Shown here: piece by piece, positions 1 to 64,000 of the stretch
Layout: every line of letters begins with the position of its first letter
Numbering within the stretch: position 1 is the first letter of the stretch
Virus record (IMG/VR): IMGVR_UViG_3300045988_081419
Coordinates: 22,541-86,540 of that record
DNA from: a virus
Strand: one strand, 5' to 3'
Length of the DNA: 64,000 nucleotides
Position numbers and translations under genes: made by a program
The notes under the pieces: model-generated
Database searches by the model: none
What the model was told of the DNA's origin: nothing
The model's input: the letters and a program-made list of their open reading frames with translations, nothing else

Positions 1-769
1 AAGCCGGGTCTAAAGAAGCTAAGTATTCAAGAGAATACTCTCCGAATTTTTCCTCAGAAGCAGGAGCAGGAGATTTAGGAGTTCTCTTCTGCTGTGTTGT
101 CTTCTTACCATCAGTAGAAACACCTAATGTCTTCTTAATCTCTTCACTTCTTGCAAGAGCAGTAGCAAGGTTCTTATCCAGTTCTTCAACTGTATCACCA
201 AACACTAACTCCGGCAGTAACAAGTCATCTTTGTGTTCTGCTAAAATCTGTGTCTTATGGTTCTTAACCTCATATTCTTTCTCAAGTTCTTCCCGAACTT
301 CCTTTTCTACTTCTGCTCTGTCAACTGGTTTGTTTTTCTCAAACTCAGCCACCTTGTCTTCTAAAGACTTCTTATCCTTAGTCAAGGTATCAATCTCAGC
401 TTTGAGTGTTTTAATCTCTTCGCTGTCACCTTGTCCGGCAGTTTTCAGTTTGTCCTGTGCTTCTTTCAACTGCTTCTCAAGGTCTACCTTTTCTAAAAGG
501 TCATTGTTGTGTTGCTGTGTAAGAGTGTCAACCTGTCCTTGAAGTTTCTCAATTTTCTTGTACTGTTTGTCTTTCTCTTCTTTTCTTGCTTTCAGAATGA
601 GTTCCTCAAAGTTGACTGTAGGTGTAGTCTTTTTAGCACCATCACCCTCACCACCATTGTCTTCTGGATTCTCTTCTGCAAATGCTTTAAGAGTCAGACC
701 TCCAAAAAGTCTTTTCACGATAGCTTCTGCTGTCATAGGTCCTGCAATAATACCACGTTTCTTAGTCAT
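1..769 (-). CDS. Capsid scaffolding-like coiled-coil protein (3' end cut by window edge)
   Basis: Minus-strand frame is open from the ATG at 767-769 (SD GGAGGT 6 nt upstream) to the window edge, so it is missing from the ORF track. My translation is MTKKRGIIAGPMTAEAIVKRLFGG... followed by about 200 aa of K/E-rich heptad-like sequence. It lies directly downstream of portal, the usual scaffold position. Confidence 0.55.
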   Translation of the reverse strand, partial: MTKKRGIIAGPMTAEAIVKRLFGGLTLKAFAEENPEDNGGEGDGAKKTTPTVNFEELILKARKEEKDKQYKKIEKLQGQVDTLTQQHNNDLLEKVDLEKQLKEAQDKLKTAGQGDSEEIKTLKAEIDTLTKDKKSLEDKVAEFEKNKPVDRAEVEKEVREELEKEYEVKNHKTQILAEHKDDLLLPELVFGDTVEELDKNLATALARSEEIKKTLGVSTDGKKTTQQKRTPKSPAPASEEKFGEYSLEYLASLDPA

Positions 770-862
770 AGTGTTACCTCCATACTTTTAATTATTGTTA
801 TCTTACCACATAAAAATCCCTAAGTAAAGTGGTCTCAGAGATTTTTATGGGTGTTACGAATG

Positions 863-2521
863 TTATTGTACACTTCCTCCACCGTTTTGTCCAGTGGTTT
901 CAGTACGAACTTGTTCAATAGGTGTCTGTCCATTCATCATACCACTATTCAACTGTGGTGACTGTCCACCTTGTTGAAACTGGTTCTGATACCAAAGGGT
1001 CTGTAACATAGGGTTAAAGAGTTCTGGGTGTTCTGCTCTCTCCTTATCAATCTCAATCAGTTTCTTAGTAAGGTCTTCCCTACCCATTCTCTCTAATGCA
1101 CCATGTCTACACTCAAGCCCCAGTTTCATTTCTGTCTCCAACTTCTGTAACTCAATGAGTTCATCTTTTGGAAGTGTGTCTGGAAGTGTGACCTCATTAA
1201 ACAAGAAGTCTTTCTTACTAATGTTCTCCGGCTTTTCAATAAGACCCTCTAAGAGAGAAATATGGAGAATCATTTTATTGATTTTCTCAAATCCGTCTTT
1301 TGTACAGTGTCTTTTTACCCTTGTCTTTTCAATCAGTGGGAGGTTCATATACTGTAATGCAACACCACTGGTATTACTAATAGCACTTGCACCTCCTAAA
1401 ACTGTCTCTGGAACACCACCAATTTCACACATAGAGGTCTTTAAAGACTCGGTATAGTTACTACTTGCACTTAAATCTCCCTGCAACTCAAGGTTTGCTA
1501 CTTTAGCGTCTTTTGGAAGACCACCCCACACTTTGTTAGCACCTTTCTCAAGATTACCAATTTTTGCACCAAACACACAAGTAATAGGGGCAGAGTGATA
1601 GTCAATGATTTCCGAAATATCACTTCTCTTAGTGTTCAGTTCCACATTCAGAGGGATAATGTCATCAAGGTCTCCCATACCATAAGTTCTTCCTGCAATC
1701 GGGAAGTTCTTAATCTGTACAAAAGGAATAACACCATAAGGGTTCTCCATTCGGTCAACTTCTTCTTTATCTTGATACACTACAATTTCATCTTTTGTCC
1801 AGATTTCTTTATAGATAACTGTAGTGACAGAAGAGCGTTTCCACAAAATACCTGTATCTCTCTTAACTTCAATAGGATACATAATTAAAAGAGAGTCCAG
1901 TTTCTCCTTGTCATGTGGATTAAATTCCGGGAACACGAACTGGGTAGGAATACAAGTGATTCTCATTCTACCATCTGGGTACTCTTCAAATGGGTCATCT
2001 GCGTCCTCTGGTGATTCATAGCTTACTTTAACCCATGCTTCACCTGTAATAGATTTTGTCTGCCCGATTTCAACACATAACTGTTCTCTATTGTTGGAGT
2101 TCCACACTGAATTTAAGAAGTCATTGATAGTCTTTTCAACAATCTTCTCTGGCTCACCATCAAGTTCATCTGGGTCAATAACACCGTTCATATTTTCATC
2201 TTGAATAGAGGTGTCAATCTTAGTGTCACCTACAGTAACACCTTTTCCCTCAAGTTCCATAGGTGTTTTAATGGTAAATCCCTTACCAAACTCAAAGGAA
2301 ACAAACTTGTTTACAAAAGGTCTACAATAGTTAAAAGTCACTTGAGGACTGTCGAGGTCATCAATTCCCTCCCAATGATACCCCTCATAAAAGTTCCATG
2401 CTTCTTTGATTTTTTCAAGTCTTAATATCTCAGTGTTTGTAAGGTCTCCTGCACTTACTAAACCATTGATATTCAGTGTTTCTTCTAACCCTGAATTATA
2501 TCTGTGTTTAAAGTTATTCAT
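863..2521 (-). CDS. Portal protein
   Basis: 552-aa ORF between large terminase and the scaffold-like gene. Size and position are typical of SPP1 Gp6-type portals. Family assignment is from recall only. Confidence 0.65.
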   Translation of the reverse strand: MNNFKHRYNSGLEETLNINGLVSAGDLTNTEILRLEKIKEAWNFYEGYHWEGIDDLDSPQVTFNYCRPFVNKFVSFEFGKGFTIKTPMELEGKGVTVGDTKIDTSIQDENMNGVIDPDELDGEPEKIVEKTINDFLNSVWNSNNREQLCVEIGQTKSITGEAWVKVSYESPEDADDPFEEYPDGRMRITCIPTQFVFPEFNPHDKEKLDSLLIMYPIEVKRDTGILWKRSSVTTVIYKEIWTKDEIVVYQDKEEVDRMENPYGVIPFVQIKNFPIAGRTYGMGDLDDIIPLNVELNTKRSDISEIIDYHSAPITCVFGAKIGNLEKGANKVWGGLPKDAKVANLELQGDLSASSNYTESLKTSMCEIGGVPETVLGGASAISNTSGVALQYMNLPLIEKTRVKRHCTKDGFEKINKMILHISLLEGLIEKPENISKKDFLFNEVTLPDTLPKDELIELQKLETEMKLGLECRHGALERMGREDLTKKLIEIDKERAEHPELFNPMLQTLWYQNQFQQGGQSPQLNSGMMNGQTPIEQVRTETTGQNGGGSVQ

Positions 2522-2526
2522 TTCAC

Positions 2527-4266
2527 TTACCTCCGTCTTCTGGCAGTAAATCTATTTCTGCCCCTTTGTTGTGTTTGATAGTTTAAAGGCTTACTGTTTC
2601 TAAACAAGGTCTCCCTGTCTTTTGTTTCTGTTTCGTCTCTTGCTCCGGGTTCTCTTGCTCCCCATAAAGCTAAAGCCCAACTGTCCGGGTAGTCATCATG
2701 TGCCCCTCTTTCATCTGGGTGGCTTACTACTAGATTACTACCACTGTAACCTTTTTGCAAATCTGCCATCTGCTGTATAAACTCTTTATACTCTTTAGAC
2801 TCTTGCACCTCTTTGTTGTTTGGGTACTTCGCTCTACCAGAGTTAATCTCTTTGTCCAGATTTTTATAGAGTTCAGACTTACTCTTTGTACTAAAGGTAA
2901 ATAACTCTACCTCAAACTTCACATTCGCCCTAATTCTCTGACCCAGACTCGACTCTCTGGTAGCGTCTACAACCAGTTTTGAAATACGGAAATTCTTTAG
3001 GTAGTCCATAATGATTGCATACTGTTCTTCATAGTCTTTCGCAATCTCTGGGTTTATCTTCAACCAGTCTTTAATGTAAGTGTTGTAAGCAAGATACACT
3101 TCCTCCTCATGTGTTTCTTCATTGTAGGAAGACTCCATTAAAACTGGGTTCTCCCAGTCTACTTCTACAATAGTCACTATAGTACTATCAGCGTCTTTAC
3201 TGTTTTTTCCCTTTCTATCACTTCCACCACCTACATCAATACCTCCAACATGGTTTGCAATGAGGTCTCTTTCAACTCTCTCTAAAAATGGGTCTCCGCA
3301 ATTTGCTTCAAATTCATCAAGGTCAATGAACATACCTCTTGAGATAATCCACTCAAGGTTATAGGACATACGGAACTCGTCACTATTCTCTCCCAGACTT
3401 CTCTTCTCTCTCTCAATGTATTTAGCATACCTCGGATTGTATTTCTGAACCACCTTGTAGTTATACTCAAAGTGATTTCTGATTTTAATTTTCTTCTCCT
3501 CATAGTCTTTTTTGTTTCTCTGAATTGCTTCGTAGAAGTCACCCTTAAAAGTGGTGGCAGTACCAATCTTACAGATAGTAGCATTGTAAGCCGCACCCAT
3601 AGGGTGAATAGATTTTCTAATTTTATAGTTAGAAATATCTTGACACTCCTCACAGATAATGAACTTAAAAGACTCACCCTCAATATTACTTCCATCACTG
3701 GCAGAGATAGCAGTTACAAATGAACCATTAGTAAGTGCTACAGTCTGACCGTTAGATGTTGAGAAGTCTAATCTAAAGTCCGGGTCTTCAAGGATTGCCA
3801 TACTCTCTTTACACTGGATTCTTGATTTCATACGTCTGTATGTAATTTGTGCCTGTCTTTGACTTGGTGCGAAAATTCCCACCCAGAATCCGTCTTTAAA
3901 CATTTGAAGTCTTGGGTCATCAGCAAACATAGGCATATTCGCCAACTGGGGAAGAATAATCATAAGACCACCTACAGTGATAGCAATAGTCTCTGTCTTA
4001 CCACTCTGACGAGCAAAAAGAGCAGTTATCTCTGCTCCATCATTTTCAAGTACAGACCTTATAATTCTCTTTGAAAACTGTGTCTGGTATTTATACATCA
4101 CTCTACCAGAGTACACTTCACAGAAATTATAAATCCTATCAACTAATTCAGTAGTGGAAATTCTTCCTGCATGGGCTGTTTCTACATACCAATCTGTAAA
4201 AAAATCCATGATAATTGCAATAATGACTCTCACGTTAAATAAAACAATTTTTGCTATTCTCTTCAC
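2527..4266 (-). CDS. terL: Terminase large subunit
   Basis: Walker A-like FARQSGKTE, Walker B-like FKFIICEECQD, and the C-terminal nuclease motif HVGGIDVGGGSD. GTG start with SD GAGGTG. Confidence 0.8.
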   Translation of the reverse strand: MKRIAKIVLFNVRVIIAIIMDFFTDWYVETAHAGRISTTELVDRIYNFCEVYSGRVMYKYQTQFSKRIIRSVLENDGAEITALFARQSGKTETIAITVGGLMIILPQLANMPMFADDPRLQMFKDGFWVGIFAPSQRQAQITYRRMKSRIQCKESMAILEDPDFRLDFSTSNGQTVALTNGSFVTAISASDGSNIEGESFKFIICEECQDISNYKIRKSIHPMGAAYNATICKIGTATTFKGDFYEAIQRNKKDYEEKKIKIRNHFEYNYKVVQKYNPRYAKYIEREKRSLGENSDEFRMSYNLEWIISRGMFIDLDEFEANCGDPFLERVERDLIANHVGGIDVGGGSDRKGKNSKDADSTIVTIVEVDWENPVLMESSYNEETHEEEVYLAYNTYIKDWLKINPEIAKDYEEQYAIIMDYLKNFRISKLVVDATRESSLGQRIRANVKFEVELFTFSTKSKSELYKNLDKEINSGRAKYPNNKEVQESKEYKEFIQQMADLQKGYSGSNLVVSHPDERGAHDDYPDSWALALWGAREPGARDETETKDRETLFRNSKPLNYQTQQRGRNRFTARRRR

Positions 4267-4354
4267 TTTCTCACCTCAATATCCAAAAATAAGGGTAAAG
4301 ACTTCTCAATCTTTACCCAAATTATATATCATATCAAGTTAATTGTCCACAGCG

Positions 4355-4828
4355 TTATTTTCTTTTATATCCTCTGGTGTATCGTGGACGCTCCCGATAT
4401 TTCTGTAGTGCTTTGTTATTCTGTTTATTACACACTTCGACTACTTTACCACAGGTCTTCACATCAAACATTCCTATATGACACTCTTCTTGTGGTATTC
4501 TAAGCATAGCAGACAACCAGATATATGCTTCTTTTCTTGTCATTAACCCAGACTTCCAAAGAGGGTCAAATGCTTCATGTGCATTATGCTTTGCTCTCCT
4601 TAAAATACTATCTGCTAATCTTCCTAAAGGAATTGTCGTGCCGGGGTGACACCCTACATAAGAATCACACTGAGGAAAGTTACTACACACCCACATCTTT
4701 CCGTAGTCTTTGTTGTTATGGTACACATAATGAGAATCTCTCAACACCACAGGAGAACCACAATAAGGACACTTTTTAGTGAATCCATAATTGTTGTTGT
4801 CATTCAACTTATATTTCTTTTTACTCAT
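4355..4828 (-). CDS. Zinc-finger protein (DUF3268-like)
   Basis: CPYCGSP...CSNFPQCDSYVGCH cysteine cluster followed by a helical domain. Start moved to MSKKKYKL (SD AGGAGAG), which removes the overlap with the ligase gene. Confidence 0.5.
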   Translation of the reverse strand: MSKKKYKLNDNNNYGFTKKCPYCGSPVVLRDSHYVYHNNKDYGKMWVCSNFPQCDSYVGCHPGTTIPLGRLADSILRRAKHNAHEAFDPLWKSGLMTRKEAYIWLSAMLRIPQEECHIGMFDVKTCGKVVEVCNKQNNKALQKYRERPRYTRGYKRK

Positions 4829-4839
4829 ACTTATCTCTC

Positions 4840-6402
4840 CTACATAACGTGGTCTTTCCACTTACACTCAAGAGCAGACTTGTCTGGTCTCATTCTAAAG
4901 AATCTAGGGTGTCTCATTTTACCTGTGTCTTTAAAGAGTTCATTGGCTTTCACTTCTACTACTTCCCCGACAAAAGTTCTCTTGTACCAGTCTTTACTCT
5001 CTGTGATATGCTTATTATGTTTCTCCTCTTCTGGTGTAATTCTCACACACTCACCAGTTTTCTTATTCACCCATGAGAAAGAAAAGTCTAATCTAACATC
5101 ATCACTAAATCCTGCACAGTCTCCCACTTCAAGAACTTTACACTCTTTTCCCTCAAGAGTCATTGTTTCTACTTCAAACTTTTTACCTTTCGGAAGGCTC
5201 TTTAATTCTTCGTCAGTGATAACAACACCATATCGGATATTACCAATCATTCTATAGTAGTGGAATCTGGTAACTGGTGTTAGTCCTCTGTTTAAAAGAC
5301 TCTTTGCTGAGGTCTGGCTCATTATGTCCACATTCTGTCTTCTGTATTCTACGTCTATCCAATAATCCCATCTATCTTTCGGGAATTTACCCTCATACAC
5401 ATCAGTAGGTTCAGTGAATCCCATAATAACACATTCTCTGGTTAAAAACTTCTTGATTTTAAGATAGTTCTTACCTCTCTTGTGTTCATACTTGCCGGAC
5501 TCTGGCTTTACAATACAACCCTCACCACCAGTAGATACTATAAGTTCATAGTAACCTCTAGGGGTAAGTCTGTCATTTCCACCATGCAAACACTCATAAA
5601 TCTCTGAATAGACTTCTTTATTATTCTCTAACTCAAGTAAATACTGGTCTTCATCAAACTCACCGACTCTCTTAACCATTTCATTATAAGCAGAAACATG
5701 AGTCCTTGTGTTTGGGTCTATTAAATACTCTCCGCACACATAGTAAGGTACAAACTCTATGTACTTACTGCCGATTTCTTCAATAGCCTGTTTCAGATAG
5801 TGCTTTCTCCTTGAGAGTGGCATATTTCTCAAATCAATACCTTTGTACTTGATAATATCAAAAGCATGGAGAGAGATAAACCCTTTCTCAAGCTGTCGGT
5901 CTACTGCTTTATCCCACAAACAGTTAAGTGTACTTGACACTTCTTTAAAAGGCTGACCGTTAATAAACATTTCACCATCAAGAATAGTTCCTGCAAGTTC
6001 TGGACAATCAATATCTCTTATCTGTGGAACACTGTCTGTATTCTCTGCATAGAACCCACTCTTCTTACTTATTCTCCGGCTGAACACTCTGGTATAACCT
6101 ATCTTTGTACCATCAAGGTTTTCTTGACTAAAAAATTGCACGATACCTCTTGTACCATCAAACTTCTCTTCAAGCAAATTTGTGGTGTCTGCCAATTCTA
6201 AATCTTGGTCTTCTTCGCCCTCAATTTCTTTCGCTGTCATTGGTTCATAACCTCTAACACCTGCAAATTTATATGCTTCTGGACAATCCCATTCTGATAA
6301 TGGAAACATAGACACTAACTCTTCTGGCTCTCCATTCTCATTGTCAGCATACAGTCTATTGTCCTGTCCTCTGTACAGCTTTGGAAACATTTCTTGTTTC
6401 AA
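4840..6402 (-). CDS. ATP-dependent DNA ligase
   Basis: Nucleotidyltransferase motifs in the correct order: I EEKFDGTRG, III ILDGEMF, IIIa LHAFDII, IV GGEGCIVK, V NYLKIKKF. C-terminal OB-like region. Confidence 0.8.
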   Translation of the reverse strand: MKQEMFPKLYRGQDNRLYADNENGEPEELVSMFPLSEWDCPEAYKFAGVRGYEPMTAKEIEGEEDQDLELADTTNLLEEKFDGTRGIVQFFSQENLDGTKIGYTRVFSRRISKKSGFYAENTDSVPQIRDIDCPELAGTILDGEMFINGQPFKEVSSTLNCLWDKAVDRQLEKGFISLHAFDIIKYKGIDLRNMPLSRRKHYLKQAIEEIGSKYIEFVPYYVCGEYLIDPNTRTHVSAYNEMVKRVGEFDEDQYLLELENNKEVYSEIYECLHGGNDRLTPRGYYELIVSTGGEGCIVKPESGKYEHKRGKNYLKIKKFLTRECVIMGFTEPTDVYEGKFPKDRWDYWIDVEYRRQNVDIMSQTSAKSLLNRGLTPVTRFHYYRMIGNIRYGVVITDEELKSLPKGKKFEVETMTLEGKECKVLEVGDCAGFSDDVRLDFSFSWVNKKTGECVRITPEEEKHNKHITESKDWYKRTFVGEVVEVKANELFKDTGKMRHPRFFRMRPDKSALECKWKDHVM

Positions 6403-6461
6403 TCAAAACACCTCTCTTTCATACAATTAGTATAGCACATATAAGACTTTAAGAAAAACAC

Positions 6462-6788
6462 CTACTCTTGAATATCATCTGGTGTTTCCTGCACTTGTGC
6501 GTCTCTTAACTCTTTGAGTTTATATGTCCTTAACTCTGAGAGAAGTTTATCTCTTTCTCCAATAACTCTGATAAGTTCTGCATATACTCTCCTTGTAGGT
6601 TGGTCCGTAGTTGAAGCAATGTACTGTACACAATAATTAGTCAACTGTTCAGAAGTTAAAGAAGCCGGAGGTGTTGGCTTTGTCTCCTCAATCTCTGGGA
6701 GGTCTACTTCTTTTAAAATATCACTCTGATTTCTTCCTCCTCTAAATGTTACATCAATCACTTCATGCTTTCCCGGAATGTGTGGCAT
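6462..6788 (-). CDS. Hypothetical protein
   Basis: Co-oriented, tightly packed 108-aa ORF with no recognisable motif. Confidence 0.5.
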   Translation of the reverse strand: MPHIPGKHEVIDVTFRGGRNQSDILKEVDLPEIEETKPTPPASLTSEQLTNYCVQYIASTTDQPTRRVYAELIRVIGERDKLLSELRTYKLKELRDAQVQETPDDIQE

Positions 6789-6789
6789 A

Positions 6790-7341
6790 TTACTTTTCCT
6801 CCTTTACAATAAGTACTTCATTTAACAGTGCTGACAGATTTCCCTTTCTGTTCATGTCTTTAATGGACACAAGCTGATTACCCTCAAGCAAGGCACTTTT
6901 CAGTGCTTCTAAATTATCGTCCTTGATAATCACATGGCTGTAAATTATAGGGTCACAAATACCGGGGTCTGGATTGTAAACACCTATAGGTGTGAACTGA
7001 GAATTAAACATCAGCTTGTGATTTTCTGGCAAGGTGCAATCAATCAATTTTGCTACTGCCAGACTGGAAAGATAAGCTACAAGGTCATACCCTTTATGTG
7101 GCAACGCTTGATTAAGATTTAAAGACACATAGTATCTCTTCCTGTCTGTCTCATGCTCTACAACCATGTTTGTGTATGCAGTCCTCACAGAAGTACAGAA
7201 ACACAATGGAACACACCCACTCTCATAGGCTTCTTCTCTGGTGTTAAAGAACTGTAGCTTACTGAGAACTTCCTCCACGTCAACGTCTTTCTGAACTGAC
7301 ACTCTCACCTTTAATAAGGATTTATCAATACAAGCTATCAT
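6790..7341 (-). CDS. Hypothetical protein
   Basis: Co-oriented 183-aa ORF abutting the next gene, with no recognisable motif. Confidence 0.55.
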   Translation of the reverse strand: MIACIDKSLLKVRVSVQKDVDVEEVLSKLQFFNTREEAYESGCVPLCFCTSVRTAYTNMVVEHETDRKRYYVSLNLNQALPHKGYDLVAYLSSLAVAKLIDCTLPENHKLMFNSQFTPIGVYNPDPGICDPIIYSHVIIKDDNLEALKSALLEGNQLVSIKDMNRKGNLSALLNEVLIVKEEK

Positions 7342-7423
7342 TCATCTTACCTCCTTAAAATAAATATAGGGAACAGATTTCTCTGCTCCCTATATATTAG
7401 CATATCAAACTGCCCGATTCAAC

Positions 7424-8542
7424 TTATTCTGCTTCATACTCTGCACCACAATTCTCACAAATGAACTTTTTGGACTTCTTCTCATATTTAAGTTTCTGTC
7501 CACAGCAGAAGTTATCTTCGCCAATCTCATAAGGCTCTTCTGCTTCATACTCTGCACCGTCATTGTCAATGAAGCGTTTCTTTGTCTCACAGAACAGTGC
7601 CACAAGGTCTTCAAATTCATACTCGTCACCAAGCATTTCAAGTTCGTCTTCTGTACAGAAAGTCTCACAAAATGTAGCCATGTCTTCTTCCTTAATGGAC
7701 TCGTTCTCAATCTGCTCAAGAACTTCTTCCATCATGTTATGGACTGCTTCTTTTCTCTCGTCAGTCATATTGTCCGGGTCATTGATTCCCTCTGGGTCAT
7801 AGTCAGCAAAGTAGGTGTCTGCATTGATTTCTTCGCCCTCTTCATCATCTGCAACATCTTCTTCTACCTGCTCTTCGACTTCTTCCTCTTCTTCGTCATC
7901 ATCTTCAAACTCAACTTTTCCATCATCAATAGCCTGTGCTAACACTAAAACTACATCAGACTTCTTACCGCTTGCTTTGATACCTAAATCTGCAAGGTAA
8001 TCAATAATCTCTTTAGCAGTCATATCCTCAGACACTTCTTTTGCCATCTGGATAGCTTCTTCGGAGATTTCCGGCTCTTTCTCTTCTTCGGCTTCTGCTT
8101 CTTCTTTCTTAGCTTTTTTCAGTCCACCCTTTTTACCTTTGCTGATAGGAACAACTTTTCCTCTGTCTTCTTCATCAACTGGGTCTGCTGTAACCTCAAT
8201 GTCTACTGCTAAAATTCTGGCTGTAATTTCATCACGCTTTCCAGTACAAGGAACACCTAAACTAGCACCTAGTTTCTTTAAATCATTGTACTTCATAGCG
8301 TCAAGGTCTTCCTTAGAGAAACGTGCATTAGTTGTTGCAGGTGCTTCTGTCTCTTCCGGCTCATTCATAGCAGGAGCAGTCTCTTCTTTCTGTGCCTTTG
8401 TACGTTTGCCTACAGATTTTGTAGCTTTTCCATTGTCGGTAACAGGTGTTTCATTTTCTGCACCACTAGAGAGTTCGTCTCTCAGCATTGTTGCTCCCTC
8501 AATAATACGATTCAATCCCTCGATAATTGTTTCTTTCTTCAT
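7424..8542 (-). CDS. Acidic protein with two SAP/HeH-like motifs and a C-terminal zinc ribbon
   Basis: LKKLGASLGVPCTGKRDEITARIL and IIDYLADLGIKASGKKSDVVLVLAQAI resemble SAP motifs. Long D/E-rich tracts. C-terminal CCGQKL...CENCG. Start set at MKKETII (SD GGAGGA). Confidence 0.45.
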   Translation of the reverse strand: MKKETIIEGLNRIIEGATMLRDELSSGAENETPVTDNGKATKSVGKRTKAQKEETAPAMNEPEETEAPATTNARFSKEDLDAMKYNDLKKLGASLGVPCTGKRDEITARILAVDIEVTADPVDEEDRGKVVPISKGKKGGLKKAKKEEAEAEEEKEPEISEEAIQMAKEVSEDMTAKEIIDYLADLGIKASGKKSDVVLVLAQAIDDGKVEFEDDDEEEEEVEEQVEEDVADDEEGEEINADTYFADYDPEGINDPDNMTDERKEAVHNMMEEVLEQIENESIKEEDMATFCETFCTEDELEMLGDEYEFEDLVALFCETKKRFIDNDGAEYEAEEPYEIGEDNFCCGQKLKYEKKSKKFICENCGAEYEAE

Positions 8543-8607
8543 TGTGTTTTCCTCCATAGATTCTTTAATTTTTGTTGAGCGTTGCTCTTCATGTTCTTAG
8601 TATATCA

Positions 8608-8910
8608 TCAGTGTTTATCAGTGTCAAACACCTGTGGAATGAGGTCTTTAGACCTTTTTTCTAAATAAGTTACTTTCTCTTCAATCTTGAGCATTTCTGC
8701 AAAAAGACCTTTCACAGCAGTTTCTTTATCCCCTAAAGGGATTGTTGGTGAAGCTAAAACAGCTTCATGTCTTCCACTTAACTCTTGATATACACCATTA
8801 AGAGTTAAGATAAGACTTTTAATAACACCTACACTATAAGAGGACACTGCTTCTTCAAAGTCTTCTATAGAACAGTCAATCAGTACACCTAACTCACTCT
8901 TTTCATTCAT
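8608..8910 (-). CDS. Hypothetical protein
   Basis: Co-oriented 100-aa ORF. Confidence 0.5.
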   Translation of the reverse strand: MNEKSELGVLIDCSIEDFEEAVSSYSVGVIKSLILTLNGVYQELSGRHEAVLASPTIPLGDKETAVKGLFAEMLKIEEKVTYLEKRSKDLIPQVFDTDKH

Positions 8911-8923
8911 TGTTCACACCTCC

Positions 8924-9172
8924 TTACTCTTGCAATTTATGATTAACAAAGACCATTGTGACTAAGAAGAAACAAGCGGTAATCACTCTGGATACATCAT
9001 AACATAAGAATAAATAGTAGACAACAAACAGAATACCTGCAACCATACTAAAAAAGGTCAACAGCATAGCAAGTTTTCTAATAAAATTCATAACCTTAAC
9101 CCAAAAGGGTACAAACTTATCTGTAACAAAAATATCAATCTTTATTCCAAGTCTCTTCAATAAATATTTCAT
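8924..9172 (-). CDS. Small membrane protein
   Basis: 82 aa with two hydrophobic helices (LAMLLTFFSMVAGILFVVYYLFL, VITACFFLVTMVFV). Confidence 0.5.
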   Translation of the reverse strand: MKYLLKRLGIKIDIFVTDKFVPFWVKVMNFIRKLAMLLTFFSMVAGILFVVYYLFLCYDVSRVITACFFLVTMVFVNHKLQE

Positions 9173-9546
9173 ATCATCACCCTCTCTCTATCTAAAAGAT
9201 TCAACTCTTCCGCTTTACTTATCTTCTCGTCAAGTATTCTGTAAAACTCTGGGTCGTGCATAACACCTTTCTTTCTGACAAAGCCCGGAAGAGTAAACTG
9301 TATATGATGACACACCTCATGTATGGTGTGATATAAAATGGTCTGATAAGGAAACATCACCTTATTTCCTTTAGTTCTGTAGGGGTAGACTCTCACTTGT
9401 GCTTTCTTACCATTATAAGCATAAAAGTATCTTCCCCAATAAGTCTTACTGTAGGGTCTTATCACTAAATCGAACTCCTCAACTGGGAGTTCTAACAATC
9501 GTAAATCCGAAATTAAACTGTCATATAACTCTTCCTTGCGTAGCAT
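9169..9546 (-). CDS. Putative zinc metallopeptidase (HExxH)
   Basis: YHTIHEVCHHIQF contains HExxH. Start moved to MLRKEEL behind SD AGGAGG. Confidence 0.5.
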   Translation of the reverse strand: MLRKEELYDSLISDLRLLELPVEEFDLVIRPYSKTYWGRYFYAYNGKKAQVRVYPYRTKGNKVMFPYQTILYHTIHEVCHHIQFTLPGFVRKKGVMHDPEFYRILDEKISKAEELNLLDRERVMI

Positions 9547-9598
9547 ATTAAATAACCTCCTAACTCTGCAAGGAAGATTATACCACAGGTTACTTTCT

Positions 9599-10663
9599 CT
9601 AAGCAACCAACATTCCTCCGGCAATTTTCTCTAATTCTAATCGTCTCTCAAGTGTGAAGTCCTGTGCAACTTCTGTAATACTATTGATAAGACCCCATCT
9701 GCTGTCTGTGTACTTAGTGTTCATTAAATCAATGACCTTGCGTGAACTCTCTTCTGAAAGTTTAGTTTTATCTTTAATATAAGCCACAAACTCATTTATA
9801 TCATCTTCATATTCACTTGCAGAACTCCAATGATTATCTCTATGCTGTGCCCTCCTAACCCACTCTACTGCATTTTCTGTGAGTAAATCTACATTCTGTA
9901 AAGACTTCACAAGTCCACTATGAAGTTCATCTACAGTAATACCAATGTGTTTCTGCTCAAACAGTGTACCTCCTGCTCTGGCAATAACAAGACCGTTAGT
10001 ACACACTTGTTTATAGATACCGAACTGTACTATCAAGGTATTTCTACCAACATCAGAACTGTCAATAAAAATACCCGGAAATAAGTCTTCGCCATCAATA
10101 GGCAACATTTCTTTACCCACTAAACGCAAATGAAGTCTTTCTTCATTTAAGAAAGAACCTTTCACTTTGTAGGTGTTTAAATCTACAGTGTCACTTAACA
10201 CCTTTAAAATGTCTGGTGTATCACAGATTGCATATCTGTCACTTAAAACACCTCGAATACTACCATTGTATTCTCTGATAAGCAGATTCTTGTCATACCC
10301 CTCAAGCCATGAGTTCATGTTGTCTTGTGCAAGTTCAATTCTGCCGGAATTGATACATCTTCTCATATACTCATGTGGAACACCAATCTTATTACACAAC
10401 TGACCCATAGCGTGTCTTGAAATACTAGGACTTCTCACTTCACCCTCTTTTGTAATATAGGTAACACCTGCAAGGTCATTTAATCTTAAAATCTCGTTAT
10501 TAACTTTAGGTACTACAAAATCCTCACATACTGACTGAATATTGTGTGCCTTATCAAGAAGCATTGTAAATGAAACTCCTCCTGTATCAAGAAGTTCTCT
10601 GGTATCTTCCTGCGGAACTGTTTCTACAACCTGTTGTGGCTGTGGTCTCTTTAATAATTTCAT
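9599..10663 (-). CDS. DUF932 family phage/plasmid protein
   Basis: 354 aa. The region SRHAMGQLCNKIGVPHEYMRRC and the overall layout recall DUF932 (TIGR03299-type) proteins. From recall only. Confidence 0.55.
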   Translation of the reverse strand: MKLLKRPQPQQVVETVPQEDTRELLDTGGVSFTMLLDKAHNIQSVCEDFVVPKVNNEILRLNDLAGVTYITKEGEVRSPSISRHAMGQLCNKIGVPHEYMRRCINSGRIELAQDNMNSWLEGYDKNLLIREYNGSIRGVLSDRYAICDTPDILKVLSDTVDLNTYKVKGSFLNEERLHLRLVGKEMLPIDGEDLFPGIFIDSSDVGRNTLIVQFGIYKQVCTNGLVIARAGGTLFEQKHIGITVDELHSGLVKSLQNVDLLTENAVEWVRRAQHRDNHWSSASEYEDDINEFVAYIKDKTKLSEESSRKVIDLMNTKYTDSRWGLINSITEVAQDFTLERRLELEKIAGGMLVA

Positions 10664-10760
10664 TGAAATTCTCCTTTCAGTGTTTTATTTAATAACTGAG
10701 TTCATTATACAGTGAAACAGAAAAGAGGTCAAAACACCTCTGTTCTAACCTCTTACTTTG

Positions 10761-11333
10761 CTATCTCTTCTGCTCTAATAGTATTCTCTTAAACACTTTC
10801 ACTATTTTACCGGGCAAACTGTGTTTCTGCACATATTTCCATGCTTCGGTTTCATCATCAAACTGAACCCAGTTTACTAAATAATCTCCATGCACTATGT
10901 CTTTCATAGGAACACCACATACATAATCTCTCATAAACACTTCACTTTCTGCTCCCGGCAAGTCAAGGTCTCTGATAGGACTATCCTGTCTTTTAGTAAG
11001 TTCTCTCATAAGCTGTTCTGTTGATATAGAAGAAACTTGAAAACTCAAGTCTTCTACCCTCTCAAAACGATAAGTCTGACCTGTAGCATTATCAAGTCTA
11101 TCTTTAATGTACAAAGTCATTTCATCACCAAACTGTTCACAAGTATCATGGTCTGCCACAAAGTCTTCAACTGGTCGCACAAAATTTCCATATTCTGGGT
11201 GGCACACATTAAAATAACTAACCATAAAGGTCTTTTCATCTAAAGCACTTTTTGAAATACCTGTCACACAATAATATTGACCTTTAAAGTGTCTATACAA
11301 TCCCGGCTTAACACTAACACTATTCATATTCAT
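10761..11333 (-). CDS. DUF1653 domain protein
   Basis: N-terminal GLYRHFKGQYYCVTG... resembles the DUF1653 core. The C-terminal half is unassigned. Confidence 0.5.
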   Translation of the reverse strand: MNMNSVSVKPGLYRHFKGQYYCVTGISKSALDEKTFMVSYFNVCHPEYGNFVRPVEDFVADHDTCEQFGDEMTLYIKDRLDNATGQTYRFERVEDLSFQVSSISTEQLMRELTKRQDSPIRDLDLPGAESEVFMRDYVCGVPMKDIVHGDYLVNWVQFDDETEAWKYVQKHSLPGKIVKVFKRILLEQKR

Positions 11334-11989
11334 TCCTCCTCTGGTGCATAAGCAAATATAGTTCCCTCTACTGTGTCATAAGTCTTTAGAGTCTTTACCC
11401 AGTTATCTTCAACAAGACTTTCAGCATAGAAATACTGTACCTCAAAAGGTAAATCACTGCCAAACAATAACACTGAATACACATTGGCTAAAGTCTGGTA
11501 TGTGACCTCTTGTGATTCAAGTGAACCATTGTAGGCTACACTAAACTGTATTCCTCCATCTTTCTGATAGATAACCTCTTCAATCGTATTCGGAAATTTA
11601 GGACTCACAACCCTATTTAGTATCACCTGAGTTATCATTTTCTGTGACTGATTATTCCCCTCACCTGCTTCTGCTTGAACACACTTTGCAAGTAATTGTA
11701 CTTCCTCTTTTGAATAAGAGGACTTACCACTGTTCAATTCTTCTTCCATTCTTATTCTCAAGCTATACTCTTCTGCATACTTGTCAAAATTAGTTTCTGC
11801 CAAAGACCTCACTTCTTCTAGGTTCTCATTGTACGCTATCCTGTTACTATCTATGGCACTTTGCAAGTCCTCATTGATTTTCTCTAAATCCTCCATGTTC
11901 TTCATAGAGAATAAGAGTATCACTAAACACAAAATACCAAAGAAAACAGTGGTACAGAAATACACCTTGTCTGCTCTAATTCCTTTCAT
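11330..11989 (-). CDS. SleB-like cell wall hydrolase with N-terminal membrane anchor
   Basis: VQAEAGEGNNQSQKMITQVILNRVVSPKFPNTIEEVIYQ matches the Hydrolase_2 (SleB) signature. N-terminal TM helix. Confidence 0.65.
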   Translation of the reverse strand: MKGIRADKVYFCTTVFFGILCLVILLFSMKNMEDLEKINEDLQSAIDSNRIAYNENLEEVRSLAETNFDKYAEEYSLRIRMEEELNSGKSSYSKEEVQLLAKCVQAEAGEGNNQSQKMITQVILNRVVSPKFPNTIEEVIYQKDGGIQFSVAYNGSLESQEVTYQTLANVYSVLLFGSDLPFEVQYFYAESLVEDNWVKTLKTYDTVEGTIFAYAPEEE

Positions 11990-12052
11990 TATGTACCTCC
12001 TAAATAAAATTAGTCTGCATGACTTTTACATCACACAGACTGATTTTAACAC

Positions 12053-13726
12053 TTATTTTCTTGTAGGTAAAGTCTCCACAATAGAGTCAATAATCTTTCT
12101 CACATCACTTGCCCCACTTCCGATTGAACTATACACATTGATAACGTCCACAACTCTCTCAGAGAATCCAGTAATAAGATTTTTTCTAAAGTCATCAGTG
12201 TTGACAATAGCAAAGCTGTTACCTAAGAGGTTATCCAGATACAGCTTCTTAATGACTTTCTTCTTAAAGAGGATATTCACCGCTTCGTCTGTGTTATAAG
12301 AAGAGTAATAACCTCTTACATACAGACGGAAAGAACTACCACTGGAAGAATAGCAATCTCCATCAGAAAGAATGATTAAGTTGTCATACTTAGTATTCTG
12401 ACTTGCAAGTACATTGATTGCAGTGTCCAGATTCGTACAACTACCTACATTGTGGTTCATAATAGTCTTCATAATGTCCATAACTGTAGACTTCTTAGAA
12501 ATGTCAGTCACCTGCTCACATCTATCTGCGAACACATACACATCTGCAATTCCTTTCTTAAAGCAGATTGCACCTAACATACAAGCTACAATGTCTGCTG
12601 TTACATTAGAAGCACCAGATACAGAGTGTCTCATAGAACCAGAACGGTCAATAAGGATAGCACTGTAACCCTCAATATCCTGCAAGTTGTCAATAGAGAG
12701 GTCTAATGCTTCTACTAAAGCGTCCATGACTCTTCTCTTTCCGGCAGAATTACTCAGTTTAGACACCTCTTGATATGCACTGTAGAATCTGAAAGGTAAC
12801 AGTCTGGACTTCTGTACCTCTTTCTTATTCGTGAGTTTTGCCACAATACTGTCTACTGCTTTAGAATCACTAAACATACCTGCTCTGTCAAGTGCTACAA
12901 GGTTCTTCACAATAGCCATGACTGTAGAGGTATCAATGGACTTCTTAACATCAGCCTTTGTGGTCTTACTGTTCTTGTTGTTCACTTTAGACAACTCAGC
13001 CTGCACCTGCTTAGTCTCTTCACTGCCACCAAACTCTACATTACCCTCAATGACTCTCTTATAGAAGTCTTCACTGACCCTAGAGTTAGCCGGATTAGGT
13101 CTTAAAAGTTTGATACAGTCGGCAAGAGATACCTCTCTGTTATCTCCCAGTGCTTTAGACAACTGATACTCGTTAAAAGACTCCAACTTCATTTTCAAGG
13201 ACTTCCTTAACTGCATAGGGAGTGGCTGATTTCTGTGATTGGTCTTATTCTTTCCCCGACCTTTTGTAGTCACGTCAAAACCAAACACATTCATCTGCAT
13301 TGCCATAATATCAGTAATGTCTTTACCTCTTCTAACAATATAGTCTGTGTAGGTCTGCAACTTGTTTCTTCCAGTCACTTCATCAATGAAGTTCTCACCC
13401 TTAAATCTAGGGTCATTAAAACAAGCTGTAAGCACTGCCAGAGGGTACTGAATCATATTATACTCTCTGCCGATTCTGGCTACTTTTAAAGCATACTCTA
13501 CATCAGACTCCGGGATTTCCGCAATAAGTCTCTGAATCTCTTTAAAGTCTTTCTCTGCTGTCCTCTTCTCATAATGAGTACCCTCACCAAAGAAAGAACT
13601 CAACACTTTACTAAACAGAATTTCAAGGGTGTCTAACTTATGTACTACACTACCCTCATGGTTCACTGTCTTTCTGGTGTCAGTCTTCATGTTCACTGCT
13701 CCACGTTTCTTGTTCATTGTTGCCAT
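12053..13726 (-). CDS. rsr: Ro60/Rsr ortholog (TROVE domain + vWA domain)
   Basis: By eye it aligns to human Ro60 landmarks: FFGEGTHYEK (cf FGSEGGTYY), RLLPFRFYSAYQ (cf RIHPFHILIALETY), MIDAS AILIDRSGSM (cf LAVDVSASM), GSCTNL, LIILSDGD. Start set at MATMNKK behind SD AAGGAGG (ATG 13724-13726). Confidence 0.85.
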   Translation of the reverse strand: MATMNKKRGAVNMKTDTRKTVNHEGSVVHKLDTLEILFSKVLSSFFGEGTHYEKRTAEKDFKEIQRLIAEIPESDVEYALKVARIGREYNMIQYPLAVLTACFNDPRFKGENFIDEVTGRNKLQTYTDYIVRRGKDITDIMAMQMNVFGFDVTTKGRGKNKTNHRNQPLPMQLRKSLKMKLESFNEYQLSKALGDNREVSLADCIKLLRPNPANSRVSEDFYKRVIEGNVEFGGSEETKQVQAELSKVNNKNSKTTKADVKKSIDTSTVMAIVKNLVALDRAGMFSDSKAVDSIVAKLTNKKEVQKSRLLPFRFYSAYQEVSKLSNSAGKRRVMDALVEALDLSIDNLQDIEGYSAILIDRSGSMRHSVSGASNVTADIVACMLGAICFKKGIADVYVFADRCEQVTDISKKSTVMDIMKTIMNHNVGSCTNLDTAINVLASQNTKYDNLIILSDGDCYSSSGSSFRLYVRGYYSSYNTDEAVNILFKKKVIKKLYLDNLLGNSFAIVNTDDFRKNLITGFSERVVDVINVYSSIGSGASDVRKIIDSIVETLPTRK

Positions 13727-13764
13727 AATACATTCCTCCTTTAATTTCATAAATGTGTGGATAT

Positions 13765-13801
13765 AATAAAAGACCTCACAATTCGGGAAGATTGTGAAGT
13801 C
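13765..13801 (-). terminator. Rho-independent terminator ending the tRNA/ncRNA operon
   Basis: Minus strand GACTTCACAAT-CTTCCCGA-ATTGTGAGGTC (11 bp, one G-U) followed by UUUUAUUAU. Confidence 0.7.
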
Positions 13802-13816
13802 CTTTAATCTTAACAA

Positions 13817-13969
13817 GTGTAGGAAGAAAAGCGTTATTGTATGAAATCGTTTGCTTCATTAAAAGTGAAGTGCCTTAACCAATTAGGCTATCTGTCAAAT
13901 TATTTGGCTGACGGAGTGGGAATCGAACCCACATAAATGATGTAAACAATAACTGCACAATCCTACCAC
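13817..13969 (-). ncRNA. Circularly permuted tRNA-like RNA, unit A (Y RNA/YrlA-like; anticodon-arm loop UUU)
   Basis: Minus strand order: T arm GTGGG-TTCGATT-CCCAC (13932-13916); closed acceptor TCCGTCA-GCCAAATAATT-TGACAGA (13915-13891); TA; D arm GCCT-AATTGGTTA-AGGC (13888-13872); A; anticodon arm CTTCA-CTTTTAA-TGAAG (13870-13854). Flanks pair: GTGGTAGGA/TCCTACAC and GTTATTGT/ACAATAAC. Confidence 0.6.
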
Positions 13970-13986
13970 AATAATTACTACGTTAA

Positions 13987-14137
13987 AATTTAGGAGTAAA
14001 GCCACTTAGCTGTAAATCTCTTAAAGAGTGTTTTCAAGACACTTGCGTATTCCAGTTTCGCCAAATTTCCAATCGGAAATTATAAGATTTGAACCTATAT
14101 ATTTTATGATGTAAGCTAAATGTACACAACCCAAATT
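13987..14137 (-). ncRNA. Circularly permuted tRNA-like RNA, unit B (Y RNA/YrlA-like; anticodon-arm loop UGA)
   Basis: Minus strand order: T arm ATAGG-TTCAAAT-CTTAT (14098-14082); perfect closed acceptor AATTTCC-GATT-GGAAATT (14081-14064); TG; D arm GCG-AAACTGGAATA-CGC (14061-14045); A; anticodon arm AGTGT-CTTGAAA-ACACT (14043-14027). Candidate closing helix AATTTGGG (14137-14130) / CCTAAATT (13994-13987). Confidence 0.55.
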
Positions 14138-14181
14138 ATTATATTCCTTTTAAAGTGGAGTAAAACGATAAAGTCTGTTTG

Positions 14182-14254
14182 TTATCACAACAGGAGTCGA
14201 ACCTGCAATCTTTTTCTTGGAATGAAAACGTCTTAACCATTTGACTATATGATG
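14182..14254 (-). tRNA. tRNA-Gly(UCC): tRNA-Gly (anticodon UCC)
   Basis: Hand-folded cloverleaf: CATCATA-TA-GTC..GAC-G-TTTTC-ATTCCAA-GAAAA-AGATT-GCAGG-TTCGACT-CCTGT-TGTGATA-A. One C1-A72 mismatch. No encoded CCA. Confidence 0.8.
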
Positions 14255-14320
14255 TAAACTTTATCTACACAACCACTATAGTTACTCTATCATAAGGAAG
14301 AAAAACATAAAAGACTTCTT

Positions 14321-14393
14321 TTCATATTGTCGGAATCGAACCAACTACACTTATTTCCCAAAAATAATGCTCTACCTATTGAGCTAAACATGA
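14321..14393 (-). tRNA. tRNA-Pro(UGG): tRNA-Pro (anticodon UGG)
   Basis: TCATGTT-TA-GCTC-AATAGGTA-GAGC-A-TTATT-TTTGGGA-AATAA-GTGTA-GTTGG-TTCGATT-CCGAC-AATATGA-A. Confidence 0.8.
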
Positions 14394-14481
14394 TGTAATC
14401 TTTTATTACACAATCCTTATTTTCTTTAACACTGCTCTCAGCGTGTTTACACTATATCACACTTTCTAAAAGCTGTCAAAA

Positions 14482-14554
14482 CTGCCCTTACTGGATTTGA
14501 ACCAGTGAAATGCAGGAGTCAAAGTCCTGTGCCTTACCACTTGGCGAAAGGGCA
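14482..14554 (-). tRNA. tRNA-Gln(UUG): tRNA-Gln (anticodon UUG)
   Basis: TGCCCTT-TC-GCCA..GGC-A-CAGGA-CTTTGAC-TCCTG-..-ACTGG-TTCAAAT-CCAGT-AAGGGCA-G. The U1-A72 pair is typical of bacterial tRNA-Gln. Confidence 0.85.
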
Positions 14555-14742
14555 ATGAAGCAGACACTTTATCACGCATTTACCTTACCACTAATGACAC
14601 TACTGATGTATCACAATGACCTCAGTATGTTATCACCAATGGAACAGTCGAGTGGAAGGGTAGTCTGCACACCCAATCGGCTTATCCACACATTCAAGTG
14701 TGAGAGTGTATGGTGTGGAGAAAGGATTCAAGCCACACCAAG

Positions 14743-14827
14743 TCGGTGAGGTAGGAATTGAACCTACGTTGTTTCTAATGTCACAGATTTACAGTCTGCT
14801 GTCTTCGCCTACTGGACACACTCACCG
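14743..14827 (-). tRNA. tRNA-Tyr(GUA): tRNA-Tyr (anticodon GUA), class II with long variable region
   Basis: CGGTGAG-TG-TGTC-CAGTAGGCGAA-GACA-GCAGA-CTGTAAA-TCTGT-GACATTAGAAACAAC-GTAGG-TTCAATT-CCTAC-CTCACCG-A. Confidence 0.75.
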
Positions 14828-15054
14828 ATTTTAAGTCACTGTGATAGGAAAGTCCGGCTGTTATACTTCGTTCACACTTCATTGGATAGACTAAAGTGAT
14901 TTCGGCAACTATCTCCTTGTCTGCTACTCATACATATCCGTCTCGTCTATCAAGACCTTTCGCTTTGGCAATCAACAAGTTCGTGACTATCAGCATTTTT
15001 ATTGTAAGTCCTCCACTACTGGAATACCTTACTTAGTCGGCTGACAAGACTAAA

Positions 15055-15127
15055 CTGACTCAGCAGGACTCGAACCTGCGACTTTCTGATTAACAGTCAG
15101 ACGTTCTACCAACTGAACTATGAGTCA
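15055..15127 (-). tRNA. tRNA-Asn(GUU): tRNA-Asn (anticodon GUU)
   Basis: TGACTCA-TA-GTTC-AGTTGGTA-GAAC-G-TCTGA-CTGTTAA-TCAGA-AAGTC-GCAGG-TTCGAGT-CCTGC-TGAGTCA-G. Confidence 0.85.
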
Positions 15128-15222
15128 TCATGCACACTCATGTAGTTTCCGTTTTCCTATTGCTAGCATTGGTCTCTGCACAACTGAGTGTGTGATATAG
15201 GAATTTCCTAGGATTCCTATAA

Positions 15223-15298
15223 CTGAGTAGGAAGGTATCGAACCTTCTTTACAACACTGTTGCAACACAGGTGTTTTCTTCCACAACAAAGCTACTCA
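15223..15298 (-). tRNA. Aberrant tRNA-like gene (non-canonical anticodon arm, identity undetermined)
   Basis: Perfect acceptor TGAGTAG/CTACTCA and T arm GAAGG-TTCGATA-CCTTC. The D stem is weak (TTT/AAA). The anticodon region CCTGTGTTGCAACAGTG folds only as CTGT/ACAG with a 6-nt loop, or as 3 bp with the 8-nt loop UGUUGCAA. Confidence 0.45.
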
Positions 15299-15580
15299 TT
15301 AAAGGTAAGTGTCTGTAGGCTTTCCACCTACTTGCAGGTTTGGTAGTTATCGTCTAACTCACAAGACCTCTTTTACCCAGTGACTTTTCTGGCAACCTTA
15401 CGGATTTGTTTCCACTGACTATTGCTACACAGTCTTAACCACATGGGAATATGGGCTGTATAACTCATTTCACTTACCAATAGTGGTAAAGGGTACTATC
15501 ACCTCGCCCTGTTATTATCGGGTGAATTTAGTAGGTACACGCATTACTGCATATTGTGTATGACCTCTCTTACCACTAAA

Positions 15581-15668
15581 CGGAGTGTATAGGACTTGAA
15601 CCTACGCTACGTCTTAACGTACTAGAAGATTAGCAATCTTCCCTCTTCACCAACTTGAGTAACACTCC
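15581..15668 (-). tRNA. tRNA-Ser(GCU): tRNA-Ser (anticodon GCU), class II
   Basis: GGAGTGT-TA-CTCA..GAG-G-GAAGA-TTGCTAA-TCTTC-[variable arm TACGT-TAAG-ACGTA]-GTAGG-TTCAAGT-CCTAT-ACACTCC-G. Confidence 0.85.
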
Positions 15669-15858
15669 ATGCTCCACCTTGTTATAGTCGTGGTGGACAC
15701 CCTGACTTGCAAGTAAAGTTTCTTTCGCTAGGTGCTTCGCATGACTCCACTCGACTTCATCACCCTGTAAGTTTTCATTTCTATATCCACCTTTCGATTG
15801 ACTGCTTACCCAGTGGTGGAATAGGGGAGTTGTTTGTCTTCTCTTGAAGACGATTCAC

Positions 15859-15887
15859 AGTATAGCATTAAACGGAAGTTTCGTCAA
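15859..15887 (-). promoter_or_regulatory. Sigma-70-type promoter of the tRNA/ncRNA operon
   Basis: Minus strand TTGACG (15887-15882), 17-nt spacer, TATACT (15864-15859). It overlaps the 3' end of the upstream CDS. Confidence 0.55.
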
Positions 15888-16221
15888 GCAGTCCGTTTTC
15901 ATCTAACACCTGCAAAATTGCATTGCTCATTTTCCTCCACACTTTCATATACCATGTGGCAAATAGCTCCTCAGTGTCATCATCAACAGCAAGACCACTC
16001 TCATTACAAAAAGCATGGAATATCTCATGTGCTACAATCTCCCTTGCTCTCTGCTCCGACTCAGACACTAAAACACAATCGTCCATAGAGTCTAACACAT
16101 TTATCTTTTTGGAATAAATTCTACACTCTCCCATATTCTCCTCTGAAAGACCAATTTCTTTTCTCTCACCTATGTTCACTAAATACTCAGTGTCTAATAC
16201 TGAAACTTTTGACTGCTTCAT
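15868..16221 (-). CDS. Putative HExxH metallopeptidase-like protein
   Basis: REIVAHEIFHAFCNE motif. Start set at MKQSKVSV behind SD GGAGGG. Confidence 0.5.
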   Translation of the reverse strand: MKQSKVSVLDTEYLVNIGERKEIGLSEENMGECRIYSKKINVLDSMDDCVLVSESEQRAREIVAHEIFHAFCNESGLAVDDDTEELFATWYMKVWRKMSNAILQVLDENGLLDETSV

Positions 16222-16222
16222 A

Positions 16223-16423
16223 CTACACCCTCCAAATGTACGGAACACCAAACACAATAAGTACTCCAATCATAACACTAATCACAAGGAACACTATCAA
16301 ATAGAACACCTTGTATTTCAGTGCTGTAAACAAACCCTTGTCTGACATAACATTTGCAATCGCTGTGACCCACACAAACACCAGAAATGCAATCAGAACA
16401 CAAAACAAAATCTGCAATAACAT
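16223..16423 (-). CDS. Small membrane protein
   Basis: Two TM helices. The ATG at 16423 follows AGAGAGG, whereas the track start at 16450 is a TTG. Confidence 0.5.
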   Translation of the reverse strand: MLLQILFCVLIAFLVFVWVTAIANVMSDKGLFTALKYKVFYLIVFLVISVMIGVLIVFGVPYIWRV

Positions 16424-16689
16424 CTTGCTACCTCTCTTTCTTTTTATCAATGTACACTCATTATATCACATCAGTTAAAACAGTCAATCACGCTCCGGCT
16501 TCGCCATTACTTCTGTAATAACTAAATTATATAACTATTTAATATTATTTATATTATATAATAACATACCTAAAGGTATGTATAGTCCTGCGGACCAGTG
16601 CAAAGCACTGTTAAATTCAAGTGTTTCTCACTATTTACTCACGCATTTAAGGTATTTAAGGACCACTACCTCACTCACAAATTTACCTC

Positions 16690-17460
16690 ACAGAATTTTA
16701 ACACCTCACTTTCTCACCAGTTTCTCAGAACACCTCACTCACAAAGGGGTATGGGGTCGGTGTTTAAGGGTCACACACCTCACCGAAATTCTTACCTAGT
16801 TCTGAGGTACTAGGCGACACATCAGTGAACCTCTGTCCATTTAAGGGTGGGGTACACTATGAAAAGGGTGTTTTCACTCAAAAATTTCAAGTTTTCAGCA
16901 CCAAATCACTAACCAACACTACTATTTCAATAAAATTATTAGTTTTCAGTATCAAAGCAATGAATTTTATTCAAAGTTTGATTATTTATACATAATGTGT
17001 ATAGTGTATGTGCATAGTGTGTATATAGTATGTGTCTATACTATATGTAGTATGTATATAGTGTATATAGTACTATGTATATACAATATATTGTATGAAT
17101 AATATGTGGATAGTATTGTATAATTATTACTTATTTATACAGTATATACATATAATATACATACTATTATAAAAGACCACACATATAGTACTAGGGTACA
17201 TTACCAATTTTTAAGCACATATAGGAGTATAGCCCTACCTCATATATCCACTCTATATAATCTATTATATACCTACCACCCCTCCCCAGTGTTCTCACTA
17301 CACTCACTATACTCTCACCAACACCTCACTTGTGTTATATACATTTCCTTAAAACACCTCACTCTTTCTCTAAACACAATTAAATACTTTCACTTCTCAG
17401 CGGAATTTCTTCTTTTGGCACACCTACACCTGTTCAAGCACCTTTAGTGACACCTCACTG
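16690..17460. repeat. Iteron-like direct repeats ACACCTCAC(T/C), at least 6 copies in one orientation
   Basis: Plus-strand copies at 16701-16710, 16730-16739, 16775-16784, 17321-17330, 17354-17363 and 17450-17459. TACCTCAC variants near 16668 and 16685. They lie inside a 1.1 kb gene-free region. Confidence 0.6.
16960..17300. repeat. Alternating pyrimidine-purine AT-rich low-complexity tract (TATAGTGTATA-type)
   Basis: Runs such as gtgtatagtgtatgtgcatagtgtgtatatagtatgtgtctatactatatgtagtatgtatatagtgtatatag. There is no ORF, and iteron clusters lie on both sides. Confidence 0.6.
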
Positions 17461-17548
17461 TTTAGTGTTTTCTGGGGAATAACCAAAAAAGAAGAGGTAT
17501 CACACTGGACACCTCTCCTCTTATTCACTCATTACTCACTATGGACAC

Positions 17549-17941
17549 CTAGAACTCAATTCCGAGTTCTTCACATTTGTCACTGATTGTCTCAAGGTTT
17601 TCAAGTATGTCACCTAAAGCACTGATTGGGAAGTGGACTGTCTTCCCTTTTAAGTAACCTGTATATGCTTCACTCTCTCTGTACATTGTTATGAACACAC
17701 AGGCAGGTGCTTCATCATCATCAAACCTTTTCACCGACATTTCAAGATAATCTCTATTGATTTTCTCCGGCTTCTTATATGAGGGATATTCTCTCACTAA
17801 AAAGCGGATAGGTGGGAACATAGGTGTATAACCGTCTGGTGGAAGTTTGTTAGGCTTCTTCTCCCTCTTAGGTGTTTCCTTTGGCTGTTCAACTTCAATA
17901 GACTTCTTGAGTTCCTTTCTTTTGATTGGTTTCAGTTTCAT
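17549..17941 (-). CDS. Hypothetical protein
   Basis: Start at MKLKPIK behind SD AAGGAG. Basic N-terminus. Confidence 0.55.
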   Translation of the reverse strand: MKLKPIKRKELKKSIEVEQPKETPKREKKPNKLPPDGYTPMFPPIRFLVREYPSYKKPEKINRDYLEMSVKRFDDDEAPACVFITMYRESEAYTGYLKGKTVHFPISALGDILENLETISDKCEELGIEF

Positions 17942-18053
17942 ACTAAAACACTCCTTTCTCACACTTGTTAATTGATAGGTAGAGTTTAAACCACTCTAGT
18001 GAACACTGGACACACTTGTGGTGTCCAATGCTCAAACAATGGTCTATAATGTG

Positions 18054-18527
18054 TTATTTAAGAATGTCTCCTAAAACTGAATGAATCTTAAACCTCCAAA
18101 TCATCTTTGTCACTGCTTTAGTCGGAACAGTCTTTTCCTCCGTACAAAATTCATCTACTGCTTCAACCACCTGCTTTGTCATTTCATCAGTATGTGTATG
18201 TAACAGTGTATTCACCTGCACTAAAGCTGTCTGAATTTCATCTGCCACAATCATTGCATGGAGTCTTGCATAAGCATTAAGATTCTCCTTGTGTGCAAGT
18301 TCTGGTGCATTAGGAACAAGGTCTTTTACCTCACACAGAAGTTTTCTCACCTCAACAAGTTTGGTGAGGACCTCTGGTGGTACAAGTGTTGGGAAGTTAT
18401 CAGTCTTGACAGGTGGATTATTCCAGTCAAAGTCATCTTTCTTCTCCTGCTTGTTAAAATCGGTGAGGGAAGTAAGACCTAACAACATTTTCAGTTCCTC
18501 CGGCATTTCATCAAATAATCTTGACAT
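18054..18527 (-). CDS. Hypothetical protein
   Basis: 157-aa co-oriented ORF. Confidence 0.55.
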   Translation of the reverse strand: MSRLFDEMPEELKMLLGLTSLTDFNKQEKKDDFDWNNPPVKTDNFPTLVPPEVLTKLVEVRKLLCEVKDLVPNAPELAHKENLNAYARLHAMIVADEIQTALVQVNTLLHTHTDEMTKQVVEAVDEFCTEEKTVPTKAVTKMIWRFKIHSVLGDILK

Positions 18528-18663
18528 AGTAACACTCTCCTTTTCTTCACTCTTAATGTGTTTAGTTACTGAACCTGTAATGGGTTCACTCTCACCAACA
18601 AGGTGTGTAGTCTTGTTGGCAAGGTCAGCTCACTACCTATCAAGTGTGTTTTGGGGAGTGTTA

Positions 18664-18918
18664 TTAGTAATCTGTGTAGTGTTCTACCACCACATCACCA
18701 TTACTGTCATAGATTGAGGTACAAAGTTTAGGTTTATCACCCACAACGGATTTATCTGTCTCCAAGTAACATTTTATACTAAAAGCAGTTGTAATCTCCC
18801 CATTGTCTCTTTGGGTTATCTCAACTGTCATACCTCCGTCTCTTCTAGCAGGTCCACCTGCAAGTGGAGTCTTTCTTCCATCAATATCTGCATTTATATA
18901 AAAAGGTCTTACTGGCAT
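18664..18918 (-). CDS. Hypothetical protein
   Basis: 84-aa co-oriented ORF abutting the upstream gene. Confidence 0.5.
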   Translation of the reverse strand: MPVRPFYINADIDGRKTPLAGGPARRDGGMTVEITQRDNGEITTAFSIKCYLETDKSVVGDKPKLCTSIYDSNGDVVVEHYTDY

Positions 18919-19322
18919 TATGATTCTCCTCTCAACTGGTTAAACAGTTCTTCATCAATGAAACACTTCTGTCCTGCTGTCCATTCACACCCAGTCATTT
19001 TACTAAAGGCTTCTGGTCTTATCACTAAGTAACCACCTAAAGGATAAACGTCTTTTCCCTCCATAGATTTCATTGGAGGTCTATTATCACCCGGCTGTGT
19101 ATCACTAACAGGAATAAGTGCAACACCTAACTTCATCTGTTCCTTACATTTATCACATGGCTCATAGTCTAATACCATGTGTCTAGGTGCTTCAAGGTCT
19201 TCACTCTTACCACCAATCTTTCCTAACAATGCAATCTCTTGTTTTTCTTCACCACAGAAGAAACAAATAGGTATTGTAGGATTGACTCCATGCTTTGGAC
19301 TTATCTTGATACTATTAGACAT
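18918..19322 (-). CDS. Cys-rich (zinc-binding?) hypothetical protein
   Basis: CFFCGEEK...CDKCKEQM. Start at MSNSIKI behind SD AAGGAGA. Confidence 0.5.
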   Translation of the reverse strand: MSNSIKISPKHGVNPTIPICFFCGEEKQEIALLGKIGGKSEDLEAPRHMVLDYEPCDKCKEQMKLGVALIPVSDTQPGDNRPPMKSMEGKDVYPLGGYLVIRPEAFSKMTGCEWTAGQKCFIDEELFNQLRGES

Positions 19323-19425
19323 ACTCAGTCTCCTTTCATTCACTAAACACTTCTCACACCATTGTTATCAAGAGTACTTTAGTACTCATTCTTGCACACC
19401 ACCTAAGTGATATGCAAGGTCAATA

Positions 19426-19863
19426 CTAAAGTGTTGCCATACAATACTGGTCGTACAACTGAATACCAATCTCATTGTGAATGTCGAGGTCTTCTCTGAT
19501 AAGTCTCCTCACTAACATACTAATTGTTTTCAGTGCTGTCCATTTCATGTCTTGTATCATCTGCATGGTCTGAAAATACACCTCTGGATTGTACTTATAC
19601 TTTTCCTCTCTGGTCTTTCTCTCGTCAAGGTCTAACTGGCAGTACTGTTTCACCCGATAGTCAAGTCTTGCGTTGAGGTATGTCTCCTTGTCAACATAGA
19701 GAATACCAAACACTTCATAACCATTGGACTTGTACTGTTTCAGTTCTAAAAGTCTGTAAGCCATTCTTCTCAATCTGTCTTCATCATTCTCCGGCAGATA
19801 GAATAGAGTCTCTTCTTCACCTGTAGACTTTACAAGTTTGTAAATCATGTAGTTTCCTTTCAT
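19426..19863 (-). CDS. Hypothetical protein
   Basis: Start at MKGNYMIY behind SD AAGGAGAG. Confidence 0.5.
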   Translation of the reverse strand: MKGNYMIYKLVKSTGEEETLFYLPENDEDRLRRMAYRLLELKQYKSNGYEVFGILYVDKETYLNARLDYRVKQYCQLDLDERKTREEKYKYNPEVYFQTMQMIQDMKWTALKTISMLVRRLIREDLDIHNEIGIQLYDQYCMATL

Positions 19864-19970
19864 CTGTACACACTCTCCTTTTTTACATTTACACACTCTT
19901 GATAGGAGTACCTTTCAGCACTCACTCTCACACACCACAAAAGGTGGTGTGCAAGGTCAACACTGAATTA

Positions 19971-20738
19971 TTATTCAACTGCGTCCACAAGTCTATAGAG
20001 TTCAAACTCCATGTTGTTTGTGTATCTGAATCCATCCTCTGTGATTGCCATGTCTTTCGGCTGAATGAGGTATGGCTGTTCAGTGTAACTTGATACACCG
20101 ATTGCAACTTTATCCTCGTCACTGATATAGATACAGGACACTAAATCCAAGTCATTCGGGAAGTTTTTCGGCTTTTTGATTTCATCAAGGCTACCTTTGT
20201 AGTCAAACTGTCTTAAAAGTCTTTCAGACCAGTACACTGCAAAGTAAACCTCTTCTTCATTCTCAAGTGCTTTTCTGAGGTCAGCAAAGGTCTTAATGTC
20301 CTGTGCTTTCTCAAGTGTTCCGATTTCAGTTGTCACTTTTTCGGAAAAGGCACTTGCTAAATCAAAAGCAACTCCCTTGTTTGTGGACTTCTCCACAGCA
20401 GAGGTCTTTGGAGTCTCTTTTTTACCAGATTTCTTAGGTGCAGGAGTCTTTTTCTCCGGTGTTTTAGGTGTTTCTTCCTGCTCTGTCTCAGTCTTTTCCG
20501 GCTTAGAAGACTTTTTCAAGGTCTTTTTAGCTGAATTTTCCGGGGCAGGTGCAGGAAGTGAATCAGCTACCTCTTTCACTAAAGGTCTGAGGTCTGTGAT
20601 TTTAACACTGTCCGGGTCTTTCTTCCATGCGTTTGCGGTATAAGTGATTCTGTCCTTTAAAGACTTGTCAGATACCTCATTGAAATGCTCGTCAAGAAAC
20701 TCCACCATCTGCTGTTTGTTCATTTTGTTAGTTGTCAT
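19971..20738 (-). CDS. Hypothetical protein with K/P/E-rich linker
   Basis: 255 aa: two globular ends joined by PAPAPENSAKKTLKKSSKPEKTETEQEETPKTPEKKTPAPKK. Confidence 0.55.
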   Translation of the reverse strand: MTTNKMNKQQMVEFLDEHFNEVSDKSLKDRITYTANAWKKDPDSVKITDLRPLVKEVADSLPAPAPENSAKKTLKKSSKPEKTETEQEETPKTPEKKTPAPKKSGKKETPKTSAVEKSTNKGVAFDLASAFSEKVTTEIGTLEKAQDIKTFADLRKALENEEEVYFAVYWSERLLRQFDYKGSLDEIKKPKNFPNDLDLVSCIYISDEDKVAIGVSSYTEQPYLIQPKDMAITEDGFRYTNNMEFELYRLVDAVE

Positions 20739-21565
20739 AATAACACTCTCCTTTTCTTAATTGTTTTGTAATGTGTTTTGGATAAGCCTATCCACTCGAT
20801 ACACTAAAATTTAATGTACTCAGTGCATAGGCTTATGCAAGTGCCAGACACTATAAAAGCTGTCTGACACCCACACTGCAATTAAGAGTGTGAGTAATGT
20901 TTTCACTTTCTCTTCCAGTTTACTATCAACAACTTTTGAGGTCGCATAATGCGTAACTATCTCCGGCTGTCTCAAGTACTTAAAAGAGTACTTATTTACT
21001 TGTCAAGGTTCAAGACTATGTTTCATCACCTGTTTCTGTTCAGCGTTTCAACACGTTTTCGGTTACTCACTCAAGCGTTTCTGTCACTCGCTCTTGAGCT
21101 TGTCTATACTTTAGCACACGCAAAACAGCTTGTCAACACTTTTTTTCATAAATTCATAAATTTCTTTTTGACGCTCATTTTAGGCGTTTTAAGGCTCTTT
21201 TTTGGTCTAGTGGGGAAATGTTCGGGTAAAGCTATAAAAACGCTTTAAAGGGCATTTCTAAGCGTTACAAGGGCATTTCATAGCTTGTCACTATAGCAGG
21301 CAGGACGGCAAAACATGAAAAACACGTTTCAAGGTCTTTTATTGACGTTTTCAGCGTCTTTTATAGGTTTATCGTCATTTTTATACAATAGGGGCATAAA
21401 ATGGGCTTATTTAAGGCAATACGGAACTAAAAACACTATGAAAAGCAAGGGAATATTTACGGCTCAAAAAATACATTGTACATATTTCACAAAAAGAAAA
21501 AAGAGTGATTTATAAACAATACATAAAAACACATTAAAACACTTGTGCAATCCTAACAAAACACA

Positions 21566-21601
21566 TACTAAAAGGACACTCCCACATTACTAAGAGTGTC
21601 C
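21566..21601 (-). terminator. Rho-independent terminator
   Basis: Minus strand GGACACTC-(12 nt)-GAGTGTCC followed by UUUUAGUAUG, about 50 nt after the stop of the 21652-22308 gene. Confidence 0.6.
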
Positions 21602-21651
21602 TTTGTGTCACGTTTCTATATTGGCTTATCCTATATACATTACATTGAGTG

Positions 21652-22308
21652 TTATTTCTTCCCGAATTTCTTTATCTTCTTGAGTTTCATTCCACTGCTC
21701 GGTTCAGTGGTCTTTTCTGTCTTTTTCAAGGTCTTTTTAGGTGTTTCCTTTTCCTCTCCATGAGGTGTTGCAATAGTGATTTTCTTGTGTCTCTTCATTC
21801 CTTTACTAAAAGGTCTGTCCTCTGCTATGGTCTTATAAGCACTGTCTTCCGCTTCTTCAATCATATCTCTATAGTAATCACCATACACATCAAACACTGC
21901 TTTCTCCATGAGTTTCTGGTGTGGTGACACTCTAGGACACCTACCCTCTGCTTTCTTTGCTCTCTGTTCTGGTTTTAGTGGTGCATGACCTAAGTAGTGT
22001 TGCTCATAGTAGTCCTCACTTGTGATTTTACACACATACCTAAAGTAGTTCTTTCTGGTCTTACAGTGTACAATCATTCTTTTAATGGACTCCAAACACT
22101 TGTCTAAATCACTACCACAACAGATACAATGATAGGTCACGTTGTCTAACACTCTGTACCACTCTGGGTTACTGGTGTCTTCTGGGTCATAACCTCCTAA
22201 GTACTTCTCTTCACCCTCTGGGTACACAACTGGTGCTTTCTTTCTATACTGTCCTCTTACTATATAGAAAAGACCTCGTAAACTTTCTTCTTGTGTGATA
22301 TGTGCCAT
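21652..22308 (-). CDS. Hypothetical protein
   Basis: 218 aa with CICCGSD and a basic C-terminal tail. SD GAGAGGAG. Confidence 0.55.
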   Translation of the reverse strand: MAHITQEESLRGLFYIVRGQYRKKAPVVYPEGEEKYLGGYDPEDTSNPEWYRVLDNVTYHCICCGSDLDKCLESIKRMIVHCKTRKNYFRYVCKITSEDYYEQHYLGHAPLKPEQRAKKAEGRCPRVSPHQKLMEKAVFDVYGDYYRDMIEEAEDSAYKTIAEDRPFSKGMKRHKKITIATPHGEEKETPKKTLKKTEKTTEPSSGMKLKKIKKFGKK

Positions 22309-22321
22309 ACTCTATTCTCCT

Positions 22322-22340
22322 CTCTATATAGTATATAGAG
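22322..22340. promoter_or_regulatory. Perfect 9-1-9 palindrome CTCTATATA-G-TATATAGAG (operator-like)
   Basis: Seen directly, immediately upstream of the SD of the 21652-22308 gene. It belongs to the TCTATATA box family that recurs up to about 23030. Confidence 0.5.
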
Positions 22341-22426
22341 GGAGAGGAATGATTACCTCTTCTCTATATACTGTTTTCGCTTCACTGACTATAGTATAAC
22401 ACATATCACTAAACACCTCAAACACT

Positions 22427-22555
22427 TTATTTTCCGGGTGTTTTGGTGGTGTTTTGTGGTTTAAAAGGAGTTCCACACTGAGGACACTTAGTAACACCTT
22501 TCATAGTGATTTTAGTCACCTTACCACACTTCTCGCAAGTTCTTGTCTTGTTCAT
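22427..22555 (-). CDS. Small zinc-ribbon protein (42 aa)
   Basis: Below the ORF-track cutoff. SD GAGGAGG, then MNKTRTCEKCGKVTKITMKGVTKCPQCGTPFKPQNTTKTPGK. Confidence 0.5.
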   Translation of the reverse strand: MNKTRTCEKCGKVTKITMKGVTKCPQCGTPFKPQNTTKTPGK

Positions 22556-22574
22556 CTTTCTTCCTCCTCTATTA

Positions 22575-22616
22575 CTATATAGAATAGTAGTATCATTCCC
22601 TCCCTATTCTATATAG
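22575..22616. promoter_or_regulatory. 13-bp perfect inverted repeat CTATATAGAATAG ... CTATTCTATATAG
   Basis: Arms at 22575-22587 and 22604-22616. The centre contains GGAATGAT, which is also present next to the 22322 palindrome. Confidence 0.45.
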
Positions 22617-23104
22617 AGAAAAGGGTATCAACCTCTGTCTAAACACTACACTGTAACAACACCTAACACTTGCTAAAATCGGTGTTAAAGGTGGTTCTTA
22701 GGTAGTCCTCAAACCTAAGAGATTTATTACTCTCCCTCTATATAGAAAATGGGTAGCCGGAAAGGATTTTCTACTGGTTTTAGTATAGCATAACACTACT
22801 GATAGTACAAGTAATGACTCCTCTAAACACTACCCCTATAACACCTTTAACCACACCTAAACACTGATTTTACCGCCTTTTCGTCAGAGACCTGCCTTGG
22901 TGTCACTATAGTAAGACAGTAAACTGTCCTATTTTTAATGAGTATCAGAAACAGTCTTTCTCTATATACTTTCTCTATACTACTATCTATATTCTATTCT
23001 ATATATTATTCTTTCTTCTATACTTCACTTTTAGCGACCCGATTTTTCTCTATAGTCATTTCTTTCCCGGTTTATTTGGTAAAGGCTTAAACTTTTCCCC
23101 GGAA

Positions 23105-23281
23105 TTACTTCAACACTAAAGAGAGTACTGCCATTACTATTTGTCCTATTATATACACAAATATTATTAGTTCTATTATATCTCCTACTCTCTTCCGCAT
23201 TTTCTTTCTTCTCTCATACTGACGCTCATTATATTTCCGCAAAAATTCCATCTGTTCTCTGTCATCATTAAAGTCTCTCAT
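23105..23281 (-). CDS. Small membrane protein (58 aa)
   Basis: Below the ORF-track cutoff. SD GGAGG, then MRDFNDDREQMEFLRKYNERQYERRKKMRKRVGDIIELIIFVYIIGQIVMAVLSLVLK (C-terminal TM helix). Confidence 0.45.
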   Translation of the reverse strand: MRDFNDDREQMEFLRKYNERQYERRKKMRKRVGDIIELIIFVYIIGQIVMAVLSLVLK

Positions 23282-23292
23282 ACTCTTACCTC

Positions 23293-23586
23293 CTAGTAAT
23301 GTATCTTATGAATAAAATCTGCAAAAAGTCTCCATAAACAATACTCATTCCAACAAATAGAAGTACCCTTATTTGGCACTCCTTTGTTATAATACCTATC
23401 TGCTTTAGTGATAATATATCTTATCTTTTTTCTATCTTCTTTCCTACTAAATTCCTCCGCAAACTTTCTTTTCACCGACTTATCTTCCCACTTACTACTA
23501 TGTATGAAATTATATATTAACTTGTAAGGAAGTGTTTCAGCTTCTTCCTTAGTCATTTCAATATAAGAATAATTAACAATCCTCAT
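23293..23586 (-). CDS. Hypothetical protein
   Basis: 97-aa co-oriented ORF. Confidence 0.5.
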   Translation of the reverse strand: MRIVNYSYIEMTKEEAETLPYKLIYNFIHSSKWEDKSVKRKFAEEFSRKEDRKKIRYIITKADRYYNKGVPNKGTSICWNEYCLWRLFADFIHKIHY

Positions 23587-23876
23587 TATATAACCCCTTT
23601 TCTTGACATAGTAGCTTTCACTACTTTCACACCCAACAAACTACTCAAAACATCTTCCAGTTCATCAATCATAATCTGGTCCGGTCTCTCTTTAACGTCT
23701 CTAAGGTCACTGATAGTATAGACCTTAATGTTCATACCCATCTGCTGTGCTTGATATGTAATATTATTTCTCCGGGTAACATTTGTGGTTAAAATAGGAA
23801 CACCAGAGAAATAAGAATCCATAATAAGTGTTGTGGTCTTACCTGCTTGTCTGTTATCTACATCAATAATCATCAC
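23586..23876 (-). CDS. Hypothetical protein with P-loop-like AGKTT
   Basis: DNRQAGKTTTLIMD near the N-terminus. Only 96 aa. Confidence 0.45.
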   Translation of the reverse strand: MMIIDVDNRQAGKTTTLIMDSYFSGVPILTTNVTRRNNITYQAQQMGMNIKVYTISDLRDVKERPDQIMIDELEDVLSSLLGVKVVKATMSRKGVI

Positions 23877-24082
23877 TGCACCTCCACTAATTCAAAACAT
23901 TCTTCTTTCCAGTTAAACACATTGTTTAAGTCATAAGAACTATAACCAATATCATAGTCTTCTTTACCGACTTCTTTGTATTTAATGTTAAAATATGGCT
24001 TCTCTTTTGTTCCAGTAACAACTATTTCTAACTCCGTTACTTTTACCTTTTCAATAGGGCTGTTGATAGTACTCTTCTCCAT
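23873..24082 (-). CDS. Hypothetical protein
   Basis: 69-aa ORF with an overlapping stop/start. Confidence 0.45.
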   Translation of the reverse strand: MEKSTINSPIEKVKVTELEIVVTGTKEKPYFNIKYKEVGKEDYDIGYSSYDLNNVFNWKEECFELVEVQ

Positions 24083-24093
24083 TTTCTTCCTCC

Positions 24094-24333
24094 TTAAAAT
24101 CTCTTTGAATATAAATTGTAAATGTTTATGTGTTTCACATGACCTCTAATAAAAGCATTGCCATCTACCTCATTAAGAAATCTTGTATATTTCTCTGAGG
24201 ACACTTTGCAGTACTTTATCTCACCTCTCACTAAAGAGTCTACCAACTGCCTCTTAGTGGTTATATCCAATAGTATTCCTCTGTTCTCACATTTCAAAGG
24301 AACTCTTTTCAGTATAATAAAATTCTCTTCCAT
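24094..24333 (-). CDS. Hypothetical protein
   Basis: ATG at 24333 overlaps the stop of the upstream small ORF (TGATG). Confidence 0.45.
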   Translation of the reverse strand: MEENFIILKRVPLKCENRGILLDITTKRQLVDSLVRGEIKYCKVSSEKYTRFLNEVDGNAFIRGHVKHINIYNLYSKRF

Positions 24334-24497
24334 CAACTTTTTACCTCCTCACACTCATTTGCAGGTATGTATTGAAAACACTTCTTGCCGGATTTAAAGA
24401 TTCCGTTCTTCTCACAGTACACCAAAAACTGTAACACTGGTCTTGGCTCTACATGATACACTGTGAGTATTTGACCTTTGTATCTCACTTTAAACAT
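24333..24497 (-). CDS. Hypothetical protein (54 aa)
   Basis: Below the ORF-track cutoff. MFKVRYKGQILTVYHVEPRPVLQFLVYCEKNGIFKSGKKCFQYIPANECEEVKS, with SD GAGG upstream. Confidence 0.4.
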   Translation of the reverse strand: MFKVRYKGQILTVYHVEPRPVLQFLVYCEKNGIFKSGKKCFQYIPANECEEVKS

Positions 24498-24573
24498 AGG
24501 ATAACCTCGCTTTCTATAATATTTATACTTAAATTATAATAGGACGCTAAACTTTCGTCAAACGTCCTTTCTT

Positions 24574-25488
24574 TCAAACCTCGCTATTAGCAGTGTTTGT
24601 AACCTTTTTCAGTTTCTTCTTAGGAGATTCCTCAATTTGGGGAACATAGACTGGTTCTTTTAAAATTGACTCTGGATTCTCCACAAGTGCCTGTTGTGCA
24701 ATCTGGTACATCTTGTGTTGCATAAAGGCTTCAATTTCACCCTTACTTTCTGCAACAGTGTTATCCATCTGCTCATTAAACTGAGATAACTGAAACTCTT
24801 GATTAGTTCCAATGTTCTGACTTATTCTCCTTAGCATACTCAGAATTTCTTCCTGTTCTTTCTTGTTGAAAGACTTCTTTTCTTTAAACTTACCCTCAAC
24901 TGTTTTAATGAGTTCCTTACTGTCAGAGTACACATCTTCAAGGTGTTCTTTATACTCCTCTCTATGTACATCTAAAGGATTGTGGTAGGGACATTCTGGC
25001 ATAGCCTTGTGGTTCACTCTTTTAAGTGTTACTGGAACACCATCACCCATATTCATGTGAGTTATAAGTTCTACAAACTGAGTATAAGACATTTCAACCT
25101 CAAACAATTCTTCTGTACCAAAGTACCAATTCTGATTAAGGTGTCTGTCATACTCACCACGCTTTAACACAAGATTGATTTTGTCATGGTGTTTAATACT
25201 TGACCCAAACAAATAAGGACTTCCACCAGACTGTCTGTTAAAACACAACATTCCAAAAGAGGGGTGGATATGTCTTTCTCCTCCAACAGTACTTCCCTCT
25301 TTAACAATTATCTCTTCGTCTCTCAGTTCTTGAGACAACACCCATCTTCTCAAATTATTACACACATTTTCGCCGGAATAAACAGAGTCAATAAATTCAC
25401 CAGAAAGAACACCAACACTGCAATATCCATTTTCGTCTAATTTATCACATTTAGACCTACCACACTTATATCTAACTTCTTCCATCAC
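24574..25488 (-). CDS. Hypothetical protein
   Basis: 304 aa with an N-terminal Cys cluster and a C-terminal coiled-coil-like half. No family recognised. Confidence 0.55.
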   Translation of the reverse strand: MMEEVRYKCGRSKCDKLDENGYCSVGVLSGEFIDSVYSGENVCNNLRRWVLSQELRDEEIIVKEGSTVGGERHIHPSFGMLCFNRQSGGSPYLFGSSIKHHDKINLVLKRGEYDRHLNQNWYFGTEELFEVEMSYTQFVELITHMNMGDGVPVTLKRVNHKAMPECPYHNPLDVHREEYKEHLEDVYSDSKELIKTVEGKFKEKKSFNKKEQEEILSMLRRISQNIGTNQEFQLSQFNEQMDNTVAESKGEIEAFMQHKMYQIAQQALVENPESILKEPVYVPQIEESPKKKLKKVTNTANSEV

Positions 25489-25498
25489 ATATCATCTC

Positions 25499-26167
25499 CT
25501 ATATCATTAACTGTCTTAAAGTAAAGTCTCTAAAGTGTTTAACAAAATTCATAACACTATTACTTCTAGCGTAAGAAAAAATTCCGTCATAAACACCCTC
25601 TTTTAACTCGTCTTGATAAAATTCGGAAACTGGGAAAACTTCTTCATACCTAAGAGACTGCAAAGGTCTTAAATTCAACCCCACTGTTTGATAATTAGGA
25701 CGTTCCAACTCACTTGTTGCAGGTTTAAGAGTATTTACTTCTGGCACTGTAATTTTAAGTACTGGAAGACCTTTCTGAACTAAATAATAGGAATCCCCAA
25801 TCTTTAAAGATATATTCTCTAAATGGGAAGTCACCACTAGGTTACAACAAACAGTATCTTTAACAGTATAAAGTCTTTTCAACCTATTACCTTTTTTATG
25901 ATAGTATTTTTCGTCCAGAAAAGTTCTACCCTCAATCTTAAACACTACGTCTGCTTCTACACACCCAGAACTAAAATGAGCCGGGGCAATTTTGTGGTCT
26001 ACCTCAGTCCTCAATACATCTGTAATACTAAACTTATCTATTATTTTTAATCTATATAATATATTATATATTACAGAGGTAATGCGTTCCTTGACCTCTT
26101 GACAGAAAAGTCGGAGATTTCTAAAGGGAAGAGGTTTAGTCATGGAATAAAATTTAGCCTTGCTCAT
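25499..26167 (-). CDS. Hypothetical protein
   Basis: Start at MSKAKFY behind SD GAGGAGG. The 5' part contains the AT-rich 25-mer repeat shared with 59328-59352. Confidence 0.5.
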   Translation of the reverse strand: MSKAKFYSMTKPLPFRNLRLFCQEVKERITSVIYNILYRLKIIDKFSITDVLRTEVDHKIAPAHFSSGCVEADVVFKIEGRTFLDEKYYHKKGNRLKRLYTVKDTVCCNLVVTSHLENISLKIGDSYYLVQKGLPVLKITVPEVNTLKPATSELERPNYQTVGLNLRPLQSLRYEEVFPVSEFYQDELKEGVYDGIFSYARSNSVMNFVKHFRDFTLRQLMI

Positions 26168-26360
26168 TCTCTTCCTCCTCAATTTTAAAGAAGAACTCGT
26201 CTTCATGTAATTCTGTCATACATTGAATCACATTTGCCACAGCCATTTTACTTACCTCACAAGTGGCTGTTTTAGATTTTTCTACTATAAGTCGAATAAT
26301 TCTGGACTTACGACCTATTTCTGTTAAAAGGTCTTCCTTTTTAACTGGTGTTACTTTCAT
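26154..26360 (-). CDS. Hypothetical protein
   Basis: Start at MKVTPVKK behind SD AAAGGAGAG. Confidence 0.5.
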   Translation of the reverse strand: MKVTPVKKEDLLTEIGRKSRIIRLIVEKSKTATCEVSKMAVANVIQCMTELHEDEFFFKIEEEENEQG

Positions 26361-26435
26361 AATAACTCTCCTTTCATAATAAAAATGTGCTACATGACAT
26401 ATTTTATCACATAGCACATTTTAGTCAAATGACCC

Positions 26436-28502
26436 TTATAATTCAGCGTCCACGATATTATCTTCATCTTCTTCTTTCTTGCCTAAGTCACCAAAAATCT
26501 TTTCAAGGATTCCTCCTCTTTGTGGGTTGGTAACTTGTGTTGTCATTTCTTGTGTTCCGTCACTTCTGAGAATTTTAGTCTGTCTTAACACCTCAGTATT
26601 TCCATTTTCATACATCTGTTTAAGCTGACCTAAATATCTCATGGACTGGTCCATCATAGAAGAAACATTCGGGTCTGGGAGTCCTCCCTCAAGAATTTCA
26701 AACATCATGGTTCTCTGTAAACGTCCTAAAGAGAAGTCTACAATACCTTGCATAGCTTGAATAATGTCTCCCATGTCTCTTGTGTCGAACTTATCAAAAA
26801 TCTTGTTGTAAGCACAAGCAAATCCGGCTTTATATTCTGGACATTTCTGAGCCGCATAACAAGTATCACAAGCCATTTTAGGGAACTTCTTAGAGTACAT
26901 TTTCTTAGGCTTCAACACTTGTCTTTGACCTTTAAGGAAATGACCCTTTTCATCACGAATGGGTGTGATACCCTCTTCTGCAAAGATTTCATCATCTAAA
27001 GAGTCAATCTCCGGGGCAGTTCCATCTTCACTCTCCGGCAGGTACTTTGAAAGGACATTAAGGACTTCCATTTCAGTAACGTCCTCTGTCTCATACTCTT
27101 CATCAGTAATGTAGGTTTCACGTTCCTTTACTACTCTGTCAAAATTAGTGCCGAGGAGAAGAAGTTTATCACTCTCACCTAAAAGGTTCTCCTTGTAGAA
27201 CTGAATAAGGTCTGCTACCCTTTCTTCATCAGTCTGGACAATTCTATTTATCCAAAGGTCGTGTAACTCTTTAATGAGTTCCGGGGTATAAACTCTGTTG
27301 ATATAGTCTACATACTCTGGTTTATCCCAGTTCATAAAACAAGTCATATCAATAACACAGTTAAGAGCCTGTACTTTGTCCTCTTGAGACACATTAAACA
27401 TTTCAGCGTATTTCTGCCACTCTGCGTCTTGTGTTTCTGGGGAGTCTAACCATTCTGGTGTTGGGTACTGGATTGAGTCAAGGTCTGCTTCTGTTCTCTT
27501 TTCTCCTTTAGGTCTTAACCAGTACATTCTTGCCCGACACTGCTTCTGAATGTATTTTTCGGCTTCAATAAAGGCAAACACATTGACCTTAATCATTTCA
27601 GTGTTATCCTCTTCTAACAGCTTATCTTCATCAAAGCCTAAAGAAACAAGTTTCGGGAGCATATTTCCTTTCCACTTGTCTTTCTTTAGTCTTGTCATCT
27701 TCTTGCCAGTCCAATAGTTGACTTCTCCATATTGAAGACCAACAAGCCATGTAGTTGAGTCTACTGTGTAGAATGGGAGGGAGGTTAAAAGAGAAGTCTT
27801 TGTCATAGCCATTCCATGTACAACACTGTTGTACTTCTCTGCTATTCTAAGCCTTTCTCTTACAATCTTTTCTCCATTATTTGAATCAAACTCCCAAGGC
27901 ATACCAATGTAGGGATAACGCTGTGCATATTGTTCCCAAGTTCTTGCTGTTTCACCCTCATGGTAGATAAAACACACTGGAATACCAGTCTCTAGCATGA
28001 AAGGCTCAAAGTATTTCTCATTCCACTCTTGAACAATTTCCGGTTGAACATGACCCTCAATGTCAAGGTTGGCAATAGCAAAGATAATGTCTTTGTGTCT
28101 TTTAGCCCACCTTAAATATCTTTGAATCTGTTCTTCCCACTGTTCCACTGTGTACTCTGCATACTTAGAATCATTTCTGTATGTATAAGCACCAGAGTCT
28201 ACAAAGAACTTTATACCAAGACCACTAAACTTATCAACGTCCATGTGTTTATTCTGTACATACTGATAGGACACAAGGAAGTTTCTAATACCCAGTCCAT
28301 ACAGAATGTCAAAGTTTCTTTCATCTTCAACACCAGAGTACAACATATGAAAGTCCTGCTCTCTATCAACAATATCCCAGAGTGTCTTAGGTTTCTCATT
28401 CTCAGAATGGTCTTTCTGGTTCGTAATTTGACTAAATTTAGACTTTCCAATGCTTTCACTTGTATTTGTACTCTTAGCCTTTTTCAGCTTTAATTTAGGC
28501 AT
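26436..28502 (-). CDS. dpdA: DpdA-like DNA-guanine transglycosylase (TGT superfamily) with long C-terminal extension
   Basis: KFFVDSGAYTY and FYTVDSTTWL resemble the DpdA/TGT catalytic Asp motifs. It sits next to folE/queCDE. The C-terminal ~330 aa carries CDTCYAAQKCPEYKAGFAC. Assignment from recall and gene context. Confidence 0.6.
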   Translation of the reverse strand: MPKLKLKKAKSTNTSESIGKSKFSQITNQKDHSENEKPKTLWDIVDREQDFHMLYSGVEDERNFDILYGLGIRNFLVSYQYVQNKHMDVDKFSGLGIKFFVDSGAYTYRNDSKYAEYTVEQWEEQIQRYLRWAKRHKDIIFAIANLDIEGHVQPEIVQEWNEKYFEPFMLETGIPVCFIYHEGETARTWEQYAQRYPYIGMPWEFDSNNGEKIVRERLRIAEKYNSVVHGMAMTKTSLLTSLPFYTVDSTTWLVGLQYGEVNYWTGKKMTRLKKDKWKGNMLPKLVSLGFDEDKLLEEDNTEMIKVNVFAFIEAEKYIQKQCRARMYWLRPKGEKRTEADLDSIQYPTPEWLDSPETQDAEWQKYAEMFNVSQEDKVQALNCVIDMTCFMNWDKPEYVDYINRVYTPELIKELHDLWINRIVQTDEERVADLIQFYKENLLGESDKLLLLGTNFDRVVKERETYITDEEYETEDVTEMEVLNVLSKYLPESEDGTAPEIDSLDDEIFAEEGITPIRDEKGHFLKGQRQVLKPKKMYSKKFPKMACDTCYAAQKCPEYKAGFACAYNKIFDKFDTRDMGDIIQAMQGIVDFSLGRLQRTMMFEILEGGLPDPNVSSMMDQSMRYLGQLKQMYENGNTEVLRQTKILRSDGTQEMTTQVTNPQRGGILEKIFGDLGKKEEDEDNIVDAEL

Positions 28503-28507
28503 TTCAC

Positions 28508-29077
28508 TTACCCCTTTCTTCTTTCTTTAAACTCTTGATAAGAGTCCTCAAATCCGGGATTCACTCTCTTAAAATATGTGATAGTACTGCAATCACTCTC
28601 AGCACCTCTACACTTTACACATTGATGTGTTGCTTCTACCTCTACAAACAGTGCATGAGGTTCAAGCATTTCAATTAAAAACTCGCCAATCTCTGTAGTA
28701 AGTTTCTCCTGCAACTGTGGTCTTTTACTAAAGTATTTTACTACTCTAGGAAGTTTTGACAAACCAATGATGTTATCACTAGGAACATAACCAATGGTGA
28801 CTTTGCCGGAGAAAGGTAAAAAGTGGTGTTCACAAGTAGAATTAAAGTCAATGTCTCTTACAATCACCATGTCACTTCCATACTCATTAGGAAAGGTAGT
28901 CATGGTCTCCTTTAACTCTTTCATGTGTGCATCATTTACATTAGCAAATAACTCATTCACCCACATCTTAGAAATTCTAAGTGACGTATTTTTGTTGCTC
29001 TCCGTCTTTTCAATCTCAAGAATTTTCATAATTTCTTCAAGATGTTCCTTAATCTTTTCTACTTTGTTATTTATCAT
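28508..29077 (-). CDS. folE: GTP cyclohydrolase I
   Basis: CEHHFLPFSGKVTIGYVP and HQCVKCRG zinc/active-site motifs. Confidence 0.85.
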   Translation of the reverse strand: MINNKVEKIKEHLEEIMKILEIEKTESNKNTSLRISKMWVNELFANVNDAHMKELKETMTTFPNEYGSDMVIVRDIDFNSTCEHHFLPFSGKVTIGYVPSDNIIGLSKLPRVVKYFSKRPQLQEKLTTEIGEFLIEMLEPHALFVEVEATHQCVKCRGAESDCSTITYFKRVNPGFEDSYQEFKERRKG

Positions 29078-29116
29078 AGTAAGTACCTCCTTTATCTTGT
29101 TACTCCATTATAACAC

Positions 29117-29146
29117 AAAAAAGCCCTCGGTCAATAACCGAGAGCC
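29117..29146 (-). terminator. Rho-independent terminator (usable in both directions)
   Basis: Minus strand GCTCTCGG-TTATTGA-CCGAGGGC followed by UUUUUU. Confidence 0.7.
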
Positions 29147-29171
29147 TTTTCGTCTTTTAGGAAGAGTAGGA

Positions 29172-29324
29172 TTAACGTCCTCTCACACGATTTGCAACAT
29201 TCTGGATACCATTACGAACAGCTCGTCCTGCTCTTTGAAGAATGTTACCACCTCTGTTGCCACCTCTCTGAGAGTTACCGCCACCTCTTGCTCCTCTACT
29301 GGAACCTGCGTATGCTTTCATCAT
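29172..29324 (-). CDS. Gly/Arg-rich 50-aa peptide
   Basis: Below the ORF-track cutoff. SD GGAGGA, then MMKAYAGSSRGARGGGNSQRGGNRGGNILQRAGRAVRNGIQNVANRVRGR, followed directly by a strong terminator. Confidence 0.45.
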   Translation of the reverse strand: MMKAYAGSSRGARGGGNSQRGGNRGGNILQRAGRAVRNGIQNVANRVRGR

Positions 29325-29449
29325 AGCTGTGTCCTCCTTTTTCGTATATTTGGTTAAGGGGTGTCATCATAATAGGGGAATATACTAAACGCCTATCAGA
29401 GTACAGTTGGCTTAACCTGTATATAATATACCAAAACACATATAGGAAG

Positions 29450-30064
29450 TCAATAGGTTTCACCATAAATTTCTTCCAGTGCTTTACAGTCTGGACACCT
29501 TTTACATGGCAGGACTCCTAACACTGGCTCATTACAAGAGAAAAAGTCTTTCGGGGTAATATTGTGTTTTAAAGCAATCTCTTTAAAATCCCACTTATCC
29601 ACGTCAATGAAAGGTGTTTTAATCTCAATATGGCTGTCCTTTAAGACTGTTTCAAGTGCATTAAAGAACTCACCTTTACAATCAATGTATTCGTGTCCGT
29701 CAAAAGATTTGATAACTGCTACATAAATCACTGTACTACCAATACTCTGAGCCAAAGAAGAAGCATAGGACATGAAAATAAGATTGCGGTACTCAAGGTA
29801 CTGTTCATCACCATATTCATTAGAGGTCTTTCTACCATACAGTGTACTCTGAGACCACTTAATAGGTTTGAGTTTCACTACATGGTTTATCATATTCAAC
29901 TTCTTACACACCCTCTTAGCCCGATTTGTTTCCATAAGATGGTTTCTGTTTCCATATTCAAAATGGAGGGAGTGAATTTCTGCGTCTGGGTTATTATCCC
30001 TAACCCAGTGACACAGACACACACTGTCAAAACCTCCGCTGTTCAGTACTACAATCTTTTTCAT
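29450..30064 (-). CDS. queC: 7-cyano-7-deazaguanine synthase
   Basis: PP-loop VVLNSGGFDS and a C-terminal Zn cluster CNEP...CKRCPDC. Confidence 0.85.
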   Translation of the reverse strand: MKKIVVLNSGGFDSVCLCHWVRDNNPDAEIHSLHFEYGNRNHLMETNRAKRVCKKLNMINHVVKLKPIKWSQSTLYGRKTSNEYGDEQYLEYRNLIFMSYASSLAQSIGSTVIYVAVIKSFDGHEYIDCKGEFFNALETVLKDSHIEIKTPFIDVDKWDFKEIALKHNITPKDFFSCNEPVLGVLPCKRCPDCKALEEIYGETY

Positions 30065-30075
30065 GTGTGTACCTC

Positions 30076-30402
30076 CTAGCGTCTAAAAATATCCGGCACA
30101 TCAGATGGGAGAGCATTTCTTGTAGGTCTTGCCTTATTCTCTGTAGAGTGGTATAAAGGTTGACCCACACTTCTCTGCTGTCTCTCTTCTGTCTTAGGTG
30201 TTTTAGCAGGTCTTCTTCCGGCTACTTTGTTAAGTCCATTGAGTCTTGCTGTCTCTTCTTCTAAGATTTCTTTTGCACCAAGTTTTGCTCCGTCATATCT
30301 GTCTTTGTCTGCTTTAATCTCTTCTGCCCTTGCAAGTGTTCTTGCGTCATCACGTCTCTGCCATCTTGCTTCTTCTGGGTCAATAGGTCTTCTATTCATC
30401 AT
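30076..30402 (-). CDS. Hypothetical basic protein
   Basis: 108 aa, R/K/E-rich. Start coupled to the upstream mini-ORF (TAATG). Confidence 0.5.
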   Translation of the reverse strand: MMNRRPIDPEEARWQRRDDARTLARAEEIKADKDRYDGAKLGAKEILEEETARLNGLNKVAGRRPAKTPKTEERQQRSVGQPLYHSTENKARPTRNALPSDVPDIFRR

Positions 30403-30470
30403 TACTTTTTACCTCCTTTTTTGCTACCTTTCTTAGTACTCTTACTACCTTTTTTAGTTCCACAAGCCAT
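30402..30470 (-). CDS. Possible 22-aa Lys-rich mini-ORF
   Basis: MACGTKKGSKSTKKGSKKGGKK. TAATG overlaps at both ends and SD GGAGGTG upstream. It could equally be only an SD-bearing spacer. Confidence 0.3.
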   Translation of the reverse strand: MACGTKKGSKSTKKGSKKGGKK

Positions 30471-30664
30471 TATGTGTCACCTCCTACATCTAAAAGCTGA
30501 CCTGTCTCAATCACACCACCTTGTTTCTGGCAGTTAGGACATTTAAGGTCTTTTAAAAGGGTTTCCACTGGTCTAACAGAAATCCATCTGTGAACACAGT
30601 GAACACAGAGGACTTCTGATACCATGTGAGGTTTGTTTGCGTCAATATCAACAACCTTTGACAT
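30470..30664 (-). CDS. Zinc-ribbon protein
   Basis: CVHCVH...CPNC, 64 aa. Confidence 0.5.
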   Translation of the reverse strand: MSKVVDIDANKPHMVSEVLCVHCVHRWISVRPVETLLKDLKCPNCQKQGGVIETGQLLDVGGDT

Positions 30665-31315
30665 TTACTGTACCTCCAAAATCTTATGCAACTGAATCTG
30701 GACTCTGACGTTTAAATGGTCTTCAAGAATCCACTCAACAAGTTCTTTTCCAATGTAGGCTTTTCCATTCGGGTCAAACATAGGACTGACAAGAATACTT
30801 GCAGAAGTAGGGTACTTTTTCATAACCCCTTTCATAAACTCATAATCTTCTCTGTCCTTGATAACATACTTAACCTCGTCATTGTTTTGCAATTTTAAAA
30901 GGTTCTCATAAATGTTTTTGTGCTTTACTCCACTGGACGGACCTTTAATGTCCATCACATATTTGTAACTTCTTCTGTAACTAGGTTCTTCCAAAGGAAC
31001 ACAACCACTTGTCTCAATAGACACATTAAATCCGAGGGATTGTAACTCATATACCAGTGGAAGTGCTTCTTCATGGATAAGTGGCTCACCACCTGTCAGA
31101 CAAATGTTCTTACACCACTTATAGTCTTTAAGGACTGCTTGAACTAAGTTACCTACAGAAATTCTTTTTCTGTCCTCTTTCTTTTGGGGTTGGTCGCAAT
31201 AGGAACAACCTACTGGACAGCCAAACAAACGAATAAAGACACAAGGGAGACCAGTATCACTTGATTCTCCCTGTATGCTACAAAAGATTTCATCATAGTA
31301 TAACATAGTCTCCAC
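30665..31315 (-). CDS. queE: 7-carboxy-7-deazaguanine synthase (radical SAM)
   Basis: FIRLFGCPVGCSYCD radical-SAM cluster motif, with size and context matching QueE. Confidence 0.8.
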   Translation of the reverse strand: METMLYYDEIFCSIQGESSDTGLPCVFIRLFGCPVGCSYCDQPQKKEDRKRISVGNLVQAVLKDYKWCKNICLTGGEPLIHEEALPLVYELQSLGFNVSIETSGCVPLEEPSYRRSYKYVMDIKGPSSGVKHKNIYENLLKLQNNDEVKYVIKDREDYEFMKGVMKKYPTSASILVSPMFDPNGKAYIGKELVEWILEDHLNVRVQIQLHKILEVQ

Positions 31316-31319
31316 CTCC

Positions 31320-31724
31320 TTATGTCGCAGGTTGCAGAATATTTCTTAAACTCTCATAGCTTGGAATGTATTCTGCATAACTGTCTTCTGTCTCCCACAA
31401 TTTCACGCTTACAAGATAAACATTATCCGGGAGGTTTTGCATAATTGTTTTTCCAATGTCAACCACCATAATTTCTGCGGTAGGGTTAGGGTAATGGTTA
31501 TTTAAGTCCTCATGGTCTAATTTATCAACCACATAGTCTTTGACAATCTTCTTGAGGTCTTTAAAATCCATAATCATTCCTTGCTTCGGACCATCTTTAA
31601 TGATGGAACCTCCTACTGTAACATCAAGTTTGTAGGAGTGTCCATGAAGATTGTGGCAAGCACCCTTATAATGAGGTAAGTGGTGACACGCTTCAAATCC
31701 AAAGTGTTTTGTAATTGTAAGCAT
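31320..31724 (-). CDS. queD: 6-carboxy-5,6,7,8-tetrahydropterin synthase
   Basis: CHHLPHYKGACHNLHGHSY zinc/catalytic motif, 134 aa. Confidence 0.85.
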   Translation of the reverse strand: MLTITKHFGFEACHHLPHYKGACHNLHGHSYKLDVTVGGSIIKDGPKQGMIMDFKDLKKIVKDYVVDKLDHEDLNNHYPNPTAEIMVVDIGKTIMQNLPDNVYLVSVKLWETEDSYAEYIPSYESLRNILQPAT

Positions 31725-31726
31725 AA

Positions 31727-31984
31727 CTACACCTCCTCTAAATCAATACCCTCAACTTCTGCTCTAACTTCAAGGGTTCTAAGGTAATTACCCATATAGC
31801 CTTTCTGCTCTTTCAGCAATTCAAGACTACATTTAGGGGTAAAGTTAAGTGTTCCTGCTTCGTATCTGATAGTCATTTTATGAAGTTTGTCGTACCTCAT
31901 TTTAGTCTGCCAGTACTCAGCTTTAAATCTGTCTACATAGTTATCACTATACATAAGTTTAGTAATTCTGTTTAAATCTACCAT
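31727..31984 (-). CDS. Hypothetical protein
   Basis: 85-aa ORF. Confidence 0.5.
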   Translation of the reverse strand: MVDLNRITKLMYSDNYVDRFKAEYWQTKMRYDKLHKMTIRYEAGTLNFTPKCSLELLKEQKGYMGNYLRTLEVRAEVEGIDLEEV

Positions 31985-31996
31985 AATAAATCCTCC

Positions 31997-32272
31997 TTAA
32001 TCTACTACGATTCTTGCAATCATAACTGTTTTGTCTCCATCTACATCAGCAGTGTCATACCCCGGTCTGATATAGAGAATCTTACCTTTCTGTGCAAAGA
32101 TACTACTAGCAGTAGCAACAGCCTTAAACATCTGGTTTACACTAGACGCTCCAATGGCTCTTAACTCAATGTTATGATAACCTGCTTCGTAGGTCTTTAC
32201 AATACTTCCGGCAGTCTGTCTTGTTGGGGAAGAGCCGGAAACTTTAAGGACTTTTACTTCTTCTCTAGCCAC
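31997..32272 (-). CDS. spoVS: SpoVS-like protein
   Basis: LKVSGSSPTRQTAGSIV...ELRAIGASSVNQMFKAVATA...MIARIVV aligns by eye with Bacillus SpoVS. Confidence 0.65.
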   Translation of the reverse strand: MAREEVKVLKVSGSSPTRQTAGSIVKTYEAGYHNIELRAIGASSVNQMFKAVATASSIFAQKGKILYIRPGYDTADVDGDKTVMIARIVVD

Positions 32273-32289
32273 GATTATTACCTCCTTTT

Positions 32290-32835
32290 CTACAACTTTA
32301 CTGCATACTGGTTATCAGAAGCAAGGGTAACACCTAACACTTCATCAAACCTGTTTGGTCTATCTGGAATGTATCTACCATACTTGATAACTACATTTTC
32401 CAACTTCTTTAACACCTCTAAAGTGTCTTTGCTTATTTCTTCTGGATAGTACCCAGTGTAGATAACAAAGTCATTTTTAACTCCTCTGTCTCTAAAGTAG
32501 TGAATAAGCTGTACTACTTCATCAGCCTGTAAAAATGGTTCAAGACCACCTATTACAATAGCTTCACTTAAAAGTGAGTTCTGGAACATTTTGAAAATGT
32601 TCTCATAGTCAACAATAATATCCTCTTGAGAATTAACCCCAGAATTTTGACAAGTACTGCAAGGAAGATTTACTTCCCTACAGCACTTAAAATCACAAGT
32701 AGAAACACCTATGAACATGGAGCATTTCTTGTAATCTTGAAACACCTCTGATTTAATATCTTTCACTTTGATACTGGCATAGAAGACATTATCACTTAAC
32801 TTACCCACATTAGAATAAGTCATCATTGAGGTCAT
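32290..32835 (-). CDS. nrdG: Anaerobic ribonucleotide reductase activating protein (radical SAM)
   Basis: Cys cluster CDFKCC..CSTC, located immediately downstream of nrdD. Confidence 0.65.
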   Translation of the reverse strand: MTSMMTYSNVGKLSDNVFYASIKVKDIKSEVFQDYKKCSMFIGVSTCDFKCCREVNLPCSTCQNSGVNSQEDIIVDYENIFKMFQNSLLSEAIVIGGLEPFLQADEVVQLIHYFRDRGVKNDFVIYTGYYPEEISKDTLEVLKKLENVVIKYGRYIPDRPNRFDEVLGVTLASDNQYAVKL

Positions 32836-34789
32836 AGAAATATCTCCTCCCAGATTCCTTTTTACGAGCGTCAGAGTAAGAACTTCTTGGTGTGAGGAAT
32901 CCTACAATTCTCATAACTTCATCTGATTTAGGTTCTCCACACTGAGGACACACATCACCAAAGAATCCATGTCCATTCTTACATACACTGATAATCTTAT
33001 TAAAGGCAAAGTAGATAACTCCTTGTGCAACAATCTTATTCAGAATAGACCATGCTTGCTGTTCATCTACAAAATCTCCACTGATATTAACGTGCATGAT
33101 TTGTCCACCACCACATTTCTTATCAAGGATAGACCCCAGACGAATCTTCTCACTGATAGAACACTGTTCATCAAGAGGAATCCACTGGTTTCCATAGAGA
33201 TTAGCGTTAGTCACTTGGTCTCCGTAAATAAGTCTGTCTTTTGTTAAAAGAATGACTGCACACCTCTCTGCCGGAACTGCTTCAATGTTGATAGAATAGT
33301 CAAACCCATAAGAGTCTTTTTGCTCATTGATAAAATCAAGAATCTTGCAGGAGAAGTAATCTCCATATTCATTATAGCTGATATTACCTAAAGAGTCAGT
33401 CTGTGTTCCATTCATGTGTCTCACAGCTTCAAACATACCATTGATACCAATAGTGTTGTACTGGTTCTTTAATTCAATCAGCTTGTAGGTGTAGTTAGGA
33501 AGAATACCTTTCTCCACATTTCTCTGAATAATGTGTCTGATTCTGTCCAGTGCTTTTACACAAGTATCTACTCTCTCCTTGAGTATCTCAAAGTACTTCT
33601 CCTCGTCTCCATTTGCTTCTAAAGCAATTCGGGCAAGGTTGATAGTGTTTACTTTTACTGACCCGATTTTTAACTGTGTTCCACCAATGGAGTTAATAAA
33701 TCCAGTCAGCTTAGAGAAGTCATTTACCAGTCTACAACAAGAACTCAGTGAGGTTACATTCACATCACTAAAGAAGTTGCTGTCAGCCCAGAGCATATTG
33801 TGTTTACTACACCTCTTTGCATACTCTTCATCTTCAAAGACACTGTAATCCCAGTCACCTACTCTGCTCATGTCAATGTCCTTTTTCTTTAACAGAGAGA
33901 AAGTAAGTACCGGGAAAGTAAACATGGTCTTGCTTCGTGTTCTTGATACTTCCTCAAGGAAAGCAATCTGGTAGTCCAAAATGTCATCAATGTAATCAAT
34001 GACCCATGTACCATCTGGGAACTGCCTGTCACCAAACATTTCTGTGAGATAGTATCTGTCCATAATTGTGAAGTTAGTAAATGCACTCTGATTTACCCGG
34101 AGATATGGTTGGTTAAGACCATAAATAATCTCTTGGAATCCTTGGTCTCTGTAGTACTCTGGACTCTTCAAGAAATAGTTGTTTTCTACATCATGTTTCC
34201 AGAAATAGAAGTGATAAATCAAAAAGTCTGGAAGACCACAAGCACCACTTGTTCTGTTGGAAGTCCATGACACAAACTCCAAAACGTCTCTGGTGTAGGT
34301 TAAAAGATGTTTAGGTGCTTCTGACTTAAAATCCGTTACAAAGTAAAGACCTCTGTTCACTAAGTCTTCCAGTGTGTAAGCGAAACAATAAGGTTTAAAA
34401 GAAGCGGAATATGAATCATGTAAATAAGAAGCACCATTCCACTCTTCTTCTAACCATCTGTCTGCTGTCTCAACACCATACTTTTTGTAAATCTCATAGT
34501 AGATTTTATGGAGTGATAACAGCTTTTTGTGTGGCTTATCCATTTCAGTGTCCATAGAACAAATGTCTTTTACAGAAGCATTGGCATTACCATCAATGGT
34601 AACATCTGCTAATGTGTTATCCTGCGTAAAATTGCTGATAAATGTAGTGAAGTTTAAATTGTCTTCATGTAACCCATTCAGTCTGCTAAACTCTTCCGGG
34701 TATTTATTGTAGAGACTCTGCATTTTCTCCACAAAAGGACTAAACAACTTCACGTTAATAGGAAACAATGATGTGTCCTGTTCTCTCAT
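32810..34789 (-). CDS. nrdD: Anaerobic (class III) ribonucleoside-triphosphate reductase
   Basis: C-terminal glycyl-radical motif RIVGFLTP, preceded by the Zn ribbon CKNGH...CPQCG. 659 aa. Confidence 0.8.
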   Translation of the reverse strand: MREQDTSLFPINVKLFSPFVEKMQSLYNKYPEEFSRLNGLHEDNLNFTTFISNFTQDNTLADVTIDGNANASVKDICSMDTEMDKPHKKLLSLHKIYYEIYKKYGVETADRWLEEEWNGASYLHDSYSASFKPYCFAYTLEDLVNRGLYFVTDFKSEAPKHLLTYTRDVLEFVSWTSNRTSGACGLPDFLIYHFYFWKHDVENNYFLKSPEYYRDQGFQEIIYGLNQPYLRVNQSAFTNFTIMDRYYLTEMFGDRQFPDGTWVIDYIDDILDYQIAFLEEVSRTRSKTMFTFPVLTFSLLKKKDIDMSRVGDWDYSVFEDEEYAKRCSKHNMLWADSNFFSDVNVTSLSSCCRLVNDFSKLTGFINSIGGTQLKIGSVKVNTINLARIALEANGDEEKYFEILKERVDTCVKALDRIRHIIQRNVEKGILPNYTYKLIELKNQYNTIGINGMFEAVRHMNGTQTDSLGNISYNEYGDYFSCKILDFINEQKDSYGFDYSINIEAVPAERCAVILLTKDRLIYGDQVTNANLYGNQWIPLDEQCSISEKIRLGSILDKKCGGGQIMHVNISGDFVDEQQAWSILNKIVAQGVIYFAFNKIISVCKNGHGFFGDVCPQCGEPKSDEVMRIVGFLTPRSSYSDARKKESGRRYFYDLNDDLF

Positions 34790-35010
34790 ACCTCTTCCTC
34801 CACTCTCGCTGATATTTCATTTACTTTATTGATTGCTACAGAAAAGTTCATAAGTTCTCCGTCAACAGATAACATAGGTGCTGACATGATACCTAACTCT
34901 TTCATGGTGTCAAGGTCAGTCACCTCTTCATAAGGAATACCCATTGATTGAAGTTTGTTCTCTAAGACCTTACATCTGGGGCAATGTGTACTGTAAAGAA
35001 TAACTTTCAT
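34786..35010 (-). CDS. Glutaredoxin/NrdH-like redoxin
   Basis: N-terminal YSTHCPRCKVL (CPxC), 74 aa, upstream of nrdD. Confidence 0.65.
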   Translation of the reverse strand: MKVILYSTHCPRCKVLENKLQSMGIPYEEVTDLDTMKELGIMSAPMLSVDGELMNFSVAINKVNEISARVEEEV

Positions 35011-35013
35011 AAA

Positions 35014-35391
35014 CTATACCTCTTTTCTTCTTGGTTTAATTACTTTAGAAACAAGGTCTTCCACAAGGACATAGCCAAAATTTCTACTGTCATAACTATC
35101 TGGTGCATTATCCCCTAAAAAGAAGATAGACTGCACTTTTCCGTCCTTATCTCTAAATACTTCACTGACTCTTTTTATCAAGAGTCTTTCTTTATCATAG
35201 GGTTGTTTAAACACCATTATGTCTCCCGGCTTGATGTTATCTACTTTATAAATTCTTCTGGAAAGTACGACTTCACCATTAAGATATGTAGGTAACATAC
35301 TGCAACCACACACTTCAACAAGCGGAAAGAAATAGTGGAGAATTACAATAACCACTACAATAAAGAAAAGCCACTTCAAAATTGTTATCAT
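35014..35391 (-). CDS. Signal peptidase I-like (S26) protein
   Basis: N-terminal TM helix, CSMLPT (Ser box), LIKRV (Lys box) and GDNAPDSYDSRNFG. Confidence 0.65.
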   Translation of the reverse strand: MITILKWLFFIVVVIVILHYFFPLVEVCGCSMLPTYLNGEVVLSRRIYKVDNIKPGDIMVFKQPYDKERLLIKRVSEVFRDKDGKVQSIFFLGDNAPDSYDSRNFGYVLVEDLVSKVIKPRRKEV

Positions 35392-35837
35392 TTCTTAAAC
35401 ACCCTCTTTCCAACTACTTTGTCTTTTGGAACGATATTTAAGAAGTCTTCTAACCTTAAAGTGACGTAATCATTTGATGTATTATGTTCATGGAAAATAA
35501 CAATAGGGAGTCTACCCTCTGGACAGTCACTTTCAGCTTGTTTCAGCCACTTAGGAAGAGACCATTTCTGTTGATTCTTACATTCAATGTGGAGTAACAA
35601 CATCTGCTTTGTGTCCACTATCGTAATGTCTCCTCTGTAGTCATCTGCCTTATCAGACTTCTTTGCAAAACCACCAGACTGAGGTGTGCGTTTTAACTCA
35701 ACACCATACTTGTCTTGGAATTTCTTTGCAATTACACGCTCATACTGACCACCTTTTCTTTTGGCATTTCTACCTTGTCTTGAAAGTTGCTCCTGCTTTG
35801 TCATTTGACCTTGTTCTACTTTTTTCTTTAATTTCAT
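35388..35837 (-). CDS. PD-(D/E)XK nuclease (Holliday-junction-resolvase-like)
   Basis: G..YER...GD(ITIVD)...HIECK pattern. Paralogous to the 42977-43456 gene. Confidence 0.5.
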   Translation of the reverse strand: MKLKKKVEQGQMTKQEQLSRQGRNAKRKGGQYERVIAKKFQDKYGVELKRTPQSGGFAKKSDKADDYRGDITIVDTKQMLLLHIECKNQQKWSLPKWLKQAESDCPEGRLPIVIFHEHNTSNDYVTLRLEDFLNIVPKDKVVGKRVFKK

Positions 35838-35959
35838 CTTTACATACTCCTTTACTGCTATGATATTTACTGCAAAAATGCTGTAACCTTAGTATAGTCC
35901 AAAGCACAATTTTAGTCAACAATAAAAAACAGGGCAGAAAACTCTGCCCTATCTCTTAC

Positions 35960-36331
35960 TTATTCATCTGTGTATTCTAAAGACCCCTTGCTATTATCTA
36001 CTCCATCATAGAGTATCATATCCATAGCTTCTTGTGTTTCTTCACTTATAGTCAGCTTCATCTTTCCACAAGGAAGTTCTAAGTCAACCACTTCTTCAAT
36101 AGTATTTGGATATTCTGGACTCCACACTCTATTTAAAGCAACAAGAATATTGTAGCACCTGTCTTCTACTGAGCCACCTTTATTTTCTGCAAGAAGCATT
36201 AAAAGATTGCTTTCTTCGCTATCCCAGTCCATAGAGTGTTTATCTTGAAATTTTACATACTCCTCTGACTTGTCTTCTTTAGAACACCCACATAAGAATA
36301 GACACAGAATTAAAATACCTACTTTCTTCAT
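35960..36331 (-). CDS. Lipoprotein with SleB-like fragment
   Basis: Lipobox LFLCGC. ILVALNRVWSPEYPNTIEEVV is similar to the hydrolase at 11330-11989. Confidence 0.5.
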   Translation of the reverse strand: MKKVGILILCLFLCGCSKEDKSEEYVKFQDKHSMDWDSEESNLLMLLAENKGGSVEDRCYNILVALNRVWSPEYPNTIEEVVDLELPCGKMKLTISEETQEAMDMILYDGVDNSKGSLEYTDE

Positions 36332-36339
36332 ACCTACCT

Positions 36340-37281
36340 CTAATGTTTGTTGTTATAAAGACTGTAAAGGCTACTCCAATCCTCACAAATTCTTTCCATA
36401 ACTTTCTTCTCTTGTGCAACTCTTTCTTTTATGGAATCCATAATCTCTTCATTTGCATAAATGGAGACTTCATCATCAATGAGTTTTCTGATAACCTTTG
36501 GTTCTAAAGCGTCAAGTTCCCAACTTTCATCACCATAGTTTTCCATGTAGCTTTTACATCTAGTATCAGTAATCTTAGCCGGGTTAGGAGGTGGGTTGAA
36601 AAGTTTAATCTGGTCCATGTTAAGAGCAATTCTACTAAGACCCAAAAACTTATCAGAGAAAAGACCATAATCATGTGTTCCAAACATAGTAAGTCTTTCT
36701 TCAATATCCCTACTCATATCAATACCACTAGGGTCATGGTCTCCTAAATGGATAATTTTACAATACTTACCCTGTTTAGCATAATCTATGAGTCTTTGTG
36801 AAGCCTGCCACATTTCACTCTGAGACACATAACCTCTACAACAGAAAAAAGGAATATCCCAAGGAATACACGCTCTTTCAACTACTTCTGCAAGTGCTTC
36901 TTTTTCCACCCACACTTCAAGGTGGTAATCTTGTGTAGCCCATAAGTCTTTCTTATACTGACTTGAAGCACTCTTAATAATCTCCTCTGGACTTTCCCAA
37001 TGTGACAATCTCTTTAAATTTCTGGTTCTGTCTTCAAGAGAACTCCAATCAATCAGTCCTGCTAAACGAGCGTCATTGATAAGAACACCAGTATTCTTAT
37101 AGCTTCTCTGGGAGTTCTCAATAATACCTCTTGCTACTAACTGATAGTAAAGCTGACGGAGGGTAAGAGTGTACCCCTGCTCCATGTACTCTTCAACTAC
37201 TGTGTTTATGTGGTCTATAAGTTCTAATTTCTCGTCCTTAAAATTCTTATATTGATAACATATACAAGGCATATTAAACAC
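36340..37281 (-). CDS. Spo11/Topo VI-A-like protein (stand-alone 5Y-CAP + Toprim, Topo mini-A type)
   Basis: LTLRQLYYQLV (candidate catalytic Tyr in a winged helix), VWVEKEALAEV (Toprim Glu) and HLGDHDPSGIDM (DxDxxG). No B subunit nearby. Confidence 0.55.
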   Translation of the reverse strand: MFNMPCICYQYKNFKDEKLELIDHINTVVEEYMEQGYTLTLRQLYYQLVARGIIENSQRSYKNTGVLINDARLAGLIDWSSLEDRTRNLKRLSHWESPEEIIKSASSQYKKDLWATQDYHLEVWVEKEALAEVVERACIPWDIPFFCCRGYVSQSEMWQASQRLIDYAKQGKYCKIIHLGDHDPSGIDMSRDIEERLTMFGTHDYGLFSDKFLGLSRIALNMDQIKLFNPPPNPAKITDTRCKSYMENYGDESWELDALEPKVIRKLIDDEVSIYANEEIMDSIKERVAQEKKVMERICEDWSSLYSLYNNKH

Positions 37282-37284
37282 CTC

Positions 37285-37911
37285 CTACTTAATCATGGTA
37301 GTATCTAAAATAACATAGTTTGCCCGGTGGATATAAAGTGCTTTTCCATCTACAACCAATTTCGTCATCTTAGGTAGGTCATCTGGAATTTCATAATATA
37401 CTTCATCACCGCCATACACCGCAATAGGAACACCAAGCTGAGAAGAAATAACAACTACTTTAGGTGTACCAATCATATTCTTAATAGAGTTGATATTTCT
37501 GTCCAAAAGGTTAAATGTACCACCAGAAGTCTCAATGTCCGTAGGAAGTTCAAAATCGGTAATTTTGTTAAGACCCTTTTCTGCATAGATAACAGTGTTT
37601 CCTACTTGCTCCATATTACTTCCGTCAATCGTATTAGTGGTAACAGAAGACATTTCGTATGTAGTAGACCATGTTCCATCAGAGTCAACACTCTTTACTT
37701 TCACCACATTTGCGTCTACTTGAACTTTATCGCCGGAAATATTAAGTGTATTATTTCCAAAGTTATCATAGATAGAAATGTCAAAGCTGTTACCAATTAA
37801 CTCACCCTTAATGTCTTTAATCTTACTGTCTAAATAAGAACAGCCAGTCAAAGAAGTAACACCTAACATAAACACTAACACTAAACACAACACTTTCTTA
37901 TTTCTCTTCAT
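37285..37911 (-). CDS. Lipoprotein
   Basis: MKRNKKVLCLVLVFMLGVTSLTGCS lipobox. Confidence 0.55.
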   Translation of the reverse strand: MKRNKKVLCLVLVFMLGVTSLTGCSYLDSKIKDIKGELIGNSFDISIYDNFGNNTLNISGDKVQVDANVVKVKSVDSDGTWSTTYEMSSVTTNTIDGSNMEQVGNTVIYAEKGLNKITDFELPTDIETSGGTFNLLDRNINSIKNMIGTPKVVVISSQLGVPIAVYGGDEVYYEIPDDLPKMTKLVVDGKALYIHRANYVILDTTMIK

Positions 37912-38236
37912 CTTTCCAACCTCCGTTTGCAATGTAATCGTTAATATCAATTTGAAGATTATTTAATCTATGGTACATAGTAACTGTATCTTCGTTAAGG
38001 TCTTCATTTCTTTCCATGTAGTGAAGTACATGGTCTAAGTACCACCTTGCTTTGCTTACATCTTCTTTTCCATTTTTGTTTTTGTACCTCCACAAATATT
38101 TAAAAGCATTGCAAAGACAAAAATCTGCTACTGCTTGTTTCCCCATTGTTACTTCCATACACTGAATACACTCTAAGGAAGTAGACCCCTCATAATGAGA
38201 GGGGTGGTTTACGTTATCTACTTTACCCAATTTCAA
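37898..38236 (-). CDS. DUF3310 family protein
   Basis: NHPSHY ... AFKYLWRYKNKNG ... KARWYL. Confidence 0.6.
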   Translation of the reverse strand: MKLGKVDNVNHPSHYEGSTSLECIQCMEVTMGKQAVADFCLCNAFKYLWRYKNKNGKEDVSKARWYLDHVLHYMERNEDLNEDTVTMYHRLNNLQIDINDYIANGGWKDEEK

Positions 38237-38585
38237 ACACCTCTTCCATAGTCTTATACATTTTCTTCAAGAACTTTTTATTAAAAGTAGTATCAAGAAT
38301 CTTTCTACCTCCATCACAAAAGACCAACAATTCATACTCATTGTCTTTAATGCACTGGAAACGCAAAACTCCTGTACTCATATTTCCATCAAGGTCTACT
38401 CTTATTTTAATCTCTGGAATACTACCAACAGTCTTAAAAGCTGATACTACTTCTTTCGCCTTTTTACTGGAAATTCTAAAGGTGTATGTATTCTTGCCAC
38501 TTACAACAAACAGACACACTCTAGGACTAACCTTTTCAACTGTCAGCTTCATTCTGTCCTTTAATCTAAATGTAAACTTGTTCAT
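38223..38585 (-). CDS. Hypothetical protein
   Basis: 120-aa ORF. Confidence 0.5.
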   Translation of the reverse strand: MNKFTFRLKDRMKLTVEKVSPRVCLFVVSGKNTYTFRISSKKAKEVVSAFKTVGSIPEIKIRVDLDGNMSTGVLRFQCIKDNEYELLVFCDGGRKILDTTFNKKFLKKMYKTMEEVFEIG

Positions 38586-39619
38586 TACTTAATTCTCCCC
38601 TCTGATAACTCTTTCAACTCTTCATACCAAGGACACATGATTTCTTTCATCTGAGGGTGAGCCGGACCAGTAACATCTTTTGCTCTAAGGTCAACAATGT
38701 GTTGCCACTCTTTCTCATTGCAGGTCATAACAATTTCCGTCTTTAAAGAGTTAGGAAGTACTGTTCTTGCTTCTTGTGGGGTAGCACCATAACTTAAAAG
38801 TTCCATGTACTTTCTCTCGGCAACTTCGCATGAATACTTCCATGCTTCAAACACAAGACTATTAGACTGCTCTCCCATTCCAGTGTCAAAGAAAAATGGA
38901 AGAATAACTGTAATCTCTTCTTCAAATTTACCTTTAGAATAGTTACAGTATCTTGTACTCTCCTGTGCAAAACTGCAAGGTCTGTGTCTTACAAGTTCAT
39001 GTGAAACACCTCTGTCACAAGTGAATAAAACAGTATGTGTTTTGTGTTTCATAAGCTCCTTATCAATATCCGAGTGTGAACAGTCATACATTTCATTGAT
39101 AAGTTCACCACAAAACTCTTCTTCTTCCACTACCTCAAAGTGTCGGGTAAGTCTGTAAGAGAGTTGTAATGGAAAAATCTCCGAGTAGGCATTTGCCACA
39201 CAAGAAAGCATTTCATCTACAAGAGCCGGAATAGGATTAGCGTTTAAATTAGATATACTATCTGCCATTTCCATAAACACTCTTAAAGGTGCTGAAATAT
39301 AAGTATTACCAAAGAAAGTAATCTCCATGTACTTTGTAAGGTCATAAGAATTACCCTTTGTTCTGCAATCGTGTATTGCATAAATATTAAGAGCATTGAT
39401 AAGGTCTTCTGATGAACCAGTGTACAAAATATGTACCCAATGATGTTCTGTCATAGCATAATGCTTTCTCTTACACAGACCTTTTACAAAAGGCACTGCA
39501 CTTTCTGGTGTCACCTTATCCTCAGATTTGTAACACAGTCTACCGATTTTCTCAATAAACTGGTAAGGTGTAAGTCCTGCTTTAGATAAGTGTTCATGTT
39601 TTGGTTTAATGATTTTCAT
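38585..39619 (-). CDS. thyX: FAD-dependent thymidylate synthase
   Basis: ThyX motif LVRHRPCSFAQESTRY. Confidence 0.8.
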   Translation of the reverse strand: MKIIKPKHEHLSKAGLTPYQFIEKIGRLCYKSEDKVTPESAVPFVKGLCKRKHYAMTEHHWVHILYTGSSEDLINALNIYAIHDCRTKGNSYDLTKYMEITFFGNTYISAPLRVFMEMADSISNLNANPIPALVDEMLSCVANAYSEIFPLQLSYRLTRHFEVVEEEEFCGELINEMYDCSHSDIDKELMKHKTHTVLFTCDRGVSHELVRHRPCSFAQESTRYCNYSKGKFEEEITVILPFFFDTGMGEQSNSLVFEAWKYSCEVAERKYMELLSYGATPQEARTVLPNSLKTEIVMTCNEKEWQHIVDLRAKDVTGPAHPQMKEIMCPWYEELKELSEGRIK

Positions 39620-39630
39620 TGATTTTCCTC

Positions 39631-39807
39631 CTATCTCTCATAAAACTGTCCGTCATTCATAACTCTGTAGGTAATAGTATCTCCACCCATTTTACCCACA
39701 ACTTCAACAAAATCTGGTGTACTGACTACATCAATCACATAATCAAGACCACCCTCATTTAAAGCAATGTCCTGTGCTTTATCAATTCTGTCATTTTCTT
39801 TACTCAT
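39631..39807 (-). CDS. Hypothetical protein (58 aa)
   Basis: Below the ORF-track cutoff. SD GGAGGT, then MSKENDRIDKAQDIALNEGGLDYVIDVVSTPDFVEVVGKMGGDTITYRVMNDGQFYER. Confidence 0.45.
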   Translation of the reverse strand: MSKENDRIDKAQDIALNEGGLDYVIDVVSTPDFVEVVGKMGGDTITYRVMNDGQFYER

Positions 39808-39865
39808 GGTTACCTCCTTAAAACATAATGTGGTTACTCTATCATAAAACTGACCTAATGTAAAA

Positions 39866-41245
39866 TCAGTTCATTATGATTAAATTCTCCTCTGCTCTTG
39901 TAACAGCTACATACATTACTTTTCTTTCTTCCTCGTCTTTCATGTATCTAGGACACTGGACCGGGAAATTTCCATACAGAAGAACATTCTTTACTTCAAG
40001 ACCTTTTGAAACATGAACTGTAAGAATCTTTACTCTGTTAGAATCCATGTGTTTCTTTAAATCTGCAAGAGACATTCCCTCTCTTTTAAATGTGGTGAAA
40101 GGTACTTCATTCTCCTCACAAATCTCCTGCATTTTAAAGAGGTCTTTATTGGTTCTTACAAGAATAAAATAGTCTCTGAAATTTCCGTCTTTCTTAATAC
40201 TGTCTAACACCACTGGAAGTGTTCTCTTAGAGAGAATCTGTACTGACCCCTCTTTATCTGAAACCTGCACAATAGATTTGTCAATTTTACTGTACACTTG
40301 ACTGATTACTGTATCAGCAATCTCCAACACTGCCTTACTGTTTCTATAATTATTCGTAAGGTAGAACACAGTAAACAGTCCGTCTTCAATCAGCTTCAAG
40401 AAGATTTTTACATTACCTCCTTTAAAGCTATAAATACTCTGCCAATCGTCTCCCACTAGGAAGTAGTTCTCAGCTTGTAATGAGTCAATAAAATTAAACT
40501 CAAGTGAACCCACATCTTGAAACTCGTCTACCAGAACGTGTTCAATCTCAGCGTTGATACTTCTAAAATAGTTCTCCGCTTTTATCAACAACTCCTCAAA
40601 AGTAATGACGTTTCTTGCCTTACATAAAGTATCAATACTTTCTGGGAACTGGGTACTTCCTGCTACTGAAATCTCATACTCAATGTCCTCCTGCTTTCTT
40701 TCTATGAGTCTTAACTCACCATTCTCACTAGGAAGAAGATAGTCATTGAGTTCTTTCTCAGAAATCTTACCCATCATTTCTTGTGTCTTCATATCCTTAT
40801 ACTCAAGGTATCTGTCAAAAGTTAAAGACTTACAGTACTTTGTGATAAGTTCCCGGTGGAAGTCATTGTCTATACTATCATCATAAATCCTATAGTTCTC
40901 GCCGGAAAGTTTCATAACTCTATTTGCAAAGGAATGTATAGTACCAATGAAAGCATCTCCAATTCCCTCTACATCATAAAGTCTTTCTTTCATTTCCTCT
41001 GCCGCCATATTTGTGAATGTGATTGCTACAATATTACAAGGTGGAACACCTTTTTCTAAAAGAAATTTAATTCTCTCAGTAAGTACTCTGGTCTTACCCG
41101 AACCTGCACCTGCAACTACTAAAATGTTGCTGTCTTGAGAATGAACAGCTAAGTCCTGCTGAGAATCTAAAGTAATAGGAGTTATATCTTTCTGTAGTGG
41201 CTTTTCATAACCCCTCTTAAACATGGATTTTCTTTTTAACTTCAA
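39866..41245 (-). CDS. UvrD/Rep-type SF1 DNA helicase
   Basis: VVAGAGSGKTRVL (motif I), LVDEFQD (motif II) and VHVSKGLE near the C-terminus. Confidence 0.8.
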   Translation of the reverse strand: MKLKRKSMFKRGYEKPLQKDITPITLDSQQDLAVHSQDSNILVVAGAGSGKTRVLTERIKFLLEKGVPPCNIVAITFTNMAAEEMKERLYDVEGIGDAFIGTIHSFANRVMKLSGENYRIYDDSIDNDFHRELITKYCKSLTFDRYLEYKDMKTQEMMGKISEKELNDYLLPSENGELRLIERKQEDIEYEISVAGSTQFPESIDTLCKARNVITFEELLIKAENYFRSINAEIEHVLVDEFQDVGSLEFNFIDSLQAENYFLVGDDWQSIYSFKGGNVKIFLKLIEDGLFTVFYLTNNYRNSKAVLEIADTVISQVYSKIDKSIVQVSDKEGSVQILSKRTLPVVLDSIKKDGNFRDYFILVRTNKDLFKMQEICEENEVPFTTFKREGMSLADLKKHMDSNRVKILTVHVSKGLEVKNVLLYGNFPVQCPRYMKDEEERKVMYVAVTRAEENLIIMN

Positions 41246-41340
41246 ACCTTTATGCTCCTTTCTTCTTTCATAAATTTATTACTTTATGATTTTATTATAT
41301 AATAAAAGACAGGACTTGTAAAATATCCTGTCTTTTACCC

Positions 41341-41892
41341 TTACTTATTCACGTTGTAGTTTCTTGTGTCATTGTTGAAATCACCAGTTCTTCTACTTAC
41401 TTCCCGGCTTATCATAAAGATTGCTTCTTCAATACTTGAGATATTCAACTCCAATAACATACACTTCTTTTTGTAGTCCATGTACTTCTCATAGAATGGA
41501 AAAATATCTGGGTCTGTGTTAAGTTCACGTTCCTTTGCCTTTTCAGACATTTTAGTTTCCGACATTTTACTGTACAAGTGCTGACTCTCTTTTAAATACT
41601 CCCTCTGTGCTTCTTCAAGATACAATTCAGCCCAACCTAAAAGAGTTCTCATGTACATTTTCTGCTGAGTAAAGGCATTAAGAAGTTCTCCTAAATCTCT
41701 CGCCGGAACTTCTGTAATATGTGCTGGAAGTGAAAGATAATCAGTGTCAATGTTCAAAGAGCCATTCTCACTAGGTTCAAAGAAATTAACACCCTTAATT
41801 TCTAAGTCTTCCTGCATAGAATCTACATAACTCTTTTTCTCTTTCAAAGCCTTTAAAGGATTTACTTTGCCCTCTATCTTCTTTAATGCCAT
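41341..41892 (-). CDS. Hypothetical protein
   Basis: 183-aa ORF. Confidence 0.5.
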   Translation of the reverse strand: MALKKIEGKVNPLKALKEKKSYVDSMQEDLEIKGVNFFEPSENGSLNIDTDYLSLPAHITEVPARDLGELLNAFTQQKMYMRTLLGWAELYLEEAQREYLKESQHLYSKMSETKMSEKAKERELNTDPDIFPFYEKYMDYKKKCMLLELNISSIEEAIFMISREVSRRTGDFNNDTRNYNVNK

Positions 41893-41898
41893 TCTCGT

Positions 41899-42762
41899 CT
41901 ACCTCCAACACTCTAATTTGAAATCGCACCAGTGACAGGTCTGACAAGACTTACTTGTACCCTCTCTAGGTGGAACTTCATCTTCCTCACAATACTCATT
42001 CAAAGCTGTGTACTCATTAAGAACACCAGTAAGGATATGTTCAGTGACAGTGTTTCTCTCCACCACATACTCTTTCAACTCTTGATTATTCTTGTTTTCA
42101 TACAGAAACACAACCTTTGACACTGGCTTTTCTGTCCTATAGAGAATGTCATCACAGATTAAATTGAGGTCTACCTCATGTTCAATCTTCTCTTCTCTTG
42201 AGAACTTTCTACCACCTTTCATGTGCTGATATTTAGACCTGTAATATTCAGCACGTTCATCCTCAGAGTTGTAGAAATCATCAAGTGTCTTATAAGTCTC
42301 CCTTAAATGGAGTCTTCTTTCCTCCGCACAAAACAGATACACAAGACCTTGCTTTTTGTGTTCCTCTTTAGCGTCTTTCAGCTTTGAGAACTGATTGTCA
42401 TTGATACTCTTAATTTCCAGAATTGCAATTTCATCATCTGCAATATCTAAGAAACCATCAGTATGACCTTGGATATTATAGTCCTCATTTAACAAAGGTA
42501 CTTCATCACAGATTAAAAGATTCATGTCCAATAAGTATGTTTGTAACCTTTCATGTGTGTATGTACCATTGTCAAAGATTCTTTGAGTTCTTGGCTCAAT
42601 ACTTCCGTCTGACTGGTATCTCTTTCTCATGTAATAATTGTGACGCATACACTGACCTGCTTGTGAGGGAGCATTTACATCTACTGCCCGGTCATTATCT
42701 GCATTTGCCTGTTTCTCTAAATAGAAGTCAAGAGGTCTAATAATATACCCCTCTTGCTTCAT
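41899..42762 (-). CDS. Cas4/RecB-like PD-(D/E)XK exonuclease
   Basis: GHTDGFLDI...LEIKS nuclease core and a C-terminal CQTCHWCDFKLEC cluster. Start moved to MKQEGY to remove the overlap with the zinc-ribbon ORF. Confidence 0.65.
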   Translation of the reverse strand: MKQEGYIIRPLDFYLEKQANADNDRAVDVNAPSQAGQCMRHNYYMRKRYQSDGSIEPRTQRIFDNGTYTHERLQTYLLDMNLLICDEVPLLNEDYNIQGHTDGFLDIADDEIAILEIKSINDNQFSKLKDAKEEHKKQGLVYLFCAEERRLHLRETYKTLDDFYNSEDERAEYYRSKYQHMKGGRKFSREEKIEHEVDLNLICDDILYRTEKPVSKVVFLYENKNNQELKEYVVERNTVTEHILTGVLNEYTALNEYCEEDEVPPREGTSKSCQTCHWCDFKLECWR

Positions 42763-42775
42763 AGAATTAAACAAA

Positions 42776-42976
42776 TTACTCAGTGACAACGAAATCACCC
42801 TCTTTCTCAATAATCTCCCCACAATTAGGACAATAGTTCCATTCACAGATTCTTGGGTCTGCACATGGAATACCTTTCTCATTTGTGTAGTGCTTAATAG
42901 GTAACTCTTTGCCACACTTACCACAGAAAAGTCTGTCTAAAATATTCGGGGCAGGTTTTACTTTCTTTACTTTCAT
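42776..42976 (-). CDS. Zinc-ribbon protein
   Basis: CGKCGK...CPNCG, 66 aa. Confidence 0.5.
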   Translation of the reverse strand: MKVKKVKPAPNILDRLFCGKCGKELPIKHYTNEKGIPCADPRICEWNYCPNCGEIIEKEGDFVVTE

Positions 42977-43456
42977 TTACAATTCCTCCTCAAAATAGTC
43001 TTTAAACTTATCAATCGTCCAACACATAAGAATGTGGTTCACCTTGTCTACTCTTTCTGCACTAAGACCAAAGAGAATAGGTAACTCTGATACTTCTTTC
43101 CATTCTCTGAGTCTGTATGTCTTAGTCACCTTTCCTCCTGCAATTACATAGGTGTTAAATTGTCGATTAAAGTCTTTCGGATTGAAAATAACATACCTTT
43201 CGGAATCTTTCAAATCTACCATAAGGAGAGGTATTCTCATACCATCTTTTACAGCTTCTTGAGAAATCTTCTCCCATACTTTTGTGGTTACTGGGTAGTA
43301 GTCCTTTTCAGTGGTCTTACACTCAATGAGAAACTTATCACTTCTCACATCACCTTTAGCACTCCATAAAGCACCACTGGCAACTACTACTTTCGCACCC
43401 ATGTCTTTCGCAACACCTTTCTCTTGCTTCTGACTACGTTTTCTTACTGTTTTCAT
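42977..43456 (-). CDS. PD-(D/E)XK nuclease (Holliday-junction-resolvase-like)
   Basis: KGDVRSDKFLIECK core. Paralogous to the 35388-35837 gene. Confidence 0.5.
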   Translation of the reverse strand: MKTVRKRSQKQEKGVAKDMGAKVVVASGALWSAKGDVRSDKFLIECKTTEKDYYPVTTKVWEKISQEAVKDGMRIPLLMVDLKDSERYVIFNPKDFNRQFNTYVIAGGKVTKTYRLREWKEVSELPILFGLSAERVDKVNHILMCWTIDKFKDYFEEEL

Positions 43457-43719
43457 AACTGTCTATTCCTCCCAGAACCTTTGAAAAGAGAATCTTCTGA
43501 CTGTCTGGAACTCTGTCTCCAATAACAGCAGAAGATATTATTCTCTTCCGTTACAAGGTCAAACTGTGTTACATTACTGTTCTGACAGACCTCTTCTTTA
43601 TCTGACATAGTTTTGTAATAGTAATCACAATTAAAACAAGACCTTGTGAACTTAGCACTTTTAAGCACCTTTTCTCTGCTCTCTTTATAACCTCTCGTGA
43701 ACTTCTTCATATTACACAC
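43453..43719 (-). CDS. Cys-rich hypothetical protein
   Basis: 88-aa ORF with CFNC...C..C. Confidence 0.45.
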
Positions 43720-44848
43720 CTACTCTGTTATTAACTTTTGAAAGAATCTCCTCAGTGAGAGAGTTTACAATCTCTGGGTTATCCAGAATGTAGTCGATAA
43801 GTTTCTCTTTACCTTGAAACTTATTTGTCGGGTCATTCTTGAGATAGAAATAACTTCCGGCTCTCTCAATAAGTCCAAAGTCAAGTGCTTCAAGAATAAT
43901 AGACATGGTAACATCACAGAATCCTTTTTTAACACCTGCACTGTTCTCTTCCGAATACATATCAAACTCTCCACTCTTACCTGCTGGGAAAGTCTTATTC
44001 TTCTCAACTTTAAACTTCACTGTCTGACCTACTGGAACTTTATTGTCGCCTTTACCCTCTACAAGAGTATCACCTTTTCTAAACTTGATACACAAACTCT
44101 GTGCAAAGTCTTTCGCTTTTCCTCCGGGAGCGAACTCACCTCCATACAAGGAAATCTTGTCTTTCAACTGGTTGATACCAATAAGTGTAAAAGGCATTTG
44201 TCCTTGTCTTCTGAGTTTATTGTTTTTAGCTTGAAACTTGCGGAAGAACTCACCTAACAGTTTAGGCTTAATACCCATCTGCACTGTATCTTCCATGTCA
44301 CTCTCATACTCTTTTGTAGGCACAAGTGCTTCAATGGAGTCAATAACAGCCATTTTAATATCTGGGTTATCCATAGCGTCTAAAATCATCTGAGTAGTTT
44401 CTTCAAGTCCGGCACTAGGATTGTACATAAAATATTCTTCTTTGACCTCAAGCTGAGATAAATACTCACCACCATCATCAGTAGTTGTACCCTCTGCGTC
44501 ACAAAGAAGAACTGTCTTTTTAAACTTAGTCTGAAATTCTCTTATCATGTGAAGTGCCATTGTGGTTTTAAAAGAAGAGAAAGCACCTTGTACTTCTGTA
44601 TATCTTCCAATAGGAATACCACCACCTAAAGCAATATCAAGTGATGGAACATGAGTACTAAATCTGTTGATGTAATACCAATCATCTTCGTCATTCTTCT
44701 TTTTAGGGAATCCTCTCATTACTGCATTATCCCCGAATTTCTTATTGAGGTCTGCAACAATGCTGTCAAGTTTCTTGAGGTCTTTCTCTGGTGCTTTTCC
44801 CTTTACTGTGGAAGTGGTCTTTACTGCCTGTTTCTTTTTAATAGTCAT
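43712..44848 (-). CDS. RecA-family recombinase with atypical P-loop
   Basis: [30 protein letters not shown] parallels Rec[31 protein letters not shown]. The conserved Gly before Lys is Phe here. Confidence 0.65.
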
Positions 44849-45038
44849 CTTCTTCCTCCTCTAATATACTTCTAATTTCAATATCACCCTCACGCTCAAG
44901 CTGATTCACTAATGCTCTAATAACAAACTTTGTCTGATTGTCACCATTCTTAGCAACATGAACTTTAATCCTATCTAACAAAGTTTTACTCGCCACAATA
45001 GTTGTCTGGTCTTTCTGAGGGGTTATACTTCTTGCCAT
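44838..45038 (-). CDS. Ribbon-helix-helix (CopG/Arc-like) regulator
   Basis: [35 protein letters not shown]. Start at MARSITP behind SD AAGGAGA. Confidence 0.55.
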
Positions 45039-45060
45039 TACTACTTTCTCCTTTCTCAAT

Positions 45061-45119
45061 AAATTCATACTTTTATATTAGTATGAATTTATTATAATAT
45101 AGAATACCAATAATGTCAA
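45061..45119 (-). promoter_or_regulatory. Consensus sigma-70 promoter plus 10-bp inverted-repeat operator
   Basis: Minus strand TTGACA (45119-45114), 17 nt, TATAAT (45096-45091), followed by AAATTCATAC-N10-GTATGAATTT (45090-45061). Confidence 0.65.
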
Positions 45120-45150
45120 AAGGGCAATCATCTATATAGACAACTGCCCT
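45117..45150 (-). terminator. Rho-independent terminator after dut
   Basis: Minus strand AGGGCA-(18 nt)-TGCCCT followed by UUUU, which overlaps the -35 box. Confidence 0.5.
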
Positions 45151-45157
45151 CTTATTA

Positions 45158-45820
45158 TTATTTTGTGGTAGAACCGAATCCACCATTTCTCTCTTCTGTT
45201 ACTTCTTCTTCAACTGCTAAAAAGTACTCTTCAAAAATACCTTGACAGAACGCTTCTCCTGCTTTAACACTAAAGGTCTTGTCTCCCTCATTTGTAATCT
45301 TAATGAAGATATGACCCTCGTTATCAGAGTTGTAGTAATCACTGTCAATAATACCTACTGTGTTATCAAGTCTTACTCTGTACTTGAATCCTAAACCACT
45401 TCTAGGATACTCTTTCAACACATATCCGTCTTTAATTTTACAACGAATACCAGTAGGTACTTTAACTGTTTCTCCGGGGTTCAATGTGAAGTCAAATGGG
45501 GAAAAGAAATCATATCCTGCACTTCCCTTTGTTGCTCTTCTAGGAAGTTTGATATTATCATACTCATTGGTATGGTCTCCTCTAGTAAACACTTCATCTG
45601 GATTCCACTTTTTAGAATCACAGTACTGACCCCATGAAACTTTCTCAAACTGTGCTACTGTTTTAGGGGAGATATTAAAACCTTTCTCAATTACCTCTTG
45701 AACAGTTAAGTTCTCACCACTCTGAATCTCATAACCTTTCTTTAAAATGGCTTCTCTACTATCTGTGTCAAGCCATGCTACTACCTCACCTGTGTTTAAA
45801 CTAAAAATCTGATACTGCAT
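45158..45820 (-). CDS. dut: dUTPase with N-terminal extension
   Basis: KGSAGYDF, PRSGLG and GIIDSDY motifs in the C-terminal ~140 aa. Confidence 0.75.
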   Translation of the reverse strand: MQYQIFSLNTGEVVAWLDTDSREAILKKGYEIQSGENLTVQEVIEKGFNISPKTVAQFEKVSWGQYCDSKKWNPDEVFTRGDHTNEYDNIKLPRRATKGSAGYDFFSPFDFTLNPGETVKVPTGIRCKIKDGYVLKEYPRSGLGFKYRVRLDNTVGIIDSDYYNSDNEGHIFIKITNEGDKTFSVKAGEAFCQGIFEEYFLAVEEEVTEERNGGFGSTTK

Positions 45821-45825
45821 ATTAC

Positions 45826-46536
45826 TTATTCTCCTCTCTTGAACAGTTTATGTCTTTTCATTTTGAGAACCTCAACCTGTTCTGCTTTCTTTTTCAGTTC
45901 ATTCTCTTGTCTCTTAATCTCCCGGTCTAACTTCTTCTTTTCAGATTTCTCCTGCTTTTCTTTCCTAGCTGTTTTCTTAGACAAGATTTTCTCCTGCTCT
46001 TTAACAGAGTTCTGTTTTAAAGAGTGTTCAAATTTAGCTTTCTCAGTAGAGCCAAAAAGTTTTTTGAGAACAGCCTGTGCAAAAGCACCATAAGGGTCAT
46101 TAGGTGTACCCTCTGCTCTCTTAACTTGTGTCTTCGTATCATCAGCCCAAATAATAATGGTGTAGTCACCACTGTGATGAATTTTCTTAATCTCTGGAAT
46201 TGAATACATAGAATTTTCCTCCTTGATTTTATATGATTTTAATAATTCTGTGTAAGCACCACTTATAGATTCTGTCTCTTCTTCCTCTACCAGAATATTA
46301 TAGTTAGGAACAAATACACGATTTTTAATTAAAACACCTAAAACTATTCCCTCTACAACTCTTTTGTCAACCTTATGGCTCTCACTCCTTGAGACTTTAC
46401 AGTGAATACAAATAGATGTTTTCATGTAGAGTCTTTCTGTTATCTGTATATTTGTAATTTCAAAGGTGGTTAAACCACCCTCTTCAAAATAATCTAAAAT
46501 ATTCTCTTTAATATCTTGTACAATTTTTGGATTCAT
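45826..46536 (-). CDS. Hypothetical protein with K/E-rich C-terminal tail
   Basis: 236-aa ORF. Confidence 0.5.
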   Translation of the reverse strand: MNPKIVQDIKENILDYFEEGGLTTFEITNIQITERLYMKTSICIHCKVSRSESHKVDKRVVEGIVLGVLIKNRVFVPNYNILVEEEETESISGAYTELLKSYKIKEENSMYSIPEIKKIHHSGDYTIIIWADDTKTQVKRAEGTPNDPYGAFAQAVLKKLFGSTEKAKFEHSLKQNSVKEQEKILSKKTARKEKQEKSEKKKLDREIKRQENELKKKAEQVEVLKMKRHKLFKRGE

Positions 46537-46548
46537 AATATACCTCCT

Positions 46549-48915
46549 TTATTTTGCGTCTTGATAACTGTCACCAGTATCATAATCTGCTCTTAAAAAT
46601 GGAACTTGTCTGTCTTCTCTATTACCAAATGGGTGTTCCATGTACTGTTTGATTAAAGGTATAGCTTCTTCCAGATGTTCTTCTGGACACTCAAACACCA
46701 ATTCATCATGTACTTGAATCATCATATTACAACCCATTTCTCTTAATCTTTCATCTGCGTCCACTCTTATCTGAGCATTGATACAAATATCACCGGCAGT
46801 TCCTTGAATAGCACTATTTACTGCAAGTCTTTCACAATAAGAAGACACCTTTCTGTCATGTGAGTTAATGTCTGGAAGTCTTCTCTTTCTTCCAAGAATG
46901 GTGTACACACACTTATTTCTATGTGCGTATTTCTTCTGTCCAGAAATGAATTTTGCTACACCCTTATAGGAGTCAAAGTACTTATCAATAAACACCTGTG
47001 CTACATCAACACCATTCTTACAATGGTATAATTCAAGGTACTCTTTAGCACCTAAATCAAGTGGGGAGAAATGGTCGGACTTCAAACTCTCATAAAGTTT
47101 ACCTGCTCCACCACCATACATAAGCATGAAGTTGATAGTCTTAGCCGCTTGACGTAAGTGAGGATATTCTTTCTTAACCTCAACTGGTGTACACTCTAAG
47201 TTAAACATATTTACTGCTGTAGAACCATGAGCGTCATCATCATTGGCAAACATTTCCGTCAAGTTCTTATCATGGCTAAAGTAAGTCAGACACACCATTT
47301 CAAGGTTGTGATAGTCAAGTGCTATGATTTTCTTTCTCTTGCCAGTATTAGGGTCTACACTACCGATAAACACTGAACGAATCTGGTACTTATCGTCCTC
47401 ATTTGCTTTAGGTAACTGTTGCAAGTTTGGATTACTACATGAGAGTCTTCCAGAGTCAGTTCCAATCTGATTAAATGATGGGTGTGCTTTTCCGTCTTCA
47501 TACAACTTCTCAAGAATACCATCTACAAAAGCTGTTTTCAGTTTTGCTAACTTAGAATACTCCATCATCAACTTACACATTTCAACACCCTTTTGTTTTC
47601 TCTTGTTGGTCTTGATTTTCAACTGAGATAACTTCCAGATAGTATCACTATCTGTACTAGGGTTTCCTGTTCCAGTTTCACTCAGCACTTTAAATCCAAA
47701 AGACTTCTCAAGAATGTGTCTGTTCTTATTGGACTCTTTAAAGACAAGACCTTTTTCATCAAAGTAGTATCCATCTTTATTCAGTTTTTCTTGTGCTTCA
47801 TTCTCAGTGAGTTCTCTACCTTTATACTGCTCAATAACTTTCTGAACTTTAGCCGGAACTTTATCTTTCTTAACTGGTGTATCTGGTTTTTCCCACCCAA
47901 ACAAAATTTCTGCTTTCTGCTGTGAAGAACCAATATTAAATTCAACACCTGCAAGTTCATAAATCTGGTAGGTCAACTCTTCAAGGTCATTCTGCATATC
48001 CTCACCCATTTGTCTCAGCTTTTCAACATCAACAGAAACACCTTGTTCTTCCATTCTGTATAAAGTCTGTAAAAATGGGATATACATTTTATAGTATATC
48101 TTGTCCATCTGTTCATCAACAAGTTCTTGAGTGAATCCCAGATACAAACAATAAGTATAAAATGCGTCTGCTATAGCGTATGGAGCACCATCTTCAATAA
48201 GAACTAAATCAAAGGTCACTTTTGAATTGGCTTTATATCCAAACTGTTTCTTGACCTCATTTGGTACTGTTGCTGTTGCTTCTGCAAAGTGAGTCTGTTG
48301 GAGACCCATCTTCTCTAATGAGTTATCTTTCAAACCATTAGGTGTGTTCTCATTACACAGCCATGAAGCTAACATTGTGTCAAACAAATCTGTTGTCTTA
48401 ATCTCAATACCAATTCTCTTTAAAACGTGCATATCGAACTTGAGGTTATGTCCAATAATTCTTACGTCTTCACGCTCAAACACTGGTTTCAAGTACTCTA
48501 CAACCACGTCAAGGTCAAGCTGACAATCAATATCTTCATCACGAACATGACCCAGAGGTATGTAGTAATTATACTTCTCTCCCCAAGAAATACTAATGCC
48601 AACACACTTAAATTTCTTATTTGGACCGAGAACATCAAGAGTGTTGGTCTCTGTATCGTATGCAAACTCCCTAACTTTCATCATGGTATCAGCTAACCAC
48701 TCAAGTCGGTCAAGGTCTGTGATAATCTCATAGTCAATCATTTCCGGCTGAAATGGGAAGTTGCCATGATATTCACCTGTATAAGCATTTTGAATAAAGT
48801 CTTCAATATACTCTTGTGAATATGGTGCTTTTAACACCAACTTCTTTTTAGGTTTAGCCACTGGCTTGAGTCTCTTAGTCTTTTTCTCCACTGGCTTTAT
48901 CTTCTTTAACTTCAC
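46549..48915 (-). CDS. polA: Family A DNA polymerase with 3'-5' exonuclease domain
   Basis: Motif B RQAAKTINFMLMYGG, motif C QVHDELVFE, and an N-terminal exo region FAYDTETN. Confidence 0.85.
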   Translation of the reverse strand: MKLKKIKPVEKKTKRLKPVAKPKKKLVLKAPYSQEYIEDFIQNAYTGEYHGNFPFQPEMIDYEIITDLDRLEWLADTMMKVREFAYDTETNTLDVLGPNKKFKCVGISISWGEKYNYYIPLGHVRDEDIDCQLDLDVVVEYLKPVFEREDVRIIGHNLKFDMHVLKRIGIEIKTTDLFDTMLASWLCNENTPNGLKDNSLEKMGLQQTHFAEATATVPNEVKKQFGYKANSKVTFDLVLIEDGAPYAIADAFYTYCLYLGFTQELVDEQMDKIYYKMYIPFLQTLYRMEEQGVSVDVEKLRQMGEDMQNDLEELTYQIYELAGVEFNIGSSQQKAEILFGWEKPDTPVKKDKVPAKVQKVIEQYKGRELTENEAQEKLNKDGYYFDEKGLVFKESNKNRHILEKSFGFKVLSETGTGNPSTDSDTIWKLSQLKIKTNKRKQKGVEMCKLMMEYSKLAKLKTAFVDGILEKLYEDGKAHPSFNQIGTDSGRLSCSNPNLQQLPKANEDDKYQIRSVFIGSVDPNTGKRKKIIALDYHNLEMVCLTYFSHDKNLTEMFANDDDAHGSTAVNMFNLECTPVEVKKEYPHLRQAAKTINFMLMYGGGAGKLYESLKSDHFSPLDLGAKEYLELYHCKNGVDVAQVFIDKYFDSYKGVAKFISGQKKYAHRNKCVYTILGRKRRLPDINSHDRKVSSYCERLAVNSAIQGTAGDICINAQIRVDADERLREMGCNMMIQVHDELVFECPEEHLEEAIPLIKQYMEHPFGNREDRQVPFLRADYDTGDSYQDAK

Positions 48916-49005
48916 AAGCTATTTTCTCCTTTCTCTTAAACTTAAAAGAGTAGCTTACACTCTTCATTTAAAGTATAAGCTACTCTGTGAATTATGGCAA
49001 ATCTC

Positions 49006-49275
49006 CTACTGGTTTAACTCCTGCTCAAGTTCTGCCCCGATTGTGAGTTTCAAAGAGTTCTTGTCTTCTGTAGTGTATTCTTTTCCATTACATTTTCCAG
49101 AACGTCCTTTCTTCAACACTTTCTTCAATGTGAGAATACCCTTAAAGGAAACTCCTCCCTCTTTCAGTTTTGCTTTCAGAACATCAAGAAATGCTCTTAC
49201 TTCTGCTTCTGCCTGTGTCTTACTGATACCTCTCTTCTGAGCGTATGCTTCTACAAAATCTTTCAATCCACTCAT
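49006..49275 (-). CDS. HU/IHF-like DNA-binding protein
   Basis: 89 aa with the typical HU layout (helical N-terminus, then a beta-arm). Confidence 0.65.
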   Translation of the reverse strand: MSGLKDFVEAYAQKRGISKTQAEAEVRAFLDVLKAKLKEGGVSFKGILTLKKVLKKGRSGKCNGKEYTTEDKNSLKLTIGAELEQELNQ

Positions 49276-49293
49276 TTTGATTACCTCCTTAAT

Positions 49294-50151
49294 CTATCTG
49301 CTAACACTTTTCTTCATAAGTGATTTAGCCTTACTCTGTGGGTTCTTTTTAACACTGTTCTGAGGTTTAAAAAGTGATTTCTTCTTACCGGCAGGTTTAC
49401 TTAACTTCTTACCACCAGAAGACAGCTTTCTTGCAGGTCTTTCACCCTCTTCTTCATCATCAACACCCATAACAGAATCTCTTCCGTCATAGTCATCTTC
49501 TTCATCACTGTCATCAGAAGAGTCACCTGTATAACCTTTGATGTTCATTTCAAGCTGTTCTTCAAGAATCTGATACAGACTGTCTTCTGTACCATCATAA
49601 GTATCTCTGAGTTTCTCTGGCAACATATTCTTGATTTCCTGCTCAGTCAACTTCACTTTATCTCCACGCTCAAATGTGTAGTTAGTAGATGTACCAGAAC
49701 CAAGTCTAACCATAGTGATTGTTCTTCCAGACAGACCATACTTTGTACTGATACGGTCAAGCTGAGAAATAACTTTTGTTCCATACACAAACAACTTTAA
49801 GCTACCCTCTGCCTGCTGTTTCTTACCGTTCTTATCAGTGTACTCAAAAGGTCTACAATCCCATACAAGGAAAGCACCTTTAAATGAGGGTCTGTCTCCA
49901 TCATTACACAACTCACACTTATCATCCTGTGTGCAAGTGTACTGATTAAATACATCTTTTCCATTTCTTGAGCCTTTCACATTATGCTCTTGAAAATTGA
50001 CTGGCTCTTCTGTTAAGAAGATAAGGTCAGCTTCATCACCATCTTTTGCAAGGAAGAAACGAAACAGTCTTTTACCTCTGTTCTCTGCCAGTTTCTCTTG
50101 TCTCTCTTTTTCCTGTCTGTTGGCTTCATAGCCCTTTTTAAACATACCCAT
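49294..50151 (-). CDS. Hypothetical protein, possible ssDNA-binding protein
   Basis: 285 aa in the replication module, with an acidic DSSDDSDEEDDYDG segment and then a basic tail. The function is a guess from position. Confidence 0.35.
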   Translation of the reverse strand: MGMFKKGYEANRQEKERQEKLAENRGKRLFRFFLAKDGDEADLIFLTEEPVNFQEHNVKGSRNGKDVFNQYTCTQDDKCELCNDGDRPSFKGAFLVWDCRPFEYTDKNGKKQQAEGSLKLFVYGTKVISQLDRISTKYGLSGRTITMVRLGSGTSTNYTFERGDKVKLTEQEIKNMLPEKLRDTYDGTEDSLYQILEEQLEMNIKGYTGDSSDDSDEEDDYDGRDSVMGVDDEEEGERPARKLSSGGKKLSKPAGKKKSLFKPQNSVKKNPQSKAKSLMKKSVSR

Positions 50152-50214
50152 AATTCTCTTTCTCCTTTCGCTAATAAATTCATAAATTCTATATAAATTA
50201 TGGTAATTTGAAGT

Positions 50215-50430
50215 TTAACATACACCATGCTGATTGTCAAACTTCTTTTGAGGTGTCAACAACTCTAAATGCCTTTGAGTGTACCTTAACTGGTTCATAA
50301 TGTAATCATCATTTAAGTCACCTCCGCTTTCTAACCAGTCTGCTACTCTTCTGATAACATCAGCTTTAACACTATCCTCACACTTAGCAAGATTGATTAT
50401 CAGTTCCTTTGCAATGTCTTTTTGTTTCAT
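50215..50430 (-). CDS. Hypothetical protein
   Basis: 71-aa ORF. Confidence 0.45.
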   Translation of the reverse strand: MKQKDIAKELIINLAKCEDSVKADVIRRVADWLESGGDLNDDYIMNQLRYTQRHLELLTPQKKFDNQHGVC

Positions 50431-50432
50431 AG

Positions 50433-51476
50433 TTATAACCTCCTAAGTTTTCTATTAACAATGCTATGTGCATTATCAACCATGTTATGCAACTCGTCAT
50501 AAGACCAATTACAAGGGTCTTTACCCTGCTCTGGAAAGTCTACTACAAAGAACTCTACTTTACCCTTTAAAATCTCTGAGTTCTTCTTTCTTGCTTCTAA
50601 TCCTCGTTCATCATTATCACCAATGTATATCACTCTGGAACAGTGATTCTGAATGAACTTAACCTGCTCTTCACTTAAATAGTCCGTCATTATAGCAAGT
50701 GTGTTTGGCAGGTCACACTTATGACACCAGATAGCGTCTAACTGACCTTCAACAAGAATAATGGTGTTGTCTATCACTTTAAAATGCTGTAAAGGATAAA
50801 GATAGTTACTCCTATTAAAATGGTCGTAAATCTTATACCTCTGGTTCTTCTTTCTATTCTTGCTAATATATCTACCAATCACTCCCACCAGTTTATTGTT
50901 CTCATTGAACACTGGAAAAGTGACTGTTTTACTTACATCATCATAACCCACCATAAACTTCTTCATGTCTTCTTTATCAAATCCCCGGTCAAAGAAATAC
51001 TTATAGGTACTCTTGCCGGACTGAAAAGGTGCTATCTTCCAAAGTGGTATTGTGATTTCAGTGTCTTCCAACTCAATTCTATTCTGTCTAACTTCATCAT
51101 ATCTTTTCACATAGCGAAGTTTACTACCAAGTTCTCTATACTCAAGTTCATACCTGTCTTTTAAAAACGCTCTAGCTTTTCTTTCAGCTTTAAACCAAGT
51201 CTTCTTTATAGTGTCTTCTGTACTAGGGTCATACCCAAATTCGTCTGGAAGAGAGAGGTATAATAACTTAGAAAATGAACCACTTGCCCCACAAGAGAAA
51301 CAGTGGAATATCTGTTTTTCAGCAGATACTCCACATGAGGGATTACTCTCTCCATGAACAGGACAGCAGATTAACATATCTTCGTCTCTCCACTGTGTAG
51401 GTCTTGAGCCACAATAAGTTATGAGGTCTTCTATCTGTTCTTTAGATAATGTCATTCCCATAAAACAACACCTCAT
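50433..51476 (-). CDS. dnaG: DnaG-type DNA primase
   Basis: CHC2 zinc finger CCPVHGESNPS...HCFSCGASG. Toprim VEGQLDAI and YIGDNDERG. ATGA start/stop overlap with the upstream gene. Confidence 0.8.
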   Translation of the reverse strand: MRCCFMGMTLSKEQIEDLITYCGSRPTQWRDEDMLICCPVHGESNPSCGVSAEKQIFHCFSCGASGSFSKLLYLSLPDEFGYDPSTEDTIKKTWFKAERKARAFLKDRYELEYRELGSKLRYVKRYDEVRQNRIELEDTEITIPLWKIAPFQSGKSTYKYFFDRGFDKEDMKKFMVGYDDVSKTVTFPVFNENNKLVGVIGRYISKNRKKNQRYKIYDHFNRSNYLYPLQHFKVIDNTIILVEGQLDAIWCHKCDLPNTLAIMTDYLSEEQVKFIQNHCSRVIYIGDNDERGLEARKKNSEILKGKVEFFVVDFPEQGKDPCNWSYDELHNMVDNAHSIVNRKLRRL

Positions 51477-51922
51477 TCAAAATATTTGCAACAAAAATCT
51501 TCACTGACATATACACCAGAAGTTTGTGAACACTCTTCCATTTTAGTCTGGTATAAGACACTAACATTTTCATCAAGGACTTCCTTTAAAGAAGTGTCTG
51601 CAAAACTTCCCCATGATTGTCTAAAATGTTCCTCAAACTCTTTCTTTCTCTTCTGAGAGACTCCCCACTTATCAAGAATACTCTCAACATCAAACATAAA
51701 CTCCTTGATTAACTTCTCATTATTCAAAGTCTCTTCAAGTGTTTCACTTAAATACCCATTTTCTGATACTCCATATACATCTAAAGAGTCTCCTCCGGCA
51801 CTGTACTCTTTACAGTAGCACTTTCCCTCTTTATACCAGTGACACCATCTGCAACAATGGTACATATCTTCTTTTGGGTCTTCTGTTCTAACTACTCTTT
51901 TTAACTTCGCCACACTCAACAC
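51473..51922 (-). CDS. Cys-rich hypothetical protein
   Basis: 149-aa ORF with CCRWCHWYKEGKCYC. Confidence 0.5.
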   Translation of the reverse strand: MLSVAKLKRVVRTEDPKEDMYHCCRWCHWYKEGKCYCKEYSAGGDSLDVYGVSENGYLSETLEETLNNEKLIKEFMFDVESILDKWGVSQKRKKEFEEHFRQSWGSFADTSLKEVLDENVSVLYQTKMEECSQTSGVYVSEDFCCKYFE

Positions 51923-51925
51923 CTC

Positions 51926-53269
51926 CTAATTTACAGACATAATATTTCCCTCATACTCTTCATCTGTATAACCTTGCTCTGCATTGTCACCAGAACTCTC
52001 ACTGTAAATACTATCAAAATTCATTCTGTTAAAATCCCACTGGATAAGGACTTTACCCAGAACACCCTCACGCTGTTTCAACACTTTAACTCCCATTTCT
52101 CTGTCATTTATCATAACTTCGTCTCTGAATAAAGCAAGGACGTTATCACTATCCTGTCCAATAGCTTGAGAGTACATGATAGACCCCAACTCTGGTCCGG
52201 TCTTCTTACTTGTGTTCTTATCAGCCTGTGTGTTAATCAGTATAGGCAAGTGCCAGTTCTTTGCTACTTTCTTTAAATCTCTGGTGATATGTGTTACTCT
52301 CAACCAGTCATCTTTTGCACCCTGCTCGTCTTCCATAAGATACACACCATCAATAAGAACTAAATCCGGCTTTTCTTTTTCAATGACTGATACAACACTT
52401 GAAACACCAGTGGCAGTCTCAATAATAAGAGGTTCAAGTTTAGGTAAGTCATCTTCCAGAAACTCAAAATAGGCTTGTTCTGTCTCTAATGGAAGAGTAC
52501 CAGACTTAAAGTTATTGTAATCAAAATCTCCGCACATCATACCAAATAACATAGCTTCAAATCGGTCACGCATGAGGTCAGTACTCATTTCTGTGATGAA
52601 TACGCACACCTTGTAGTTATTAAGCTGTGCATAAGCACCTACAAGAATAAGAAACCAAGTCTTACCTACACCAGAGTTAGCAATAAGTGTGGTAAGTGTC
52701 TCTTTTACAAGACCTTTCAGTATATAATCTAAATGTGGTATTCCAGTAGGAATACCCATGATACCTTTCTTCTCTTTTCTCTCTAAGTATGCTCTTTTTC
52801 GGTCTTCTGTATCTTTTGTAATGTCCACAGAAGAAGATATAACAACTTCATCTTCAATCTGCCAGACACCTTTCTTTAAAATTGCATAGGCTTCTTCTGA
52901 CTCACCCTCGTCAAGTTTCTCCGCAACTGCTTCTACCACATCAGCAGTTCTATTGTGCATAGACTTAATATGTAACTGGTTACACCAGTACAACAATGAT
53001 TCATCAGTACCTATATGTTCAACTCCCTCAACTGTGTGTACTTCTAATTCATAGTTAGGAAATTTCTGAGCCAAAACTCTTGAAGTTGGAATTTCACCAG
53101 TGGAACTAAACTGGTTCTGTATAAAGGAATAAACTCTTCTGTTATCCCCAGTAAAGAAAGAGGGTTTTATTTGTTGGTCTTTCAGAAGTTTCATATCCTT
53201 TTCTTCTAAAAGTTTAGAAATAAAACCCCTCTCTACATTATAATTTTTGCCCTTTTTACTTAATTTCAT
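51926..53269 (-). CDS. dnaB: DnaB-like replicative helicase
   Basis: Walker A ANSGVGKTWF and Walker B LVLIDGVYLM, with a DnaB-like N-terminal domain. Confidence 0.8.
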   Translation of the reverse strand: MKLSKKGKNYNVERGFISKLLEEKDMKLLKDQQIKPSFFTGDNRRVYSFIQNQFSSTGEIPTSRVLAQKFPNYELEVHTVEGVEHIGTDESLLYWCNQLHIKSMHNRTADVVEAVAEKLDEGESEEAYAILKKGVWQIEDEVVISSSVDITKDTEDRKRAYLERKEKKGIMGIPTGIPHLDYILKGLVKETLTTLIANSGVGKTWFLILVGAYAQLNNYKVCVFITEMSTDLMRDRFEAMLFGMMCGDFDYNNFKSGTLPLETEQAYFEFLEDDLPKLEPLIIETATGVSSVVSVIEKEKPDLVLIDGVYLMEDEQGAKDDWLRVTHITRDLKKVAKNWHLPILINTQADKNTSKKTGPELGSIMYSQAIGQDSDNVLALFRDEVMINDREMGVKVLKQREGVLGKVLIQWDFNRMNFDSIYSESSGDNAEQGYTDEEYEGNIMSVN

Positions 53270-53715
53270 TGGAAACGCTTCACCTTTCTTCTCAGCATAG
53301 TATTGAACTCCTCAACACTTACTGCATATTTGCTGTTTACTAACGCTCTTCTATTGTAGCATGAGTCCACATAGATTGACAACTCTCCTGTATTCAACAT
53401 CATAGTTACCTCAGAAATGCTAGTAAGCACCAATCCTACTTGATTGTAGGGGATATTCATTTCCTCAAGAGTATCTTTCAACTCATCTGTATAATTTTCT
53501 TTGTCCACAATAAGACTAACTGTGTACTCCGTATTTTCGTAGATATAACGCATGAGAGACAAGACCTGCATATCTACTTCGGCATTATGGGCTTTGCCTT
53601 TCAGCAGATTGAAGAACTTGTCTTTCACACTTTTTTTCTTAAACTTTAGGAGACAATCTTCACAGCGGACACCAATAATAAAACTTCTTTGATTGCTAAT
53701 GTCTCCATGTAACAT
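53266..53715 (-). CDS. Hypothetical protein
   Basis: 149-aa ORF. Confidence 0.5.
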   Translation of the reverse strand: MLHGDISNQRSFIIGVRCEDCLLKFKKKSVKDKFFNLLKGKAHNAEVDMQVLSLMRYIYENTEYTVSLIVDKENYTDELKDTLEEMNIPYNQVGLVLTSISEVTMMLNTGELSIYVDSCYNRRALVNSKYAVSVEEFNTMLRRKVKRFQ

Positions 53716-53717
53716 AA

Positions 53718-54077
53718 TTACTCCTCCACTGGTTTAAGAATATCACTATAAGATTTATTGACTGGACAAACACTAAAATGTCTGCCAGATAACTCACCGT
53801 TATCTTTTACTGGTCTAACATAAAGAGTACCAGATTCACACTCAAGTAAACACTTCTGTACTTTTCTGGTCTTACCTGCTACAACTTCTGCCATAGCATA
53901 ATCTCCAATTTTAAAGGGAAGAATCTGAATACTAAGAATCTCTTTCCGAATGTCTTCATTTTCTTCAAGAAGACTCCTTATCTTCTGTTCATTATACTGT
54001 AACTTCGTTTTTAATTCCTGCAATCTGTTATTCTCTACAGAAGTATTTTTAATTTTTGTAGATTTCTTTAACACCAT
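53718..54077 (-). CDS. Hypothetical protein
   Basis: 119-aa ORF, SD AAGGAGGA. Confidence 0.5.
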   Translation of the reverse strand: MVLKKSTKIKNTSVENNRLQELKTKLQYNEQKIRSLLEENEDIRKEILSIQILPFKIGDYAMAEVVAGKTRKVQKCLLECESGTLYVRPVKDNGELSGRHFSVCPVNKSYSDILKPVEE

Positions 54078-54079
54078 AA

Positions 54080-54420
54080 TTACTGTCCTCCTTTTCTATC
54101 AAATGATAAATCAATCTTAAATTCACCCGGAGAATACACTTCGACAAACTGACCCTCTTTAACAGCTTATTGACCATAGTAATCACCTTTATTAAGATGG
54201 CTTAACACTCTCTGAATTGTGGTGCTTCTACTTGCTCTTTCCTCAAAAGCAATGTAACCATTGTCAAGGTTAATCATAGAACAGTAAGTAGCTGTAGACT
54301 GACCTGCATACTGAGACTTACCTTACAAGGTAACACATACACTTTACAACCTGCTCTAAACAACTTTCTTGCAATAGGTTTACTGACTTTCTGATACACA
54401 CCATTATCAAACTCATTCAT
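54080..54420 (-). pseudogene. Disrupted small gene (one frameshift and one in-frame TAA)
   Basis: The ATG at 54418-54420 overlaps the upstream stop (ATGA). Frame 1 gives MNEFDNGVYQKVSKPIARKLFRAGCKVYVLPCK. The protein-like sequence continues in another frame (KSQYAGQSTATYCSMINLDNGYIAFEERASRSTTIQRVLSHLNKGDYYGQ), then TAA (54168-54170), then AVKEGQFVEVYSPGEFKIDLSFDRKGGQ. Confidence 0.55.
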
Positions 54421-55043
54421 CATAAACTTCTTCTATCCTTTCCCACAATTTTTATAATGGTCTGTGTTCCATTTACTAAAGAACATACACTATTACCATA
54501 GTTGGCTTTAAATGCAGGTAAATCAAGATTACAACAAATAATGGTAACAAGACCATGCTCTTCTCTATATCTTAATAAGTCCTCTAAAATAGGTTGAGCA
54601 ATCTTACTATCAATCTCTTTGCCGATTTCTTCAAGCACAAGAAATTCAACACCTTTATACTTCTCATAGAAGTCATTCTCAACCACACTCTTTTCAGCCT
54701 TATCTTTTACACTCCATGCTTCTGTATAATAACTGATATACTGACTAAAGGTTACTCTCCGGCAGGAGTATCTTCTTCTGTATGCTTCTTTTAAAATAAT
54801 GCAGGACAACATACTCTTCCCAACACCATTTGAACCACAAAAGAAGATACCTCTATTCTCTTCAATATTCTCATATAAGTTATCAATGTATTTTTTCACA
54901 AAAGACTTAACCTCTTTTACTTCTGGATATGCTACAAAATCATCTAAAGTGACCTTACAAAAATGTTTTGGAACTCCCATAAGAATTAAACTCTGTTCAT
55001 TGATAACTGGTCTTAAAGGTCTTTTCATGTATATACCCTCCAC
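54420..55043 (-). CDS. DnaC/IstB-like AAA+ helicase loader
   Basis: Walker A FFCGSNGVGKSML and Walker B FLVLEEIG. Confidence 0.7.
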   Translation of the reverse strand: MEGIYMKRPLRPVINEQSLILMGVPKHFCKVTLDDFVAYPEVKEVKSFVKKYIDNLYENIEENRGIFFCGSNGVGKSMLSCIILKEAYRRRYSCRRVTFSQYISYYTEAWSVKDKAEKSVVENDFYEKYKGVEFLVLEEIGKEIDSKIAQPILEDLLRYREEHGLVTIICCNLDLPAFKANYGNSVCSLVNGTQTIIKIVGKDRRSL

Positions 55044-55046
55044 TTA

Positions 55047-55598
55047 CTAAAATTTAGCTCCAATCTGTGTTTCAACAGTATCAGAGGATTCCCATTCACC
55101 TTTTAACTTTTTAGAAGTCCTTTTCTTTGAACGAGGAATGTACTTGTCTTCCACCCACAGTTTAAAATCAGCATAAACAGTGTTTATCCAACTACTTGCA
55201 AGTATGTTAGGACTTAATCTTTCTCTATCAAGATAGTCCTGTTCACTATTATAGAGGAACTCAATCATTCCACAAATTTCTCTAGGGGAGTAATTCTGCA
55301 AAAGAACTTTAAAGATGTGCATATCCTTTTGTACATTGCTTATCACATATTTGAATCCTGCTTCTTCTGCAACCTTTTTAAAGTAATAGGTCAAGTCTCT
55401 TGTTTTAAAAGAGTCAATGTACTCTTCCAGATTTTCATACTTTCTCAAAAACTGCTCATACTGAGAGCCACCACTATAATTCCTTTTCTTAGGTGTTTCT
55501 GGTTCTCTCTGAGTATTCTTTACTGCAACCTGTCCTCTTCTCTGTCTTAAAGTAGAAACGAGGTCATTGTTGCCGACTCTAGTTGTTATACGTTTCAT
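55047..55598 (-). CDS. Hypothetical protein (possible replication initiator/organiser)
   Basis: 183-aa ORF directly upstream of the loader. The function is guessed from position only. Confidence 0.35.
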   Translation of the reverse strand: MKRITTRVGNNDLVSTLRQRRGQVAVKNTQREPETPKKRNYSGGSQYEQFLRKYENLEEYIDSFKTRDLTYYFKKVAEEAGFKYVISNVQKDMHIFKVLLQNYSPREICGMIEFLYNSEQDYLDRERLSPNILASSWINTVYADFKLWVEDKYIPRSKKRTSKKLKGEWESSDTVETQIGAKF

Positions 55599-55648
55599 AG
55601 TTACCTCCTATTTAAAAGAAGACCTGTGTTTCAAGGTCTTCTCATTTC

Positions 55649-55960
55649 TTACTCTATATAAGATTGTACAGTGTCTTGAAGCACTTCGTCAACAACACCG
55701 ATAATACGCTCAAATGCCTGTTGCTGTGTTTCTCCCGGCTGTACTTCATCAGTAAGCCAACAATCAACACGAAGAGACTCATAGTTATCCATGTTCTTTG
55801 TAATACCCAAATTCACTCCCACAACACCCACACTCTGCTGTTTTCTGTGGTGGTCGTTAGGTGTTCCACTCTTGAGTGTTTCTTGATTTTTACTTGTGCC
55901 TTTTGTAACTGTAGTGTTCTCTGTTGCTGTCTGCTTCAATGATTTCTTCTTTAATGCCAT
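55649..55960 (-). CDS. Hypothetical protein
   Basis: 103 aa. It shares the leader AAGGAGGAAATTATCATGGC with the gene at 57181. Confidence 0.5.
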   Translation of the reverse strand: MALKKKSLKQTATENTTVTKGTSKNQETLKSGTPNDHHRKQQSVGVVGVNLGITKNMDNYESLRVDCWLTDEVQPGETQQQAFERIIGVVDEVLQDTVQSYIE

Positions 55961-55986
55961 GATAATTTCCTCCTTGCAGAAACAGA

Positions 55987-56328
55987 TTAGTCAAGAATAA
56001 GACCATGACGGTCAGCGTCTTTAATATCCACAGATAACACAAAGTCCTTATTCTCAAGAGTCAGCTTTAAAACTTTACCCTTGTCATTGAAATTGGTAAC
56101 TTTAAAGTCATCACCCAGATTAAACTTACCAGAGATAAGTGCTGTTGCTCTTTCAAGTTTAAGAGTAGACGCTCCTGCTTCTTTCTCTGCTTCTTGCTGT
56201 GCAATGATAGCTTCACTCTCAGCCTTTGTCAAATGCTTCTCCTCAGCTTCCTTTTTGGTCTCTTCAACCTGTGCTTCTGTCTGTGCTACTTTTGCTTCTT
56301 CTTTTGCTTTCTTTTTAAGACTTGCCAT
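55987..56328 (-). CDS. Hypothetical protein
   Basis: 113 aa with a K/E/A-rich N-terminus. Confidence 0.5.
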   Translation of the reverse strand: MASLKKKAKEEAKVAQTEAQVEETKKEAEEKHLTKAESEAIIAQQEAEKEAGASTLKLERATALISGKFNLGDDFKVTNFNDKGKVLKLTLENKDFVLSVDIKDADRHGLILD

Positions 56329-56344
56329 CTTAAATTACCTCCTA

Positions 56345-56674
56345 TTATCCAAATATTTTTTTAAATAACTCTTGCCACTTCAACTGCACATTGCGAGTGA
56401 AATTGGTTTGAGATATTTTCTTACCAGTAGAGATTTGTGCTTTCTCTGCACACTCTACTAAAATCTCAATCTGCTCCTTAGAATAAAGACGTTTTCCCTC
56501 AATCTTAAAAGGGGTCTTAGGGATAGTTCCTGCTATCTCCCACTTACGCACTGTCTGAGACGTTCTACCTAAGTATGTAGCCACTACATTGATATTGTAC
56601 AGTGTAGTGGTGTACCCAGTCTTCGGATTAGTGTAGGGAATCTCTCTATCCCAAGGAGATAACTCTAAACTCAT
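56345..56674 (-). CDS. Helix-turn-helix (MerR/excisionase-like) DNA-binding protein
   Basis: NVVATYLGRTSQTVRKWEIAGTIP. Confidence 0.55.
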   Translation of the reverse strand: MSLELSPWDREIPYTNPKTGYTTTLYNINVVATYLGRTSQTVRKWEIAGTIPKTPFKIEGKRLYSKEQIEILVECAEKAQISTGKKISQTNFTRNVQLKWQELFKKIFG

Positions 56675-56686
56675 TTAGACTACCTC

Positions 56687-57181
56687 CTACTTACTCTTCT
56701 TTGAAGCCGCTCTTAAAGCATGAGACACATCTACTTCCGGCATTTCTTCCGCTTTTACAACTGAGACAGAATATGAGGTCTTAACATCACAAAGACTCTC
56801 AAACTCTTCCTGTGTAATGTCTCCATTGGAAACTGCGTTGGAAAGTGCTTTCTCATTGATTTCCTCCACTGTCTTAATAGTGACACACTTCTTATAGAGA
56901 CCTTTTTCTTTCAGAAGTTCAATAGTTTCCTCCTGCTTGAGTGATACAGATTTCTTTGCAACTTTACCTACATTAAAATCTCCTGCTTCATAGTAGAAAC
57001 TTCCTTTACTGTCTTTTACTCCTAAAATCTCAGACGCTTCTTTCAGCTTGTCTGCAAGATTTTTCTTTGACCCATCAAGTATTTTAATCTGAGCAGATAA
57101 CTCAGAATACTCAGTAGCCATTTTAGCAACTTCCGCAGGTGTATATTTTGGTTTAGCACCTTTTACAAGTTTTAATGCCAT
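56687..57181 (-). CDS. Hypothetical protein
   Basis: Start moved to MALKLVKG behind SD AAGGAGGA. Confidence 0.5.
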   Translation of the reverse strand: MALKLVKGAKPKYTPAEVAKMATEYSELSAQIKILDGSKKNLADKLKEASEILGVKDSKGSFYYEAGDFNVGKVAKKSVSLKQEETIELLKEKGLYKKCVTIKTVEEINEKALSNAVSNGDITQEEFESLCDVKTSYSVSVVKAEEMPEVDVSHALRAASKKSK

Positions 57182-57245
57182 GATAATTTCCTCCTTACTT
57201 TTACTTGGTAAAAGTATAACATCAAATGAAAAAGTAGTCAATAAC

Positions 57246-58781
57246 TTATTTGAAACCTCTACTGAATAAAGACCTTTCTTTTCTCTTCTTATTAGTAGAA
57301 AGAACACTAAACTTTAACTTTCTGTACACCTTGTCTCTTGTAGCACCATGACTACTAATAGAATAACTCTGAGAAAATCTGTAATCATAGAGTTTTGCTC
57401 TTTCCAATTTACCCTCTTTTCTTCTTCTGATACGTCCTACTGCTTGCTCTACATTTTTCTCACTATTAACAGAAGACACTAAAAAGCCACACTCCCATGA
57501 CTTTACATTTGTACCCTCTGTAGCTTTAGCATAAGTAGCAAGAGTGATTAAACACTGCCTTGACTCTGCTCTCTCCATAAGCACATCAGACTTCTCTTTA
57601 TTATCACCATAATACAAAAGAATAGTTTCCTCCGGCACAAAAAGTTTCAAATATTTATAATAAGAAACAATATGTTCTTTCTGAGTGAAAAAAGCAATAC
57701 AGCTATGACCCTCTCTGTACTCTTTTATAATGTCCTTACAAACACCTATCATGTGTTTCTTATTACTCACCAGACAGTCATCTACAACTAAAAAAGGTAC
57801 TCTAGGTCTATCCTCATAAGACATTTCAGAAAGTAGTTTAACCTTGTCTGGAAGTTCTTCCTCACTGAAATCTCTCTTATTAAAAACTTGGTTATCATAT
57901 AGAAAAGGTTCATACACTGCTTTAGACTCTTTCAAAATAACGTCCACTGGAAGAATATCCTTGTCTTCTGCTACATATTCACTTTTAAATACTATTCCTC
58001 CGAAAAACAGGTCAAATACAAAGTCAAGACCATCACCTCTTTTTGGTGTTGCGGTGAGTCCTAACTTATACTTACTGTTAAATCGGTCAATGATATTAAA
58101 GATATTAAGTCCTACATGGTGACATTCATCTTGAATCACAAGACCAAACCTGTCTAAATAAGACTCAAGTTCTTCCTCACTCATTCTACTTAGTGTCTGT
58201 ACAGTGGCAATAGTTATCTGCTTACCCACAACTCTTTTCTTAGCTTTAATAAGACCCGGAACAACTTCTCTGTCAAAACATAGGTCTATGTCTTTCTGCC
58301 ACCCAGTAACAAGGTCATCTTTATGTACCAGTATTAAAGTCTTTTGTTGGAGTGTTGAAGCTATATTTAACGCAAGAATAGTCTTACCCTTACCTGTTGG
58401 TAACTGGATAAGACTCTTAGGAACTTTCTCCTTTTTAACACTGTACATATAAGCCCCTTTTGCTTTCTCTTGGTCTTCTCTAAGTTCTAAAACAAAAGGA
58501 GGGTACTCCACATTAGATATAACCCTGTCATCTGTAATATCAGAAAAAGATATATGCACATCTAAAAGACTTTCAAGATTAACACCTATTGGAATACTAA
58601 GACCTTGCTTTGTGTCCTTAAAATAGTTTAAATATGGAGGTATAGTGATATATTTACACCGGGAATATCTTTTCGCTGACAAATAAGCCGGATTGTCAAA
58701 AGTAAGAGAGGTCTTTATCTTCTCCACTTGACTATCTGATAACCCACTTACTAACTGTCTATTACTTTTTATCACTTTCAT
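57246..58781 (-). CDS. SF2 (DEAD/ResIII-type) DNA helicase
   Basis: LPTGKGKTILAL (motif I), VIQDECHH (motif II), and motif VI-like QAVGRIRR. Confidence 0.75.
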   Translation of the reverse strand: MKVIKSNRQLVSGLSDSQVEKIKTSLTFDNPAYLSAKRYSRCKYITIPPYLNYFKDTKQGLSIPIGVNLESLLDVHISFSDITDDRVISNVEYPPFVLELREDQEKAKGAYMYSVKKEKVPKSLIQLPTGKGKTILALNIASTLQQKTLILVHKDDLVTGWQKDIDLCFDREVVPGLIKAKKRVVGKQITIATVQTLSRMSEEELESYLDRFGLVIQDECHHVGLNIFNIIDRFNSKYKLGLTATPKRGDGLDFVFDLFFGGIVFKSEYVAEDKDILPVDVILKESKAVYEPFLYDNQVFNKRDFSEEELPDKVKLLSEMSYEDRPRVPFLVVDDCLVSNKKHMIGVCKDIIKEYREGHSCIAFFTQKEHIVSYYKYLKLFVPEETILLYYGDNKEKSDVLMERAESRQCLITLATYAKATEGTNVKSWECGFLVSSVNSEKNVEQAVGRIRRRKEGKLERAKLYDYRFSQSYSISSHGATRDKVYRKLKFSVLSTNKKRKERSLFSRGFK

Positions 58782-59199
58782 TTTTCAGTTTCTCCTTTCT
58801 TTTCTGTCTTCGTCTTTCATTTATTCTTTCCTTATTAGCTTCATAATATGCTTTTTGTCGGGCAACAATCTCTTCCTTATGTGATTCATAATAGGACTTC
58901 TGATAAGTAAGTTTCTCCTCTCTATGGTTTTGGTACTGTCTTCTTTTAGTCTCCTTTCTTCTGTCAGTACCTTTACGTTTTTGTTCATAGGCTCTATCTC
59001 TTGCCTTAGTATATTCTCCCTTATCTGCTCTATTATGCACATACTTAGCTGTTAAATCAGCTTGATACAATCTTCCTTTCTTTATGGAGTCTTCAATTAT
59101 CCTTGACTGCTTTCTCTCCTCATGTGTTAAAACATCACTGTCATTGATACAGTCACTAAATTTACACTCCAAACACTTCATGTCACATATCATAATCAC
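58762..59199 (-). CDS. Basic K/R/E-rich hypothetical protein
   Basis: 145 aa with an N-terminal Cys cluster CDMKCLECKFSDC. Confidence 0.45.
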   Translation of the reverse strand: MIMICDMKCLECKFSDCINDSDVLTHEERKQSRIIEDSIKKGRLYQADLTAKYVHNRADKGEYTKARDRAYEQKRKGTDRRKETKRRQYQNHREEKLTYQKSYYESHKEEIVARQKAYYEANKERINERRRQKRKEKLKNESDKK

Positions 59200-59271
59200 A
59201 CCTGCACTTCTTTAAAACACTGTACATATTATAACATATTTCTCACTAAATAACAAAGACGCAACAGACTA

Positions 59272-59360
59272 CCAGAGTCCATTACGTCTTTAATTATAAT
59301 TATTTAATATAATATATAAATAACTTAATATTATATATTACAGAGGTAATGCCAGAGTCC
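59272..59360. repeat. 71-bp AT-rich segment bracketed by 9-bp direct repeats CCAGAGTCC
   Basis: CCAGAGTCC at 59272-59280 and 59352-59360. The ends of the enclosed segment are imperfect inverted repeats (ATTACGTCT / AGAGGTAAT). Its right end belongs to a 25-nt exact repeat also found at 26062-26086. Confidence 0.5.
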
Positions 59361-59361
59361 T

Positions 59362-60795
59362 TTATTTAACTCTAAGTTTCTGACCCACATAAATCAGATT
59401 CTTATTAGCAATACCATTTAACTGAACAAGTCTGTCAACAGTAGTTCCATATTTCTGAGCAATAGCAGTTAAATTGTCACCCGGCTGTACTTTATAGTAA
59501 GTAGGTGTGCTGTTACCTTTAAGCTGTCTGTTTACTTCTGCCTGTACTTCGTCTGGGTCATAACCCTCTGCCGACAGATTATTTCTTCTGGCTGTACCAT
59601 TTCCGTACTTACCTGCAATAACGTCTTTTGCGACTTGTGCAATACTCTTTGATGGTTTAGAGTTGCCCTTCAAAATCTCATTGACTCTCTTTTGAACCTC
59701 ATCATAGTTAAAGCCCATTGATTCTACTGCTTTCTTTCTGGTATCACCATTTCCATAAACACCTTTGATACACTCTCTTGCAACTTCATCAAGTGTTTTG
59801 CTAGGTGCAGTAGGAGGTGTAACACTTCCACCAGAAGCATATTTAGGTCTTGCATAACCTCTGATAAATCCCCAACCTACAGGAATTTGTCTTCTTGCAA
59901 CTGCTTCATCTTTATTACCCTCAATAACAGTGATAGTATTGCCAGACACAGACTCAACATAACCAATGTGGTCTGAATATCCATCATTAGGCTGAGTAGA
60001 ATCACCCCAGTTGTAAAGGATAATATCACCCGGCTGAGGTTTAATTGTTCCATCTTCAATCCAGATACCTTTACTTTGGAAAATCTTAATGTGCTGTTCA
60101 CAACCACACTCTGTACCAATAAGGTCTACAACACCTGCCTTAATAGCGGCGGCTGAAACACAAGTGTCACACCATTCATCAGAGTATTTCACTGCATAAC
60201 CTCTTGCAAGTGGCTTGTGTGAGTTATAAAGGTCAATAATCTGTTTGTGCTTTCCATTGGCTTCACTGAATCCTAACCAACTTCTCATTACGTTTAAAAC
60301 GTCTTGTGCTGTTCTTCCCATAGTAGAATTTCCTCCTTTTTCATCATACTGTGTCAAATTGCATTGAACAACTAAAGCATAGGTGTTCTCCACATATTTA
60401 CTGCTTGTAGCATAACCATCAGCTTTAATGGTCTCAAGATATTTCTTAGGGTCTGTAATTCCCCGGAGATTTTGGTATCTAGGTAACTGAATAAATTCAA
60501 AGTAACCTTTGACACCCTCTTCCATAGAATTGTAGACTCTAAAGTTGTCTTTGATTGTGGTTGAAACACCCGGCTGATACTCTTCTTGAGTAGTCATGTT
60601 TACAGATGGTCCTTTCCACTTAGTACCACACTTGAGACCAAAGTAGTTATGGTACTTAGCAGAGAGTTTACTTTCTCCCCAACCACTCTCAAGGATTGCT
60701 TGTGCAATGATAGAACTATGTACTAAAATACCATAACTCTTAGCATATTTCTGTACATAACCTGCAATCTGTTTAATGAAAGTCTGTTTGTCCAT
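59362..60795 (-). CDS. Multidomain endolysin (GH73 glucosaminidase + CHAP + 2 Cpl-7-like repeats + LysM)
   Basis: [18 protein letters not shown] (GH73). WCDTCVS...SDHIGYV (CHAP Cys/His). Tandem repeats ...[23 protein letters not shown]... and ...[23 protein letters not shown].... C-terminal [17 protein letters not shown] (LysM). Confidence 0.9.
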
Positions 60796-60861
60796 TCTAG
60801 TTCCTCCAATCTTTCAGAAAAGGCTGACACATGGTTTTATGTCAGCCCCTCATGTAATTTA

Positions 60862-61221
60862 TTATTCTTTTGGTGTAGTGTCATCTGGTGTAAAATCTGG
60901 GAGTTTGCTCTTCCAGAAGCGTTTCACAATATCAATAAAGTAATCCCAACCTTTTGCGGTAATAAGGGCAACGATAAAGCTGATAAAAATAATTGCCACT
61001 AAATAATACCACACAAAGGCAATTCCCTTGTACGAAATGTACATAAAGAATAAAGTCACACAAACCACTAAAGACAGGAATAACACCTGCAAAGTAGTCG
61101 GGATTTTCTTGAGAAAACCTAAATCCTTTGTGAACTCGGTGATGACGGAAATCAGAATACAGATACCACATAACACTGCAAGCAGGACGGAACTGTATTC
61201 AACTAACATTCCTACATTCAT
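60862..61221 (-). CDS. Holin
   Basis: Three predicted TM helices, directly upstream of the endolysin. Start at MNVGML behind SD AAGGAGG. Confidence 0.65.
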   Translation of the reverse strand: MNVGMLVEYSSVLLAVLCGICILISVITEFTKDLGFLKKIPTTLQVLFLSLVVCVTLFFMYISYKGIAFVWYYLVAIIFISFIVALITAKGWDYFIDIVKRFWKSKLPDFTPDDTTPKE

Positions 61222-61259
61222 CTTTGTTACCTCCTTTTTAGATTTTAAAATAAAGTCGG

Positions 61260-61874
61260 TCAACATTCAGAGTCTTCATGGTCTCTTTCTCTGCTGACTT
61301 TCCTTACTTCCTTAACTTGTTTCCACTTATACATTTCTTTCTGTACTGTGGAATGAACAAAGGAGTTATCTCCTCCGTGTTTCTCATACTGGTCTATAAG
61401 GTCTTTCAGTGATTCAAACTGCATAGCGGTACAGACCTGCTCTGGTGTACACTCCCTGTAGATTCGTTCTATCTTTTCTTTGATTTCAGCCCTTTTTGTC
61501 TCAGAGTTTTTCTTTTGGATATTGAGAGTAATTTCTTTAAGGTCAGCAATCTGTTCTGATTGACCCCTCATAACCTCATACATTTCATTTCTGATTCTTT
61601 GAGAATCTTCCCTGTCGTGTTTTCTGTTTCTTTCTCTCTCTTCTCTGTTATCCTTAACCTCTTTCCGCAATTCAATGACTGATTCCTTTAATTCATAAAC
61701 AAGGGCATGAAAATCTTCTTCTTGATTTTTAGTTTTTCTCCATTTATTTAGATGCTTTGATAATTTCTTTTTTTGAGTAAGATATAACATTAAAAGTGCC
61801 AAAATTAAAAGAGAAGCGTAAACAAGGTCTACAGCCTTGACATTTGCCATAAGTTCTAAGATAGACTTATTCAA
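61260..61874 (-). CDS. Membrane-anchored coiled-coil protein (lysis-module associated)
   Basis: N-terminal TM helix followed by K/E-rich coiled coil. TTG start behind AAGGAGGAG. Confidence 0.5.
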   Translation of the reverse strand: MNKSILELMANVKAVDLVYASLLILALLMLYLTQKKKLSKHLNKWRKTKNQEEDFHALVYELKESVIELRKEVKDNREERERNRKHDREDSQRIRNEMYEVMRGQSEQIADLKEITLNIQKKNSETKRAEIKEKIERIYRECTPEQVCTAMQFESLKDLIDQYEKHGGDNSFVHSTVQKEMYKWKQVKEVRKVSRERDHEDSEC

Positions 61875-61977
61875 AGTACTCTCCTCCTTATTTAGTATTT
61901 ACAAAAGTAATGATACCACATTGAAAAATGTTTGTCTATAGAAAAGACCCTTGAATTACTTCAAAGGTCTTGTGTAG

Positions 61978-62133
61978 TTAGGACTGCTTTCTCGCTCTGC
62001 TTTTTACTAAATCAGCATGACCTTTGTTAGTCAAGTCCTCTTTTACTTCTTCTTTAAGCTGTGCAGGTACTCCTGCATAAGTCTTATCACCTGCAATAAT
62101 TTTGTTAGCCCAAAGTTGTGAAATAAGTCTCAT
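61978..62133 (-). CDS. XkdX-like small protein (51 aa), paralog 1
   Basis: Below the ORF-track cutoff. MRLISQLWANKIIAGDKTYAGVPAQLKEEVKEDLTNKGHADLVKSRARKQS. Similar to the next gene (LWAQRIMNGKKTYDQVPRLLKEQVKE). Confidence 0.5.
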   Translation of the reverse strand: MRLISQLWANKIIAGDKTYAGVPAQLKEEVKEDLTNKGHADLVKSRARKQS

Positions 62134-62159
62134 ATTGTTACCTCCTTATGCAGTTTTTG

Positions 62160-62309
62160 TTAGACAGTAGGTGTCTTCTCTTCTGTGATAAGAAACTCTA
62201 CACCACTCTCAATGAGAATTTCCTTGACCTGCTCTTTAAGAAGTCTAGGAACTTGGTCGTAAGTCTTCTTACCATTCATAATTCTTTGTGCCCAAAGCAT
62301 AGCAATCAT
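62160..62309 (-). CDS. XkdX-like small protein, paralog 2
   Basis: Start at MIAMLWAQ behind SD AAGGAGGGAG. Confidence 0.5.
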   Translation of the reverse strand: MIAMLWAQRIMNGKKTYDQVPRLLKEQVKEILIESGVEFLITEEKTPTV

Positions 62310-62361
62310 GGTGTCTCCCTCCTTTCCATAGATTAGCCTAAACAAAAGCATATTTAAAGCA

Positions 62362-62655
62362 CTAAGCATAGACCACAGAGCTCATTTCCAGAATCATATC
62401 TTCTAATGCTGTTGCTTTGTCATTAAGGGAGACTTGTCCGGCAGATAACGCTTGAAGAAATTCATCTTTTTCATATTCTTTAACATCATAGGAGAATAAA
62501 GGTCCTAACTCTTGACCCTCCTCTAATTGTTCTTTTTCTTGCTGTCTTTCACTCTCTGGAACTTCCTTGATGTTAGTGTTTAAATACACATGAGATTCAT
62601 CAAATTCAATTTCAAGAGGTCTTACAGTTGATTGAACACTCTTAATTTCTTTCAT
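62362..62655 (-). CDS. Hypothetical protein
   Basis: Start at MKEIKSV behind SD GGAGGA. Acidic. Confidence 0.5.
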   Translation of the reverse strand: MKEIKSVQSTVRPLEIEFDESHVYLNTNIKEVPESERQQEKEQLEEGQELGPLFSYDVKEYEKDEFLQALSAGQVSLNDKATALEDMILEMSSVVYA

Positions 62656-63805
62656 TGTTCTTTCCTCCATTCTTTAAATGATTTTGGTAGTACTCCTGTA
62701 TATGAGGTTCTAATGGTTTAAAGTATTTCTCACATAATCTGTGTCCATTACAATAACCCACCCAACCTTTATAAGAATTATAACAACAGTAATCAGAATA
62801 GGACATTTCTGTTCCACTTTTTACCTTCATTCTTATTTTACTCAGCTTAGATTTTAACCTCTTAGCTGTAGAGTTTCTTAGGAGTATAAAATCCGGGAAA
62901 ATCCTATAACCTACAAAGTCAACACCTCTGTCTGCTATAGGGAACACTTGATAATTACCTTTTATTGTTAAGTGCCTGTCAGTAATCATGTACTCAATAA
63001 TTTCCAATTTTAATTGTTGCAGGTACTCTTTAGAGTGATGCAGGATAACTATGTCATCCATATATCTGTAGTAATACTTGACTCTCTTAACCTCTTTTAT
63101 CCAGTGGTCGAAAGGAGATAAATAAAAATTACCACTGAACTGAGAAAGATAGTTCCCAATAGGAATACCTGTGTCTGGTGCTTCTTTGATATTAAGTTCA
63201 AGATACCATAACAAGTTTTCATCTTTAAATAATCTATGATAGTCCCTTATAAGAACTTCCCTATCTATTGATGGATAAAATTTCTTAACATCCATCTTTA
63301 AACAGTACGTTGTACCCTCTGGGTCTGCCTTTATATCTGCACTAATACGTTTAAAAGCTAAATGAATACCTCTATCTGGAATTGCCGAATAAGTATCATA
63401 TATTAGCTGTCTTAACAGTATAGGAGATATTACCTGCAACACCGCCCACTGAATGACTCTTTCTGGAAAATATCGTGACTTATAAATTTCCCTCTCTTTA
63501 CCACGCTCTTTTCGTGTAAACTTCTCATAGGGTAGTGGTGTGTAAGTCTTAAAGACCAACATATCTTGTATAGCCTTTAGGTGTTTCTTTGGGTCTTTAT
63601 TAAATTCACGAACTTCTTTGTACCATTTCTTTCCCTTACTTGCATTTTTATGAGCAAGTTCTAGGTTATCCATAGAACAAATTCTTTCCCATATTGTTTG
63701 CGTCCTGTCTTCTTTCCCAGTATTAGGGTCAATAGGGTACAGGTGACGCTTCATTTTCCATGTACTCACAAGCCTAATCTTCAAACGCTTTATAAAGTCG
63801 TACAC
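62642..63805 (-). CDS. Diversity-generating retroelement (DGR)-type reverse transcriptase
   Basis: RT motifs in order: KGKKWYKEV, KEREIYKSRYFPERVIQWAV, the DGR-diagnostic IPIGNYLSQFSGNFYL, and the catalytic RYMDDIVIL. About 370 aa with no maturase or endonuclease domain. The true start may be MKRHLYP (63754). Confidence 0.75.
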   Translation of the reverse strand: MYDFIKRLKIRLVSTWKMKRHLYPIDPNTGKEDRTQTIWERICSMDNLELAHKNASKGKKWYKEVREFNKDPKKHLKAIQDMLVFKTYTPLPYEKFTRKERGKEREIYKSRYFPERVIQWAVLQVISPILLRQLIYDTYSAIPDRGIHLAFKRISADIKADPEGTTYCLKMDVKKFYPSIDREVLIRDYHRLFKDENLLWYLELNIKEAPDTGIPIGNYLSQFSGNFYLSPFDHWIKEVKRVKYYYRYMDDIVILHHSKEYLQQLKLEIIEYMITDRHLTIKGNYQVFPIADRGVDFVGYRIFPDFILLRNSTAKRLKSKLSKIRMKVKSGTEMSYSDYCCYNSYKGWVGYCNGHRLCEKYFKPLEPHIQEYYQNHLKNGGKNNERN

Positions 63806-64000
63806 CCTTATTCAGCTACCAACAAGACTGTGTAGGCATTTCAGAGTACCAGTTGTTTTACCATCATTTTATGTGTCATTTAATACTAATGACCTAACCT
63901 ATGTTAGAGAGGTAAGGTAAAATAGTCTACACGGATTTTTTAATTCCAAAATGTTATATAAACACTTCCAGAACTGAGTACAGTGCCGTGAAGTGGTCGC
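63806..64000 (-). other. Non-coding region upstream of the RT: probable DGR spacer and 3' end of the template repeat (truncated by window)
   Basis: There is no ORF. AT-rich for about 150 nt, then GC-richer at 63960-64000 (minus strand GCGACCACTTCACGGCACTGTACTCAG). In DGRs the TR normally lies just upstream of the RT gene. Confidence 0.35.

What the first reader, a model, noticed from the sequence alone, without database searches (positions are those of the whole stretch)
13817..14137. Two tandem, complete but circularly permuted tRNA cloverleaves next to a Ro60 gene
Read on the minus strand, two adjacent ~150-nt units each contain every tRNA arm, but in rotated order: T arm, closed acceptor hairpin, D arm, anticodon arm.

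Unit B:
- T arm ATAGG-TTCAAAT-CTTAT (14098-14082).
- This abuts AATTTCC-GATT-GGAAATT (14081-14064), a perfect 7-bp acceptor-like stem closed by a tetraloop.
- Then TG, and D arm GCG-AAACTGGAATA-CGC (14061-14045).
- Then A, and anticodon arm AGTGT-CTTGAAA-ACACT (14043-14027; U33, UGA, A37).

Unit A:
- T arm GTGGG-TTCGATT-CCCAC (13932-13916).
- TCCGTCA-GCCAAATAATT-TGACAGA (13915-13891; 6 of 7 bp). The 3' strand is followed by G-CCA.
- Then TA, and D arm GCCT-AATTGGTTA-AGGC (13888-13872).
- Then A, and anticodon arm CTTCA-CTTTTAA-TGAAG (13870-13854; UUU).

All junction spacings are the canonical tRNA ones (0 nt T/acceptor, 2 nt acceptor/D, 1 nt D/anticodon) in both units, so chance is very unlikely.

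The free ends fall where a class II variable arm would emerge, and the flanks can pair there:
- Unit A: GUG-G-UAGGA (13969-13961) with UCCUACAC (13824-13817), 8 bp with one bulged G.
- Unit A: GUUAUUGU (13953-13946) with ACAAUAAC (13840-13833).
- Unit B: AAUUUGGG (14137-14130) with CCUAAAUU (13994-13987).

A T arm, closed acceptor and D arm on top of a terminal stem is the architecture reported for bacterial YrlA-type Y RNAs, the RNA partners of Ro60/Rsr. The rsr-like gene starts about 90 nt downstream. I have not seen three features described: retention of a full anticodon arm with a canonical 7-nt loop, tandem duplication, and an encoded CCA at the closed acceptor.

An alternative reading is that RNase P and 3' processing at the acceptor loop would release two-piece (split) tRNA-Lys-like and tRNA-Ser-like molecules held together by the variable-arm helix.
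Basis: partly seen in the sequence, partly recalled or inferred. Interest (0 to 1): 0.88.

Follow-up and report, generated by a model that had tools for sequence, protein, structure and literature searches.

The report
Phage Ro60 partner RNAs carrying whole tRNAs
Just upstream of its Ro60 gene, this uncultured gut phage encodes four small RNAs that share one conserved stem, and each carries a complete tRNA (two in normal order, two circularly permuted), which looks like a new form of the Y RNAs that partner Ro60 and bears on the idea that Y RNAs evolved from tRNAs.

Summary
Every arm and coordinate checks out. Once computationally un-permuted, both units are called as full tRNAs (Lys-UUU ending in GCCA, and Ser-UGA). 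None of 3000 control segments gave a call. All six helices of each unit pair in 95-98% of cells across relatives, and four or five of the six show compensatory changes.

Four tandem units (13815-14423, minus strand) have their own promoter and terminator. All four share a scaffold: outer helix, sequence-conserved internal loop (5' UUGUGYA / 3' GNUUUNCU), 8-bp inner helix, then UUACAUCAU. The two upstream units hold ordinary-order tRNA-Pro and tRNA-Gly.

Across 26 related loci I catalogued 66 distinct scaffolds. They hold normal tRNAs, T-first permuted tRNAs, anticodon-first permuted tRNAs, or no tRNA at all. In IMG/VR, the well-paired scaffold occurs only on contigs that carry this Ro60 clade. 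A diverged version flanks the annotated tRNA-Tyr and tRNA-Lys next to the Ro60 of GenBank phage csAssE-Sib (25% identity).

Best reading: a new subfamily of Ro60-partner (Y-type) RNAs with complete tRNA modules. They are not members of Rfam YrlA (26.5 bits against a cut-off of 69, no GNCGAA motif). Anticodons vary between close relatives, and some loops have 6 or 8 nt, which argues against routine decoding. Ro60 binding, processing and function are untested.

The parts
14451..14479 (-). Sigma-70-like promoter (TTGACA, 17 nt, TGnTATAGT) lying between tRNA-Gln and unit D
   Evidence: 11 of 12 consensus matches plus an extended -10. The same sequence is present in relative L130.
14289..14423 (-). 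Unit D: scaffold enclosing a normal-order tRNA-Pro(UGG) at 14321-14393. Outer helix 14414-14423 with 14289-14298. 5' loop UUGUGUA 14407-14413. Inner helix 14399-14406 with 14307-14314. UUACAUCAU 14390-14398. 3' loop GUUUUUCU 14299-14306.
   Evidence: ARAGORN and Rfam tRNA at 58.3 bits. Scaffold parsed. The MFE fold shows the stem enclosing the cloverleaf, z = -2.7.
14149..14282 (-). Unit C: scaffold enclosing a normal-order tRNA-Gly(UCC) at 14181-14254 with a C1.A72 mismatch. 5' loop 14266-14272. Inner helix 14258-14265 with 14167-14174. UUACAUCAU 14249-14257. 3' loop GUUUUACU 14159-14166. Outer helix GUGG 14273-14276 with CCAC 14155-14158.
   Evidence: (58.4 bits). In relatives the anticodon at this position is GUU, GUC, AAC, GCA or UCC.
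13985..14139 (-). Unit B: scaffold enclosing a permuted tRNA-Ser(UGA)-like module. Outer helix 14130-14137 with 13987-13994. 5' loop UUGUGUA 14123-14129. Inner helix 14115-14122 with 14003-14010. UUACAUCAU 14106-14114. T arm 14082-14098. Closed acceptor 14064-14081 with a GAUU loop and no CCA. D arm 14045-14061. Anticodon arm 14027-14043. 3' loop GCUUUACU 13995-14002.
   Evidence: 98.1% paired, 9 compensatory pairs; rotated sequence called tRNA-Ser(tga).
13815..13970 (-). Unit A: scaffold enclosing a permuted tRNA-Lys(UUU)-like module. Outer helix 13961-13969 with 13817-13824 (one bulged G). 5' loop UUGUGCA 13954-13960. Inner helix 13946-13953 with 13833-13840. UUACAUCAU 13937-13945. T arm 13916-13932. 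Acceptor hairpin 13891-13915 with G-CCA at 13905-13908. D arm 13872-13888. Anticodon arm 13854-13870. 3' loop GCUUUUCU 13825-13832.
   Evidence: YrlA positions 30-81, 26.5 bits; 95.3% paired, 11 compensatory pairs; rotated sequence called tRNA-Lys(ttt) with a GCCA end.
13763..13803 (-). Intrinsic terminator: 16-bp hairpin followed by UUUUAUUAU, lying between unit A and the Ro60 ribosome-binding site
   Evidence: Free energy -18.9 kcal/mol, z = -4.5, 0 of 200 shuffles fold as well. An equivalent hairpin plus T-run occupies the same place in relatives and in csAssE-Sib.
12053..13726 (-). Ro60 (Rsr-like) gene, 557 aa. Ribosome-binding site AAGGAGG at 13735-13741.
   Evidence: Pfam TROVE 4.7e-13 and vWA_Ro60 9.7e-8. 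PDB matches: 9KOP/9L5Y (phage phiLo Ro60), 1YVP, 2NVO.

Best explanation
The region 13763-14479 (minus strand) is a small RNA operon. It has its own promoter, four tandem RNA genes of about 130-155 nt, and an intrinsic terminator just before the Ro60 gene.

In each RNA, the 5' and 3' ends pair into the same scaffold:
- an outer helix;
- an asymmetric internal loop conserved in sequence (5' UUGUGYA opposite 3' GNUUUNCU);
- an 8-bp inner helix;
- an invariant UUACAUCAU.

Inside the scaffold sits a complete tRNA. Units D (Pro-UGG) and C (Gly-UCC) have it in normal order. Units B (Ser-UGA-like) and A (Lys-UUU-like) have it permuted as T arm, closed acceptor, D arm, anticodon arm.

I read these as a new subfamily of Y-type RNAs, the RNA partners of the phage Ro60.
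- Inferred: the conserved loop and helices are the Ro60 docking site, and the tRNA body is the exposed effector module.
- As transcribed, the acceptor end is never free. It is joined to the scaffold or closed by a loop. The anticodon loop is always exposed.
- Inferred by analogy with M. smegmatis YrlA: unit A has a 7-bp acceptor and an encoded GCCA, so RNase P probably opens the loop and the 3' end is trimmed to CCA. That would leave two halves held together by the roughly 20-bp scaffold.

Shown here: the structures, the completeness of the tRNAs, the operon signals, and the exclusive co-occurrence with Ro60. Inferred: Ro60 binding, any processing, and the biological role.

My own estimates: scaffold binds Ro60, about 0.65. 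Unit A is opened at the acceptor loop, about 0.4. Any scaffolded module acts as a decoding tRNA, about 0.2.
For: - Structure of units A and B: compensatory changes in T, acceptor and anticodon helices and both scaffold helices of unit A, and in T, acceptor, anticodon and outer helices of unit B. D arms and unit B's inner helix do not covary.
- Scaffold: in 42 distinct units, 17 of 18 pairs covary and 89.9% of cells pair, against 57% in shuffles. Across 66 distinct scaffolds the 3' loop reads G59 (of 65) N U65 U60 U62 N C65 U65, although this loop was not used to find them.
- tRNA completeness: rotated or doubled modules are called as tRNAs. Native permuted ones are not. Controls give 0 of 3000.
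- The scaffold is independent of its cargo. Of 66 units in 26 loci, 25 hold normal-order tRNAs, 28 hold T-first permuted modules, 2 hold anticodon-first permuted modules, and 11 hold no tRNA-like module.
- The same inner helix (GAUAAAGU with ACUUUAUC) carries a normal tRNA in the window and a permuted one in L131.
- Link to Ro60: in an IMG/VR scan, all 12 contigs with a well-paired scaffold (15 or more of 18 pairs) encode this Ro60 clade. The 28 chance matches score 14 or less and show no Ro60.
- The scaffold persists down to 45% Ro60 identity. A diverged version (UGGUGA ... UUACUUCGAA ... GCUUUUCC) flanks three units beside a 25%-identical Ro60 in GenBank phage csAssE-Sib.
- Against routine decoding. 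Anticodons change between near-identical relatives: unit A shows UUU, GUU, GCU, UGU, UGA, ACG, AUU and GAA. A34 anticodons occur (AAC, ACA, AUU). Some anticodon loops have 6 or 8 nt. The acceptor top (C)AUCAU and A73 stay constant whatever the anticodon.
- Precedents: YrlA is a Ro60-bound, permuted tRNA mimic. M. smegmatis YrlA is cut by RNase P, receives CCA, and its halves stay bound to Rsr.
Against: - There are no expression, end-mapping or binding data. Ro60 binding is inferred only from co-occurrence and architecture.
- The scaffold lacks the GNCGAA/CGAA motif linked to Ro60 binding in YrlA and in the phage phiLo Yrl RNAs. It falls far short of Rfam YrlA.
- Units C and D score as good tRNAs (58 bits). 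RNase P and 3' processing could simply release them.
- The window's eight anticodons are non-redundant (GCU, GUU, GUA, UUG, UGG, UCC, UGA, UUU), and unit A is its only Lys-UUU. That is what a working decoding set would look like.
- Some scaffolded units lie 1.2-1.6 kb from Ro60, inside ordinary tRNA arrays (L131, L142).
- 3' partners in the scaffold alignment were chosen partly by complementarity, which inflates the percentage paired.
Confidence: 0.6

Rival explanations
1. These are working phage tRNA genes with an unusual maturation route. The shared stem is a leader-trailer processing helix (for example a double-strand-specific RNase site) that marks each precursor. Units C and D are released as ordinary tRNAs. 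Units A and B are opened at the acceptor loop and act as two-piece (split) tRNAs held together by a very long 'variable arm'. Ro60 lies nearby only because phage Ro60 genes tend to sit in tRNA clusters, or because it checks the quality of these precursors.
For: - Units C and D have good tRNA scores.
- Units A and B are perfect cloverleaves after rotation, and unit A has an encoded GCCA.
- The window's anticodon set is non-redundant, and unit A is its only tRNA-Lys(UUU).
- The loop framework C32-U33 ... A37-A38 is kept while the triplet changes.
- Phage Ro60 genes commonly sit in tRNA clusters.
- M. smegmatis YrlA shows that such a loop can be cut by RNase P and given a CCA end.
Against: - Eleven of 66 scaffolds enclose nothing tRNA-like, so there is nothing to process.
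- The other tRNAs of the same arrays (Gln, Tyr, Asn, Ser) lack the stem.
- The internal loop is conserved in sequence across 45-99% Ro60 identity, as a protein-contact site would be, rather than only in pairing.
- The well-paired scaffold was found only with Ro60.
- Anticodon loops of 6 or 8 nt, A34 anticodons, and a constant acceptor top and A73 regardless of anticodon all fit poorly with cognate charging.
- CCA is lost in L005, L144, L198 and L203.
- Unit B's acceptor is closed by only 4 nt.
Confidence: 0.2
2. These are Ro60-stabilised tRNA decoys or baits. The scaffold and Ro60 protect and display a complete tRNA body with an exposed anticodon loop. That body titrates or senses host factors that target tRNA, such as anticodon nucleases deployed as anti-phage defence. 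Changes in the anticodon retarget the bait.
For: - The anticodon loop is exposed and the acceptor end blocked in all three topologies.
- Anticodon triplets and whole anticodon arms change between close relatives while the rest of the RNA is kept.
- Cellular Ro60/Y RNA loci are linked to RNA repair operons that respond to damaged tRNAs.
Against: - This is purely inferential. The window contains no nuclease inhibitor, RNA ligase, RtcB or Pnkp among the ORFs scanned.
- Anticodon variability fits relaxed constraint equally well.
- Loops of 6 or 8 nt would be poor mimics of real targets.
- Units B (UGA) and D (UGG) are stable, not diversifying.
Confidence: 0.1
3. These are decaying tRNA pseudogenes or recombination scars at the edge of a tRNA array, with no function of their own.
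For: - The units sit at the end of a tRNA cluster.
- Tandem tRNA duplication followed by deletion is the textbook route to permutation.
- One 99%-identical relative (L134) has a deletion that removes part of unit A.
Against: - There are compensatory changes in T, acceptor and anticodon arms and in scaffold helices.
- The units are conserved from 99% down to 45% Ro60 identity, with a diverged counterpart at 25%.
- They have a dedicated promoter and terminator.
Confidence: 0.02

Closest known systems
YrlA-type bacterial and phage Y RNAs (Rfam RF02553; Chen et al. 2014, PMC4201824; Wang et al. 2018, bioRxiv 10.1101/312249)
   Same: - Encoded next to Ro60 and on the same strand.
- 5' and 3' ends form a long stem.
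- The module has T arm, closed acceptor-like hairpin and D arm in that order, with the tRNA tertiary-contact nucleotides.
- A YUAY element (here UUAC) follows the 5' strand of the stem.
- Partial Rfam match over model positions 30-81.
   Different: - Scores 26.5 bits against a gathering score of 69.
- No GNCGAA(N)G motif. The stem carries a different conserved loop (UUGUGYA / GNUUUNCU).
- In YrlA the stem takes the place of the anticodon stem and there is no anticodon loop. Here a full anticodon arm is kept and the stem leaves from the variable region.
- The same scaffold also carries un-permuted tRNAs, a second permutation (break at position 26), or no tRNA.
Mycobacterium smegmatis YrlA (Chen et al. 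2014)
   Same: It has a 7-bp acceptor stem closed by a loop. RNase P opens it in vivo and in vitro. The 5' half gains a CCA end. Both halves stay associated with Rsr. It lies in tandem with a second Y RNA upstream of rsr.
   Different: There, CA is added after cleavage. In unit A the full GCCA is encoded in the loop. M. smegmatis YrlA has no anticodon arm. Cleavage of the phage RNAs has not been tested.
Deinococcus radiodurans Yrn1
   Same: A Ro60-bound Y RNA that can be drawn with a T arm and an anticodon-like 5-bp stem.
   Different: - Its loop has 6 nt and its D arm is incomplete.
- Its order of arms differs.
- Its Ro-binding helix resembles that of metazoan Y RNAs.
- The phage modules are complete cloverleaves with 7-nt loops.
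Circularly permuted tRNA genes of Cyanidioschyzon merolae and some archaea, and split tRNAs of Nanoarchaeum (my own knowledge, and as cited)
   Same: The 3' half of the tRNA is encoded upstream of the 5' half. The acceptor starts as a closed loop containing the CCA-proximal sequence. Leader and trailer pair with each other.
   Different: - Those precursors carry a bulge-helix-bulge motif that a splicing endonuclease cuts before ligation. This scaffold has a 7 x 8 nt internal loop between 8-10-bp helices, not a bulge-helix-bulge.
- No endonuclease or RNA ligase was found in the window.
- Those genes have no link to Ro60.
b7a-tRNA (Burroughs and Aravind 2016, as described)
   Same: A predicted non-coding RNA that looks like an authentic tRNA. 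It is encoded in RNA-repair neighbourhoods and occasionally next to Rsr.
   Different: It is described as a plain tRNA-like gene. No shared Ro-type scaffold or permuted forms are reported. I could not read the original paper.
Thermus phage phiLo Yrl1 and Yrl2 (PMC12135203)
   Same: Two Y RNA-like genes upstream of a phage Ro60. Binding to the phage Ro60 was shown in vitro.
   Different: They are stem-bulge-stem RNAs with a CGAA motif and no reported tRNA module. Their Ro60 is only distantly related (E = 2.7e-12).
Two-piece tmRNA from circularly permuted ssrA genes (my own knowledge)
   Same: A bacterial precedent for a permuted tRNA-like gene. Its transcript is cut in the acceptor-closing loop, giving two base-paired pieces with a CCA end.
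   Different: The only tmRNA match is 12.8 bits on the T arm. There is no mRNA-like domain and no link to SmpB.

Membership tests
tRNA (cloverleaf, Rfam RF00005) | All four arms with canonical sizes, spacings and near-invariant nucleotides (U8, A14, G18G19, U33, R37, U54-U55-C56, G53:C61, R15:Y48) | tested here: met
   Present in units A and B by inspection. Rotated sequences are called tRNA-Lys(ttt) and tRNA-Ser(tga) by ARAGORN. Units C and D score 58 bits on RF00005.
tRNA (cloverleaf, Rfam RF00005) | Arms in the order acceptor-5', D, anticodon, T, acceptor-3', with free ends at the acceptor | tested here: not met
   For units A and B, ARAGORN finds nothing in the native order. RF00005 gives only 29.1 and 23.3 bits on partial alignments. 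Units C and D have the normal order, but their ends continue into the scaffold.
tRNA (cloverleaf, Rfam RF00005) | Anticodon conserved among orthologues, with a 7-nt loop, as decoding requires | tested here: not met
   Unit A orthologues carry 8 different anticodons. Unit C orthologues carry at least 5. Loops of 6 or 8 nt and A34 anticodons occur. Non-scaffolded tRNAs of the same arrays keep their anticodons.
YrlA (Rfam RF02553) | Score at or above the family gathering score of 69 bits | tested here: not met
   Unit A scores 26.5 bits over model positions 30-81 only. No other unit gave a YrlA match, even at E up to 10.
YrlA (Rfam RF02553) | T arm, closed acceptor-like stem and D arm, in that order, inside a stem formed by the 5' and 3' ends | tested here: met
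YrlA (Rfam RF02553) | GNCGAA(N0-1)G motif near the 5' end, the proposed Ro60 contact (Chen et al. 2014) | tested here: not met
   The only GNCGAA inside the four units is at 14057-14062, within unit B's D arm. The 5' strand carries UUGUGYA instead.
YrlA (Rfam RF02553) | The terminal stem takes the place of the anticodon stem, and there is no anticodon loop | tested here: not met
   A covarying 5-bp stem with a 7-nt loop follows the D arm after 1 nt. All 5 pairs covary in unit A and 3 of 5 in unit B.
YrlA (Rfam RF02553) | Encoded within a few kb of Ro60 on the same strand | tested here: met
   The units lie 91-700 nt upstream of the Ro60 start on the same strand. The same holds in 26 related loci.
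Y RNA (functional definition) | Bound by Ro60 in vivo or in vitro | not testable with these tools
   Only indirect support: the scaffold co-occurs exclusively with this Ro60 clade in IMG/VR, and a diverged counterpart lies beside a 25%-identical Ro60.
Y RNA (functional definition) | Terminal stem with a conserved bulge or internal loop, plus a variable loop module | tested here: met
   Helices covary while the loop is conserved in sequence. The inner module ranges from 24 to about 100 nt, with or without a tRNA.
Circularly permuted tRNA genes (Cyanidioschyzon type) | 3' half of the tRNA encoded upstream of the 5' half, joined through the acceptor | tested here: met
   Units A and B. Relatives L131 and L133 are permuted at position 26.
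Circularly permuted tRNA genes (Cyanidioschyzon type) | Bulge-helix-bulge motif at the leader-trailer junction, plus a splicing endonuclease and ligase to circularise | tested here: not met
   The junction is a 7 x 8 nt internal loop between helices of 8 and about 8-10 bp. Pfam scans of 45 window ORFs found no endonuclease, RtcB or RNA ligase. Small ORFs were not scanned.

The most novel reading that the evidence does not exclude
The conserved stem is a universal Ro60 docking handle onto which a phage can graft any tRNA topology. At least unit A would be opened by RNase P, matured to a CCA end and aminoacylated. The product would be a two-piece, Ro60-tethered tRNA-Lys(UUU), the first split tRNA outside Archaea. 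It would serve in translation or as a nuclease-resistant spare or decoy during infection. On this reading, the normal, permuted and tRNA-free cargos in one scaffold are living intermediates of the proposed evolution of Y RNAs from tRNAs.
Probability: 0.15. Interest if true: 0.9.

Novelty: new variant of a known kind. Interest (0 to 1): 0.75.

Why it matters
What the tRNA-like module of bacterial Y RNAs does is still unknown, and the idea that Y RNAs derive from tRNAs rests on resemblance alone.

This phage family offers one conserved Ro60-linked scaffold with several different cargos:
- authentic-looking tRNAs;
- two different circular permutations of complete tRNAs, anticodon arm included;
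- degenerate modules;
- no module at all.

That is a natural series. It makes the evolutionary model testable. It also separates the presumed Ro60 handle from the effector module.

The family gives experimenters compact, abundant substrates from human-gut phages. These could be used to ask what Ro60 recognises when the known GNCGAA motif is absent. They could also show whether a Ro60-tethered tRNA can be cut by RNase P, CCA-tailed or charged, and why anticodons turn over so quickly.

There is a practical point too. Genome annotators label some of these RNAs as plain tRNA genes (for example tRNA-Tyr and tRNA-Lys of phage csAssE-Sib) and miss the permuted ones entirely.

Tried and rejected
- The pattern scan TTGTG-N10-TTACATCAT in IMG/VR was too unspecific. 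A two-part pattern worked.
- blastn of the region against GenBank phages found nothing. No cultured relative has a Ro60 above 30% identity.
- I tried to see the full Rfam YrlA consensus, and to check whether other phage Ro60 loci carry YrlA. No YrlA match reached the gathering score in eight loci, so I could not compare the Ro-binding halves column by column.
- A plain MAFFT alignment misaligned the anticodon arms of L007 and L008. I replaced it with N-padded manual alignments.
- I looked for consistent Watson-Crick pairing between the 5' and 3' internal-loop strands. There is none, so I did not model the loop as a helix.
- I considered a bulge-helix-bulge splicing motif. The geometry does not fit.
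- I considered that the reverse transcriptase at 62642-63805 might diversify the anticodons, as in a diversity-generating retroelement. There are no template/variable repeats in 54-64 kb, and the variation is confined to 2-3 nt, so I rejected this.
- I looked for RNA repair or processing partners (RtcB, RNA ligase, Pnkp, CCA-adding enzyme, PNPase) among 45 ORFs and found none.
- The Burroughs and Aravind 2016 paper and the Sim and Wolin reviews are not in the held library.
Full report
**1.

- Unit B: T arm 14098-14082, 7-bp acceptor closed by GAUU 14081-14064, D arm 14061-14045, anticodon arm 14043-14027.
- Unit A: T arm 13932-13916, acceptor hairpin 13915-13891 with G-CCA after the 3' strand, D arm 13888-13872, anticodon arm 13870-13854.
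- Junction spacings are 0, 2 and 1 nt in both units.

ARAGORN and Rfam find six ordinary tRNAs upstream but nothing convincing here in the native order. At relaxed thresholds, unit A gives a 29.1-bit partial tRNA match. It also gives a 26.5-bit match to positions 30-81 of Rfam YrlA, covering T arm, acceptor and D arm. Unit B gives a 23.3-bit partial tRNA match.

When I rotate the sequences so the acceptor is opened and the variable region closed, ARAGORN calls unit A as tRNA-Lys(UUU) ending in GCCA and unit B as tRNA-Ser(UGA). The same doubling trick on 3000 random window segments gives no call. MFE folds recover the hairpins and a long terminal stem in both units. In unit B an alternative pairing replaces the proposed anticodon arm.

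The adjacent ORF (12053-13726, ATG 91 nt after unit A) is a genuine Ro60. It has TROVE and vWA_Ro60 domains. It matches the solved Ro60 structures of phage phiLo, Xenopus and Deinococcus.

**2. Relatives and covariation.**

Ro60-based searches of viral, genome and metagenome collections, plus contig look-ups, gave 30 or more related loci at 45-99% Ro60 identity. They are mostly from human-gut assemblies. No cultured phage has a Ro60 above 30% identity, and the DNA has no GenBank phage match.

I made manually registered alignments and counted pairs.
- Unit A (13 distinct sequences): 95.3% of cells paired. Eleven pairs have changes on both sides, against 4.2 +/- 1.4 in shuffles (0 of 500 reach the observed value). 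Slid controls give 36-64% paired. All five anticodon-stem pairs covary.
- Unit B (10 sequences): 98.1% paired, with nine compensatory pairs, four of them in the acceptor and three in the anticodon stem.

**3.

The two units are the last two of four. Each is flanked by the same architecture:
- an outer helix;
- 5' UUGUGYA;
- an 8-bp inner helix;
- UUACAUCAU;
- the cargo;
- the inner helix 3' strand;
- GNUUUNCU;
- the outer helix 3' strand.

Units D (14289-14423) and C (14149-14282) carry the tRNA-Pro(UGG) and tRNA-Gly(UCC) that ARAGORN and Rfam call at 58 bits. The first acceptor nucleotides are part of the UUACAUCAU motif. No other place in the window has the full signature, and the upstream tRNAs Gln, Tyr, Asn and Ser lack it.

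The four units have their own strong promoter-like site, TTGACA-17-TGnTATAGT at 14479-14451. They end at an intrinsic terminator at 13803-13763 (free energy -18.9 kcal/mol, z = -4.5), just before the Ro60 ribosome-binding site.

**4. The scaffold is a conserved entity, independent of its cargo.**

In 42 distinct scaffolds, 17 of 18 helix pairs covary and 89.9% of cells pair, against 57% in shuffles.

One caveat applies. I located the 3' partners partly by complementarity, so the percentage paired is inflated. Two independent controls address this.
- The 3' loop was not used in the search, yet it reads G(59 of 65)-N-U(65)-U(60)-U(62)-N-C(65)-U(65) across 66 distinct scaffolds. The unconstrained position 7 of the 5' loop is A in 65 of 66.
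- In an IMG/VR scan for the 5' motif plus TTTNCT, all 12 contigs scoring 15 or more of 18 pairs carry this Ro60. The 28 chance hits score 14 or less and have no Ro60 in the fetched stretch.

Cargo in 66 distinct units from 26 loci:

| Cargo | Units |
|---|---|
| Normal-order tRNA | 25 |
| T-first permuted, like units A and B (23 called as tRNA after doubling) | 28 |
| Anticodon-first permuted (break at position 26; L131, L133; rotated constructs called tRNA-Asn) | 2 |
| No tRNA-like module (24-77 nt) | 11 |

One scaffold lineage (inner helix GAUAAAGU with ACUUUAUC) holds a normal tRNA in the window and a permuted one in L131.

**5. The link to Ro60 extends to a distant lineage.**

GenBank phage csAssE-Sib (human gut) has a Ro60 only 25% identical to this one. 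It has three units directly upstream of that gene, followed by a terminator. One is a T-acceptor-D permuted unit. The other two are annotated tRNA-Tyr and tRNA-Lys.

Each sits in a stem with the same layout and a recognisably related sequence: [outer helix]-UGGUGA-[9-bp helix]-UUACUUCGAA ... GCUUUUCC-[outer helix]. Phage Ro60 genes in general sit in or beside tRNA clusters. Rfam YrlA does not reach its threshold in eight other phage Ro60 loci.

**6. Are the cargos working tRNAs?**

Evidence that they are:
- The cloverleaves are complete, with the tertiary-contact nucleotides and an A15:U48 pair.
- The loop framework C32-U33-NNN-A37-A38 is kept.
- The window's eight anticodons are non-redundant, and unit A is its only Lys-UUU.

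Evidence that they are not:
- Ro60-proximal unit A carries UUU, GUU, GCU, UGU, UGA, ACG, AUU or GAA in different relatives. Several of these sit in otherwise near-identical sequences.
- Unit C carries UCC, GUU, GUC, AAC or GCA. Non-scaffolded tRNAs of the same arrays keep their anticodons.
- A34 anticodons occur (AAC, ACA, AUU). To my knowledge bacteria do not use these.
- Four scaffolded tRNAs have 6- or 8-nt anticodon loops.
- The acceptor top and A73 are dictated by the scaffold motif whatever the anticodon.
- The encoded CCA of unit A is present in 9 of 13 close sequences. It is replaced by CCG in two, lost in two (L005, L144), and absent from more distant unit A homologues (L198, L203).

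I take this to mean that a tRNA-shaped body with an exposed anticodon loop is selected, rather than a particular decoding identity. A decoding or CCA-bearing role for individual units, especially unit A of this window, is not excluded.

**7. Comparison with what is known.**

YrlA RNAs are Ro60-bound, circularly-permuted-looking tRNA mimics with T, closed acceptor and D arms. They lack the anticodon loop, and the terminal stem takes the place of the anticodon stem. They carry GNCGAA(N)G and YUAY elements.

M. smegmatis YrlA has a 7-bp acceptor. It is cut by RNase P and receives CCA, and its halves stay with Rsr. It lies in tandem with YrlB. A dimeric-tRNA origin for Y RNAs has been proposed. 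Phage phiLo Ro60 binds two CGAA-containing Yrl RNAs.

Against this background, tandem arrangement and acceptor opening are not new.

New features:
- a separately conserved scaffold without the GNCGAA motif;
- retention of a complete anticodon arm;
- three attachment topologies (acceptor end, variable region, position 26) plus empty scaffolds;
- rapid anticodon turnover.

A search of the held literature found no description of this arrangement. Key reviews and Burroughs and Aravind 2016 were not available, so prior mention cannot be ruled out.

**8. Context.**

The window is a tailed phage of a Gram-positive host. It has a portal, terminase, PolA, DnaB, primase, RecA, NrdD, ThyX and an endolysin with CW_7, LysM and CHAP domains. 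It also has a preQ0 biosynthesis cluster and a reverse transcriptase. No RNA ligase, RtcB, Pnkp, CCA-adding enzyme or PNPase was found among the 45 ORFs scanned.

**9. Verdict.**

The best explanation (confidence about 0.6) is a four-gene operon of a new subfamily of Ro60-partner, Y-type RNAs whose effector modules are complete tRNAs. I class it as a new variant of a known kind, with interest 0.75.

Ro60 binding, processing and function remain inferences. The experiments listed under next steps would settle them.

Noticed in passing
L188 (GenBank OR575929.1, phage csAssE-Sib) 2504-2920: The annotated tRNA-Tyr (2672-2744) and tRNA-Lys (2817-2890) upstream of this phage's Ro60 are embedded in a diverged version of the same scaffold. 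An unannotated T-acceptor-D permuted unit lies at 2504-2633. The acceptor stem of the 'tRNA-Lys' pairs at only about 4 of 7 positions.
   Followed up: partly
window 28508-31724 (minus strand): A cluster for 7-deazaguanine (preQ0) synthesis: GTP cyclohydrolase I (28508-29077), QueC (29450-30064), a radical-SAM QueE-like protein (30665-31315) and a QueD/PTPS protein (31320-31724). It may modify DNA or supply queuosine for GUN-anticodon tRNAs. I did not look for a DpdA/TGT gene.
   Followed up: no
window 62642-63805 (minus strand): An ORF with a reverse transcriptase domain (RVT_1, 1.6e-15). No direct repeats of 40 nt or more lie in 54000-64000, so no template/variable repeat pair is visible inside the window.
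   Followed up: partly
window 16990-17160: An AT-rich stretch packed with short TATAGTGT/GTGTATAT-like repeats on both strands. It produced many spurious hits in my stem scan. It could be an origin, an iteron region or a promoter cluster.
   Followed up: no
window 14011-14031 (unit B, just after the anticodon arm): A short hairpin (CUCU-UUA-AGAG here) overlaps the 3' strand of the anticodon stem by 1-4 nt. It is kept through different sequences in relatives (CUUC/GAAG, UUUCAU/AUGAAA, CCUU/AAGG). It is either a variable-arm hairpin or an alternative to the anticodon stem.
   Followed up: partly
L134 97-223 (relative with 99% identical Ro60): Unit A carries a deletion between two CUUUU repeats. 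It removes the 3' half of the anticodon arm and the inner-helix 3' strand. This is either a natural loss variant or an assembly artefact.
   Followed up: no
window 13893 and 13913 (unit A acceptor, pair 5:68): An A.C mismatch in the acceptor stem is kept in 10 of 13 distinct unit A sequences. It becomes A-U in the other three, together with a G-C to A-U change in the neighbouring pair.
   Followed up: partly
window 9599-13726, and L196-L205 downstream of Ro60: The gene order Ro60, cell-wall hydrolase (Hydrolase_2), DUF1653, DUF932 is largely conserved downstream of Ro60 in relatives; some lack the hydrolase.
   Followed up: no
L192-L195 (Gordonia phage Rabbitrun, Bacillus phage G, Streptomyces phage Sham, Halovirus HGTV-1): Ro60 genes of unrelated cultured phages also lie within or beside tRNA clusters. 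Two have a nucleotidyltransferase gene nearby. Rfam YrlA reaches its threshold in none of them, so their Y RNAs, if any, are undescribed.
   Followed up: partly

What the first reader, a model, noticed from the sequence alone, without database searches (positions are those of the whole stretch)
62642..64000. DGR reverse transcriptase at the junction of the tail-fibre and lysis modules, cut by the window edge
The RT carries the motif that distinguishes DGR RTs from group II intron and retron RTs (IPIGNYLSQFSGNFYL, where those classes have the QG..SP type). It also has YMDD and lacks maturase and endonuclease domains. It lies just upstream of the XkdX-like, holin and endolysin genes, which is where phage DGRs that diversify receptor-binding proteins usually sit. 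The 195 nt upstream is non-coding and becomes GC-richer at the edge, consistent with the RT-proximal spacer plus the 3' end of the template repeat. The avd gene, the rest of the TR and the variable repeat/target gene should lie just beyond coordinate 64000. I found no VR-like copy of the 63960-64000 sequence inside the window.
Basis: partly seen in the sequence, partly recalled or inferred. Interest (0 to 1): 0.65.

Follow-up and report, generated by a model that had tools for sequence, protein, structure and literature searches.

The report
Active phage DGR without Avd
This is the complete reverse-transcriptase gene and structured RNA spacer of a diversity-generating retroelement that keeps rewriting the tip of a phage tail protein; it is real and active, but it is an ordinary member of a well-known class, of the already described subtype that lacks the helper protein Avd.

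Summary
The ORF is real and complete: window 62642-63754 (-), 370 aa. It has only an RVT_1 domain and carries IPIGNYLSQ and YMDD. Its best solved relative is the Bordetella phage DGR enzyme bRT (123 bits, against 53 for a group II RT).

Metagenome contigs that are 100% identical to the window over 11.4 kb continue past base 64000. They show a 629-aa tail-protein gene ending in a 104-nt VR, then a 230-nt gap, a 104-nt TR, a 239-nt spacer and the RT. The TR is identical in five samples. The VRs differ almost only at TR adenines. Two contigs identical over 14.5 kb differ at 14 bases, all inside the VR. So the DGR is genuine and active.

- The RT is not cut. Only the last 8 nt of the TR (63993-64000) lie in the window.
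- There is no avd gene. This is the known TR-RT architecture of Wu et al. 2018.

The spacer (63755-63992) belongs to a covariation-supported RNA fold conserved across this Avd-less RT lineage. Its layout parallels the BPP-1 cis-priming RNA.

The small acidic ORF after the RT goes with the tail gene, not the DGR.

Verdict: new member of a known kind, modest interest.

The parts
62642..63754 (-). DGR reverse transcriptase gene, complete (370 aa from the ATG; a GTG at 63805 would give 387 aa)
   Evidence: ORF. Pfam finds RVT_1 only. The exact 370-aa product is called on 12 contigs. The best PDB relative is bRT, 8ub7, at 123.5 bits against 53.4 for the GsI-IIC group II RT. The bRT residues R74, I181, G182, S186 and Q187 and the catalytic D138/D215/D216 are conserved in that alignment.
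63755..63992 (-). Spacer between TR and RT: the 3' domain of the DGR RNA (non-coding, structured)
   Evidence: No credible ORF. It is the best hit in the whole window of a covariance model built from the spacers of relatives: 63746-63974, 16.2 bits, E 0.45. The same model hits directly upstream of the RT in 60 loci and nowhere else in 569 kb. Pair counts show 92% of cells paired, against 23-45% in slid controls.
63993..64000 (-). Last 8 nt of the template repeat (GCGACCAC, the IMH*-like end); the other 96 nt lie beyond the window
   Evidence: Window base 64000 corresponds to L001 9754 / L003 9755. The TR is L003 9659-9762. The VR has GCGGCCGC here in all samples.
63975..63982 (-). P1, 5' strand (UGUACUCA), 10 nt after the TR end; pairs with 63761-63768
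   Evidence: Read from the sequence as 8 perfect base pairs. The CM alignment places P1 differently, so this window assignment is manual. The positionally equivalent helix covaries across the family (helix 1; for example AUGCAC/GUGCAU, UUGUGCA/UGCACAA, GCUUAU/AUAAGC).
63761..63768 (-). P1, 3' strand (UGAGUACA), immediately before the RT ribosome-binding region
63915..63923 (-). Spacer strand (AUUUUACCU) of the long-range duplex with a sequence upstream of the TR. The partner AGGUAAAAU lies outside the window, at L003 9548-9556. Equivalent of the BPP-1 'cPRT Stop' duplex.
   Evidence: In 59 of 60 loci the 9-12 nt just 5' of P2 are complementary to a stretch 0-100 nt upstream of the TR. The sequences differ completely between loci (own median -15.6 kcal/mol against -8.2 for cross pairs). 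The window pair was read from the sequence and given coordinates; clade members L015, L007 and L013 appear.
63859..63914 (-). P2 stem (UACC 63911-63914 with GGUA 59-62 of 638xx), enclosing a clade-specific insertion of about 48 nt with two small hairpins
   Evidence: Helix 2 is 100% paired with compensatory changes (UGCC/GGCA, UGGC/GCCA, UACC/GGUA, CACC/GGUG). Window alignment; coordinates.
63854..63858 (-). Adenosine-rich run (AAACA) directly after P2
   Evidence: Invariant or nearly invariant A columns after P2 in the alignment. Same order as the BPP-1 stem-loop plus A80/A81 (bioRxiv 10.1101/2023.10.23.563531).
63772..63828 (-). P4 (GUCUUGU 63822-63828 with AUUAGGC 63772-63778), enclosing the invariant internal loop UGGUAG (63816-63821) / UUUGAAG (63779-63785) and the variable hairpin P3 (63786-63815)
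   Evidence: Helices 3 and 4: every pair shows compensatory changes. GUA and GAA are invariant columns. Window alignment; coordinates.

Best explanation
The ORF is the reverse transcriptase of an active diversity-generating retroelement in a roughly 86-kb tailed phage. The host is probably Gram-positive, judged from the endolysin domains.

Layout (shown). In genomes identical to the window, the cassette is: a 629-aa tail-protein gene whose last ~39 codons are the VR, a 230-nt gap, a 104-nt TR, a 239-nt spacer, then the RT. There is no avd gene. This is the 'Architecture A1' DGR of Wu et al. 2018.

Mechanism (inferred, by analogy with the Bordetella phage BPP-1 DGR).
- A transcript spanning the TR and spacer folds so that a sequence upstream of the TR pairs with the spacer. 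This duplex sits next to a short stem-loop followed by adenosines.
- The 3' end of the TR pairs with a short spacer motif.
- A P3/P4 stem with an invariant GUA/GAA internal loop lies before the RT start.
- The RT binds this RNA and primes cDNA in cis from a spacer nucleotide.
- It copies the TR faithfully except at adenines.
- The mutagenised cDNA replaces the VR, re-randomising 20 codons, 10 of them AAT.
- The result is a changed receptor-binding tip of the tail protein.

What is shown: RT class, TR/VR anatomy, adenine-specific and ongoing VR change, absence of avd near the cassette, and the conserved RNA pairings.

What is inferred: cis-priming, its exact site, that the RT needs no protein partner, and the receptor-binding role.
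For: RT class:
- Pfam finds RVT_1 only.
- bRT is the best PDB match, 123.5 bits against 53.4 for a group II RT, and the [I]Gxx xSQ motif and R74/I181 equivalents are conserved.
- Phage relatives by tblastn are RTs of crAss-like, Bacteroides, Faecalibacterium and Bordetella phages.

Cassette:
- The exact RT is on 12 contigs of about 85 kb.
- The window is 100% identical to L003 and L004 over 11,359 nt.
- The TR/VR pair is 104 nt long.
- Mismatches at TR-A are 21/21, 23/23, 15/15, 18/20, 16/18 and 18/18 in L001-L005 and L012.
- The TR is identical in five samples.
- L003 and L004 differ at 14 of 14,521 positions, all inside the VR, 12 of them at TR-A.
- 30 of 31 TR adenines sit at codon positions 1-2. 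There are 10 AAT codons, no stop codon is reachable, and about 6e17 protein variants are possible.
- The three 3'-most adenine differences are fixed as G in every VR, giving an IMH/IMH*-like end.

Target: it matches PHROG 5302 'tail protein' and follows baseplate and pectate-lyase-like tail genes.

No Avd:
- No Avd-sized ORF between VR and RT.
- No Avd-type family among called genes within +/-10 kb, nor in the window's 80-230-aa minus-strand ORFs.
- About 70 related loci have the same VR-TR-RT spacing.
- Avd-less DGRs are documented (PMC5758913).

RNA: covariation for P1-P4. The CM hits only upstream of RTs. The upstream-TR:spacer duplex is present in 59 of 60 loci. TR 3' end:spacer complementarity is found in 13/19 own pairs against 29/258 cross pairs.
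Against: - The TR, VR and target are not in the window. They are inferred from contigs identical to it over the shared 11.4 kb.
- Activity is inferred from differences between assemblies, not from read heterogeneity within one sample.
- The C-type-lectin fold of the target could not be tested: the model had pLDDT 37, and there was no profile match to the PDB or to Mtd.
- The window's own spacer matches the family RNA model only weakly (E 0.45), and its MFE is no better than shuffles (z -0.51).
- For the window's clade the TR:spacer priming duplex is only 3-6 bp and its register is ambiguous.
- About 11 kb of the phage genome and the plus-strand ORFs were not scanned for Avd. Avd proteins are poorly conserved, so a divergent or distant Avd is not strictly excluded.
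Confidence: 0.93

Rival explanations
1. The RT belongs to another bacterial RT class (group II intron, retron, or a defence RT of the Abi/DRT/UG type) and only happens to sit in a phage tail/lysis region.
For: Generic RT profiles do match: TIGR04416 group II RT/maturase 85 bits, Drt3a 57 bits, retron St85 44.5 bits; PADLOC RT_UG17 92 bits and others.
Against: - All these scores are far below the curated cut-offs of 300, 200 and 235 bits.
- bRT scores more than twice any other solved RT.
- No group II intron, retron or other Rfam family is found around the gene.
- A TR/VR pair with adenine-specific, ongoing variation sits next to the gene. Only DGRs produce that.
Confidence: 0.02
2. It is a DGR that does depend on a protein partner. 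That partner would be either a divergent Avd encoded elsewhere in the phage or host, or the small acidic ORF (62362-62670) whose start overlaps the RT stop codon.
For: - bRT is inactive without Avd (PMC6182149).
- A small acidic ORF (81-125 aa, pI 4.1-4.7) follows the RT, with overlapping stop and start, in many relatives. Detectable homology reaches down to 42% RT identity.
- Wu et al. describe an acidic accessory gene, CH1, in other Avd-less DGRs.
- About 11 kb of the genome was not scanned.
Against: - Of 78 viral loci carrying the small ORF, 22 have no RT at all. In those it lies 10-20 nt after a homologue of the target tail protein. It therefore travels with the tail gene, and TR-RT looks like an insertion between the two.
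- Loci with only an RT remnant still keep the ORF.
- Its model is beta+alpha, not a helical bundle, and matches nothing in the PDB.
- CH1 proteins are 160-169 aa.
- No Avd-type Pfam hit in the window's small ORFs or the +/-10 kb genes.
- Wu et al. found no distant avd for Avd-less DGRs.
Confidence: 0.12
3. It is a relic: a once-active DGR whose VR differences between samples are old, fixed polymorphisms rather than current activity.
For: Decayed versions exist in relatives: loci with only the last ~70 RT residues left (L095, L096, L101, L102, L159, L164, L166). No read-level data were examined.
Against: - The RT ORF is intact and identical in 12 contigs.
- The TR is invariant.
- Two genomes with zero differences in 14.4 kb outside the VR differ at 14 VR positions. 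That requires a local mutation rate orders of magnitude above background.
- Every one of six genomes has a different VR.
Confidence: 0.03

Closest known systems
Bordetella phage BPP-1 DGR (mtd-VR, avd, TR, brt)
   Same: - Best solved relative of the RT, with conserved catalytic and adenine-mutagenesis residues.
- The target is a tail protein with the VR at its 3' end, and the cassette sits next to the lysis genes.
- AAY-rich TR with adenine-specific VR differences and an IMH/IMH*-like 3' end.
- The RNA elements come in the same order: TR 3' end:spacer duplex, then upstream-of-TR:spacer duplex, then a short stem-loop, then adenosines, then a stem-loop before the RT.
   Different: - No avd gene, and hence no Avd-binding stem-loop directly after the TR.
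- There is an extra helix, P1, joining the TR 3' flank to the region just before the RT start.
- The family RNA model does not hit the BPP-1 spacer.
- The TR is 104 nt rather than 134 nt.
- No detectable sequence similarity between the target and Mtd.
Avd-less DGRs, 'Architecture A1' (target/VR-TR-RT) of Wu et al. 2018, NAR 46:11 (PMC5758913)
   Same: Same gene order and the same lack of any accessory gene. That paper already reports that 26% of DGRs lack avd, that no distant avd was found for them, and that an Avd-independent mechanism is implied.
   Different: I did not place this RT in their tree, so membership of a particular lineage (for example their Avd-less Lineage 3) is not established. 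The passages of that paper searched here do not mention the spacer RNA structure seen here; the full text was not read.
Viral DGR clades of gut phages (Roux et al. 2021, PMC8144416), including crAss-like phage DGRs
   Same: Phage-encoded, tail-protein target, and found in metagenome assemblies. The RTs of crAss-like phages are 40-44% identical. Related IMG/VR loci, among them L067 (40% RT identity), carry the same spacer RNA motif.
   Different: Different phage. There is no nucleotide match to any of 50,697 deposited phage genomes. Clade assignment in that catalogue was not tested.
Psychrobacillus phage Perkons (MT325768) reverse transcriptase, ORF175
   Same: Closest RT in an isolated phage, at 51% identity. 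It has a TR/VR-type spacing upstream, and its spacer matches the RNA model strongly (85 bits).
   Different: A 137-kb phage. Its target is only 354 aa, and a 449-aa gene follows the RT instead of the small acidic ORF.

Membership tests
Diversity-generating retroelement (DGR) | RT of the DGR clade: motif 4 [LIV]GxxxSQ instead of QGxxxSP, YxDD, no endonuclease domain | tested here: met
   IPIGNYLSQ and YMDD are present. RVT_1 is the only domain. The best solved relative is bRT, 123.5 bits against 53.4 for a group II RT, with I181/G182/S186/Q187/R74 equivalents conserved. No explicit phylogeny was built.
Diversity-generating retroelement (DGR) | A template repeat and a variable repeat near the RT whose differences fall at TR adenines | tested here: met
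   A 104-nt pair lies 348 nt apart, and 15-23 of 15-23 mismatches are at TR-A. This was seen in contigs 100% identical to the window over 11.4 kb. Only 8 nt of the TR are inside the window.
Diversity-generating retroelement (DGR) | TR invariant while VR varies between genomes (activity) | tested here: met
   The TR is identical in 5 samples, and there are 6 distinct VRs. L003 and L004 differ at 14 positions, all in the VR, out of 14,521. Within-sample read heterogeneity was not testable.
Diversity-generating retroelement (DGR) | VR at the 3' end of a protein-coding target; TR adenines at codon positions 1-2 (AAY codons), so no stop codons arise | tested here: met
   The VR ends 15 nt before the last base of the stop codon of the 629-aa ORF. 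30 of 31 adenines are at positions 1-2, there are 10 AAT codons, and no stop is reachable.
Diversity-generating retroelement (DGR) | IMH in the VR versus IMH* in the TR: fixed differences at the 3' end that give directionality | tested here: met
   The TR has AGCGACCAC where the VR has GGCGGCCGC in all six VRs, whereas upstream adenines vary. The function of this element was not tested.
Diversity-generating retroelement (DGR) | Accessory gene avd (present in about 74% of DGRs, so not universal) | tested here: not met
   The VR-TR gap is 230 nt with no suitable ORF. No Avd-type family was found in the +/-10 kb genes or in the window's small ORFs. The layout is shared by about 70 related loci. 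Its absence is a known variant.
Diversity-generating retroelement (DGR) | VR displayed on a C-type-lectin fold | tested here: inconclusive
   The structure model failed (pLDDT 37). No PDB profile hit and no hhalign match to Mtd. Only the pattern LLGxxWxxGxxxG...N...GGR resembles known VRs, and that is read by eye.
Diversity-generating retroelement (DGR) | DGR RNA elements for cis-primed reverse transcription: upstream-of-TR:spacer duplex plus a stem-loop plus adenosines, and a TR 3' end:spacer duplex | tested here: met
   The duplex is present in 59 of 60 loci with full sequence turnover. The P2 stem-loop covaries and is followed by an A-run. TR:spacer complementarity is 13/19 own against 29/258 cross. 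Priming itself is not testable here.
Group II intron RT/maturase | Full-length match to the RT/maturase family and flanking intron RNA domains | tested here: not met
   TIGR04416 scores 85 bits against a cut-off of 300. No group II intron Rfam hit in 62000-64000, in the whole window, or in L003 9200-10100.
Retron | Retron-type RT with an adjacent msr/msd RNA | tested here: not met
   NF038233 scores 44.5 bits against a cut-off of 235. No retron RNA family in Rfam scans. No solved retron RT passes E 1e-3; the two chains named 'retron-type' score 39-46 bits.
Defence RTs (Abi / DRT / UG groups) | Match above threshold to a DRT/UG family and a defence-island context | tested here: not met
   Drt3a scores 57 bits against 200, and Drt2 39 against 390. 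PADLOC matches are generic RT-domain matches of at most 92 bits for any UG family. The context is tail and lysis genes.

The most novel reading that the evidence does not exclude
In this large Avd-less lineage of phage DGRs, the conserved spacer RNA fold may let the RT assemble and cis-prime on its own, doing by RNA what Avd does in BPP-1. The fold comprises P1, which closes the domain onto the TR 3' flank, the stop-duplex/P2/A-run module, and the P3/P4 stem with an invariant GUA/GAA internal loop. If so, this would be a minimal two-component DGR (one protein, one RNA), with a defined RNA motif that could be used to find such elements and to engineer them.
Probability: 0.3. Interest if true: 0.55.

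Novelty: new member of a known kind. Interest (0 to 1): 0.33.

Why it matters
As a DGR it adds little. Tens of thousands are catalogued, most phage ones target tail proteins (Roux et al. 2021), and the Avd-less layout was described in 2018.

Its value is as an unusually clean natural example. Genomes that are otherwise identical differ only in the VR, which shows the element is firing now.

The by-product is more useful. The spacer inside the window belongs to an RNA structure that is conserved, with abundant compensatory changes, across Avd-less phage DGRs from 35% to 100% RT identity. Its elements come in the same order as the cis-priming RNA solved for BPP-1. The one survey of these RNA elements consulted here covered Avd-containing DGRs only.

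If the RT of this lineage works without a protein partner, it would be a simpler chassis for targeted-mutagenesis tools than bRT-Avd.

Tried and rejected
1. Small acidic ORF after the RT as a new accessory factor. Its start overlaps the RT stop and it follows RTs in many relatives. However, 22 of 78 loci have it without any RT, directly after a homologue of the target tail protein. Its model is not a helical bundle and matches nothing in the PDB. Rejected: it partners the tail gene.
2. Avd elsewhere. A Pfam scan of all 80-230-aa minus-strand ORFs of the window, concatenated with GS linkers, found none (the 'Serglycin' hits are linker artefacts).
3. Remote VRs in the window: none.
4. C-type-lectin fold of the target. 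The AlphaFold model was unusable. The profile against the PDB and hhalign against Mtd were negative. Left open.
5. UGGUAG as the priming site, by its likeness to BPP-1 UGGUCA56. In the window's clade it could pair with TR AGCGACCA, but this does not hold in other lineages. Covariation instead places GUA/GAA in an internal loop between P3 and P4. Rejected.
6. Thermodynamic evidence for the window's spacer alone: z -0.51, uninformative.
7. Rfam: no known family in the spacer or around the RT.
8. Megablast of the last 5 kb against deposited phages: no match. tblastn of the small ORF against phages: no match.
9. The 387-aa GTG-start product is not on record.
10. The search for related loci with the mixed alignment A1 failed for lack of a conserved stretch. 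It was redone with A2.
Full report
**1. The observation**

The minus strand carries an ORF at 62642..63805 from a GTG (387 aa), or at 62642..63754 from the first ATG (370 aa). The 370-aa product is the one called on public contigs; the 387-aa form is on none.

Pfam finds a single RVT_1 domain, and the protein ends about 70 residues after it. The sequence from the start codon to base 64000 has no credible ORF. The last 40 bases are about 52% G+C by my count.

No TR/VR-like repeat exists in the window. The window edge cuts the retroelement, not the RT.

**2. What kind of RT it is**

Curated bacterial RT families match only at the level of the shared RT domain:

| Family | Score (bits) | Cut-off (bits) |
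|---|---|---|
| Group II RT/maturase | 85 | 300 |
| Drt3a | 57 | 200 |
| Retron St85 | 44.5 | 235 |

PADLOC gives generic RT hits only. Against all solved structures, the best relative by far is the Bordetella phage DGR enzyme bRT (8ub7, 123.5 bits, aligned over residues 18-336). The GsI-IIC group II RT follows at 53.4 bits.

In that alignment the catalytic aspartates are conserved. So are R74 and I181/G182/S186/Q187 of bRT, residues that the BPP-1 structural study describes as contacting the template and the incoming nucleotide.

No group II intron or retron RNA family is found around the gene. Relatives in deposited phages are RTs of Psychrobacillus phage Perkons (51%), crAss-like phages (40-44%), and Bacteroides, Faecalibacterium and Bordetella phages.

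**3. The rest of the element**

The exact 370-aa protein is encoded on 12 metagenome contigs, most of about 85 kb. Two of them (L003, L004) are 100% identical to the window over the whole shared 11,359 nt. Window base 64000 corresponds to L003 9755.

Upstream of the RT these contigs carry, in order:
- baseplate genes and a pectate-lyase-like tail protein;
- a 194-aa ORF;
- a 629-aa ORF matching PHROG 5302 'tail protein';
- 230 nt without a gene;
- a 104-nt repeat;
- 239 nt of spacer;
- the RT.

The 104-nt repeat (TR, L003 9659-9762) has a second copy at the 3' end of the 629-aa gene (VR, 9311-9414). The VR ends 15 nt before the last base of the stop codon.

Only the last 8 nt of the TR (GCGACCAC, window 63993-64000) fall inside the window.

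**4. It is a DGR, and it is active**

- The TR is identical in five independent samples. Each VR differs from it at 15-23 positions, and essentially all of these are TR adenines: 21/21, 23/23, 15/15, 18/20, 16/18 and 18/18.
- L003 and L004 differ at 14 of 14,521 aligned bases. All 14 are inside the VR, 12 of them at TR adenines.
- Six genomes carry six different VRs.
- Thirty of the 31 TR adenines sit at codon positions 1 or 2. Ten codons are AAT. No substitution at adenine can create a stop codon. Twenty codons can vary, giving about 6e17 possible proteins.
- The three 3'-most adenine differences are G in every VR (TR AGCGACCAC, VR GGCGGCCGC), whereas adenines just upstream vary. This is the behaviour expected of an IMH/IMH* boundary.
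- With the TR in hand, no further VR was found anywhere in the window.

**5. No Avd**

- The VR-TR gap is 230 nt and holds no ORF of Avd size.
- None of the genes called within 10 kb on either side has an Avd-type Pfam family.
- A Pfam scan of all 80-230-aa minus-strand ORFs of the window found none.
- The same layout (VR, 60-250 nt, TR, 100-250 nt, RT) recurs in about 70 related loci with RTs from 35% to 100% identical. These include prophages of Enterococcus timonensis and a Clostridia MAG.

This is not new. Wu et al. 2018 found that 26% of DGRs lack avd, defined the TR-RT 'Architecture A', found no distant avd for such elements, and inferred an Avd-independent mechanism (PMC5758913).

**6. 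The small acidic ORF after the RT**

Window 62362-62670 encodes a 97-102-aa protein of pI 4.3 whose start overlaps the RT stop codon. Similar ORFs follow the RT in many relatives. I tested whether it is an accessory factor.

Of 78 viral loci that encode a homologue and have enough upstream sequence, 56 have an RT or RT remnant just upstream and 22 have none. In all 22, the ORF sits 10-20 nt after a homologue of the target tail protein.

It therefore goes with the tail gene, and TR-RT looks like an insertion between the two. Its predicted structure is mixed beta/alpha (pLDDT 73) and matches nothing in the PDB. I reject the accessory-factor idea, while noting that only an experiment can exclude it.

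**7. The spacer RNA: how it probably works**

The 238 nt between the TR end and the RT start lie inside the window and are part of the finding. Spacers of relatives share a conserved core. A four-helix structure was tested on it.

| Test set | Cells paired | Slid controls | Pairs with compensatory change |
|---|---|---|---|
| 32 sequences | 92.9% | 19-42% | 14 of 19 |
| 60 model-aligned sequences | 92.0% | 23-45% | 18 of 19 |

The elements, from 5' to 3', are:
- **P1, 5' strand.** It lies at or just after the TR end and pairs with the bases immediately before the RT ribosome-binding site.
- **Long-range duplex strand.** A 9-12-nt strand pairs with a sequence 0-100 nt upstream of the TR. This holds in 59 of 60 loci even though the sequences are entirely different between loci (own median -15.6 kcal/mol against -8.2 for cross pairs).
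- **P2.** A short stem-loop, UGCC-loop-GGCA, with variants UGGC/GCCA, UACC/GGUA and CACC/GGUG.
- **A run of adenosines.**
- **P4 and P3.** These enclose an internal loop with invariant GUA on one side and GAA on the other. From memory this resembles a loop-E/sarcin-ricin motif; I did not test that.

A covariance model of this structure gives 60 hits in 569 kb. Every hit is directly upstream of an RT start, and there is none in BPP-1. In the 64-kb window its best hit is 63746-63974 on the minus strand (16.2 bits, E 0.45). The score is weak because this clade has an insertion of about 48 nt in the P2 loop and a long P3, but the position is exactly right.

The order 'upstream-of-TR:spacer duplex, short stem-loop, adenosines' is the 'cPRT Stop' module solved for the BPP-1 bRT-Avd-RNA complex. 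There it sits a few nucleotides 3' of the priming adenosine Sp A56, which pairs with the TR 3' end (bioRxiv 10.1101/2023.10.23.563531 and PMC6182149).

In the relatives, a spacer motif (usually GUGA, followed by A's) lies 3-10 nt 5' of the duplex strand. It is complementary to the TR's 3' NCAN tetramer, with matching changes: UCAC/GUGA, CCAC/GUGG, UCGC/GCGA, UCAG/CUGA. This holds in 13 of 19 own pairs against 29 of 258 cross pairs.

By analogy, I infer that this is the template:primer duplex, and that cDNA synthesis starts in the G+C-rich TR end. That fits the fixed, untransferred adenines there.

For the window's own clade this duplex is short and ambiguous. It is either CAC with GUG at ~63928-63932, or CACUUC (63990-63995) with GAAGUG (63963-63968).

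The BPP-1 Avd-binding stem-loop has no conserved counterpart in the family structure, as expected for an element without Avd. That survey of RNA elements covered only DGRs with Avd. The extension to an Avd-less lineage seems to be new, but it is a refinement and not a new kind of system.

**8. What was not established**

- The C-type-lectin fold of the target: the model failed (pLDDT 37), and profile searches were negative.
- The host. A Gram-positive host is inferred from the glucosaminidase/CHAP/CW_7/LysM endolysin.
- Within-sample VR heterogeneity.
- The absence of Avd in the ~11 kb of genome not seen.
- The priming site.

**9. Verdict**

This is a genuine, complete and currently active DGR RT belonging to the known Avd-less TR-RT architecture. 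It diversifies a tail protein of an uncultivated ~86-kb phage that has no nucleotide match among deposited phage genomes.

It is a new member of a known kind. DGRs of gut and other phages that target tail proteins are catalogued in the tens of thousands (PMC8144416; figure of ~31,000). Interest is modest. The conserved spacer RNA architecture is the one point that may repay follow-up.

Noticed in passing
window 62362-62670 (-): A small acidic ORF (97-102 aa, pI 4.3) whose start overlaps the RT stop codon. Homologues follow the target-type tail protein directly in 22 of 78 viral loci that have no RT, so it is a partner of the tail gene and not a DGR component. Function unknown (PHROG 18126). 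Its model is beta+alpha and has no PDB match.
   Followed up: yes
L095, L096, L101, L102, L159, L164, L166 (just upstream of position ~3500 in each): Only the last ~55-75 residues of an RT are detectable between the tail-protein homologue and the small acidic ORF. These look like decayed DGRs, which suggests repeated loss of TR-RT at this junction.
   Followed up: partly
window 28511-31742 (-): A run of genes for 7-deazaguanine (queuosine precursor) synthesis: PTPS/QueD-like (31323-31742), a radical-SAM QueE-like gene (30668-31345), QueC (29453-30082) and GTP cyclohydrolase I (28511-29107). This suggests the phage modifies its DNA.
   Followed up: no
window 13837-15668 (-): A cluster of seven tRNA genes (Rfam tRNA; six score 49-76 bits and one sits at the 29-bit threshold).
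   Followed up: no
L004 2769 and 2807 (= L003 9361 and 9399); same positions in L005: Two VR changes are T-to-G at TR thymines, each immediately 5' of a TR adenine that is also changed. These are rare non-adenine substitutions next to mutagenised sites.
   Followed up: no
window 63863-63910 (-): This phage clade carries an insertion of about 48 nt with two small hairpins (CUAAC-AUAG-GUUAG and GUCAU-...-AUGAC) in what is a 4-5-nt loop of P2 in other lineages. That is why the family RNA model scores the window only weakly.
   Followed up: partly
L148 ~2185-2215, L169, L147, L129 (between the TR end and the conserved spacer core): A G+C-rich hairpin followed by a U-run (ACCCCGUCAGAAAUGGCGGGGUGUUUUU) sits between the TR and the RT-proximal RNA core in some relatives. 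It looks like an intrinsic terminator or attenuator inside the DGR RNA.
   Followed up: no
window 61978-62369 (-) and 60862-61874 (-): Two tandem small CD1375-like ORFs (26.8 and 18.7 bits, both under Pfam's cut-off of 27), a 204-aa protein whose sequence looks like an N-terminal membrane segment followed by a charged, possibly coiled-coil region (by eye), and a 134-aa multi-membrane-segment protein (PHROG 18218, unknown function) precede the endolysin. The labels 'XkdX-like' and 'holin' are plausible but no profile confirmed them.
   Followed up: partly
window 32000-32311, 31730-31996, 35017-35394 (-): Small ORFs matching SpoVS, a crAss001_48-related protein and a signal peptidase S26 domain. 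These are unusual cargo for a phage.
   Followed up: no
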